A DNA stretch of 64,000 nucleotides, taken from the NCBI GenBank assembly GCA_002269645.1, contig NIVC01001230.1, forward strand, positions 125,539-189,538, written 5' to 3'. The first letter of the stretch is position 1. Each line of letters starts with the position of its first letter. Both the position numbers and the translations under genes were made by a program. The notes below the pieces were generated by a model. The model saw only the letters and a program-made list of their open reading frames with translations, had not been told where the DNA came from and did not search any database. This document shows, piece after piece, positions 1 through 64,000 of this stretch. The DNA comes from Macrostomum lignano. Lineage: Eukaryota.

Positions 1-562
1 ATTAACACACACCTGGTAGTGGAACATACAACACTTTCAACTATATCAAGATTATGTTTACTAGTTAAAACTCTATTACACAAATAGAATTTTTTTAAGA
101 AATTTATGCAATATAATTTACTGCCCTTCCCTTAGCCTGATAGCTATAGCTCCTTTTTTTCCTTTTTTCCTATTCCTTTTTTCAAGTCACAAGGCAAAGT
201 TCTAAGGGGATGTTTTAGTTTCGAAAAATAAATCAGTCTAAGAATAGTTTTAATTGTACTGTTATATTTCCACACTTATAGGCCCTGCCATAACTAAAAA
301 GAGTGATACACACACACTAGGCCCTAAGGCCTAATTATTTTTAGTGCAGTTTTGAGGTTAAAATAATTTATGCATAATGCATATATAGAAAGAAGAATTA
401 GAATTAGATAATTTACTAGCAATCTTCGCCCCCCGTTGGGGGACATCTGTATAGAATCTCTGTTCTCTACAAGTAACAAAAAGATAGCGAAATAAAGCCT
501 TCACAAAGAAAAGAGACAAAATACTCAAATGAAGTGCAATGCAAAAAGAAATCATCCCAAAA

Positions 563-815
563 CAGCAAGCATCCCCCAGATAGCAAACATCTCCCAGATT
601 GCAAGCATCCCTTGGATAGCAAGCATCCCCCAGATAGCAAGCATCCCCAAGATAGCAAGCATCCCCCAGATAGCAAGCATCCCCCAGATAGCAAGCATCC
701 CCCAGACGGCCAGATAGCAAGCATCCCCCAGATAGCAAGCATCCCCCAGATAGCAAGCATCCCCCAGATAGCAAGCATCCCCCAGATAGCAAGCATCCCC
801 CAGATAGCAAGCATC
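563..815. repeat. 18-bp tandem minisatellite (CAGATAGCAAGCATCCCC)n
   Basis: About 14 near-perfect units read directly. They explain the repetitive ORFs at 358-818. Confidence 0.95.
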
Positions 816-3490
816 TAAAATTATATATTTTAGAAAACTAAACTTGGTATACTTTTAAAAAAAATCACTTTTTCTCTATACTCTAAATTATATAGTATGC
901 CCAAAAATTAGGGCATGCATTGGCCTTGCACACCAAAAGTAGGCTTATAAAATTGGCATGTATCACTCCTAAGAAAATAGTATGTGTGCATAGTATACCT
1001 GGTATCGGTATGCACTTTATAGAATCATATAGAAGAGTTATTGTGAAATAAAAAAAGATGAAAAAAGTTCCTTTTTAAGCATAAATTGAAAAAAATTAAA
1101 AAATTACAAATGCATGCCAAAAAATTGAATGCATACCCATCCCATTCCTAAAACTATGCCATTATTAGGACAGTAAATGACCTTTTTATGTTATGACAAC
1201 AAAAGACCTTTTTTGAATTGTATAGGCTAGGAAACCTTTTTTGCAAATAATTTGGTTGATTTTTATGCTTTTTCAGCAACACTATTTACAGCAAAAAATC
1301 AATACATGCAAAAGATTTGTTCAAATGCCTTATTACAAGCTTTAAAAACTTAGAAAGCTTGAAATTTATGCTTAAAAATGAACTTATTTATCTTTTTTCT
1401 ATTTAACACAGTGTAACTCTTCTGTGGGATTCTATAAAATACATGCTAGGTATGCACGCACACTATTTTTTAAGAGTGATATGTGTTAACTATGCACGTT
1501 TATTTCTGGCATGCAAGGCCAATGGACACTAGAATTTCTGGGCATATACTACATGATCTGGAGTGTGGTAGTACTATAGCACTGAAGCTAAAACTTGAAT
1601 TTGGGTTGCTTTATAGCAGTCAATGGCCTTTTTATACCTCTGCATATTTGGCTTCTAGAAATTCTATAGTTATCCTCATAAATCCCAAGAACTTTCTATT
1701 TTACCCAATATATAACATTAAAATAAGTTGAATTTTTGGCAATGATTTTTCAAACCAGTTTGTTTGAATTCAGTGTTTATATTATTTTCTAGATATCTGT
1801 ACTATATTTAAAATATGGTTTTTCAACCTAGAGCTCTTTGTTCTTGGCACTTTTTAAAATCAAGATTCAATTGAAAAAAGTCGAAATCTTAAATATCAAT
1901 TGCAATTGCAAAATTGAGATCTTTATCTATAAAATGAATCTATGACTATATAAAAAGCTTTTTTGCTTAAGTTTAGACTATAGGTCTAAGAATAATATTA
2001 GTAATGTAATAGTATTAAGAAATATATATATATTTCTAATATATAATATAGTATGGTATATGTATAATATATGTATAAAATAACAATTTCATTTACTTTT
2101 TAATAATTACAAAAGGATTACAAAAATCTTAAAACAACAAATTTTGGCAAAATTATCCCATAAATAGCAATAAGATGGTTTTGCCCACTCTACTGATTCT
2201 CAAGCAAATGCAAGTGCATAAATATTGCATATATAATTAAATTATATATACTAAGTATATAATGACTTCAACTTTTCAGTCATTTAGGCATATATACTTT
2301 ATGCTTTAGGGTTGGTCTTTATAGTTATGAATTATGTGAAACCCCAGGCTAATTTTTGTATGTAAGCATTGTGAATTGGGGTCAGATAAGATCTTAATTT
2401 CAGTCTCAATCATCAAGATTTTGGCACTTTTCTCAGTCTTAATCTTGGTTTTGAGATCTCAAGAAAAGTCAAGAATTGTGACTATTTTTTACTCTTTGTG
2501 ACTATGATAATATAATATTATACAAATATACTATATTTGATATATCAAGTTATTAACAAGCTAAAAAATTAATATTTTTCCCTTTGTTGTCACCATTGTA
2601 CACATTTAACAAATAATAATATTAGCATTGAATAGATAAAATAATGTAAATAAGACTACTAGATGCTAATTAGGCTTAATCTTGAATCTTTATTGAATCT
2701 CAATTATCTTATAAGTATAGATCTGAAGTCTCAAAAATCTCAAAAATTTGATATTGTTTGACTCCTAATTGTGAATATGGCTATGCATAATAAAACTAGG
2801 CATTGTGGCTTATGGGTTAGACATTTATTGCTAGCTAATCCGGCCTTGTTGGTAGGCCCATATTTAACAGTGTTTCTTATAATGCATATGTTTGCATTTA
2901 AAATCAACAAAGTTGTTATGTAATATGCATGTTTTTTATTTAATCAATAATAGCATAGTTTTAATTACCATTCATTTAGGTTAGCTTCCAAGGTAAATAA
3001 AAATTTTTTTTTAGGATACATATGTTATATATTGACATGTCAAGGGAACTTAAAATATACAACATTGAAATAGAATGAGCACAAAGTTTACCATATATAA
3101 TCCAATTATATTAAGCACTGCTAATTGTCTTTTAGTTAAAAGAGTAAATAAAGTCAATCATACAGTCTATAATTAGGAACTCTTGCAAATGAGTTTTCAG
3201 AGTTGCTTGCATTCTATTGCAAGGCAATGAAAGTTATCAAAATAGATTATATAATTTTTATAATTATACATAATCAGCATATTAATTGTGTTTGTATACA
3301 ATATTTATTGCAATTTGATTCCAGATGACTCAACTCAGCGGCTGAAAACATTGTTGCCAATTGAATTCAGCCAGTTAGCCCAGCCTGTCCCAGGATTCCA
3401 GCCATCTGGAGCTGACCAATATTGGCTCTTTATTAAGGCATGTCCTCCGGCACTAAGATGCTCAGCACTGTTAAAGAGGGCTTCGTACAG

Positions 3491-11610
<8,120 letters not shown>

Positions 11611-11619
11611 TTATCGTGA

Positions 11620-13352
11620 GTACACTGACTACAGACCATCAACACACTGACAACAGACCAACAACACACTGACTACAGACCAACAACACACTGACAACAG
11701 ACCGAAAACACACTGACTACAGACCAACAACACACTGATTACAGACTGCCAACACACTGACTACAGACCAACAACACACTGATTACAGACTGCCAACACA
11801 CTGACTACAGACCAACAACACACTGACTACAGATCAACAACACACTGATTACAGACTGCCAACACACTGACTACAGACCAACAACACACTGACTACAGAT
11901 CAACAACACACTGACTACAGATCAACAACACACTGACTACAGATCAACAACACACTGACTATAGATCAACAACACACTGACTACAGACCGAAAACACACT
12001 GACTACAGATCAACAACACACTGACTACAGATCAACAACACACTGACTACAGATCAACAACACACTGACTACAGATCAACAACACACTGACTACAGATCA
12101 ACAACACACTGACTACAGACCGAAAACACACTGATTACAGACCAACAACACACTGATTACAGACTGCCAACACACTGACTACAGACCAACAACACACTGA
12201 CTACAGATCAACAACACACTGATTACAGACTGCCAACACACTGACTACAGACCAACAACACACTGACTACAGATCAACAACACACTGACTACAGATCAAC
12301 AACACACTGACTACAGATCAACAACACACTGACTATAGATCAACAACACACTGACTACAGACCGAAAACACACTGACTACAGATCAACAACACACTGACT
12401 ACAGATCAACAACACACTGACTACAGATCAACAACACACTGACTACAGATCAACAACACACTGACTACAGATCAACAACACACTGACTACAGACCGAAAA
12501 CACACTGATTACAGACCAACAACACACTGACTACAGACCAACAACACACTGATTACAGACTGCCAACACACTGACTACAGATCAACAACACACTGACTAC
12601 AGATAAACAACACACTGACTACAGATCAACAACACACTGACTATAGATCAACAACACACTGACTACAGACCGAAAACACACTGACTACAGATCAACAACA
12701 CACTGACTACAGATCAACAACACACTGACTACAGATCAACAACACACTGACTACAGATCAACAACACACTGACTACAGATCAACAACACACTGACTACAG
12801 ATCAACAACACACTGACTACAGACCGAAAACACACTGATTACAGACCAACAACACACTGACTACAGACCAACAACACACTGATTACAGACCAACAACACA
12901 CTGACTACAGACCAACAACACACTGATTACAGACCAACAACACACTGATTACAGACCAACAACACACTGACTACAGACCAACAACACACTGATTACAGAC
13001 CAACAACACACTGACTACAGATCAACAACACACTGACTACAGATCAACAACACACTGACTACAGACCGAAAACACACTGATTACAGACCAACAACACACT
13101 GACTACAGACCAACAACACACTGATTACAGACCAACAACACACTGACTACAGACCAACAACACACTGATTACAGACCAACAACACACTGACTACAGACCA
13201 ACAACACACTGATTACAGACCAACAACACACTGACTACAGACCAACAACACACTGACTACAGATCAACAACACACTGACTACAGATCAACAACACACTGA
13301 CTACAGACCAACAACACACTGATTACAGACCAACAACACACTGATTACAGAC
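11620..13352. repeat. 22-bp minisatellite (ACACACTGACTACAGATCAACA)n starting just after the MARK stop codon
   Basis: About 78 units, with a 374-bp higher-order repeat. Confidence 0.95.
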
Positions 13353-15044
13353 AGCAGTTATTTGCCTCAGCTTCCCCACGCCATTCGCAGATCCACCTTC
13401 CTGGCCTCCCGAGCCGAGCCGAGGTCAGCTGTCCCTGCCCTGATCAAACCGTTTCCCCTCCAATTGGCAATCTTCTGACTGCTTCAAATTTCCCCGTTTT
13501 CAATAATTTTCTAGTTTTTTTCCTTCTCTGTTAAATCTGCTTCAATATAGGATAACGCGTGCGCACTAACGCGTCCTTATCAACTACTACTAGTAGCTAA
13601 CCTGCCCTTGGATTTTTGCAAATCATTTTTAAAAATATAATTGCGCACCCGTTCTATAGGCTGTTATAGAGAATTTATGCGGGACTGCCGCTTGAGGATT
13701 TCTGATGCGTCCTGCCAGCTAACTGTATTGAATATTTTATTTTCTAGAGGACCAGCTCGTTTTAGATATCTGTCTGCCGGTACATGTGCACTTTTTCATC
13801 CGGCAGTCTGTGCGGCCCCTGGCTTCCAGTCTATGGGAAACCAGGATTCAGGATTAGCCGGGTGAAGCCAGTGCACGCCCGGCTGTCGCAAAGTCTGTTT
13901 TTATGAGCAACAAAATTCGGCAATCTGTTGACCATGCAGCCCAAGTTGCAATCAGCCAGTGTGCCCAGATCCCAGACTGCACTTCCCCTCCGCCTGTGTG
14001 TAAATGCAATTAATTATGCTTCTTACTCACTATCCCATGCTAATTATACTACTGTTCAGTAGGCGCTCTCGTCTGTCTCTGTTGCACTTCTATTGTTAAT
14101 TAGCGGTACCTGTTGAACAAAGCTGACGGCAAGCCCCCCCCCTCAGCCTGGCCAATCATAGCGGGCCGGTACATCGGCAGTATTAAAAAGTACTTTTTGG
14201 CTGGCTGCCCCGAACTGTAAATTGGAACCGCTCTGTCAGCGTGTTGTTTCTTCGCTCATTTCCCTCTCCTCACTGCGAGAACTAAATTAAAATTTGTTTT
14301 AATATGTATCCTACTACTCATCGATTTTGTTAGTAGTATAGTAAATTTAATAAATAATATTTTGGCTATACTACTGACCTTTATAGCTCTATAGTAGTGT
14401 CCTCGTCAAAATGCTAGCAAAGTTTTGTGTTCAAGTTTATTCTTTTTTATAGGCTCGCCCAGCGGCGCTTGTTGACGCTATAAATTACCGTTGCTAAGGC
14501 ACCGGTTGAGCTTTTGTTTTAATCGAAATTATGCCGGATCTCTTGCACCGATAGATGCGCGTTCACTGCTTTGCAGCTCTTGTTTTACACCTCCTGTGTA
14601 CACCAAATCTAATTTAATTATAGTTAGCACACGTGCCCTTCTCCGTTAGCTGTTGTACACACAGAACCAGCTGTCAGTGAGCGAGCTCTGCCCTCCCCAT
14701 CTTTCTACATGTACTTGAGTTCGCCTCCGGCCAATGCGAGATCGGAACTGCGATGCCGCACAGACCATCGCAGTTCTCCACCTGTAATCCTGTTGCTTGC
14801 CTGTGCTTTGCAAAGATTCTATATCAGCACTGATTCTATCAATTATTATAGCAAACTTCTTGATGCCTCACCCGTGCTGTTTTTAATAATTTAACTGAAA
14901 AATAAATCAATCCATATTTCTGATGCGAGCGTCTCTGCCGCCACCCTTCGTTGTCTCGATGCGTGTGAAATTCAACTGAATGCAATTTCCTGACTGGCGG
15001 CTTTGTTGCCTTCTGCTTTTTTCAAGAGTTTCAGTTGCGTTTGG

Positions 15045-15615
15045 GTGTTGCTTGGGTGTCAGATCGGAGATGCTTGGGTGTCAGATGCGAGATGCTTGGG
15101 TGTCAGATGCGAGATGCTTGGGTGTCAGATGCGAGATGCCTGGGTGTCAGATGCGAGATGCTTGGGTGTCAGATGCGAGATGCTTGGGTGTCAGATGCGA
15201 GATGCTTGGGTGTCAGATGCGAGATGCTTGGGTGTCAGATGCGAGATGCTTGGGTGTCAGATGCGAGATGCTTGGGTGTCAGATGCGAGATATTTGGGTG
15301 TCAGATGCGAGATGCTTGGGTGTCAGATCGGAGATGCTTGGGTGTCAGATGCGAGATGCTTGGGTGTCAGATCGGAGATGCATGGGTGTCAGATCGGAGA
15401 TGCTTGGGTGTCAGATGCGAGATGCTTGGGGTGTCAGATCGGAGATGCTTGGGTGTCAGATGCGAGATGCTTGGGTGTCAGATGCGAGATATTTGGGTGT
15501 CAGCTCGGAGATGCATGGGTGTCAGATCGGAGATGCTTGGGTGTCAGATGCGAGATATTTGGGTGTCAGATGCGAGATGCTTGGGTGTCAGACGCGAGAT
15601 GCTTGGGTGTCAGCT
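15045..15615. repeat. 22-bp minisatellite (GATGCTTGGGTGTCAGATGCGA)n
   Basis: About 26 units read directly. Confidence 0.95.
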
Positions 15616-16135
15616 AGAAGGTAGAAAGTGAGTCATAGCATTTGTACTACAACACAGTATTTACTGCATGCAGTCTAGAAGCGAACTCGCCCGTATGCAA
15701 CTCTGCTGCCCAGCAGTCTTTGGATTCCAGCAACAAGTCCACCTGCCAATCATTGCTGGTGCTTTTTCAGTTTTCCTAAGTTTTTAAAAGTTTTATCGTT
15801 GCTGATAATGTATTTATAATTCTGCTGGAAAGCCTGATAGTGCAGCTTTAAGAGACCGACAGTCAGGCTGTCGGGTGCATAATCTTTAGTTGCGATCTTT
15901 CGGGTGCGGTCTAGGTTCGGACTGAGGGTGGAGAGAGAGCGCTATTAGTGTATCAGACCCAGCATTGTTTGCGTGAATTGTGCTACAGAAATATCTCTGT
16001 TTTTTTATCTGCGGTCTGAGGTGAGCAGGCAGAGAGAGAGTCTGTTATGGGGTGACCAGGGCTGGCCTGCTCTATTAAAACGGCGATGAGTTTTGAGCTC
16101 AGTTTGATGAGGCAAAAACAACCGGCGAAGAAGAT

Positions 16136-19100
16136 ATGCAGGCGGAGGCTGAGCTGCTGCCAAATCAGCCGGCTCAGTCTAGTCGGCAGGAGCTACTGCT
16201 GCTGGCTGACGATGAGGCGCAGAGGCTGGATCGAGGAGAGGACGAAGAGCTCGACAGCGGCGACGACGATGGCGAGGAAGCTGGGAAAGCTGCCGATGAA
16301 GAATCGGACGAGGAGTCTGAACAGGAAGAAGAGGATGAGAAGTGCTTCACCCTGCTGCTGCCGCACAAGATGCAGATTGGAAAGCAGCAGCAGAAGGGCA
16401 GCAAGGGCGGCCCGTCTGCAGCTGCGGCGGTGAGCCTGACCGGCATGGCGTTCAGCTCCACGGTCGAGGCGCTGCTGGTCACCACTAAACTGTCTGGCAC
16501 TGGTGAGCTGCGGTCTGGGGGGACTGGGACTGGAGCTGCGCATCTGAGCACAGTTTATGCAGTCTTGAGAAGGGTGTCAGTTTCCCCAGAATGATGTCAG
16601 TTTCCTCAGAATGATGTCAGTTTCCTCAGAATGACGTCAGTCTCATCAGAATGATGTCAGTTTCTTCAGAATGGTGTCAGTTTCCTCAGAATAATGTCAG
16701 TCTCATCAGAATGATGTCAGTTTCCTCAGAATGGTGTCAGTTTCCTCAGAATAATGTCAGTTTCCTCAGAATGATGTCAGTCTCATCAGAATGATGTCAG
16801 TCTCATCAGAATGATGTCAGTTTCCTCAGAATGATGTCAGTTTCCTCAGAATGATGTCAGTTTCCTCAGAATGGTGTCAGTTTCCCCAGAATGATGTCAG
16901 TCTCATCAGAATGATGTCAGTTTCCTCAGAATGATGTCAGTTTCCTCAGAATGGTGTCAGTTACCTCAGAATGATGTCAGTTTCCTCAGAATGATGTCAG
17001 TTTCCTCAGAATGATGTCAGTCTCATCAGAATGATGTCAGTTTCCTCAGAATGATGTCAGTTTCCTCAGAATGATGTCAGTTTCCTCAGAATGATGTCAG
17101 TTTCCTCAGAATGATGTCAGTCTCATCAGAATGATGTCAGTTTCCTCAGAATGATGTCAGTCTCATCAGAATGATGTCAGTTTCCTCAGAATAATGTCAG
17201 TTTCCTCAGAATGATGTCAGTCTCATCAGAATGATGTCAGTCTCATCAGAATGATGTCAGTTTCCTCAGAATGGTGTCAGTTTCCTCAGAATGATGTCAG
17301 TTTCCTCAGAATGATGTCAGTTTCCTCAGAATGATGTCAGTTTCCTCAGAATGATGTCAGTCTCATCAGAATGATGTCAGTCATCAGAATGATGTCAGTT
17401 TCCTCAGAATGATGTCAGTTTCCTCAGAATGATGTCAGTTTCCTCAGAATGATGTCAGTTTCCTCAGAATGATGTCAGTTTCCTCAGAATGATGTCAGTT
17501 TCCTCAGAATGATGTCAGTTTCCTCAGAATGATGTCAGTTTCCTCAGAATGATGTCAGTTTCCTCAGAATGATGTCAGTCTCATCAGAATGATGTCAGTT
17601 TCCTCAGAATGGTGTCAGTTTCCTCAGAATGATGTCAGTTTCCTCAGAATGATGTCAGTCTCATCAGAATGATGTCAGTTTCCTCAGAATGATGTCAGTT
17701 TCCTCAGAATGATGTCAGTTTCCTCAGAATGATGTCAGTTTCCTCAGAATGATGTCAGTTTCCTCAGAATGATGTCAGTTTCCTCAGAATGATGTCAGTT
17801 TCCTCAGAATGATGTCAGTTTCCTCAGAATGATGTCAGTTTCCTCAGAATGATGTCAGTTTCCTCAGAATGATGTCAGTTTCTCAGAATGATGTCAGTTT
17901 CCTCAGAATGATGTCAGTTTCCTCAGAATGATGTCAGTTTCCTCAGAATGATGTCAGTTTCCTCAGAATGATGTCAGTTTCCTCAGAATGATGTCAGTTT
18001 CCTCAGAATGATGTCAGTTTCCTCAGAATGATGTCAGTTTCCTCAGAATGATGTCAGTCTCATCAGAATGATGTCAGTTTCCTCAGAATGATGTCAGTTT
18101 CCTCAGAATGATGTCAGTTTCCTCAGAATGATGTCAGTTTCCTCAGAATGATGTCAGTCTCATCAGAATGATGTCAGTTTCCTCAGAATGATGTCAGTTT
18201 CCTCAGAATGGTGTCAGTTTCCTCAGAATGATGTCAGTTTCCTCAGAATGATGTCAGTTTCCTCAGAATGATGTCAGTTTCCTCAGAATGATGTCAGTCT
18301 CATCAGAATGATGTCAGTTTCCTCAGAATGATGTCAGTTTCCTCAGAATGATGTCAGTTTCCTCAGAATGATGTCAGTTTCTCAGAATGATGTCAGTTTC
18401 CTCAGAATGATGTCAGTTTCCTCAGAATGATGTCAGTCTCATCAGAATGATGTCAGTTTCCTCAGAATGATGTCAGTTTCCTCAGAATGATGTCAGTTTC
18501 CTCAGAATGATGTCAGTTTCCTCAGAATGATGTCAGTTTCCTCAGAATGATGTCAGTTTCCTCAGAATGATGTCAGTTTCCTCAGAATGATGTCAGTTCC
18601 TCAGAATGATGTCAGTTTCCTCAGAATGATGTCAGTTTCCTCAGAATGATGTCAGTTTCCTCAGAATGATGTCAGTCTCATCAGAATGATGTCAGTTTCC
18701 TCAGAATGATGTCAGTTTCCTCAGAATGATGTCAGTCTCATCAGAATGATGTCAGTTTCCTCAGAATGATGTCAGTTTCCTCAGAATGATGTCAGTTTCC
18801 TCAGAATGATGTCAGTCTCATCAGAATGATGTCAGTTTCCTCAGAATGATGTCAGTCTCATCAGAATGATGTCAGTTTCCTCAGAATGATGTCAGTTTCC
18901 TCAGAATGATGTCAGTTTCCTCAGAATGATGTCAGTTTCCTCAGAATGATGTCAGTTTCCTCAGAATGATGTCAGTTTCCTCAGAATGATGTCAGTTTCC
19001 TCAGAATGATGTCAGTTTCCTCAGAATGATGTCAGTTTCCTCAGAATGATGTCAGTTTCCTCAGAATGGTGTCAGTTTCCTCAGAATAATGTCAGTTTCC

Positions 19101-22100
19101 TCAGAATAATGTCAGTTTCCTCAGAATGATGTCAGTCTCATCAGAATGATGTCAGTTTCCTCAGAATGATGTCAGTTTCCTCAGAATGATGTCAGTCTCA
19201 TATGAATGTTGTCAGTTTCCTCAGAATGGTGTCAGTTTCCTCAGAATGGTGTCAGTTTCCTCAGAATGATGTCAGTTTCCTCAGAATGGTGTCAGTTTCT
19301 CCAGAATAATGTCAGTTTCCTCAGAATGGTGTCAGTTTCCTCAGAATGATGTCAGTTTCCTCAGAATGATGTCAGTTTCCTCAGAATGACGTCAGTCTCA
19401 TCAGAATGATGTCAGTTTCTTCAGAATGGTGTCAGTTTCCTCAGAATAATGTCAGTCTCATCAGAATGATGTCAGTTTCCTTAGAATGGTGTCAGTTTCC
19501 TCAGAATGATGTCAGTTTCCTCAGAATGATGTCAGTCTTATCAGAATGATGTCAGTCTCATCAGAATGATGTCAGTTTCCTCAGAATGATGTCAGTTTCC
19601 TCAGAATGATGTCAGTTTCCTCAGAATGATGTCAGTCTCATCAGAATGATGTCAGTTTCCTCAGAATGGTGTCAGTTTCCTCAGAATAATGTCAGTTTCC
19701 TCAGAATGATGTCAGTTTCCTCAGAATGATGTCAGTCTCATCAGAATGATGTCAGTTTCCTCAGAATGATGTCAGTTTCCTCAGAATGGTGTCAGTTTCC
19801 TCAGAATGATGTCAGTTTCCTCAGAATGGTGTCAGTTTCTCCAGAATAATGTCAGTTTCCTCAGAATGATGTCAGTTTCCTCAGAATGATGTCAGTTTCC
19901 TCAGAATGATGTCAGTTTCCTCAGAATGATGTCAGTTTCCTCAGAATGATGTCAGTTTCCTCAGAATGGTGTCAGTTTCCTCAGAATGATGTCAGTTTCC
20001 TCAGAATGAAGAATCAGTTTCCTCAGAATGATGTCAGTCTCATCAGAATGATGTCAGTTTCCTCAGAATGGTGTCAGTTTCCTCAGAATAATGTCAGTTT
20101 CCTCAGAATGATGTCAGTTTCCTCAGAATGATGTCAGTTTCCTCAGAATGATGTCAGTTTCCTCAGAATGATGTCAGTTTCATCAGAATGATGTCAGTTT
20201 CCTCAGAATGATGTCAGTTTCCTCAGAATGATGTCAGTTTCCTCAGAATGATGTCAGTTTCCTCAGAATGATGTCAGTTTCCTCAGAATGATGTCAGTTT
20301 CCTCAGAATGGTGTCAGTTTCCTCAGAATGGTGTCAGTTTCCTCAGAATGATGTCAGTTTCCTCAGAATGGTGTCAGTTTCTCCAGAATAATGTCAGTTT
20401 CCTCAGAATGGTGTCAGTTTCCTCAGAATGATGTCAGTTTCCTCAGAATGATGTCAGTTTCCTCAGAATGACGTCAGTCTCATCAGAATGATGTCAGTTT
20501 CTTCAGAATGGTGTCAGTTTCCTCAGAATAATGTCAGTCTCATCAGAATGATGTCAGTTTCCTTAGAATGGTGTCAGTTTCCTCAGAATGATGTCAGTTT
20601 CCTCAGAATGATGTCAGTTTCCTCAGAATGACGTTAGTCTCATCAGAATGATGTCAGTTTCTTCAGAATGGTGTCAGTTTCCTCAGAATAATGTCAGTCT
20701 CATCAGAATGATGTCAGTTTCCTCAGAATGGTGTCAGTTTCCTCATCAGAATAATGTCAGTTTCCTCAGAATGATGTCAGTTTCATCAGAATGATGTCAG
20801 TCTCATCAGAATGATGTCAGTTTCCTCAGAATGATGTCAGTTTCCTCAGAATGATGTCAGTTTCCTCAGAATGGTGTCAGTTTCCTCAGAATGATGTCAG
20901 TTTCCTCAGAATGGTGTCAGTTTCTCCAGAATAATGTCAGTTTCCTCAGAATGATGTCAGTTTCCTCAGAATGATGTCAGTTTCCTCAGAATGATGTCAG
21001 TTTCCTCAGAATGATGTCAGTTTCCTCAGAATGATGTCAGTTTCCTCAGAATGGTGTCAGTTTCCTCAGAATGATGTCAGTTTCCTCAGAATGATGTCAG
21101 TTTCCTCAGAATGACGTCAGTCTCATCAGAATGATGTCAGTTTCTTCAGAATGGTGTCAGTTTCCTCAGAATAATGTCAGTCTCATCAGAATGATGTCAG
21201 TTTCCTCAGAATGGTGTCAGTTTCCTCAGAATAATGTCAGTTTCCTCAGAATGATGTCAGTCTCCTCAGAATGATGTCAGTCTCATCAGAATGATGTCAG
21301 TTTCCTCAGAATGATGTCAGTTTCCTCAGAATGATGTCAGTTTCCTCAGAATGATGTCAGTCTCATCAGAATGATGTCAGTTTCCTCAGAATGGTGTCAG
21401 TTTCCTCAGAATGGTGTCAGTTTCCTCAGAATGATGTCAGTTTCCTCAGAATGGTGTCAGTTTCTCCAGAATAATGTCAGTTTCCTCAGAATGGTGTCAG
21501 TTTCCTCAGAATGATGTCAGTTTCCTCAGAATGATGTCAGTTTCCTCAGAATGACGTCAGTCTCATCAGAATGATGTCAGTTTCTTCAGAATGGTGTCAG
21601 TTTCAGAATTGTCAGTCTCAGAATGATGTCAGTCTCATCAGAATGATGTCAGTTTCCTCAGAATGGTGTCAGTTTCCTCAGAATAATGTCAGTTTCCTCA
21701 GAATGATGTCAGTCTCATCAGAATGATGTCAGTCTCATCAGAATGATGTCAGTTTCCTCAGAATGATGTCAGTTTCCTCAGAATGATGTCAGTTTCCTCA
21801 GAATGATGTCAGTCTCATCAGAATGATGTCAGTTTCCTCAGAATGGTGTCAGTTTCCTCAGAATAATGTCAGTCTCATCAGAATGATGTCAGTCTCATCA
21901 GAATGATGTCAGTCTCATCAGAATGATGTCAGTCTCATCAGAATGATGTCAGTTTCCTCAGAATGATGTCAGTTTCCTCAGAATGATGTCAGTTTCCTCA
22001 GAATGATGTCAGTCTCATCAGAATGATGTCAGTTTCCTCAGAATGGTGTCAGTTTCCTCAGAATAATGTCAGTTTCCTCAGAATGATGTCAGTTTCCTCA

Positions 22101-23850
22101 GAATGATGTCAGTCTCATCAGAATGATGTCAGTTTCCTCAGAATGATGTCAGTTTCTCCAGAATAATGTCAGTTTCCTCAGAATGATGTCAGTCTACCAC
22201 AATCTACAAATCACGGACACCCATTGCGCCGCAGGCGGCCAGGAGGCCTACGCTGTGACGCAGCTGCACCCGACGACCTCCAGTTCGCGGCACCAGCAGC
22301 AGCAGCGCCACACCCGGCACTACCGGCCGGCCGGACTGGAGCACCGCGGCCCGCTCGGCCTGGCCAGCCGCGGCCGGGACGCCCCCGGCCAGCTGGTGTG
22401 CGCAGGCGCCGGCCCCGCCATTCACGGCGTCTTCCTGCTGCAGGCGCTGGCCGGGGCTGGCAGCCAGCCGGTGCTGTCCAGGTGCTGCGGCCCGCCGGGC
22501 TCCCGGCTCGGCCAGTTCAACCGGCCCGCCGGCTGCGCCGTGGACGCCGACAGCGTCTGGGTGGCCGACCAGCTCAACCACCGCCTGCAGCGGCTGGCGC
22601 TGCCCACCTTGGCGCCGCTGGCCGAACTGCGGCATCCGCGGCTGCTCCGGCCGAGTCACGTGACCGTGCTGGCCGATCCGCACTTTGCGGTGCGGCTGCT
22701 GCTGGTGGCGCACGAGCGCGGCGTGCTGGCATTCGACCTGCTGACGGCTCGGCACAGTGCTGACGGGTGCTGACTGATTTGCATGTACATGTAGCCTCTC
22801 AGTCTACCAGGCTTCTACCCTCTCAGTCTACCAGGCTTCTACCCTCTCAGTCTACCAGGCTTCTACCCTCTCAGTCTACCAGGCTTCTACCCTCTCAGTA
22901 TACCAGGCTTCTACCCTCTCAGTCTACCAGGCTTCTACCCTCTCAGTCTACCAGGCTTCTACCCTCTCAGTCTACCAGGCTTCTACCCTCTCAGTCTACC
23001 AGGCTTCTACCCTCTCAGTCTACCAGGCTTCTACCCTCTCAGTCTACCAGGCTTCTACCCTTTCAGTCTAGCAGCCACCTGTCAGTCTACCAGACTTCTA
23101 CCCTCTTAGTCTACCAGGTTAGGCTTCTACCCTCTCAGTCTACCAGGCTTCTACCCTCTCAGTCTACCAGGCTTCTACCCTCTCAGTCTACCAGGCTTCT
23201 ACCCTCTCAGTCTACCAGGCTTCTACCCTCTCAGTCTACCAGGCTTCTACCCTCTCAGTCTACCAGGCTTCCACCCTCTCAGTCTACCAGGCTTCTACCC
23301 TCTCAGTCTACCAGGCTTCTACCCTCTGTCCCTTAGGCTTCTACCCACTATGAGACGTGTACCGACGTGTATCGACGGACAATATAGAAATATGCACAAT
23401 AATATCCAACATGACAAATCACCCAGCCGCAAAAATCATTCGCAGACAACCACAACCAGCCCGCAGCCGTCGGCAGTCACGGAATTTGCCAGAAGCCGCT
23501 CGCCAATTCGCCGCTGGGGCGGCCTCTGCGTCCACTGGGGCGCCGTCCTGCTGGCAGACCAGGCGGCCAACTGCCTCAGTGTCTATCGCTACCGGCCTGC
23601 GGCCCCGCTGCCCGAGTCCAGCTGCCTGCCTCATCCTGCCGCCAGCTTCAGCCTGGTGCAGCGAATCCCTCTGGCTCCGCTGGGCCTGTGCCTGCCCAGA
23701 CACCTAGCCACTCACCGGTGGCTGGACCTGTTGTACCTGGCCGCTCACGATACCAGAGACAGCGGCGGCGAGATGTGCCTGCTCACCGCCCAGATGGTCC
23801 GCGTGCAGCAGAAGCAGCAACAATCTGATGTTGCAGAAGCTGATAAATGA
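16136..23850 (+). CDS. NHL-repeat (beta-propeller) protein with an acidic N-terminus, 3 exons, ~418 aa
   Basis: Exons 16136-16502 (G|GTGAGC, phase 1), 22235-22766 (CCGCAG| ... GG|GTGCTG, phase 2) and 23493-23850 (TTGCCAG|) total 1257 nt in one open frame. Contains the NHL-type motif GQFNRPAGCAVDADSVWVADQLNHRLQ. The true start may lie further upstream. Confidence 0.75.
16568..22192. repeat. 5.6-kb 20-bp satellite (TCAGTTTCCTCAGAATGATG)n filling intron 1 of the NHL gene
   Basis: About 280 units read directly. Confidence 0.97.
22793..23345. repeat. 24-bp minisatellite (CTCTCAGTCTACCAGGCTTCTACC)n in intron 2 of the NHL gene
   Basis: About 22 units read directly. Confidence 0.95.
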
Positions 23851-23904
23851 ATTATTTTATGTGATCTGTATTGACTGTAGCTTTACCTGTATTTGAATCC
23901 GGTA

Positions 23905-24590
23905 TGTAGACATGGCGCGAATCTAGATTTTGTAAAATGTGGCGCCAATCTGGATTTTGTAGAATGTGGCGCCAATCTGGATTTTGTAGAATGTGGCGCC
24001 AATCTGGATTTTGTAAAATGTGGCGCCAATCTGGATTTTGTAAAATGTGGCGCCAATCTGGATTTTGTAGAATGTGGCGCCAATCTGGATTTTGTAAAAT
24101 GTGGCGCCAATCTGGATTTTGTAGAATGTGGCGCCAATCTGGATTTTGTAGAATGTGGCGCCAATCTTGATTTTTTAAAATGTGGCGCCAATCTTCATTT
24201 TGTAAAATGTGGCGCCAATCCTAATTTTTTCAAATTTAGCGCCAATCTTGATTTTGTAAAAGTGGCGCTAATCTCGATTTGTAAAATGTGGTGCCAAGCC
24301 TAATTTAAGTAAAAGTAGCGCCAATCTTGATTTTGTAAAATGTGGCGCCAATCTTAATCTTGTAAAATGTGGCACCAAGCTTAATTTCGTAAAAGTAGCG
24401 CCAATCTTGATTTTGTAAGATGTGGCGCCAATCTTGGTTTTGTAAGATATGGCCCCAATCTTGATTTTGTAAAAGTGGCGCCAATCTTGATTTGTAAAAT
24501 GTGGCGCCAAACTTAATTTTGTAAAATGTGGCGCCAAGCTTAATTTGTAAAATAGGGTCCAATCCAATTGTATTTTGTAAATCTGCGCCA
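23905..24590. repeat. 27-bp minisatellite (GGCGCCAATCTGGATTTTGTAGAATGT)n, degenerating to the right
   Basis: About 24 units read directly. Confidence 0.9.
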
Positions 24591-25068
24591 TTGACATTTG
24601 TAGAGCAGTGCCGACTTTTAAAGAGCTATCTAGCAAATCTACAAGTAAACGTTGCAAATGATTTATTACAATACAGGTACATCATGCAATGTAATCATGT
24701 AAATTACACACAGTACCAAGTTTCCAGAGCTTCATTTTCTAAACAAACAATAAAAAAGTTGGAAACCAGTCTTGTCTGACCGATATGTATCGAAAGTAAC
24801 TTAGTTTTATTTAGTTCCACACAGCAGACCAGCAATTAAACGAAAATATTACTGACAGTAGTAACACTGTCCATAAAAAGCATCGATTACTAAAATGCAG
24901 AAAATCGAAAATTATTATTAATAAAGTAATAAAAGCGGCGAAAGGAGAGACTGATCAAGATGACAAATTTTTGATAAAGTTGTTTTAAAATCAACAGCGA
25001 CCGAGATTAAAAATAAAAGTACATCGACAGTCACTGACGTAAAAAAGCAAATAAAAAATTCGATTCCC

Positions 25069-28000
25069 TCAATAATTTTGAAGACTGTTGGCCAGGGCCA
25101 GCCGAAGTGACACTCGGCGATTATTGCCGGAATTTTCCTTGTCCTCAGCCTTGACCCCCGGCTCGGCCTTGACCCCCCGATTGGCCTTGACCCCCGGCTC
25201 GGCCTTGACCTTGGCTTCGGCCCTGACCGCGGCAACCTTTTTCTTACGCCGAGAATTTTTCTCAGACAGCGGAGCCTTCGGCGTCTCGGGGGCCGGTCTG
25301 GGCGAGAGAGCAAGTAGAAATTCGAATGTAAAATGCGTTGCACACTACTGACTGATGTAAGAAAAAAGTAGAACTCGTAGAGCAAGGATGAATGACAATT
25401 GAGCATCGAAATTAATTCAGTCTTCTACCAATTAACCCGTCATGGAATCTTCCAACCTACCTTTTCGAGATGACCACTAAGTAATCTACCACAGAATCTA
25501 CCAATATATTCAATGCACCATAGAATCTACCAATTTACCATAGAATCTACCTATCTATCATAGAATCTACCAATCTACCATATATTCTACCAATCTAGCA
25601 AATAATCTACCTATCTACTATAGAATCTATCAATTTACCATAGAATCTACCAATTTACCATAGAATTTACCAATTTACCATAGAATCTACCAATTTACCA
25701 TAGAATCTACTAATTTACCATCGAATCTACTAATCTACCAATCTACCAATTTACAATAGAATCTATCAATTTACCATAGAATCTACCAATCTACCATAGA
25801 ATCTACCAATTTACCATAGAATCTACCAATCTACCATAGAATCTACCAATTTACCATTGTGGTAGCGTGGGTCTGCTCAATTGCTCCGCTTAGTGTAATG
25901 TACAGTGCAGGTGTACACCTGCACGCGCGCGTGTGATTGGCTGACGCTTTGTCAGACAACCTTTATTGTTGGCCAGCTATATTAAATACAAGCTCTCTGC
26001 CTTGGGGGGGTCTTACCCCCGAAGTGGAGTTTTCACAGTGGCGACGAGACTGAAACGATCCTGCGCAAATGAGTAGTGCAAGTGCACTAGGGCTTGTCGG
26101 CCCATACGAAGAAGGCTCTGAGCCGTGGCATATGTACCAAGCAAGGTTAAAACAATATTTTGTTGCCAATGACGTCACTGAGGAAGCGAAAAAGCGAGCG
26201 ATTCTGCTGAGTTCATGCGGCAAGAAAGTCTTCCATCTGGCCTTCAGTCTTCTGTCTCCTGCACAGCCATCAGCCAAGAGCTACACCGAAATTTGTGAGG
26301 CACTGAAGAGCCATTTCGAGCCTGAGGAGTCCGAGATCGTCCATCGTTACCGATTCTACACCAGAAATCGCAGGGAAGGTGAGGGCGTCGCTGACTTCGT
26401 CGCAGACCTCCGAGACCTGGCTCGCGACTGCAAGTTCGGCGACAGCCTGACTTCGATGCTTCGCGACAGGCTGGTGCTGGGAATCAACAACGACGGCGCT
26501 CAGCGGCGGCTGCTGGCGGAGCCCGATCTCACTCTAGCGAAGGCATTGAAGCTGGCCCTGGCCCACGAGTCCGCCGCCAAGGGCTGCCAGCTGGTGTCGG
26601 GAGCGAGTAAGCCAGATCCAGTCAGTCAGGAGTCCGTCAGCATTGTCAAGCAACAGCAGAAGTCATCTTCGACAAGGAGGTGCTTCAGGTGCCTGTCAAC
26701 GAAGCATCTCGCTAATAAGTGCCCGTTCGCCACCCAGAAGTGCTACAAGTGCTCAAAGACCGGCCACACTGCGGCTGCCTGCAAATCCCAGTCGAAGGAC
26801 GATAGAAGAGAGGCTCTGCAGATGCAGGACGGTGAGGAAAAAGACAGCTGCAAGGAGGAAACGGCCCACTCACTGTACCAGCTGTCCGGCAAGCGAGTGT
26901 CGAAGGTGCCGCCGATTACAACGACGGTGCGCATCAATGGCCGACCTGTTGTCATGGAAGTGGACACCGGAGCCTCCGTGTCCCTGGTATCCTCGAAGAC
27001 CTACAGGACCGTGCTCAACTCCCAGCCAGCACTGCAGCCTGCGTCCATGCAGCTGCGAACATACTCCGGTGAGAAAGTGCCAATCGAAGGCTGCATCTGC
27101 GTTGCTGTGGAAGCTGCTGAAGCACCGCCCAAGTCACTCAGCCTCCTTGTGGTCGCCGGCTGCGGATCCGACCTGCTCGGAAGAGACTGGCTGTCCGAGT
27201 TGCGGCTCGACTGGAGATCAATCAAGCAAATGGCGGCTGCTCCGGAGGTGTCGCCCAGACTGCAGCAGCTGCTCGACAAGTACAGCGATGTTTTTCGCCT
27301 GAGCTAGGAAAGTACAACGGACCACCAGTGAGTTTGAATATGAAACTCGATGCTCAACCTCGCTTTATGAAGGCCAGGAATCTCCCCTTTGCTGTGAAGG
27401 ACAAGGTGGAGAGCCAACTGAACCGCGAGATCGAACAAGGAATCCTGGTGCCTGTGCAGCACTCCGAGTACGCATCGCCGGTGGTGCCAGTGCTCAAGTC
27501 CGACGGCTCTGTGAGGGTCTGCGCCGACTTCAAGCAGACCGTCAACCCGAACGTGGAGCCCGACTCGTATCCTCTGCCGCGGATCGAAGAGCTGTTCGCG
27601 AAACTGACTGGTGGGCGGCTCTTCACTAAGCTCGATTTGTCGCAGGCGTACATGCAGCTGCCACTCGATGAGGCCTCCCAGGAAGTCTGCACGATCAATA
27701 CGCACAAAGGGCTGCTTCGGTACACGCGGCTGCCCTTCGGTGTCTCGCCAGCGGTCGGGATTTTTCAGCGCCGGATGGACTGCTTGCTGCAAGGAATCAC
27801 CAGCACCGCCTGCTTCATCGATGACCTCATCATCACCGGGAAGGACGACAGCAGTCATCTGAACTCCCTGGAGCAGGTTCTGGAGAAGCTGAGCCAGAGC
27901 GGCCTCCGGTGCAAGCTGGAGAAGTGCCAGTTCATGCAGACGAGCGTCAGTTATCTCGGTCACCGCATCGATGCCGACGGCCTGCACCCGATCAAAGACA

Positions 28001-31000
28001 AGGTCGAGGCGATTGTCAGCGCTCCAGCTCCCAAGGACGCAACTCAGCTGCGCAGCTTCCTAGGCATGGTGAACTACTATGGCAAGTTCCTGCCTAATTT
28101 GTCTCAAGTCCTGGCACCGCTGCACCTGCTGCTGCGCGAGCAACACCGCTGGAACTGGGGTGCTGCTCATAACGCCGCTTTCGAGAAGTGCAAGGCCCTG
28201 CTGTCTTCGGCTCCGGTATTGGCGCACTTCGACTTGAGCTGTCCGGAGCAGTCCGGCCTGTGGCCTTTGCCTCGCGTACGTTGCACGACGCTGAGAAAAA
28301 CTACTCGCAGCTCGAGAAGGAAGCCCTCGCTGTAGTGTTTGCGGTCAAGAAGTTCAACGCGTACCTGTTCGGCCGCCCATTTCTGCTGGTGAGTGACCAC
28401 AAACCTCTGCTTGGATTGCTTGCTGAGAACAAGGCCGTGCCGGCCCTGGCATCTGGAAGAATTCAGAGGTGGGCTCTGCTGCTGTCTGGCTATAACTACC
28501 GCATGGTTCACCGAGCCGGAGCCTCACTGCTGTGCGCCGATGCCCTGAGTCGCCTGCCGCTGCCCGACAAGCCGGCGACGGTCCCGAAGCTGGCAGAGCT
28601 GGTCATGCTGATGGACCACCTAGACGATGGACTTGTCACGGCAGCTCAGATACGCGGCCTGACTCGAAGGGACCCCACACTAGCCCGAGCTCTGCACTTC
28701 ACGCAAATCGGCTGGCCAGAGCGGGTCAGTGACGATCTGCTGCCATACTCCAAGAGAGCGGTTGAGCTCGGTGCGCAAGACGGCTGCCTCCTGTGGGGCG
28801 CTCGAGTGGTGGTCCCGGTCGGAGCGCGAGCTGCACTGCTCCAGGTGCTGCATCAAGGTCATGCGGGGGCGTCACGCATGAAGACGCTAGCCCGAGGTTA
28901 TTTCTGGTGGCCAGGATTAGACTCGGAGATTGAAAACCTGGCCAAGGCCTGCTCTGACTGTCAGGAGTTGCAGAACGCCCCGGCGCCTTCGCCAATGTTG
29001 TCGTGGCCGTGGCCTGACCGACCGTGGTCTCGAGTGCATATCGACTATGCGGGTCCGGTGTCTGGCAAGATGCTGCTGGTTGTCGTCGATGCCCATTCAA
29101 AGTGGCTGGATGTGCATGTGGTGACGTCAGCGACCTCAGCTGTCACCATCCAGAAACTCCGCTCCAGCTTCGCGACACACGGGTTGCCAGATGTGCTGGT
29201 GTCGGACAATGGGCCCAACTTGGTCAGCAAGGAGATGTCCGATTTTCTGCGGAGGAACGACATTCAGCACGTGCGCGTTGCTCCCTATCATCCGGCGTCC
29301 AACGGCCTGGCGGAACGAGCTGTCCAGACGCTGAAGCGGTCCCTGGAGAAGCAGCGCGAAGGCTCCTTGGAGGATAAGGTCGCCCGGTTCCTGCTGAGCT
29401 ACCGGGTCACTCCGAATGCGACAACTGGTGTGGCTCCCTGCGAACTCCTGATGGGACGGCGCCTGTGCACGTTGCTAGATCGAGCTCGGCCAGACATGGG
29501 AGCAAGAGTACAGCGTAAGCAAGGTCAGCAAAAAGAGCACCACGACTGCAAAGCTCGGTTCCGGACCTTCGAGACTGACGACGCTGTACTCGCCAGAGAC
29601 TTTGGAGCCAACGGAGGTCGGTGGAAGCCGGCGCGAGTTGTCGGTGCCGCCGGTCCAGCCTCCTACCTGTGCGGCTTCGATGGCGACGACCGAGTGGCGT
29701 TGACCATGTCCGCGGTGGTCCTGAGCAGCCGCGACCTACCGGAGCTGGCGTGACAGACGGTGCTACCGACGCCAAGGCCGCGCCTGAGCCGAAAGCTGCG
29801 ATGCCGGCCGTGGACGAGCCGCCAAACCTGGCTGCTCCTGGAGACCCTGAGATCGACGGGTCTCTGCGCCGATCGTCGTTTTGGTGCTGGTTAATTATTA
29901 TTTATTATTAAGTTATTAAGTTTCGAGTTATTGTTCCTCACTAAAATGTGTTGCTCTAATGTATTCTCTTGCGATCCCTGATCCCCATGTAGATGGGGAG
30001 GGATGTGGTAGCGTGGGTCTGCTCAATTGCTCCGCTTAGTGTAATGTACAGTGCAGGTGTACACCTGCACGCGCGCGTGTGATTGGCTGACGCTTTGTCA
30101 GACAACCTTTATTGTTGGCCAGCTATATTAAATACAAGCTCTCTGCCTTGGGGGGGGGGGGGGTCTTACCCCCGAAGTGGAGTTTTCACAACCATAGAAT
30201 CTACCAATCTACCATAGAATCTACCAATCTACCATAGAATCTATCAATTTACCATAGAATCTACCAATTTACCATAGAATCTATCAATTTACCATAGAAT
30301 CTACTAATTTACCATAGAATCTACCAATTTACCATAGAATCTACCAATCTATCATAGAATCTACCAATCTACCATAGAATCTACCAATCTACCATAGAAT
30401 CTACCAATTTACCATAGAATCTACCAATCTACCATAGAATCTACCAATCTACCATAGAATCTATCAATTTACCATAGAATCTACCAATTTACCATAGAAT
30501 CTACCAATTTACCATAGAATCTACCAATTTACCATAGAATCTACCAATTTACCATCGAATCTACTAATCTACCAATCTACCAATTTACAATAGAATCTAT
30601 CAATTTACCATAGAATCTACCAATCTACCATAGAATCTACCAATTTACCATAGAATCTACCAATCTACCATAGAATCTACCAATTTACCATAGAATCTAC
30701 CAATCTACCATAGAATCTACCAATCTACCATAGAATCTATCAATTTACCATAGAATCTACCAATTTACCATAGAATCTATCAATTTACCAAAGAATCTAC
30801 CAATCTACCAAAGAATCTACCTATCTACCATAGAATCTACCAATCTAGCATAGAATCTACTGCAGAATATACTAAAGATAAAAGCTACTCACTTTCTCTT
30901 AATCGGACAAAAGCTCTCGTCCAGCAGCACTGGATCTTCATCGTTCTTGCCAGCAGGAGTCGTCACCACGGCGCCGATGTCGCGCATCCACCAGGGCGGC

Positions 31001-31227
31001 GGCTCGTCGGCCATCAGTTTCGCTGCCGCGGCGCACGCATCGCCGCTAGACTGACGCGACCGACGGCCGGGCAGGCGGCGCAGCAGCTCCCGATCGCGCT
31101 GGCGTCCGCGCTTACAGGGCGGGGTGGCAGCGGCGTCAGCAGCTTTGGACAGGCCCAGCAGAGGAACGGGCAGGTTCAGACACGGCAGGTCGTCAAGAAG
31201 CTCCTGAAAGCCGAAGTTTTTGTTCAT
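25069..31227 (-). CDS. Uncharacterised basic protein, 2 exons, ~187 aa
   Basis: Exon 31227-30893 ends AGA AA|GTGAGT (phase 2). Exon 25297-25069 follows CTCTCGCCCAG| and reads KPAPETPKAPLSEKNSRRKKK...VKAEPGVKANRGVKAEPGVKAEDKENSG...NSLQNY*. Total 564 nt in frame. No family recognised. Confidence 0.65.
26069..27307 (+). CDS. Retrotransposon Gag (two CCHC zinc knuckles) plus aspartic protease
   Basis: YFVAND..., CFRCLSTKHLANKC, CYKCSKTGHTAAAC, protease motif VDTGASVS. Confidence 0.93.
   Translation: MSSASALGLVGPYEEGSEPWHMYQARLKQYFVANDVTEEAKKRAILLSSCGKKVFHLAFSLLSPAQPSAKSYTEICEALKSHFEPEESEIVHRYRFYTRNRREGEGVADFVADLRDLARDCKFGDSLTSMLRDRLVLGINNDGAQRRLLAEPDLTLAKALKLALAHESAAKGCQLVSGASKPDPVSQESVSIVKQQQKSSSTRRCFRCLSTKHLANKCPFATQKCYKCSKTGHTAAACKSQSKDDRREALQMQDGEEKDSCKEETAHSLYQLSGKRVSKVPPITTTVRINGRPVVMEVDTGASVSLVSSKTYRTVLNSQPALQPASMQLRTYSGEKVPIEGCICVAVEAAEAPPKSLSLLVVAGCGSDLLGRDWLSELRLDWRSIKQMAAAPEVSPRLQQLLDKYSDVFRLS
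27298..29900 (+). pseudogene. Retrotransposon Pol (RT, partly deleted RNase H, integrase), frameshifted
   Basis: RT motifs VRVCADFK, YPLP, LDLSQAY, LPFG, FIDD. RNase H end RPVAFASRTL...EKEALAV. Integrase zinc finger H..H...C..C, then HIDYAGP, SDNG, ERAVQ. Frame breaks near 27295, 28240 and 29695. Confidence 0.93.
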
Positions 31228-31284
31228 TGTATGTTTTGAGCATCTGCTGATCCTGAAGCAGCATCTTCCATTGATAATTCAATT

Positions 31285-32140
31285 GACACAGAATCTGCCA
31301 AATCTAACTGATACAGAATCTGCCAAATCTAACTGACACAGAATCTGCCAAATCTAACTGACACAGAATCTGCCAAATCTATAACTGTCACAAAATCTGC
31401 CGAATCCAACTGACACAGAATCTGCCGAATCCAACTGACACAGAATCTGCCAAATCTGACGCAGAATCTGCCAAATCTAACTGCTAAACTTGCTAATGTA
31501 GTTGAGACAGGAGTTTCCAAATTATTCAATAAAAAGCAATAAAATGGTTGCACTGGGCAAGCGGGTTTGCTTATCAGCGGTTATATTTACAATCAGCATT
31601 GACAATGGATAGAAAGTGAATTCTATTGTGCCATTTTCAACAGCTTAAAAATAATTTAGCCAAACAAAGAAACCACAAATTACTACCATATTAACTGCCT
31701 TTTTACTACCAAATCTGCCGTTTTTTTATTGACTCTACCAGCCTTACTACCGAATCTGCAATTTTTCTACAGATTGCGTTATTTGACACCCGAATCTGCC
31801 ACTTTTCTACCGAATCGACCAGCTTTACTACCGAATCTTCCAGTTTTACACCCGAATCTGCCTATTTTAATACCGATTTTGCCAACTTTACTGCCGAATC
31901 TGCCATTGTTCTACAGATTCTGTTAATTTGACACCCGAATCTGCTAATTATACTACTGAATCTGCCATTTTCTACAGAATCTACCAGCTTTACTACCGAA
32001 TCTTCCAGTTTTACACCCGAATCTGCCTATTTTACTACCGAATCTGCCATTTTTCTACATAATGTTAATTTGACACTCAAATCTGTTAACTTTACTGCCG
32101 AATCTGCCATTTTACTACCGAATCTACCATTTTCGCAAAT
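31285..32140. repeat. 25-bp repeat (CAGAATCTGCCAAATCTAACTGACA, 31285-31490) and a degenerate GAATCTGCC-core repeat (31715-32140)
   Basis: Both arrays read directly between FCF1 and the orphan gene. Confidence 0.85.
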
Positions 32141-32205
32141 TTCAATACCGAATTCAAAACTCAACGTGTCGCTCAACGGATCAATCAATCAGTCAATCAA
32201 GCAGT

Positions 32206-32807
32206 TCAACGCGGAGCGCCCAGCGCGTCCGGCATCCGCTCGACCGTGACCCGCCTGGCGTGCACGTACATGATGGGCACGCCGGGCACCCGGCGGAGTC
32301 GCCTGCGCAGGTCGCGATCGCAGGTGGCCACAATGTAGAATTTGTGATCGGTGACGCGGCGAACCAGACAGTCGTCAGCGTAAGTGCCCTTGTGCAGGCA
32401 GGACAGCCGGTGCACCGGGGATCGTGCAGAATCTTCAAGGCCACCCGGTACTTCTCGCCCATCTTCTCCATCTCGGCCAACACGCAGTCGGTGACGTACA
32501 GGACGCACTTGCCGTACAGGCAGTCCATGGCCGACTGAAACACGTCCAAGCGATTCTTAATAGCAAAGTTGACGTAGTTGGTGTCCAGCAGGATGTGATA
32601 GGGCGGCCCAATCTGGGTGTTGTAGTGCAGAAACATTGCGGAACTGACTGCGGTCTTGTGCCGAACAGGCAGCGGGTCGCTGTTGGTCTCGGCTGGCTTC
32701 CGCTTCTTGCCGGCCGGCTTGTCCCGGTCGCGCTTGCGGATCCGGCCATCGTTAAGGCTGATCATGCGCTTAACCGCGGCGAACCGCTTCGCCTGCTTGC
32801 GCTTGGA
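32206..32807 (-). CDS. FCF1: rRNA-processing PIN-domain endonuclease FCF1/UTP24
   Basis: SKRKQAKRFAAVKRMISLNDGR...YNTQIGPPYHILLDTNYVNF...KYRVALKILHDPR, then a 1-nt frameshift near 32415 into VHRLSCLHKGTYADDCLV...VATCDRDLRRRLRRVPGVPIMY...ERMPDALGAPR*. The exon starts after the acceptor CCCCTCAG| with no ATG. Confidence 0.95.
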
Positions 32808-32869
32808 CTGAGGGGGTTTGTTCGGTGCGGACAGGATAACCTTGGGTGTCTGATGGGTAGCGATTCCAC

Positions 32870-33420
32870 TACTGGGTAGGGGTGTCCACTGCCTGATTGG
32901 GGTGTCCACAGCAAGATTGGGGTGTCCATTGCCTGATTGGGGTGTCCACTGAATGATTGGGGTGTCCACTGCCTGATTGCGGTGTCGACTGCCTGATTGG
33001 GGTGTCCACTGAATGATTGGGGTGTCCACTGCCTGCTTGCGGTGTCGACTGCCTGATTGGGGTGTCCAATGTTTTCTAGGGGTATCTAATGTTTTCTAGG
33101 GGTGTCTAATGTTTTCTAGGGGCGTCTAATGTTTTCTAGGGGTGTCTAATGTTTTCTAGGGGTATCTAATGTTTTCTAGGGGTATCTAATGTTTTCTAGG
33201 GGTATCTAATGTTTTCTAGGGGTGTCTAATGTTTTCTAGGGGTGTCCAATGGGTTTCTAGGGGTGTCCATTATCTGATAGGGGTGTCCATTGTCTGATAG
33301 GGGTGTCCACTATCTGATAGGATAGGGGTGTCCATTGTCTGATAGGGGTGTCTACTATCTGATAGGGATGTCCACTATATGATAGGGATGTTCATTGTCT
33401 AGTAGGATGTCTGCTGCAAG
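32870..33420. repeat. 20-bp minisatellite anchored on GGGGTGTC, with unit sequence changing along the array
   Basis: GGGGTGTCCACTGCCTGATT changes to GGGGTGTCTAATGTTTTCTA and then GGGGTGTCCATTGTCTGATA. Confidence 0.9.
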
Positions 33421-34138
33421 ATAGGGAATCTATCTCTAGATATTTAATTTAATAAGATATCTGTTTACTGTTTACTGCCTAAGTGTCTAATTATTATAAT
33501 TTATTCAGGGTGTTTCAATTACAATATAGGATTATACCTGTCTAATTCCAAATATTCACTAGAAGACAATAGTAGCCCTATCTACTTTAAGATAGGTTTA
33601 AAAAACAACTTAGAAACCATAAAAGATGTTTTAAAAATAGTTAAAAAGTATTTAATATCATCTTAATAAGGGCACTAGATAAAAAATTATATATCTATAA
33701 ATTGTCTAATTGTTTTATAAGGTATCTTAGTAGCATTCTTTTATTTATTCTTTTATATATTTAAGCTTATCCCCTTCATGGCTAACTTTTATAAGTACTA
33801 GGCCTTATTGCAAGGCCTTTGGTTATTCTAGCTGGATTAAATTAATTTTTTATCATGAAATAAAAGATAAAAAGAAATCTTGGCATGTATTGACTTCCCA
33901 CTATAAAGAATATTAGCAAAAAAGGAAAAAAGTGAAACAAAGGAGCAAAAAAGGTCATTTAGTGCACTGCAACAATAGAAATGACTCAATGAGGTTTGTT
34001 TTTTCTGGGATTATAATTTTGTATTGGAAAAAAATTTGGCATACACTGGCATACCAAAAAAAATTGTGGGAGATTTTTTGTCTGACATATATTCAGGGTG
34101 CTCCACACTATGGCTTATAAATTGCCAATAGGCTATTA

Positions 34139-34325
34139 CAGTAGCGCAACCAGAAATTTTTCAAGGGGGGGCGGATTCTGAGGGTAAAGTCCCGGGAGGG
34201 GGGGGGCGGCGGAGGGGTGGCTCTGTTTTTGGCGAAAATTCGCTTGGTCCCCCCTTTGATTTTTTTTCGGTCCCCCGCCTAAGGGGGGGGCGACCGCCCC
34301 CCCGCCCCCCCTGGTTGCGCCACTG
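34139..34325. mobile_element. hAT-type MITE (187 bp)
   Basis: 15-bp TIRs CAGTAGCGCAACCAG / CTGGTTGCGCCACTG with one mismatch. Perfect 8-bp TSD GGCTATTA (34131-34138, 34326-34333). Confidence 0.88.
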
Positions 34326-34509
34326 GGCTATTAAATGCTAAAAAAAGGCAAATTTGAATATATAGTAAGCCTAGGTTTTCTACAATGAAAAAGCTTGCAA
34401 AATATCACTATTAATTTGAATAGGACCTATAACTATAAAATATTTATGTTTTTGTTTTGTTTTGTTTTTTTGTTTGGGAGATGCTTAGGCCTACTAGGCC
34501 TATCTGGCC

Positions 34510-34620
34510 TCTGGGAAGATGCTTGCTATCTGGGAAGATGCTTGCTATCTGGGTAGATACTTGCTATCTATTTTGCTATTTGCTATTTAAAAGGATGCTT
34601 GCTTGCTTATCTTGGGGATT
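34510..34620. repeat. Short inverted relative of the 563-815 minisatellite (CTGGGAAGATGCTTGCTAT)n
   Basis: The reverse complement shares CAGATAGCAAGCATC with the 18-mer array. Confidence 0.75.
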
Positions 34621-35277
34621 TTTTCTATTTAGCAGGAATGTCTATTAGGCCTCTATTTGTGAAAACTATATTTTGTTGTATTTCTATTAATTTTAGAAAA
34701 AAAGAAAGAGATTCATAGCAAACATCTTTTTCTATGACAATTTAATTTTATTTGAATAAGATTATTTATAAAACTAAAGAAGGAAATATGCTTAAGAAAA
34801 GAAAATGAGCTTTTTTAATTATTTTTCATTAACACTTTTTGCTCCTAGCTTATTGTACACCCCAAAGGGGGCACTAGATTGCTAGTCTATGTCTATAATA
34901 AATAGACCTAGAATGTTTTATTGACAAAGGTACAAATTTCAAATTTAAACTATGTGGCATAGCTTTAAACCAACTACTGGGGCTGGAGCATAAAGGATAG
35001 GGGCCTAGGGCTAGGGGTAAGTGGGTTTCAGGCCTAGGAAGGTTCCTTGACTTTATAATAGGGGATTCATTCATTTTATAGACCTAGGGCCTATCTAATC
35101 TAAAAAAATAGATATGTGTCCCTATTGAAGTTGAGTGATATTGAGTTAATCCTCGATCTTAGACTTAGGCCATTAGGACCACCTAGCCACTAAAGTTAAA
35201 ACCTACGACTAGGCCTATATTCACTGGCACAATGATCGGCCTAGGTAGGCTAAGCAGTTGTTACTCAAATGAAAAGA

Positions 35278-35580
35278 TAATAATAATAATAATTGATTAC
35301 ACCTGCCCAATGGGCAGATGTGCAACCGACAGCTCAGCCGCAGCTATTGCGCGGCGCATCTGAAGGCTGCGTACGGCTGTTCAGTCCAAGGACTGGGGGG
35401 TCGCCACACACACCCTCAATTACCCCAGCTAATGCTGGTACCCATTTTACAGCTGGGTAAACTGAAGCAACGCAGAGTTAAGTGTCTTGCTCAAGGACAC
35501 AAATTGTTGCAGAGGGATCGGGAATCGAACCCCCGACCTTCAAGTCGTGAGTCCGACGCCCTAACCACTACGCTACAACT
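35278..35580 (-). mobile_element. tRNA-derived SINE with a CORE-like central domain
   Basis: On the minus strand: A box TAGCGTAGTGG, B box GGTTCGATTCC, central GTGTCCTTGAGCAAGACACTTAAC...CAGTTTACCCAGCTGTAAAATGGG, and an (ATT)n tail. 13-bp TSD TCAAATGAAAAGA (35265-35277, 35581-35593). Confidence 0.9.
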
Positions 35581-36462
35581 TCAAATGAAAAGAACAAATT
35601 GACTCTGCGGCCTGCGCAAACTACTTTGCCAACACTAGTTTTAAAATTTCTCACATGTCTTTCAGGCACCCTGGTACTTTACAATAACATTTCCATGCGC
35701 TTAGAGTCACTGTCTAGCGATCAGAACTGGCACAATAAGTGAAACACGTGAATAAAAACGTTCGTCCTATTAAATCCAATTCGAATTCGTACCTAAAAAT
35801 ACAGTTCAACAACCTAAATAACTACATAATACCTTAAAAACACTAGCGTTTTAAAAACAATTACAGGATTTCAGCTTTAAATTCGCTTTCTTCAATTCAT
35901 TTTGGCGCTTTTCTCCTTCGTTTTCAACCATGATCACTGCATGACTAAGATTATGGTTCTCTATTTATTATTGCATGGGATGTACGTATACACCCCAGAA
36001 AATTGAACATTTTGTTCGAAGAAGACAATTCAGCGATCAAGTTCATAATGCAGTCAACCAGTTTTGCGCAATTCGAGTCGTGAAAACCTAGTCCCTCCTG
36101 GGTAAGCCCTAAGGAGGCCATTTGTAAGCCTACATCCAATTAATCACTAACTAAAGCACCTTGGATTAGCTACAAGGTATAAAATTGTGGTGTGTATGCT
36201 CGCACAGGGATCTAGACCTTGAAAAACAAAAGCTTCGATTTGAACAGCCAAAATCCTCGCTGCTTGCCAAAAATGGCTGCCTCCAGTTATAAAAAATCAA
36301 GGCTGATCGAGTCAACAATCAGCTTTCTTTTTTACTCGTCTGCAGCTGTTCATCAAAAAATAAAATACAAATGAATGATACGTGTACAAACTCATGCTCA
36401 TATACCAACTCATACAGTAGGCTTTCGCTGCAAGTTACTTGCGACAGGTATTGAGATAAATA

Positions 36463-38421
36463 CTAACTATATACGATTGAATCTGATTCGCTGCAGCGCT
36501 GCAGCTCCGCCACTGTGCCGCGAATGTGACGCACGCACGACTCCAAGCTCTTCGTTAGCGTGAGCAGCGACTGCGACATGGAGTCGATGATTTTCGCCTC
36601 CCGGCGCTCCCGCTGAGATGCGGTCGAATGGTCGATAAGAGGCTGCACAGATGGCTCTGCAAGACCGTCATTGCACTGATAGTCGCCTTCGCAGCAACAA
36701 GTTCTAAAGTTGCAGCTGCAATATTGAGTGTCGCAGGCACAGAACTCATCGCTGCAGTCGTTTTCTTCGAAGTTCGACTGGTTTCCGTCGAGTACCTGCG
36801 TGTTCTCAAGCTCAGACTCCTCGACATCTTCGTCTTCAATCTCTTCATTTCTGTCATTTTCGCTGCCAAGATCGCAGATTGCAGGGCATGTCTGAAAGCT
36901 GCACGCCTTGCTCTGCTGCCTCCGGCGACGTCGTCCACTACCCGTCCCTGGACAGGAGAAAGTTGCAGAGACAGCAGAGCCGCTGTACCGCAGTCTCGCC
37001 CTCTCCAGCGTCTGCAGAAGGTGGTCGAATCCGCCTCTTGCAATGGCCGTATGCAGTACGGCTGATTCGGTCTCTGCTGACTGAGTTGAGACCGCCGAAG
37101 CTGACGGTGAATCCAAGGGAGCTCGCCGACGCTGCCGCCATCTCTTGTCTCCACGTCGTTCTGGTGCTGAGTGCACATTTGAGTAGCCAACTGATGTGCA
37201 GCAGTCGCTGTCGCGAGTTCGATGTGATGAATGTGGATCAGATGCAGGCGGCCACTGAAGCTTCATTTGTTGACAGTCGGTAGTGCAGCCGCAGTCGCCA
37301 GTACTGGCTCCACTTGAGTAATGCAAAGCCGGACACAGGACCTCAGTGAGAGGTTCGCACTGTGGCTCGTTGCACTGTATGCGCCACTGCTCCATTCGCC
37401 AATCAGCTGACGCAGTCGGTTTCTCCCTGATGCAACGTGCAGTCATGGGGTGACATTGCAGCTTGTAAAATGCAGCCATCTGCCAGTCCGTCACAGTCTC
37501 GTCACAGTCGGAAAGCTCACAGTAGAAAAGTACTTTTTCTCGCCGAGAAACAGCTGGTTGTAGGTTAATTGACTCGCTTCTCGACTCTGCACAGCTTTAA
37601 TGACAGCTCTGTGGTTGCTGGTACAGCAGCTCCAGCTGAAGGTTGAATTCCTCCTTGAATTCTACGGCCAAGACAGGTGATGGGTCGTCAGAGACGCGGG
37701 ATGTAATTTGATGCTCGAGAGCATACCGAAAGCTGCGGTTGACGCGGCGTGTCATTGAACTGCACTTCTGCAGAATGTTTTGTTCACTCGATAGCCATTC
37801 GATGGCGTCTCCAGTCGGACAGTCAATGCAGCGAAGGTTGCAGGGACAGTCGAGATTCGACGGGACCAAGTACGACCTTGGCGATGGTAGCACCTGTGCC
37901 GGAGTTGAGCTACAAAACACGATGCACCAGTGCTTCCTCACTGTCTTGATTACTGGTCTGTCTGTCTCCACTGGCGTTGGCATAGGTGTGCAGGACTCGA
38001 GCAGCAAATTGTGAGATACTTCCCTAGCTGGAGTAACCGGCAGACTCCTGAGGAAAATACTCTCGAAGAAGCAGTGAGTCCTCCTGCTTGCAGTCGCTTT
38101 CTCGTTCAGTGACGATACAACTGAACTCTCTGAGCGAGGCCTTGAATCCACAGCTGACCGTGACCTGACAACCGCCTGCTGCAAGTCCGGGGTCAGGCAA
38201 ACTTCCGCAGTGATGACTCGAGTAAGCTTATAGGTCTTTCTGCTTCGATCTGGGGACCGTTTGCAGCTCAACGGGGTGTCAGCGTTGAAGGCGTCGACAG
38301 AGGAGCTTCCGTCATCCGGTGGAAGCCGGAAATGCGCATCGCCAGCGGCTGCACAGCGTCGAAAGTCGCACAGACTGGGCGATGATGCGGCTTCGCTGAT
38401 GCCTTCGCTGTTGAAGTACAT
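36463..38421 (-). pseudogene. Intronless Cys-rich orphan ORF, copy 1, with an in-frame TAA at 37597-37599
   Basis: ORFs 38421-37597 and 37494-36463 are in the same frame and nearly identical to the uninterrupted paralog at 54043-55971. Confidence 0.7.
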
Positions 38422-39304
38422 CTTTTAAGCACTGCATAACTTCAGCTTTGCTGCGTAAATTTAACTTAATTTTAGAGCATTCTTGGATACGTGTCAAAGT
38501 TGAACCCTAAACTATATAAACAACCAGAATCCTCGCTCATCTGATGTTTTACAAGCTAGGGTCCCAGTTGTCACAGAAGTTTTTGCATTGTAGCCAGCAT
38601 AGTCCTAATAAGTAATATTTTTTCTGAAGGAGAGCCTTAAAAAGAACAAAATTACAGTTCTACGTACGTAGCTCATTCAGTGTTTAGATCAGGTGATCGT
38701 ACAACGCTGTTTATATTTTCTGTCGAAGATTGTCGAAGATGTCTAAAGAAATTTAAGCTGGGGTAACGCCGGCGTGAACGCAATCACAGACCCTTTGCAG
38801 GCCTGAAACAGCAGTGGCAATGAGATAGCTCATGGGATATTTCCCAAGCCAAAAATAGGGCTGAAACTCAGTGAAGAAGCGAGCGAAGCTACGGGGTCGA
38901 CTAAGATCTATCCAATCAGAAAGCAACGACTGATGTTGAGGATGAAATTAATAGGGACCACGCCATGCAAGAGCCAATCAGAAGTGGAGAGGGTTAAAGC
39001 GAGCCCAAAAATGATTTCGATTTAAGCGCAAACGGCGTAAAACGACAGCTGAGGGTAAGGAAATGGCAGGAAAAGGAAATGCTGGAGATGAAAAACTCAA
39101 CACAAGCAGCCGCCGAGAGGTTAGTCTACTGTAAGTATACTAAATCCATATACTAAAAAATGGTTTATCGGTATCTATCTATGTCGGTATGTGATCGTTT
39201 TTTTCTGAAAATAGAAAAAAGAAAACTGATATTATGGTTAAAGCTAACGGTTAATTTTTCAGCAGTCAAATATATCTCAGGTCTCACAAACAAAAATCTC
39301 CCTG

Positions 39305-39790
39305 GTTCTTCCCCTCCGCTCTCTCTCTCTCATGCAATCCTACCCTCCGCTCTCTCTCATGGAGTCTTACCCCCCGCTCTCCCTCATGGAGTCTTACCCT
39401 CCGCTCTCTCTCCTGGAGTCTTCCCCCCGCTCTCTCTCTCTCCTGGAGTCTTCTCCTCCGCTCTCTCTCCGGGAGTCTTCTCCTCCGCTCTCTCTCCGGG
39501 AGTCTTCTCCTCCGCTCTCTCTCATGGAGTCTTCTCCTCCGCTCTCTCTCTCCGGGAATCTTCTCCTCCGCTCTCTCTCCGGGAATCTTCTCCTCCGCTC
39601 TCTCTCATGGAATCTTCTCCTCCGCTCTCTCTCCGAGAATCTTCTCCTCCGCTCTCTCTCCGGGAGTCTTCTCCTCCGCTCTCTCTCCGGGAGTCTTCTC
39701 CTCCGCTCTCTCTCCGGGAGTCTTCTCCTCCGCTCTCTCTCCGGGAGTCTTCTCCTCCGCTCTCGCTCCTGGAGTCTCCTGGAGCCTAAT
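39305..39790. repeat. 27-bp minisatellite (GAGTCTTCTCCTCCGCTCTCTCTCCGG)n
   Basis: About 17 units read directly. Confidence 0.92.
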
Positions 39791-40122
39791 AAATGGAACT
39801 CACCCAAGTCATTTCATTGGCCGAGAGAGGCCATAGACAAGACGCCTCCATATATATTAAGTAACATTTCCACGAAAAAAAATTTCTCTCAGCCAATTAA
39901 AGCGCGCGGGAAAACGCGGAACTTGAATTTGAATTTCCTACACTCTGATTATTTCATCTGTGTCACGGAATCCAGATCCTTTTGGTAGTTTTTGGTTTAT
40001 GGCTTAACCCGCTTCTTCAACTACGAAGCTAAGTCTCAGAGTCAAGAGTCAGCTAAGAGTCTCAAGTGAAGCTAGCCTTAAAGCTTGTAAATAATTTTTG
40101 ACAGCAAAGCCACCAAAAAGGC

Positions 40123-40918
40123 ATGGCAGCTGAGAGCCACTACCGGGACGTCAGCCACATGCGACTGCACCTGTCGAGCTCCCTGGCTAGCCTGGCCAAT
40201 CGCGATGCCTCCTACCGGTCGGCTCTGCCGGGCATCGCCGAGATCCACGCCGACTGCTTGCAGCTGGCCGCCGATGAAATCGATTGCGAATCGCTGAGAG
40301 CGGCCTACTCAACCGTATCCATCCAGGCCGAGTCCGCCGATGCCGATCGAACTCGTCGATGGCGCCGGATGCTGGCGGACACCTCCCAGCTGTGGCTGCA
40401 GCGCAGCCGAGCAGTTGAACGGCTGGTCTGCCGGCTGGAGGCCGCCTTCCTGCGTCACGTGATCAAGTTTGCCGACGAAGTCGACCGCGGCGACCCGGAT
40501 GTTGGAACTGAGTGAGTCGCAACCGGAGCAAAGATCAATAAATTTTGCAAGAACTTGGCATTGGCGTTCATTTAAGTCCATTTATTCATGTTCTAGATGC
40601 TAATTGAACTCACTGTTAGTAATTTCACACGGATCTTTTCAACAGGGCTCGTCGACTCGGTCAGCTGGCGGAGACTCTGGGCGCACTGGCCGACAGGCTG
40701 GACTACTCACTGAGCTGCGAGTTTGAACTGTGCCAGAGCCGAATTTGCCAATTTCTGGCCTCTAAGGACGGGCAGCAGCACAGGACTGCAATTGGTGAGT
40801 TCGAAGCTGTATGCTGAATCGCTATATGGGTTATAAACACTGAATCACTATAAAACATTTTACTGTCTTCTGCTCAAACTTACTAGCAGGCTCCATGCAG
40901 AGGCGAGAGCAACAACAA

Positions 40919-40949
<31 letters not shown>

Positions 40950-41188
40950 CACTGCCGCCCCAGGCGATGCCTGGTCAGTACTGGCCGGCCACTGCCAGCG
41001 GCCTGGAGATCTCTCAGCAACCTTGGGAGCAATTTTTACCCGCTGGTCGGTGGCTTTTATGGCTCGTTGTGGTGGCAATTCTGGTGGCAGCTGCACTCAA
41101 ATTGTGGAGCATCTTTCGAACCGAATCCTGCGGCTGGACATTCGATTGGCAGGTGCTGAACGAGCGTGATGGTTACAGGCCCTACTGA
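40123..41188 (+). CDS. Small helical protein with polyQ, a C-terminal TM helix and a short tail (KASH-like candidate), 3 exons, 278 aa
   Basis: Exons 40123-40511 (GA|GTGAGT), 40646-40794 (G|GTGAGT) and 40890-41188 total 837 nt in frame. TM segment WLLWLVVVAILVAAALKLW. Confidence 0.75.
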
Positions 41189-42056
41189 GCAGTTTTTGGC
41201 TTGTTAGCGTGCTCAATCCAGCTGCCCTGTTTATTGTGCTGAATACACTTTGCTGATCTCTGCATGGCTAATAAGACTGCCGCTTAATTCATTCTTCATC
41301 TAATCAGTAACCAGTTGGCCGAAAAGTCCCTTGATTTTTTGTTTTGTACAAAAATCACTTCGTAAATATGCAACCCATACGTCTCCTTCTAAAAGTGTAC
41401 ATGTTTGCCTCGCGTTCTACCTTCAGGCATGCTCGTTTGCATCGCCAATTGACAGGCAAGCCATTCTAGAGAATATTCGAATCATTCGTACTTGCTATAT
41501 GGGGTGCTAGAGCACTCATGCAGAGTGACTTGCTATAATTTTCCATTCTGTAGCGTTCAACAATGCCTGAGATTCGTCAATTGTCCCACTGACCACTGTT
41601 CATCGGAGCACTCTATAATTGTCCTTTTACATGCTGGACCATCCCGTGATGGCGATTTGTCACGCTTTCGGATGATTTTCAAGATCTCGGTTGATTTTTC
41701 GTGTTACACGACTGTCACTGCCGCAGTTTGTGTTTGGCACTCGGTCCTTAAATACATGTATGTAGTGTAGACCCATGCTACACCTGTCGTAATCCCTGTA
41801 CAATTGAGCATGTACGATTGGACCAACATGTAATGAAAAATAGTTGTACTGTTGCCAAATATTAGATGCATTCCCATAATTGCACGCATAATGCGTTGCA
41901 TTTGCATATTAGCTCGAAATCCTCCCGAGAAGTAAAAATCTCGCTATGCATATTTAATTATGATTGACATTAAAATTTGTTGTTCTGTCGTTATCTTCCA
42001 CATGGCAAAATTTTGACTTTTCTGTATTCTTGGAAGTCGGTCCACGTGCGCTGCGT

Positions 42057-44659
42057 CCCAGTGAAAAATGATTTATGGATTCCACGTGGGTTCCACGTGG
42101 CCATGTGGAATTTAAATGTTTCTTTAATTTTTGCAAATTAATGACTTAAAGATGACATAATGGTATGCAAAGTATTTTTTATGCATTATTTTTTTATTTT
42201 TACTGTCCTAATGTTGATGTGGATTTTTCAAGGAATTCAAGAGAAATAAGCATATATTGATTCAACATGGAATCCACTTCGATAAAAAACTGTGATACAC
42301 CACATTCAGACGTTTTTATGAAATTACTATAATAAATTATTATATTTATATGCTTTTAAGTAAAAATTAATATCTTAAAGCTAAATTATAATCGGACAAT
42401 AAGACACTGTTTGTTAAAATAGACAAAATAGAAGTGAACAATAAAAAACGTTTCGTGCTTTTTAAAATGAAATTAATTTTATTTTATATTCGTCAATGTC
42501 TTGGTTCAAGGCCTTGAAACATAAATTGCCTTGTTTATGGCTATTTAAGCACCTTAAAAAGACCTAGCCTATAGGCAATAACTTATAAGTCCATGGCCTC
42601 CATGGGATTAGAAATTAGATAAATCAGTATTTTATCATAGATAGGCCTAATACTTTTGGTAAATCCATGATAAATTTATTTAGGCCTATCCAATTTCTAG
42701 GAATCCCATGGCCATGTCCATAGATTGGCTACTCATTTTTTAACTTAAATAGTAGGCCTTTAGAAGTTCATAATTTCCTCTTAGTCCTAACTATCTATTT
42801 ATATGTATGCTTATTAGGCCTATTTTAAGCTAGGCCTATAACTATCAATTTCAGCCTAAAATTTAGGTCCTTCTATTTTATTTAAGGTTAGGACTAGCTT
42901 GACTTTGTGAATTGTGACTAGTCAATCTAGTTAATCTGTTAAAAATCTATTAATTTATGATTTTCTTCAAAAAAAGCCTGTTAGTGTTAGCATCTTTTGG
43001 ACTTGTTGCATTTTTAAAAAACAATTTTTCTCTAATCGATTGCATACAAACAAGCAAGATTTTCATTTTTAGTATATGGATATTATTAATTATAATAAAT
43101 AATTCTTTGCAATTACACTTGCAACTTGCTTTTGGCATAGCTAGCCTAGCAGACCCCTAAGGCCTAAGGTTGCTATTATAAATAAGTATTAAATTATTGT
43201 AAATTTGATCTGATTTAGGCCAAGACCAGAATTTAATAGCCATAGGGCATAGCTATTTAGGCTTAGGCCGCTTAGGCCTAATGTTTAATCATACTAGGCC
43301 AGCAAATATAAAAAAAACATGCATTGCTTTGCCTAAATACTTTATAGTCTAAAATCAATTTTTAAAATAAAAAAATAAATTTATAAAAACATTCATTAAT
43401 TCTTTTTGTACTTATTATTTTATTGGTAATTTTATTGATTGACTTAGGTAGAGTTTTCTTTTTTGCTAGAGACAAGGTGCAAAATCATACCCTATGCTTA
43501 CTTTCAGGGTTTTATAATTTTAAGGCTTAGAATGCAGTTTCTCTTTTTTCTTATATAAAGGCAGTGCAAATAAGGCTTCAACAAAAAATAGGTAATGAGA
43601 TTGCACCTAAACTGTATCCAATTTTTAATTTCAATTTTCAAGGTGGGATTTTAAAATTTAGGGTGCTTATGCATACTTTGCGCATAAAAAATAAACCTAG
43701 GACTTAGGCCTAGTTAATTTTAAAATAAACTTAATTAAGTATTCATCCTTAAATTAGTTTTATGAATTATTTCAATATAATCTATCAATCCTTATTCACA
43801 ACAATTATTTTTCTATTTCATTTCAGCCTAACATTACATGGCCCATCCTCAAACTTGGATGTCACCTTGGTCTTGCTTTTGAAGAAGCATGCAAAGCTAC
43901 TTGGAATTTGAATTTAATATCTAGAATGCTACCTTTTGTGAAGCAATGGTAAGTTTTAGTTATAAACTGATTTTTTTCTGTCATCAAAATCTGTTATAAG
44001 ATCAAAATCTATTACAATATTTGTCATCAATCTGTTATAAAATTCTGTAATTTAACCCCTTTCTTTTCTAAGGTTGCTCACCTGACCCGAAGAAGCAGCA
44101 TTATGGAAATTGGCAGCAGCATGTTTCTGACTGTTCTAATTCTGGTTCATTATATTATTGTTAATTAATTAATGCTATTGACAATGTCAATTTCAAATTA
44201 TATATTAAATCATATGCATAGCGCAACTCAAGATATCAATATCTACATCAGTGTGTTTATTCTTTGTGTGCCAGTGACTCACTACTGTACATAAATACAC
44301 CTTACTTATTGAGACATCCTTTTTGAATATATTTTTGTGCAGAAATATTTTTGGCTATAGCTAGTGTTTTTATCTGTGTTTCAGTTTCTTTTATATGGTA
44401 TTGAGATCTGGGGTTCGTATGAAATTTTGAGATCTGGTATTATTTTGAGATTTAGGATGCAACAATTTATTATGGCAACCAGTATAATGGCTGCTTGCTC
44501 AATGACAATGTGGATTCTATGTGAAATACATAATTACTTCCATGTGGATCTTCCATGTGGAATCCATATCTTGATTCCACATGGATGGACGGAGACAAAT
44601 GCACATATGGATTTCATATGAAAAATCCACATGGAATCCATATCATTTTTTTCACTGGG
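42057..44659. mobile_element. Non-autonomous CACTA/EnSpm-like (CMC) DNA transposon relic, ~2.6 kb
   Basis: TIRs CCCAGTGAAAAATGATTTATGGATTCCACGTGG / CCACATGGAATCCATATCATTTTTTTCACTGGG, a 2-bp GT duplication on both flanks, and subterminal CCA(C/T)GTGG(A) repeats. No transposase ORF. Confidence 0.6.
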
Positions 44660-46904
44660 GTGCGTGCGGAGAGAAGGCCAACTGTATGTTGGTGTTAGCC
44701 TTATGGGCTCCAAGTCCTCAATGGTTAATTATTAAATTAATAATCGCCGATCTAGATTATAGCTAGAGATCCCGGTAGGGTTGCTCGCTTGACAACAATT
44801 AAGTAGAGGAAACTGAAAATAAACTTTTTAGTTTCTTAGACTTTTGCCAATGCATTTCGACCGCAATAGCTAGAGAGTAGGGCCTATGTTTAATAATTCA
44901 GTATTTGAGTCAGCTAGATCTAGTTTAAAATATATATGAATAGGCCTATGAACTGCTTTATTATTTTTGATTTTATATGTAGAACTTGCTATTTTGTTAT
45001 TTCCCATGCTGTCAATACAATCTTGACTTTAGTTAAACTTAAATTTATATTTTCTTTTAACACGGTTTAAGGCTTTTTAAAAAACGTTTCATTGACATAT
45101 TCAAGTGGATAGGCCTATTTCCTATTATATTATTAGGCCCTATCTATTGGTACTGACTGACCTTTGTCTAGGAGACTGGCCAGGTTTACAACATGTTTAA
45201 TACTATATAAAATACATACAGTAGCATTCTTTAAGTTGGTTTAAACATTTAAATTATATATACTGGTATAGCCTAGAAAATAGTCATAAAACTAGCAATT
45301 TGATAAGGCAAATAATTCTTATATAGTTTCAACCCTAGCCCTAGGCCTTAGGTCTAGGAAAGCATTAATATCTAGGCTTAAATTATGGGTTGGCTTGGCA
45401 ACTCTACCCTATGGGTCCTATGTGGCCCACAAAGCCTCTTTTTCTAGTCCTTGGGTCTATTAAACTACAATAGTAATCTAGTCCACCTAAGGCTTATGTC
45501 TTATCTTATAGCTTCTTTCTCTTTTCTTTTTCCCCTCTTCTTTCCTCTCCCCTCTCCTCTCTTCTTCTCCCTTCTTCTTTTTTCCTTTCTTTTCTATTCT
45601 CCATTCTCCTCTTCTGGGCCCTTAGTCTTATAGTTAAAAAGTTAGCCAAACATTGGCTTAAACTAAATGTTATAAAATCCTTTATTATAAAAAGCTTTTA
45701 TTATTTAAGACCTTTAGTTCTTAGCTAAAAATATTTTTAGATAGCAACAATAATCTAATACCTTGATACCTATGGGACTTATTATTTATAAGCACATGAA
45801 TGAATCTAGAATCTACTTTAATTGTTGGGCCTATGCTAAATGTATCCAAGCCACAATTTTATCAATAGCCTTCTCTAGATAGAGCCTAAATTTCATGAAA
45901 AAAAACATTTCAAATAGCAAAAGCATAGGTATAAAACTTTTGGATTCACTTGGCTATTTCTATTAGTATATATATATAGGTCACTATAGCCAAACTTTAA
46001 ATACAAATCACTAATAGCAACATATGTAATAGGCCTATACAAGTCAATTCAGGCAACATTTACATACAAGTAACTTGAAACATAAGTCACTATTGGAAAA
46101 AGCATGTTTATTGCTTGTTTTCAAAGCAAGAAAATCAGCTTGTTTACTTACTACAGACAAACAGATTCGGCCTATTTGTAAGTTTTTGAAGCTTACTTAT
46201 CATGATATAACTAATCTATAGTTCATAATACTACTCATAGGTACTATGAGTAGATAGAGCAATATTTTTATTTTCTACATGGGAATTTTTTAGAGCCAAT
46301 ATTTTCAACATTCAGTCTTTTGAAAGACTTAACAATGAGAACATGCATGTTGGATGCCTCTTGTTCATAATGTTGCATATTGCAGTTCTGTGAATTCAAC
46401 CAAGCAGTGCTGTCTGTGCATTCGATTGACATGTGTCTGTGCCGTGCTTTGCTCTGCTCATCACTAGTTTTCTGCGCGATAGCATTTTAGCCGCTATTTG
46501 CACCTTAATGAATTCCCCCTGCTGTACGAAGGCTCGATCTAATAAGGCTCTGGCCACGACCGCTGGCCTCGCTGTGGTGGGTTTCCGTTCAAGCCTCTGA
46601 ATACTCGAGGCTGGAACAGCATTAAAAGGCTCTGTAGTGCCCAGCCAGCTGCCCATATAATGGCCACGTGTGAGGCTGCTACGTAAACTCGCCAGCAATT
46701 AAGAAGCTCTGGTAGTTAGAAAAACATCTGTGTTTTCGGTTGGTTTGCCGCGTTCATTTAATCAGGAACTGCGGGGCATGCACCATTGTAGAGGATGCTT
46801 GGATTAGAACTAGTAATTCAAGCTACATGTTCAGATTATTCTTGACTGCATCTAAAATGCATCGTTTATAAATTTACTAATGTTCATTCAACAAGCTGAC
46901 ACAG

Positions 46905-46918
46905 ACAGACAGACAGCC

Positions 46919-46978
<60 letters not shown>

Positions 46979-47070
46979 AGAAAGACAGAGAGACAGACAA
47001 ACAGACAGACAGACAGACACTAAGACACTAAGACACTAAGACAGACAGACAGACAGAAAGAGACAGACAA

Positions 47071-47111
<41 letters not shown>

Positions 47112-47172
47112 GAGACAGACACTAAGACACTAAGACACTAATACACTAATACACCAAGACAGACAGACACTA

Positions 47173-47205
<33 letters not shown>

Positions 47206-47210
47206 CAAAG
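46905..47210. repeat. (AGAC)n microsatellite with GACACTAA interruptions
   Basis: Read directly. Confidence 0.95.
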
Positions 47211-48367
47211 AAGATAAGCAATCAAAGGCTGAAGCCTGTTTAGTTGGCAGAGTTCGCCTATCTCTGCTCTCATCTTGTCTAGTGCGCAGAAGTCTCCAGT
47301 CTCGTCGGCTCTTCGTTGGTTGCCAAGTGGCGCGTTCTCGTTTGAGAGGGCACTCGACAGAATCTTGCGGCTCTTCTACATAGACGCTTCAAAGCGTGAG
47401 CCGCCTTGAATCTGATGATTTGAATGCGTCACGCCTCTGCCGAAGCCCCCGGTCATTAAGAATTCTAGAGATCGTTGCGGGTGACAATTTGAATTGAAAT
47501 TGAACGAGGGGGGGGCAGGTGAGCGACCGACTGACGGTCAAATTGAATTAGCGATCTCGCTATTTCAGTTGAGTCCGGCTGGAAAAATAAAATGTTCCCA
47601 TCCAGTGTCTCGCCGCTAGCACGAGGTTTTCAGAATTGCAAAGGCAAACGAAGACTTTCCTTGTTTTTTATTATCGTTTTTCAACTGTTTTTTCTCTCTT
47701 CTTTGTTGCAAAAGAATTTGAAACGGAGATGAATTTTTGGGTCTAAAAAGAGTCGCGGAAATGGGATCGGGCTTCGCTAGTCTATTCACCGGGGCTGCTG
47801 GGGACACGCAACGGGGGAGAGGGAACAGCGGAGGGGCAGTAATGACCCTGGCGCGGTTACGTCACGCCCCGTCCGCCAGCGATAGAAAACTGGAGATTCT
47901 GTGGGCGCCTGGCTGCCTGTCTTTCTTTTTCTGCATTTAACTTTGTGTAGCCCTTTTCTAAGGGAGGGTTTTATTTAGTGGCATGCCTGAATTGTATTTT
48001 TCTCAGCTAAGAATTCTTTGATAATTCGTTAATTGCAGAGGTCAGTTAAGCTCTAACTGAAAACATTTTGGCTTCTAAAAGAGCGAATTTCAATTCGTAA
48101 GCAGGCGTAGCAAGATTTCTAGTTAATTAACGTGGAGACTGAAATCTGAGCTTGCCTATCGAGATTCGATTACAATTACGTAATCACCAGGAGTTTTGCC
48201 TCTGCAGAATCCTCGAGTTCTTAGCCAGTTTTCAGTTGCCGCGGCAAAGCGCCCTGATTGAGTTTCTTCTACGACTAACAAAATTTGCCTCCAAAATTTT
48301 GGCTATTTGATTTCGAATGATGTCCTCCCCGCGAGAGCTGAGGGAACTTAACATGTATCTAGGGGTG

Positions 48368-50725
48368 GCAGATGCAAGCTGGATCACCGGGAATTCCCAG
48401 GGTGACAAAGATGCAAGCTGGATCACCGGGGAATTCCCAGGGTAACAAAGATGCAAGCTGGATCACCGGGAATTCCCAGGGTAACAAAGATGCAAGCTGG
48501 ATCACCGGGGAATTCCCAAGGTGACAAAGATGCAAGCTGGATCATCTGGAATTCCCAAGGTGACAAAGATGCAAGCTGGATCACCAGGAATTCCCAGGGT
48601 GACAAAGATGCAAGCTGGATCACCGGGGAATTCCCAGGGTGACAGAGATGCAAGCTGGATCACCGGGAATTCCCAGGGTGACAAAGATGCAAGCTGGATC
48701 ACCGGGGAATTCCCAGGGTGACAAAGATTTAAGCTGGATCACCGGGGAATTCCCCAAGGTGACAGAGATGCAAGCTGGATCACCGGGGAATTCCCAGGGT
48801 GACAAAGATGCAAGCTGGATTACCGGGAATTCCCCAAGGTGACAAAGATGCAAGCTGGATCACCGGGAATTCCCCAAGGTGACAGAGATGCAAGCTGGAT
48901 CACCGGGAATTCCCCAAGGTGACAAAGATGCAAGCTGGATCACCGGGAATTCCCAGGGTGACAAAGATGCAAGCTGGATCACCGGGAATTCCCAGGGTAA
49001 CAAAGATGCAAGCTGGATCACCGGGGAATTCCCAAGGTGACAAAGATGCAAGCTGGATCATCTGGAATTCCCAGGGTGACAAAGATGCAAGCTGGATCAC
49101 CGGGAATTCCCAGGGTGACAAAGATGCAAGCTGGATCACCGGGGAATTCCCAGGGTGACAGAGATGCAAGCTGGATCACCGGGAATTCCCAGGGTGACAG
49201 AGATGCAAGCTGGATCACCGGGGAATTCCCAGGGTGACAAAGATTTAAGCTGGATCACCGGGGAATTCCCCAAGGTGACAGAGATGCAAGCTGGATCACC
49301 GGGGAATTCCCAGGGTGACAAAGATGCAAGCTGGATTACCGGGAATTCCCCAAGGTGACAAAGATGCAAGCTGGATCACCGGGAATTCCCCAAGGTGACA
49401 GAGATGCAAGCTGGATCACCGGGAATTCCCCAAGGTGACAAAGATGCAAGCTGGATCACCGGGAATTCCCAGGGTGACAAAGATGCAAGCTGGATCACCG
49501 GGAATTCCCAGGGTGACAAAGATGCAAGCTGGATCACCGGGAATTCCCAGGGTGACAAAGATGCAAGCTGGATCACCGGGAATTCCCAGGGTGACAGAGA
49601 TGCAAGCTGGATCACCGGGAATTCCCAGGGTGACAAAGATGCAAGCTGGATCACCGGGGAATTCCCAGGGTGACAAAGATGCAAGCTGGATCACCGGGAA
49701 TTCCCAGGGTGACAGAGATGCAAGCTGGATCACCGGGGAATTCCCAGGGTGACAAAGATTTAAGCTGGATCACCGGGGAATTCCCCAAGGTGACAGAGAT
49801 GCAAGCTGGATCACCGGGGAATTCCCAGGGTGACAAAGATGCAAGCTGGATCACCGGGGAATTCCCAGGGTGACAAAGATGCAAGCTGGATCACCGGGAA
49901 TTCCCAGGGTGACAAAGATGCAAGCTGGATCACCGGGGAATTCCCAAGGTGACAGAGATGCAAGCTGGATCACCGGGGAATTCCCAGGGTGACAAATATT
50001 TAAGCTGGATCACCGGGAATTCCCAGGGTGACAAAGATGCAAGCTGGATCACCGGGGAATTCCCAGGGTGACAAAGATGCAAGCTGGATCACCGGGGAAT
50101 TCCCAGGGTGACAGAGATGCAAGCTGGATCACCGGGAATTCCCAGGGTGACAAAGATGCAAGCTGGATCACCGGGGAATTCCCAGGGTGACAAAGATGCA
50201 AGCTGGATCACCGGGGAATTCCCAGGGTGACAAAGATGCAAGCTGGATCACCGGGGAATTCCCCAAGGTGACAAAGATGCAAGCTGGATCACCGGGAATT
50301 CCCAGGGTGACAAAGATGCAAGCTGGATCACCGGGGAATTCCCAGGGTGACAAAGATGCAAGCTGGATCACCGGGGAATTCCCCAAGGTGACAAAGATGC
50401 AAGCTGGATCACCGGGGAATTCCCAGGGTGACAAAGATGCAAGCTGGATCACCGGGGAATTCCCAGGGTGACAAAGATGCAAGCTGGATCACCGGGAATT
50501 CCCAGGGTGACAAAGATGCAAGCTGGATCACCGGGGAATTCCCAGGGTGACAAAGATTTAAGCTGGATCACCGGGAATTCCCAGGGTGACAGAGATGCAA
50601 GCTGGATCACCGGGAATTCCCAAGGTGACAAAGATGCAAGCTGGATCACCGGGAATTCCCCAAGGTGACAGAGGTTTAAGCTGGATCATCTGGAATTCCC
50701 AAGGTGACAGAGGTGCCAGCTAGAT
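48368..50725. repeat. 31-33-bp satellite (GATGCAAGCTGGATCACCGGG[G]AATTCCCAGGGTGACAAA)n
   Basis: About 2.35 kb of tandem units with a 516-bp higher-order period. Confidence 0.97.
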
Positions 50726-51189
50726 CAGTGTTGCGGTGTTGCATGAATAGGATTTTTGAATTAGGAAATGAGTAGCAACTCACTTTTTACCAAGCTCTTT
50801 TGCAATCTTCCAAGCTCTGAATATTTTCTCTAGAATTCCGCACAGTTCTGACGGTGATAAAAAAGTCTAGCTAGCTAGTTCGCAATTTCGCTCTCTATTC
50901 TTCCTTACTCAAGGATGTTTGAAAAAAATCACTCGGGATTCGCTACAGAGCTCCCTCCCATCTGGAATAAGCTCGCGTTTTCCTCTCACTGCGCTCTGCT
51001 CTCAGACTCTCATGGCGAGCGGTGTTGTGTGTGATTGAGGAGGCTTGCTTAGCCGCAAAATCGGAAGCTGAGTAATCCCTCCTCCTGATCTCGCCTCTTC
51101 CTCAGTTCCACCTCTCCCTCTCGCGTCTTTGAATTACAGAGCAGGCGGGAGGGGCGGCTGCTGCGGCCCGGGACCTCGGCAGTTCCCCC

Positions 51190-51600
51190 CGATCGACCCA
51201 ATCAGTAGGCACTGTTCGTCACTCTGTCTGTCAGTCTCCGGTAGCCAAGCGAAGCCTTCGAGTCCTAAATGTGATTCCCCCTGACCCCAATCTTATCTAT
51301 CGCTCGCTTGCCTCGCTCGCCAAAGTCGCAAAAGAGTAGAGGGGCAGAAATGAGCTCTAGCTGAGCAGCAGATGAAGATGTAGACAGGGGTTGTACAGGC
51401 AGTCTGGCTCTCCTCTCGCACACTCGCCCCAGAGGGCTAGTAAGGTGACGAATGAATCGAACGAGAATAAGTTTTCTGCCTCAAGCCTTTCTGATTGGCT
51501 CTGCCGCCGATCCGTGTGGGCGCCAATCCCTGACGCACTGCCGGCCCAACCGTGGGGCTATTAAGTCATTCTCGGGCCCGCCCCTGTGTTCCAGCGGTTT
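51190..51600 (+). promoter_or_regulatory. Putative TATA-less promoter region of the cadherin gene
   Basis: CCAAT/ATTGG boxes near 51200, 51494 and 51523 and a GC-box-like GGGCCCGCCC near 51575, upstream of the ATG at 51645. Motif evidence only. Confidence 0.3.
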
Positions 51601-51644
51601 GACTGTCGGCAACTTGCTGGCATGGCATGACACTCTGACGCACT

Positions 51645-54600
51645 ATGCTGCCGCTGCTGTTGCTGCTGCCGCTGCTACACTCGCCCCCTGGCGCTAGCGG
51701 CCAGGCCAGCAACTTCACCTTCCATGTTGAGGAGAACGGAGACCGGCCGGACCTGCTTGTTGGCTCTGTGAACTCCGGCGACTGTGGCGGCGGCGCCGGC
51801 GCCCAGGTGTACAACTCCTTCAGCATCCCGCGCGACCGCTTCAGCTTGGACTCGCGCACCGGCCAGATTCGAACTCTGGCAGCCCTGGACCGCGAGGCCC
51901 AGGCTTCCTACAGCTTCGACTTCATCTGCGGCAGCCAGGTCGGTCACGTGACCGTGCTAATCGACGACAAAAACGACTGCGCCCCAACCTTCTCCAACTC
52001 CAGCCTGTGGCTGCGGCTGCTGGAGACGGTCGCTGTCCCCACCGAGCTGTCCTTGGGCTTCGTGGAGGACGCTGACTCTGCGGAGAACGGCCTCGACCGA
52101 GTGGAGATCACCGCTGGTAACGCCGAGCACCGGTTCCGCCTCCGGCTCCGCCAGCAGCCCGCCAGGCCGGCCCGCTCCGACTTGCTGCTGGAGCTGCTCG
52201 CCCCGCTGGACTTCGAGTCGGCAGCTGAGCACCGCCTGCGGCTGGTTGCCACGGATAAGCGCGGCCTGACCGGCTCGGCCGGTGTCACTGTGATCGTGGA
52301 GAACGCCAACGATGAGCGGCCGGTGTTTGAGCAGACTCGCTACAGCCTGGACGTGCTGGAGAACGCCACTGTTGGCTCCCGGCTGCTCCAGGTGCGGGCC
52401 ACCGATCGGGACGCCGGGGTGTTCGGCATTGTGAGCTACAGCATCGAGCACGGGGTGTCCGAGTCTAGCCGCCTGTTCTCAGTGGAGCCGGACACCGGGA
52501 TTGTCCGCCTGGCCGGCCAGTTAGACTTCGAGACCAAGCGCGCCCACTCGCTGGTCCTGCTGGCGTCGGATGGCGCCAATTCCAACAGCGCCAACCTGCT
52601 GGTGCGCGTCTTGGACGTCAACGACCGGCCGCCATCGATTTCGGCCACCAGACTGGGCAGCGCCGACCTGACCCAGGTGACACCAGTGGGTCAACCGGTG
52701 TTCCGAGTGCAGGCGGCCGACCCGGACAGGCCCGGAGAACCAGTGAAATTGACGCTGGCCTGCCAGCTGGCGGGTGGCGCCGCCCAGTGTCCGGAGTACT
52801 TCAGGCTGGCGCCTCTGGATGTCAACCTCTATGTGCTGCAGGTGAGAACCGCAATGGGCCTGACGTCTCGCTCAATGAACTGACATCTTATCAAATGAGC
52901 TGACACCTCAATACCTCGATCAATGATCTGACACCTCGATCAATGATCTGACACCTCGATCAATGATCTGACACCTCGATCAGTAATCTGACACCTCGAT
53001 CAATGATCTGACACCTCGATCAATGATCTGACACCTTGATAAATGATCTGACACCCCGATCAATGATCTGACACCTCGATTAATGATCTGACGCCTCCAT
53101 CAATGATCTGACACCTCGATCAATGATCTGACACCCCGATCAATGATCTGACACCTCGATTAATGATCTGACACCTCGATTAATGATCTGGCACATCGAT
53201 CAAAGATTCTTGTCATTGATTGTGTTGTTGCTCAATAGATTTATTTCAATTTTCTCGGGGCAATTGCTTAACACATACTCAACCACACAAAAAGTATCTG
53301 TGCACCTATCAAACAAAGGTATACCAGCTGCTGTATAAAAAGTTTATAACCGGTCAAACTGTTTTGATGCAGCATAGGAACCCTCCCCGAAAGTCATTGC
53401 CACTCGGAAATCAGCACTAGTCATACAACGCTGGCGCTCTTGTCTGCCAAATTTTATGTATTTTATTGGGATTCGCGTCCTTGCAAAGCATTTTAAGGCG
53501 AAGTCAAGTGCGTGCTTAAACTAAACAACTCTCGATTCCAGGTAGAGCAAGTCAAGTCAAGGGGGGGGAGCATCACAAACCCAAAAAATCGCAACTCCAA
53601 AAACAAAAATAGCATTGCCCATCATAAACCCGAGATATCAAAACTCCGAAAGTTCTAGCAATGTCCAAAAATATTTTGGTTTTCGGAGTTATTATATTTC
53701 GCCTTTGTGATATTTCGGGTTTATGATGGGCGTTGCTAACGCTTTCGGAGTTATGATATTTCGGGTTTGGGATATTTCGAGTTAATGATGGGAATTGCTT
53801 TCAGGGTTGTGATTTTTCGGGTTTATGATGGCGACCCAGTCAAGAAAATCGGACTGAATTCGGCCTCATTAAAAAGCTTAAGAGGGCAGTTCAGCTTTGA
53901 ATATCTCATCGGCAGCTCTTTTATTTATAAAGGTAGAGAAAATGACTATACCGTACTGCAACAAACAATATGTAAAGCTCATGTAAGTGGACTTATTGGT
54001 AAATAAATTTGTAGCAGTGGGTCTAATATCTATAATGCGGAATCAGAGTCGCTGCAGCTCCGCCACTGTGCCGCGAATGTGACGCACGCACGACTCCAAG
54101 CTCTTCGTTAGCGTGAGCAGCGACTGCGACATGGAGTCGATGATTTTCGCCTCCCGGCGCTCCCGCTGAGATGCGGTCGAATGGTCGATAAGAGGCTGCA
54201 CAGACGGCTCTGCGAGACCGTCATTGCACTGATAGTCGCCTTCGCAGCAACAAGTTCTAAAGTTGCAGCTGCAATATTGAGTGTCGCAGGCACAAAACTC
54301 ATCGCTGCAGTCGTTGTCTTCGAAGTTCGACTGGTTTCCGTCGAGTACCTGCGTGTTCTCAAGCTCAGACTCCTCGACATCTTCGTCTTCAATCTCTAAT
54401 TCATTTCTGTCATTTTCGAGGCCAAGATCGCAGGTTGCAGGGCATGTCTGAAAGCTGCACGCCTTGCTCTGCTGCCTCCGGCGACGTCGTCCACTACCCG
54501 TCCCTGGACAGGAGAAAGTTGCAGAGACAGCAGAGCCGCTGTACCGCAGTCTCGCCCTCTCCAGCGTCTGCAGAAGGTGGTCGAATCCGCCTCTTGCAAT

Positions 54601-57600
54601 GGCCGTATGCAGTACGGCTGATTCGGTCTCTGCTGACTGAGTTGAGACCGCCGAAGCTGACGGTGAATCCAAGGGAGCTCGCCGACGCTGCCGCCATCTC
54701 TTGTCTACACGTCGTTCTGGTGCTGAGTGCACATTTGAGTAGCTAACTGATGTGCAGCAGTCGCTGTCGCGAGTTCGATGTGATGAATGTGGATCAGGTG
54801 CAGGCGGCCACTGAGGCTTCATCTGCTGACAGTCGGTAGTGCAGCCGCAGTCGCCAGTACTGGCTCCACTTGAGTAATGCAAAGCCGGATGCAGGACCTC
54901 AGTAAGAGGTGCGCACTGTGGCTCGTTGCACTGTATGCGCCATTGCTCCATTCGCCAATCCGATGACGCAGTCGGTTTCTCCCTGATGCAACGTGCAGTC
55001 ATGGGGTGACATTTCAGCTTGTAAAATGCAGCCATCTGCCAGTCCGTCACAGTCTCGTCACAGTCGGAAAGCTCACAGTAGAAAAGTACTTTTTCTCGCC
55101 GAGAAACAGCCGGTTGTAGGTAAATTGACTCGCTTGTAGACTCTGCACAGCTTTGCCAGCTCTGTGGTTGCTGGTACAGCAGCTCCAGCTGAAGGTTGAA
55201 TTCCTCCTTGAATTCTACGGCCAAGACAGGTGATGGGTCGTCAGAGACGCGGGTTATTTGTTGCTGGAGAGCATACCGAAAGCTGCGGTTGACGCGGCGT
55301 GTCATTGAACTGCACTTCTGCAGAATGTTTTGTTCACTCGATGGCCAATCGATGGCGTCACCAGTATGACAGTCAATGCAGTGATGCTTGCAGGGACAGT
55401 CGAGATTCGACGGGACCAAGTACGACCTTGGCGATGGTAGCACCTGTGCCGGAGTTGAGCTACAAAACACGATGCACCAATGCTTCCTCACTGTCTTGAT
55501 TACTGGTCTGTCTGTCTCCACTGGCGTTGGCATAGGTGTGCAGGACTCGAGCAGCAAATTGTGAGATACTTCCCTAGCTGGAGTAACCGGCAGACTCCTG
55601 AGGAAGATACTCTCGAAGAAGCAGTGAGTCCTCCTGCTTGCAGTCGCTTTCTCGTTCAGTGACGATACAACTGAACTCTCTGAGCGAGGCCTTGAATCCA
55701 CAGCTGACCGTGACCTGACAACCGCCTGCTGCAAGTCCGGGGTCAGGCAAACTTCCGCAGTGCTGAATCGAGTAAGCTTATAGGTCTTTCTGCTTCGATC
55801 TGGGGACCGTTTGCAGCTCAACGGGGTGTCAGCGTTGAAGGCGTCGACAGAGGAGCTTCCGTCATCCGGTGGAAGCCGAAAATGCGCATCGCCAGCGGCT
55901 GCACAGCGTCGAAAGTCGCACAGACTGGGCGATGATGCGGCTTCGCTGATGCCTTCGCTAGTCAAGTCCATTTCAGATTTTGCACGGAAAAAATTGTGTG
56001 AAATTTGTTTGGCTGTTATCAATAGGTTGCAAGTTCTAGTTTCGCAATTTTTGCCCTAGACGAAATGTAACTCTAGTGCTCATTCGACAAGTTAAGACAA
56101 AATCTACAAGTAGTTGTCTCTGCTAAGAAAAGCATCTGCTCTTCTAGGAAACCACTGAAAAGGCTGAAATATATTGACTCCCTATGTGATTTTAAGCTGA
56201 TCTGAGTTCAATAAGTCCATACAGTTCATACTAAGGGGACAGATCATCTCTCGTAGTGGCCTGAGTCCCAGGAGGTGCGCTATGGAGTGCGGATGCTTAC
56301 GGAGACACAGCACAAGCAACTTTTGCCATCCTCATCAACAAGCAAAGTACACTCATCTATGAAGAGAGATTAGCCCTCAGATTTGGGTCGCAAGACAAGC
56401 CGGGGCTGCAATCATTTTCCAGAAACAATCCTTAGCTACTCGTACTTAAGCACGGGAGCTTAGACGCGTCGCAGAGCAAGGTCTGACTTTAATCCTTCAG
56501 CATTTGACCACTCAATGAGTCATCAAACAGTATCAATGTGTTTGGCGCATCAGTCAATGATCTGAATTCTCCTCTCACTATCCTGACGCCCCTCAGGTGG
56601 CCTCGCGCCTGTCGCCCGGCCAGTTCACCCTCTCGCTCACGGCCACGGACTCCGCTGCGCCGCCGCTGTCGGCCAGCCTGCTGCTCAACCTGACCGTCCA
56701 GCTGCGCAACGAGCGCGCCCCGGTGTTCGCGCGGCCCGCCTACCAAGCCGCCGTCACCGCCGCATCGACCAGCGACGGGACCGGCGCCAGGCGTCTCTTG
56801 CAGGTGTCGGCTGTCGACCCGGATGGCGACCCGGTGACCTACGCCATCCTGAGCGGCGGCGGTGGCGCACTGGAGATCGACTCTGCCACCGGTTGGGTGT
56901 CGCTGGCCGACGGCGCCGGTGGCAGCTGGCTGCTGTGCGGCAGCCTCTCAGTACTGCTCGGCGCTACCGACTGCGGCAGGCCGCCGCTGACTGGGAACGC
57001 CACTCTGACAGTCACTGTCAGCAGCTCGGCCGCCTTCCCGCCCCGCTTCCACCGCCCGGTGTTCACCGCTGCCGTCTCCCTCGCCTCGCTCACCGACGGC
57101 GCCTGCGTCGCTCGGGTATCGGCCTTCGACCCAGACTGCGGCTCCGTGCTGAACTTTGACTTCGCCGTCAACCCTACAGCCAGCTGGTACGGTCGCGAGT
57201 TCGAATCCGCTTTTCGGCTGGAGCCGCGCACCGGCCAGCTGTGCGTCCTGAACGGCACGGCAGCGGGCCGGCTGATGGCGCGGGCTGGCGGCCGCCTGGA
57301 CCTGTCGGTGCGAGTCACGGATCCGTCAGGCATGCAGAGCTTCGCCTTGCTGATCCTGCGGCTGCCTAGCAACGGCCTGGCAACCGAAAGCGCCTCCGCT
57401 GGCCATGGATTTTTTCCTATTGACAAGTTAGTTTGGGTAGTTAGTTTTTTTCAGATTCAATTGCGTTTCCGGATCTTTGGGATTAAAATATGAGGTTCTA
57501 TGAGCTTAAAATTTTAATCAGTGTGGGATTCGAGTCGGTGTGGGATTTGAGTCAGTTTGGGATTTGATTTAATGTGGGATTCGAATCTGTGGGATTCGAG

Positions 57601-60600
57601 TTAATGTGGAATTCGAATCTGTGGGATTCGAGTCAGTGTGGGATTCGAGTTAATGTGGGATTCGAGTCGGTGTGGGATTCGAGTTAATGTGGGATTCGAG
57701 TCAGTGTGGGATTCGAGTTAATGTGGGATTCGAGTCGGTGTGGGATTCGAGTTAATGTGGGATTCGAATCTGAGGGATTCGAGTCAGTGTGGGATTCGAG
57801 TTAATGTGGGATTCGAGTCAGTGTGGGATTCGAGTTAATGTGGGATTCGAGTCGGTGTGGGATTCGAGTTAATGTGGGATTCGAATCTGAGGGATTCGAG
57901 TCAGTGTGGGATTCGAGTTAATGTGGGATTCGAGTCGGTGTGGGATTCGAGTCAGTGTGGGATTCGAGTTAATGTGGGATTCGAATCTGTGGGATTCGAG
58001 TCAGTGTGGGATTCGAGTTAATGTGGGATTCGAGTCGGTGTGGGATTCGAGTTAATGTGGGATTCGAATCTGTGGGATTCGAGTCAGTGTGGGATTCGAG
58101 TTAATGTGGGATTCGAGTCGGTGTGGGATTCGAGTTAATGTGGGATTCGAATCTGTGGGATTGAGTCAGTGTGGGATTCGATTTAATGTGGGATTCGAAT
58201 CTGTGGGATTCGAGTCAGTGTGGGATTCGAGTTAATGTGGGATTCGAATCTGTGGGATTCGAGTTAGTGTGGGATTTTAGTCAGTGTGGGATTTTAGTCA
58301 GTGTGGGATTTGAGTCGGTTTGGGATTTGAGTCGGTTTGGGATTTGAGTCAGTGCGGGATTTGAGTAGTGGGATTCGACCAAGGCTAAATCTCCAGTCCC
58401 AACTCGTGCCCCCAGACTCCAAGTGGACGTCAGCGAGTGGCAACCGCCAGGCCGGGAGATTTTCACCGTGGCGGCGGTCGGCGGCTGCCCCTCTGGCTAC
58501 CGGCTTCTGGAGCCGCGGCCGCCCTTCCAGCTGCTGCCCAACGGCAGCCTGCTGCTGCAGCCGCCCGGCCTGGACTTCGAGACCGGGCCGCGAACTCGCG
58601 ACCTTCGAGTCAGCTGCGACGGCATTGCTAGCTCCTCCGTCCTGCTGGTGAGCATCGGCCTGTTGAACGAGAACGACAACCCGCCCGACTGCGGCCGGCC
58701 CGCATCCGCCGCCGCCGCTTCCGGCCAGTCGGTGCCGGACAACCTCCGGCCGGGCGACCGAATTGACAGCCTCGCCTGCGAGGACCCGGACGGCGGCCCG
58801 GTCGGCCTCACCTACGAGCTGGCGGGCCCCGCCGCCGAGCGGCTGTCGCTGGCGCCGTCCACCGGCCTGCTGACCGTCCGCCGAAGCATCAGCGACCTCG
58901 CCGGCAGCGGCATCGACCTGTCCGTCAGGGTGTGCGACTCCGACCTGCTGTGCTCGAACTTCACCCGCCGCCTGCTGGTGCGGGACACCAACGATCACCG
59001 GCCCGCGCTGTCCCAGCCGGCGGGCTACTGGTTCCTGGTCAGCGAGGCCGCCCCCGTCGGCTCGGTGGTCGGCCGCGTGGCAGCCTCCGACCCGGACCTC
59101 GGCGACAACGGGCGCGTCCGATTCCGATTTACAACGCCCAGCGACTACTTTGGCATCGACGCGGTGGACGGCGCTGTCCGAGTTCTGCAGCCGCTGGACA
59201 GGGAGGCCCAACCGGAGCATCTCCTGACTGTCGAGGCGGCCGACGCTGGCACACCCAAGTCTCTCAGCGCTATCGCCCCTCTCAGCGTGCTGCTCGTCTC
59301 CGATGTCAACGACGCCGCGCCGACATTCGGACAGCCGGCCTACCGTCTGCTTGCGGCCGGCCACTCGCCGCTTGGTGCCGCTCTGGCGACTGTGTCCGCC
59401 ACAGACGCTGACGCACCCGAATCTGGAGGCGGCGGCAACGGCGACACCCGATTTGCCGTGTCCGGTCCCGCGGCCGCTTTCCTGACCGTCCATCCGGTGA
59501 CCGGCGTTGTCTCTGTAGCTGGCCAACTGGCGGACCTGGACAGTGGCGGCGTGTCCGGCCAGCTGACGGCACCGATGGGGGCGGCCTGACCGGCTCGTCG
59601 TCCATCAGCCTGCAAACTGTGCCGTTCGACAATGTCGATGCCGATAATGACAATGTCGGTGGCGATGACCGTTCGGACGGCTGGCGCAACAGCAGCGTCA
59701 GTTTGGCCGTGAGCGAGTCCGCCAGCGTTGGTCACGTGATCGGCCGGATCTTCACGGAGTCGCAGGCGGCGGCCTACTTCACTGTGGTGCGGCCGGCTGA
59801 CTCGGCGGTGGCGGTGGCCATCGACAACGGCCGGGTGCTGGTGAACCGCCGCCTAGACCGGGAGTCGGCCCCAGTCCACGCCTACCAGGTGCTGGTGACC
59901 GAGGCGGCTCAGCGAGGCCCCGGCCGGCCCCGCTCCTGCTGGGTGGCACTCGAGGTCCGCGTTCTGGACGAGAACGACAACTGGCCGGTGTTCGCCGATG
60001 CCGCACCCGCGGTGACCGTGCCGGAGTCACTGCCCGCTGGCTCCCCGCTGTACCGCTTCTTTGCCGCCGATCCCGACACTGGACCAACGGCACCGTCCGG
60101 TTCCGCCTGGCATTCGACCGACTTGCCGACTTTCTCTGGCTGCACCCGGTGTCCGGTCAGCTGTACACCAAGCGCAGCCTGGTTAGCATGGCAACCGCTA
60201 ACAACAGCTTCGAGGTGGCCGCGGTGGCCACCGACCTGTGCGCCGGCCCGCCCGATTGTCGCAGGCGGCGTCACGCGGTGCTTCGCGTCACTCGTCGTCC
60301 GCGATGTTAACAACTGGGCGCCGCAGTTCCGGCTGGGCGAGGGCGCCTTCTTCCTGCCCAGCGACCCGGCCGGCCGCATCGTGGGCCACCTGGAGTTGGC
60401 CGACCCGGACCCGGGCCCGGCCGGACTGGCTGCTCGGTTCCGCTGGAAGGCGGACGCTTCGGCCGGTCGGGCAGTCAGCATCGACTCGCTCGGCCTGGTG
60501 CGGCTTGCCGTGCCCGGCTCCGAGGCGGCTGCTGCGGCGGCGGCTGCAGCGGCGCGGCTGCGTCTTCAACGGTGCAGCATCGGCTGCAGCTGCGACTCAA

Positions 60601-62591
60601 CGTCAGCGTCGAGGACGCCGGCGCGGTGCCCCGCTCGGACTGGCGCCTTGTCGGCCTGCCACTGCTGCCCGACGGCTCCGAGTCCGACTCGGCCGGCTTC
60701 TCCCAGCCCGCCTACCTGGCCAGCCTGTCCACTGCCGCGCCGCGCCGGCCAGGAAGTCGCCCAACTAGCTGCCAGGAGCCGCTCCGCCCGAGTGTCCCGC
60801 CTGCAGCAGTCGGCCGCGGACCGGTTCGGCCTGCCCTCCGGCCTGTTCGACGACCTGTTCCTGGTTGACTCGGCCACCGGCCAGGTTCGGTTGTCCCGGA
60901 CACTGCATCCGGACAGCAGGGATTTCTACTCTGTGACCGCGCTGCTGCGCGAGCCCGACGGCCAGCTGGCGGACACCTGCCTCATCACCGTGAGCCTGCA
61001 GGACGAGAATCTGCACTCGCCGGAGCTCGAGTACTTCACCGAGGTGCCGCCGAGGGCCAGGCTTCGCCGACTTGATCACCGTGACGCGCACGACCCGACC
61101 GCGGCCCCGCCGGCCGGCTTGTCTACTCCATCGACGGCGATGACGCTCTGAGCCGCTTCATCCTCGACCCGAGCAGCGGCCGCCTGTCCTGCTCGGCGCT
61201 CGACTACCCGAGGCCGCGCGCGGCCCGGCTAGCCCGCGCTATCATCATCGGATTCGCGTCGTAGCCACGGACGGTGGCGGCCGCACCGGGACCGCTCTGG
61301 TGCTGGTCCGGGTTCTGCCGGCCAACCGGTTCGCCCCGGTGTTCCGGAGAGCCGCTACTCGGCCCGCCTGCCCGAGCTCGCCCCGCCCGGCACCTGCTGC
61401 TCGCCGTGTCCGCCTGGGACCGCGAGGACGGCGACCGGCTCGCTATCGCGTCGTATCGCAGTCCGGAGGTGCGGCGGCCGGTCTGTTCAGCGTCACCCGG
61501 CCACTGGGGAGCTGCGGCTGGCCATTCCGGTCGATCGGGAGAAACTGGCCTTCGTGTCCATCACTGTGGCCGCCACCGACTCCAGCGAGGTGCGCACTGG
61601 TTTCATAGTGACCCCCTATCCACCCATACAATCGCCCCTATCCTCCATAGAATCTCTTCCTATCCGCCCAAAGAATCGCCCTTTCGCCCATAGAACCACC
61701 CCCTATCCGCCCATAGAATCTCTTCCTATCCGCCCAAAGAATCGCCCTTTCCGCCATAGAACCACCCCCTATCCGCCATAGAATCTCTTCCTATCCGCCA
61801 AAGAATCGCCCTTTCCGCCCATAGAACACCCCCTATCCGCCCATAGAACCGCCCCCTATCCTACCATAGAATCTCTTCCTATCCGCCCAAAGAATCGCCC
61901 CTTTCCGCCCATAGAACCACCCCTATCCGCCCATAAAATCGCCCCTTTCCGCCTATAGAATTGCCATAGAATAGCCCCCTTCCAATGATCGCATTGCCTA
62001 GTATTTATCCGGAGTCTTTGTCCCCGCATACTGCGCGCAGGTAAACCCGATGTCCGCCCTGGTGAGCGTTGACGTCGAGATTGTGGACCAGAACGACCAC
62101 CGGCCCGAGTTCGCGTCGGCCTTCTACTCGGCGCGGGCCGCCGGCCCCGGCCCCTGCTGACCCTGCGCGCCACTGACCGGGACTCGAGCGCCGCGAACAG
62201 CCGCCTGACCTACAGCCTGGCCGAGCCGGACAGCGCCAGCCACGCCGTCACTGTGGATCCGGATAGCGCCTGGTCAGTCTCGGACAGTCGGCCTTGCCAA
62301 ACTCCCGACTGATTCGAGTGCGCGCGTCCGACTCCGGCCTTCCGGCTGCCCTGACGGCCGAGACCGCCATTCTGCTGCTGCCGGCGACATCCAAGCCGGC
62401 GCTGCTGTTCGACCGAAACTTTACCGGCAGCATCGCCGAGAACTCCGCAGCGGGCACCTGCCTGACTGCGGCCGGCACTGCTCAGTGCCTGATGGTGACA
62501 GCTCGGGTTGAAGGTGGCGACGCTGAGGATGTTCTCTACGACATCGTTGGTGGCAACGAGGACGGCCTGTTCTGCATCAACTCGGAGTCTG
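51645..62591 (+). CDS. Large Fat/Dachsous-like cadherin (5' part; continues beyond the last exon seen)
   Basis: Signal peptide MLPLLLLLPLLHSPPGASG and many cadherin motifs (LDRE/LDFE, DxND.P.F, A.D.D). Exons 51645-52841, 56597-57426, 58416-61589 (several frameshifts) and 62041-62591, with compatible splice phases. Confidence 0.9.
52895..53205. repeat. 20-bp minisatellite (GATCTGACACCTCGATCAAT)n in cadherin intron 1
   Basis: About 15 units read directly. Confidence 0.93.
53562..53837. mobile_element. Foldback-type MITE (~275 bp)
   Basis: Imperfect ~30-bp TIRs (GGGGAGCATCACAAACCCAAAAAATCGCAAC / GTTGTGATTTTTCGGGTTTATGATGGCGACCC), internal inverted subrepeats, and AGTCAA(G) on both flanks. Confidence 0.65.
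54043..55971 (-). CDS. Intronless Cys-rich orphan protein, copy 2 (~640 aa), nested antisense in cadherin intron 1
   Basis: Uninterrupted ORF (track 54043-56022). The ATG at 55971 (MDLTSEG) aligns with the ATG of copy 1 (MYFNSEG). No family recognised. Confidence 0.7.
   Translation of the reverse strand: MDLTSEGISEAASSPSLCDFRRCAAAGDAHFRLPPDDGSSSVDAFNADTPLSCKRSPDRSRKTYKLTRFSTAEVCLTPDLQQAVVRSRSAVDSRPRSESSVVSSLNEKATASRRTHCFFESIFLRSLPVTPAREVSHNLLLESCTPMPTPVETDRPVIKTVRKHWCIVFCSSTPAQVLPSPRSYLVPSNLDCPCKHHCIDCHTGDAIDWPSSEQNILQKCSSMTRRVNRSFRYALQQQITRVSDDPSPVLAVEFKEEFNLQLELLYQQPQSWQSCAESTSESIYLQPAVSRREKVLFYCELSDCDETVTDWQMAAFYKLKCHPMTARCIREKPTASSDWRMEQWRIQCNEPQCAPLTEVLHPALHYSSGASTGDCGCTTDCQQMKPQWPPAPDPHSSHRTRDSDCCTSVSYSNVHSAPERRVDKRWRQRRRAPLDSPSASAVSTQSAETESAVLHTAIARGGFDHLLQTLERARLRYSGSAVSATFSCPGTGSGRRRRRQQSKACSFQTCPATCDLGLENDRNELEIEDEDVEESELENTQVLDGNQSNFEDNDCSDEFCACDTQYCSCNFRTCCCEGDYQCNDGLAEPSVQPLIDHSTASQRERREAKIIDSMSQSLLTLTKSLESCVRHIRGTVAELQRL
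57520..58380. repeat. 15/17-bp composite minisatellite (GTGGGATTCGAGTTAAT / GTGGGATTCGAGTCAGT / GTGGGATTCGAATCT) in cadherin intron 2
   Basis: Read directly. Confidence 0.93.
61610..61975. repeat. Degenerate CCTATCCGCCCATAGAA-based repeat in cadherin intron 3
   Basis: Read directly. Confidence 0.85.
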
Positions 62592-62624
62592 GTGAGGCTT
62601 CTTGCTGACACATTAGTGTTACAG

Positions 62625-63040
62625 AGTGTTGAAACAGTAGTGTTACAGGGTGCTGACAGTAATATTACAGGGTGCTGACACAGTTGTGTTACAGGGTGCT
62701 GACACAGTAGTGTTACAGGGTGCTGACACAGTAGTGTTACAGGGTGCTGACACAGTAGTGTTACAGGGTGCTGATACAGTAGTGTTACAGGGTGCTGACA
62801 CAGTAGTGTTACAGGGTGCTGACACAGTAGTGTTACAGGGTGCTGACACAGTAGTGTTACAGGGTGCTGACACAGTAGTGTTACAGGGCGCTGACACAGT
62901 AGTGTTACAGGGCGCTGACACAGTAGTGTTACAGGGTGCTGACACGGTAGTATTGCAGGGCGCTGACACAGTAGTGTTACAGGGTGCTGATACAGTAATA
63001 TTACAGGTGCTGACGCAGTAGTGTTACAGGGTGCTGACAC
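62625..63040. repeat. 24-bp minisatellite (GACACAGTAGTGTTACAGGGTGCT)n in cadherin intron 4
   Basis: About 17 units read directly. Confidence 0.95.
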
Positions 63041-64000
63041 AGCAGTTTAAAGCTCGTACTTTTACTTCATTTCAATTGTATTTGGCAAATTTTCAATTTG
63101 CTTTCAAGTTTCGCCCGTCTATATTTCAGAGTGCAATTTATTTACTATAAAGGCCCCTGAGTGAGTCGCTTCTTTCTGCCTGAGCACACTGCAGCCCCGC
63201 CCATATCCTGCCCAAGTTTCCAGCGCTCTGTTCCCCGCTCCTGCAGCTTATTGAAAAAGGGCTGCATTATCCCGCCCCGATTCCGCAGCCCAGTGGTTTC
63301 CCACGCCTCATAAGCTCTCCCGGGCTTCTCAAGTTTCCCCTCCCCCGTCTCTGTCTGTTGCTCAGACAAAGACTATTAAAAAAAGCTCCTAGTCTGAGCC
63401 AAGGACGCCTTAGGCTAGAAATCTGGATTGGAAGTAATTAATCGCCGGTTAAGAATTTTTATCTAGCTAGTTAATATTTTAGGGTCTGCTTCTTCACTGA
63501 GTTGAACTGGATAGTGGATAGTCTTGTATAAGGTTTGTGCCTGTCTGTATTTCTCTGTTTGTGTTTGTGTTTATCCAAAGTGGGGTGGTGGGGAGTCGGA
63601 TGAGCCGGGCTCGCACTGCTGTGTGTGTGGGCCTGTTCATTAATTTGTCATGTATCCAGCTGAGAGACGGACTCAAAATACTCAAAACAACAGTTGCAAC
63701 CTTGGGGCTGATCTGAGAAAATGCCTGCGAAGTTTCGTAGTCACGCAATGTAGTGAGTGAACTCAGAGATCTAACTGCCTACTCAGCTATGCTAGGCATA
63801 TGGCTGCAACCCGAAAGTTGAGAACTACTGCTCACTATTTCTCAGGTGGTTGGTAGAGATTGTGGCCAGAGTGAGTCAGGCAGTTTCAGCTTGGAAAGAG
63901 AGGAGCTGAGAAGCCTGAGCGGATGCTGGGTGGACAAAAAATGGAGGAACTTGAAACCACTTCAAACAGGAACTGGGGGCTGGGTTGGGGTAGGGCTTGA

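What the first reader, a model, noticed from the sequence alone, without database searches (positions are those of the whole stretch)
31190..32820. Candidate operon whose genes may take their start codon from the spliced leader
Seen: FCF1 begins at a phase-0 acceptor (CCCCTCAG|TCC AAG CGC, giving SKRKQAK..., which aligns with residue 2 onward of FCF1 orthologs) and has no ATG. About 1 kb past its stop, on the same strand, the orphan gene has a strong phase-0 acceptor (GGCTTTCAG|GAG CTT, exon from 31203), with only satellite DNA between. Established: flatworm spliced leaders end in AUG, which can serve as the initiator Met, and SL-resolved operons occur in flatworms. Inference: a dicistronic FCF1-orphan unit resolved by trans-splicing, with SL-donated methionines. 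The host taxon is itself inferred, and an ATG-only cis exon upstream of FCF1 is a real alternative.
Basis: partly seen in the sequence, partly recalled or inferred. Interest (0 to 1): 0.7.

Follow-up and report, generated by a model that had tools for sequence, protein, structure and literature searches.

The report
Flatworm genes started by spliced leader
Two neighbouring genes of the flatworm Macrostomum lignano (FCF1 and a species-specific gene) begin exactly at splice acceptors and most likely get their start codon from the trans-spliced leader. This mechanism is already documented in this species, so the finding is correct but ordinary, and the claim that the two genes form one operon remains unproven.

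Summary
On the minus strand, FCF1 starts at CAG|TCC (32807). It has no in-frame genomic ATG, and its first residue aligns with residue 2 of every orthologue. 1002 nt past the FCF1 stop, a gene found only in M. lignano starts at TTTCAG|GAG (31203). At two paralogous loci the public annotation starts both coding sequences, flagged 5'-partial, exactly at these acceptors. The published M. lignano spliced leader ends in ATG. SL-donated initiator codons have been known in flatworms since 2006. About 30% of M. lignano genes are reported as trans-spliced and about 15% as operonic.

The start-codon part of the reading is therefore well supported, though only indirectly. It has no direct support, because the two genes carry different transcriptional-unit names.

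This copy of FCF1 has a 1-nt frameshift at 32417/32418. An in-frame ATG lies 24 nt upstream of the second acceptor. The second gene has a second exon (25297-25069) behind an intron that holds a young 4.3-kb LTR retrotransposon. Only 64% of the spacer is satellite DNA. Interest is low.

The parts
32808..32816 (-). FCF1 3' splice (trans-splice) acceptor, cccccTCAG, with AG at 32809-32808
   Evidence: Sequence. The annotated CDS of paralogues L001 and L002 and of the window copy starts at the next base.
32206..32807 (-). FCF1 (Utp24, PIN-domain rRNA-processing nuclease) single coding exon. It has no ATG and its first codon is TCC (Ser, residue 2). The stop TGA is at 32208-32206. This copy carries a 1-nt deletion between 32417 and 32418, which shifts the frame after codon 130.
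   Evidence: (Pfam Fcf1, 3.6e-31).
31204..32205 (-). Spacer of 1002 nt between the FCF1 stop and the next acceptor. It contains a 21-nt-unit satellite at 31701-32133, a non-repeat island at 31484-31700, a 25-nt-unit satellite at 31276-31483, and the only canonical AATAAA at 31730-31725.
   Evidence: The same layout occurs at L001 (1470 nt) and L002 (1595 nt). The length differences lie in the second satellite.
31225..31227 (-). In-frame genomic ATG 24 nt upstream of the second acceptor (MNKNFGFQ|ELL...), conserved in all three loci. It lies in the outron if the acceptor is trans-spliced.
31204..31209 (-). Acceptor TTTCAG of the downstream gene. It matches the published trans-acceptor motif [T/C]TNCAG.
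   Evidence: The annotated CDS at L001 and L002 starts at the next base.
30893..31203 (-). Exon 1 of the M. lignano-only gene (Mlig003976 family). It is 311 nt, starts in phase 0 with GAG (ELLDDLPC...), and its donor is AAA|GTGAGT at 30892.
   Evidence: GC 0.66; no stops in frame 0, versus 3 and 6 stops in the other frames.
25298..30892 (-). Intron of 5595 nt (696 nt at the paralogous loci). It contains a 20-nt-unit satellite at 30191-30860 and 25457-25857, interrupted by the retrotransposon.
25858..30190 (+). Ty3/gypsy-type LTR retrotransposon of 4333 nt, antisense to the host gene. Its LTRs (25858-26037 and 30004-30190) are identical except for poly-G length. It has a 5-bp target-site duplication, ACCAT, and is absent from the paralogous loci.
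25069..25297 (-). Exon 2 of the downstream gene, with acceptor cgcccAG|ACC and stop TGA at 25071-25069. The spliced product is 179 aa and is identical to UniProt A0A1I8IP18 minus its first two residues.

Best explanation
This is a locus of Macrostomum lignano that is already annotated in public records. It holds two adjacent minus-strand genes whose mature mRNAs are made by spliced-leader trans-splicing.

The 35-nt SL, which ends in AUG, is joined at CAG|UCC (32807). This gives AUG-UCC-AAG... = M-S-K-R-K..., so the SL supplies the FCF1 initiator codon that the genome lacks. A second SL is joined at UUUCAG|GAG (31203), giving M-E-L-L-D-D... for a two-exon, M. lignano-only gene of 179-191 aa. 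That gene has lysine-rich VKAEPG repeats and a KEN motif.

The two genes are probably transcribed from one promoter upstream of FCF1 as a dicistronic precursor that runs through a spacer of 1.0-1.6 kb, about two-thirds of it satellite. The precursor would be resolved by 3'-end formation of FCF1 and SL addition to the second gene.

My probabilities for each step:
- SL addition and SL-AUG initiation for FCF1: about 0.85.
- SL addition to the second gene: about 0.8, with about 0.7 that the SL AUG is used as its initiator.
- Co-transcription (a true operon): about 0.5.

What is shown directly: the acceptors, their phase, the missing ATG, the homology from residue 2, the annotated 5' ends, and the repeat-adjusted distance. 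What is inferred: the SL junctions themselves, translation from the SL AUG, and co-transcription.

The copy in this window looks degraded, with a frameshift in FCF1 and a retrotransposon in the second gene's intron. The intact arrangement is seen at the two paralogous loci.
For: - Host and annotation. FCF1 is 99% identical to M. lignano BOX15_Mlig020726g3 and Mlig032850g1. Both are 200 aa, flagged 'partial', and start at SKRK. The window's own model starts at the same base.
- Second gene. Its annotated models at L001 and L002 (BOX15_Mlig003976g2 and g1, both 'partial') start at the base after TTTCAG. Because the FCF1 frame stays open for 290 nt upstream, and because an in-frame ATG lies 24 nt upstream of the second gene, these 5'-partial ORFs imply transcript 5' ends within 2 nt of the AG.
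- Annotation method. The pipeline sets such ends from SL-containing reads.
- Spliced leader. The SL ends in ATG. A paper on Macrostomum genomes notes this ATG as the probable start codon. Flatworm SL AUG initiation is established by Cheng et al. 2006, as cited.
- N-terminus. Residues 2-14 of FCF1 keep the invariant K2, A10, K13 and R14 of the orthologues, so they are translated.
- No cis alternative. There are no good ATG|GTRAG donors in the 4.2 kb upstream.
- Operon criterion. The genes are on the same strand with no intervening gene. The non-repeat spacer is 360, 418 and 410 nt at the three loci, against the published 1-kb repeat-adjusted threshold. The same paper notes that repeats inflate intercistronic distances.
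- Coding signs in the second gene. Exon GC is 0.60-0.66 against 0.38 in the spacer. Exon 1 has no stop in frame 0, and both of its differences among the three copies are third-position changes.
Against: - No RNA data could be inspected here. The SL junctions are inferred from annotation boundaries.
- FCF1 and the second gene have different transcriptional-unit prefixes. Genes cut from one annotated unit share a prefix. So no assembled precursor spans the spacer, although the authors warn that units break in repeat-rich intercistronic regions.
- The raw spacer (1.0-1.6 kb) is far above the roughly 100-bp mode for operons, and the 217-267-nt non-repeat island could hold a promoter.
- The FCF1 acceptor misses the consensus at position -5.
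- The second gene has its own in-frame ATG 24 nt upstream.
- In this window, FCF1 is frameshifted and no gene is called for the second gene.
Confidence: 0.55

Rival explanations
1. The two genes are independent and monocistronic. Both are SL trans-spliced, but the second has its own promoter in the spacer, for example in the non-repeat island at 31484-31700. Its outron is removed by SL addition, and there is no polycistronic precursor.
For: About 60% of trans-spliced M. lignano genes are not assigned to operons. The transcriptional-unit prefixes differ. The raw spacer is 1.0-1.6 kb. A canonical AATAAA at 31730 leaves about 500 nt before the next acceptor.
Against: The repeat-adjusted distance of 360-418 nt falls in the operon mode of the published bimodal distribution. 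The annotated units are known to fragment at repeats.
Confidence: 0.38
2. FCF1 gets its ATG from a short cis-spliced upstream exon, rather than from the SL.
For: An acceptor alone cannot distinguish cis-splicing from trans-splicing. Parasitic flatworms share acceptors between the two modes.
Against: Only two ATG|GT sites occur in the 4.2 kb upstream (33620 and 35931), and neither has the GT[G/A]AG donor consensus. Genome-guided transcript models at three loci stop at the acceptor and are flagged 5'-partial instead of including an upstream exon.
Confidence: 0.05
3. The pair in this window is a decaying duplicate. FCF1 here is a pseudogene with a real frameshift, and the second gene is silenced or impaired by the retrotransposon. 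On this view, whatever operon exists works only at the paralogous loci.
For: There is a 1-nt deletion plus an adjacent non-synonymous change in FCF1. The frameshift removes the C-terminal half of the PIN domain. A 4.3-kb element with near-identical LTRs sits in the intron. No gene model exists for the second gene at this locus. The sequenced DV1 line carries duplicated chromosome sequence.
Against: The assembly is PacBio/Canu polished with Pilon, which works poorly where paralogues are near-identical. Another paralogue shows a homopolymer indel in the other gene, which suggests residual assembly errors. The second gene's exons are intact here and encode a protein identical to a UniProt entry. 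This reading concerns the state of this copy and is compatible with either transcription model.
Confidence: 0.4
4. The second gene starts at its own genomic ATG (31227) on a transcript that is not trans-spliced, giving MNKNFGFQELL...
For: The ATG is in frame with no stop before the acceptor, and it is conserved at all three loci.
Against: The annotated models at two loci start at the acceptor as 5'-partial CDSs, not at this ATG. An in-frame ATG within 8 codons is expected by chance roughly one time in eight (my estimate). The three loci are recent duplicates, so conservation among them carries little weight.
Confidence: 0.1

Closest known systems
SL-AUG-dependent mRNAs of flatworms (Cheng et al. 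2006, J Biol Chem 281:733, Schistosoma mansoni; called 'slORFs' in PMC9851317)
   Same: The SL ends in AUG. The acceptor is in phase 0 with the ORF. The genomic ORF lacks an initiator, and homology to orthologues starts at residue 2.
   Different: The species is a free-living macrostomorph. Use of the SL AUG is inferred here from annotation and conservation, not shown by cDNA or translation assays.
Macrostomum lignano SL-resolved operons (Wudarski et al. 2017, PMC5730564; Ustyantsev and Berezikov 2021, PMC8629364), for example transcriptional unit Mlig030697 with genes g1 and g2
   Same: The genes are adjacent on the same strand and both are trans-spliced. The spacer is inflated by repeats, with a repeat-adjusted distance below 1 kb. 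Two-gene operons are the commonest class (75%). The first gene is a conserved housekeeping gene.
   Different: In the published example both genes were cut from one assembled precursor and share a prefix. Here the two genes carry different prefixes, so no precursor is documented.
Caenorhabditis elegans operons
   Same: A polycistronic precursor is resolved by 3'-end formation plus SL addition to the downstream gene.
   Different: C. elegans uses a specialised SL2 and spacers of about 100 nt, and its SLs do not end in AUG. M. lignano has a single SL, and this spacer is 1.0-1.6 kb of mostly satellite DNA.
FCF1/Utp24 PIN-domain nuclease of the small-subunit processome
   Same: 61-65% identity to metazoan orthologues over the full length, with Pfam Fcf1 and PIN_9 domains.
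   Different: The gene is intronless and lacks a genomic ATG. The window copy is frameshifted at codon 131.

Membership tests
Flatworm mRNA initiated at the SL 3'-terminal AUG | The host's spliced leader ends in AUG | tested here: met
   The host is identified as M. lignano. The published SL...TTATTGCATG, is given. No SL RNA gene lies in the window itself.
Flatworm mRNA initiated at the SL 3'-terminal AUG | An AG acceptor lies immediately 5' of the ORF, in phase 0 | tested here: met
   CAG|TCC at 32807 and TTTCAG|GAG at 31203. The ORFs read in phase 0 from the first exon base.
Flatworm mRNA initiated at the SL 3'-terminal AUG | No usable genomic initiator, with homology to orthologues starting at residue 2 | tested here: met
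   Met for FCF1: no in-frame ATG back to the stop at 33098, and S aligns with residue 2. Not strictly met for the second gene, which has an in-frame ATG 24 nt upstream in the presumed outron and no orthologues to align.
Flatworm mRNA initiated at the SL 3'-terminal AUG | cDNA or reads carrying the SL joined at the acceptor | not testable with these tools
   Only indirect evidence is available. SL-read-guided annotation places 5'-partial CDS starts at both acceptors at two or three loci.
Flatworm mRNA initiated at the SL 3'-terminal AUG | The protein N-terminus begins with the SL-encoded Met | not testable with these tools
   This needs N-terminal proteomics or ribosome profiling.
SL-resolved operon (M. 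lignano operational definition, PMC8629364) | Adjacent genes on the same strand with no opposite-strand gene between them | tested here: met
   Gene tables of L001, L002 and L003.
SL-resolved operon (M. lignano operational definition, PMC8629364) | The downstream gene is SL trans-spliced | tested here: inconclusive
   Inferred from the annotated 5' end at TTTCAG|. No reads were seen.
SL-resolved operon (M. lignano operational definition, PMC8629364) | Intergenic distance below 1 kb after subtracting repeats | tested here: met
   360, 418 and 410 nt of non-tandem-repeat sequence, measured from the stop codon to the acceptor. The 3' UTR is not subtracted and a RepeatMasker track was not available, so the true value is the same or smaller.
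SL-resolved operon (biological definition) | One primary transcript spans both genes, with no internal transcription start | not testable with these tools
   The different transcriptional-unit prefixes argue against an assembled precursor. An old ML2 gene model, A0A1I8FJ92, fuses the two genes, but it is a frame-hopping chimera that also runs into the next locus.
FCF1/Utp24 | Full-length Fcf1/PIN domain in one reading frame | tested here: not met
   Not met in the window copy, where a 1-nt deletion at 32417/32418 shifts the frame after residue 130. Met in the paralogues P0001 and P0002. With an X placed at the shift, Pfam Fcf1 scores E=3.6e-31.

The most novel reading that the evidence does not exclude
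The FCF1-Mlig003976 pair is a genuine dicistronic unit whose precursor is transcribed through 0.6-1.2 kb of fast-evolving satellite. The 25-nt array varies from 8 to 32 copies between paralogous loci. On this reading, satellite copy number in an intercistronic spacer tunes expression of the downstream cistron, and it couples a universal ribosome-biogenesis nuclease to a lineage-specific, possibly cell-cycle-regulated, KEN-motif protein.
Probability: 0.1. Interest if true: 0.4.

Novelty: new member of a known kind. Interest (0 to 1): 0.15.

Why it matters
The finding has mainly practical value. It shows that ATG-less, '5'-partial' gene models in Macrostomum, such as FCF1, are complete genes whose Met is supplied by the spliced leader. 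Annotators and orthology pipelines should add that Met rather than treat the models as truncated.

It also illustrates that intercistronic spacers in this species can be swollen by satellites, so raw distance is a poor test for operons.

It does not open a new question. SL-AUG initiation (2006), genome-wide trans-splice mapping (2017) and operon prediction in M. lignano (2021) are all published.

Tried and rejected
- SL RNA gene or SL sequence in the window: none found with up to 3 mismatches. No Rfam family matched.
- Per-gene evidence in paper supplements (Mlig020726, Mlig032850, Mlig003976, FCF1): no occurrences.
- Function of the second gene. Pfam gave nothing. An exhaustive phmmer search of 1.84 billion representatives gave only M. 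lignano entries plus low-complexity VKAEPG-type matches. It stays an orphan. The UniProt label 'BLVR domain' was not reproduced.
- Using gene names as proof of a shared precursor: the prefixes differ, so this gave no support.
- The ML2 fused gene model A0A1I8FJ92 as evidence of co-transcription: rejected as proof. tblastn shows that it hops frames and runs on into the next locus.
- A three-gene operon including the upstream gene (Mlig011834 family): rejected for now. Its stop lies 3.3-3.8 kb from the FCF1 acceptor, and only about 0.5-0.6 kb of that is tandem repeat.
- FCF1 as a retrocopy of an SL-bearing mRNA: rejected. The sequence upstream of 32807 is not the SL.
- A cis-spliced exon ending in ATG: no credible donor in 4.2 kb.
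- A transcript-derived protein starting MSKRK... in the protein collection: none appeared among the FCF1 hits above 65% identity.
Full report
WHAT IS THERE

The features of the finding lie on the minus strand. A 602-nt GC-rich block (32807-32206, GC 0.62, third-position GC 0.85) encodes FCF1/Utp24. Pfam Fcf1 matches at E=3.6e-31, and identity to metazoan orthologues is 61-65%.

The block starts at ...aaaccccctcAG|TCC AAG CGC, with the exon beginning at 32807. In a 10-sequence alignment the first residue, S, falls in column 2, directly after the initiator Met of every orthologue. The invariant K2, A10, K13 and R14 are kept. Reading upstream in the same frame, there is no ATG before the first stop at 33098.

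The FCF1 stop (TGA, 32208-32206) is followed by a 1002-nt AT-rich spacer (GC 0.38) and then ggcTTTCAG|GAG CTT, with the exon starting at 31203. The second observation is also correct.

WHOSE GENOME, AND WHAT IS ALREADY ON RECORD

The best protein hits are two Macrostomum lignano entries of 200 aa at 99% identity. Both are flagged 'partial' and both start with SKRKQAK. The window's own model maps to contig NIVC01001230.1 of assembly GCA_002269645.1, which is Mlig_3_7. Two paralogous loci were fetched as L001 and L002.

At both paralogous loci the annotated FCF1 CDS begins at the base after CAG. A second gene (BOX15_Mlig003976g2 and g1, also 'partial') begins at the base after TTTCAG.

These boundaries carry information. 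The FCF1 frame is open for 290 nt upstream, and an in-frame ATG lies 24 nt upstream of the second acceptor. A 5'-partial ORF that begins exactly at the acceptor therefore implies a transcript model that ends within 2 nt of the AG. The annotation pipeline (TBONE) sets such 5' ends from peaks of RNA-seq reads that carried the spliced leader.

The M. lignano SL is a single 35-nt sequence, CGGTCTCTTACTGCGAAGACTCAATTTATTGCATG. Joined in phase 0, it gives ATG|TCC... = MSKRK... and ATG|GAG... = MELLDD....

The background is published. The SL's terminal AUG can serve as initiator in flatworms (Cheng et al. 2006, as cited). That study reported it in frame with 28% of trans-spliced S. mansoni transcripts and required by more than 40 cDNAs. 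A paper on Macrostomum genomes notes the SL's final ATG as the likely start codon.

THE SECOND GENE

It has two exons. In the window these are 31203-30893 (donor AAA|GTGAGT) and 25297-25069 (acceptor cgcccAG|ACC, stop TGA). They give a 179-aa product identical to UniProt A0A1I8IP18 minus its first two residues.

Several signs point to a coding gene:
- Exon GC is 0.60-0.66.
- Exon 1 has no stop in frame 0, against 3 and 6 stops in the other frames.
- The only two differences in exon 1 among the three copies are at third codon positions.
- A 36-nt in-frame length difference lies in the VKAEPG repeat region.

There is no Pfam match. Outside M. lignano, a search of 1.84 billion representative proteins found only weak matches (E 1e-5 to 5e-4), mostly to the lysine-rich VKAEPG repeat region. 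'Orphan' is therefore a fair description. The protein contains a KEN motif near its C-terminus. I read this only as a hint of regulated turnover.

(1) The FCF1 copy in this window is frameshifted. Relative to both paralogues, one G is missing between 32417 and 32418 (CGGGTG to CGGTG, codon 131), and there is an adjacent R133H change. The annotated product (P0003, 204 aa) runs out of frame for its last 74 residues.

This may be a real pseudogenising mutation, or it may be a residual error of a PacBio/Canu assembly that Pilon polishes poorly where paralogues are near-identical. L002 carries a comparable 1-nt loss in a G6 run of the other gene.

(2) An in-frame ATG (31227-31225) lies 24 nt upstream of the second acceptor at all three loci. 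The second gene is therefore not strictly dependent on the SL AUG, although the annotation does not use this ATG.

(3) The spacer is not 'only satellite'. 641 of 1002 nt are tandem repeats: a 21-nt unit at 31701-32133 and a 25-nt unit at 31276-31483. The other 360 nt are not tandem repeats. They include a 217-nt island at 31484-31700. The only canonical AATAAA (31730-31725) lies just upstream of the island, at the proximal edge of the first satellite.

(4) In the window, the second gene's intron is 5595 nt instead of 696 nt. A 4333-nt Ty3/gypsy-type LTR retrotransposon (25858-30190, plus strand) has inserted into the intron's 20-nt satellite. Its LTRs are identical except for poly-G length, and it is flanked by the target-site duplication ACCAT. 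No gene is called for the second gene at this locus.

OPERON OR NOT

The published genome-wide study defines M. lignano operons as adjacent same-strand genes, with the downstream one trans-spliced, that are less than 1 kb apart after subtracting repeats. It notes that repeats inflate intercistronic distances. It assigns about 15% of genes to operons, 75% of which are two-gene operons.

All three loci share one spacer layout: 71 nt, then satellite A, then a 217-267-nt island, then satellite B, then 72-80 nt. Total lengths are 1002, 1470 and 1595 nt, and non-repeat content is 360, 418 and 410 nt. The length differences lie in satellite B, which has 8 to about 32 copies. By the published criterion the pair qualifies.

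Against this, the two genes carry different transcriptional-unit prefixes: Mlig020726 or Mlig032850 for FCF1, and Mlig003976 for the second gene. Genes cut from one assembled precursor share a prefix. No precursor is therefore on record, though the authors caution that units break in repeat-rich spacers.

An older gene model, A0A1I8FJ92, joins the FCF1 3' end (donor CGC|GTTGAA at the stop codon) to the same TTTCAG acceptor. It is a frame-hopping chimera that runs on into the next locus, so it proves nothing.

The upstream same-strand gene (Mlig011834 family) is 3.3-3.8 kb away, and only about 0.5-0.6 kb of that distance is tandem repeat. FCF1 is therefore probably the first gene of any operon here.

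I put co-transcription at about 0.5. The main rival, two independently transcribed genes that are each trans-spliced, is at about 0.38.

OTHER ALTERNATIVES

A cis-spliced exon ending in ATG for FCF1 is unlikely (about 0.05). Only two ATG|GT sites occur in the 4.2 kb upstream, neither has the GT[G/A]AG consensus, and none of the transcript models includes such an exon.

A retrocopy origin with a genomic SL is excluded, because the sequence upstream of 32807 is not the SL.

VERDICT

The operon is plausible by the field's operational rule but unproven. The mechanism, the species-wide maps and the annotation of this very locus are already public. This is a new, unremarkable member of a known kind, and interest is low.

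No step had to be referred. The retrotransposon was located by its ends and domains only and was not printed or reconstructed.

Noticed in passing
window 25858-30190 (+): A young Ty3/gypsy-type LTR retrotransposon lies here. Its gag/protease, RT and RNaseH-integrase ORFs are in three pieces at 26069-29750. Its LTRs are identical except for G7 versus G14, and it has the target-site duplication ACCAT. It inserted into the 20-nt satellite of the second gene's intron and is absent from both paralogous loci.
   Followed up: partly
window 32417/32418 and 32411 (-): FCF1 in this copy has a 1-nt deletion (GGG to GG) plus an R133H change relative to both paralogues. It is either a pseudogene or a residual long-read assembly error. 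L002 shows a similar 1-nt loss in a G6 run of the second gene's exon 2 (L002 about 13325).
   Followed up: partly
window 31225-31227 (-); L001 12050-12052; L002 12175-12177: An in-frame ATG lies 24 nt upstream of the second gene's acceptor and is conserved at all three loci. It could serve as a back-up initiator on transcripts that are not trans-spliced, or it could be chance.
   Followed up: partly
UniProt A0A1I8FJ92 (P0129), mapped on L001 10280-10613, 12074-12307, 13072-13336 and 14695-15057: An older ML2-assembly gene model fuses the FCF1 C-terminal half, the orphan gene and part of the next locus. Its FCF1-orphan junction uses a GT at the FCF1 stop codon and the same TTTCAG acceptor.
   Followed up: yes
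window 54043-56022 (-) and 36463-37479 (-): The window holds two copies of the upstream gene (Mlig011834 family, no Pfam domain). One encodes 654 aa and the other is annotated as 338 aa only. Their models are also 5'-partial, with differing first residues.
   Followed up: no
window 16575-22193, and many other arrays: The window is packed with minisatellites of 15-40-nt units. They include a 5.6-kb array of a 20-mer (281 copies) that spans only about 0.7 kb at locus L001. Other arrays lie at 3807-5268, 11622-13352 and 48370-50727.
   Followed up: no
window 30191-30860, 31276-31483 and 31701-32133 (-): The two spacer satellites and the intron satellite share a core on the transcribed strand, GGCAGATTC or GGTAGATTC, although their unit lengths differ (25, 21 and 20 nt). 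This suggests a common origin or a shared constraint.
   Followed up: no
window 51645-52880 (+) and 59619-61148 (+): Large exons encode cadherin repeats (Pfam Cadherin, 1e-34, and the FAT4-like N-terminal domain). They probably belong to a protocadherin or FAT-like gene.
   Followed up: no
window 34150-34330 (-): An unusual stretch is rich in G and C homopolymers (ggggggcggggggcggtcgcccccccc...ccgccgcccccccccc) and lies within AT-rich DNA upstream of FCF1. It may be a fragment of a repeat element.
   Followed up: no
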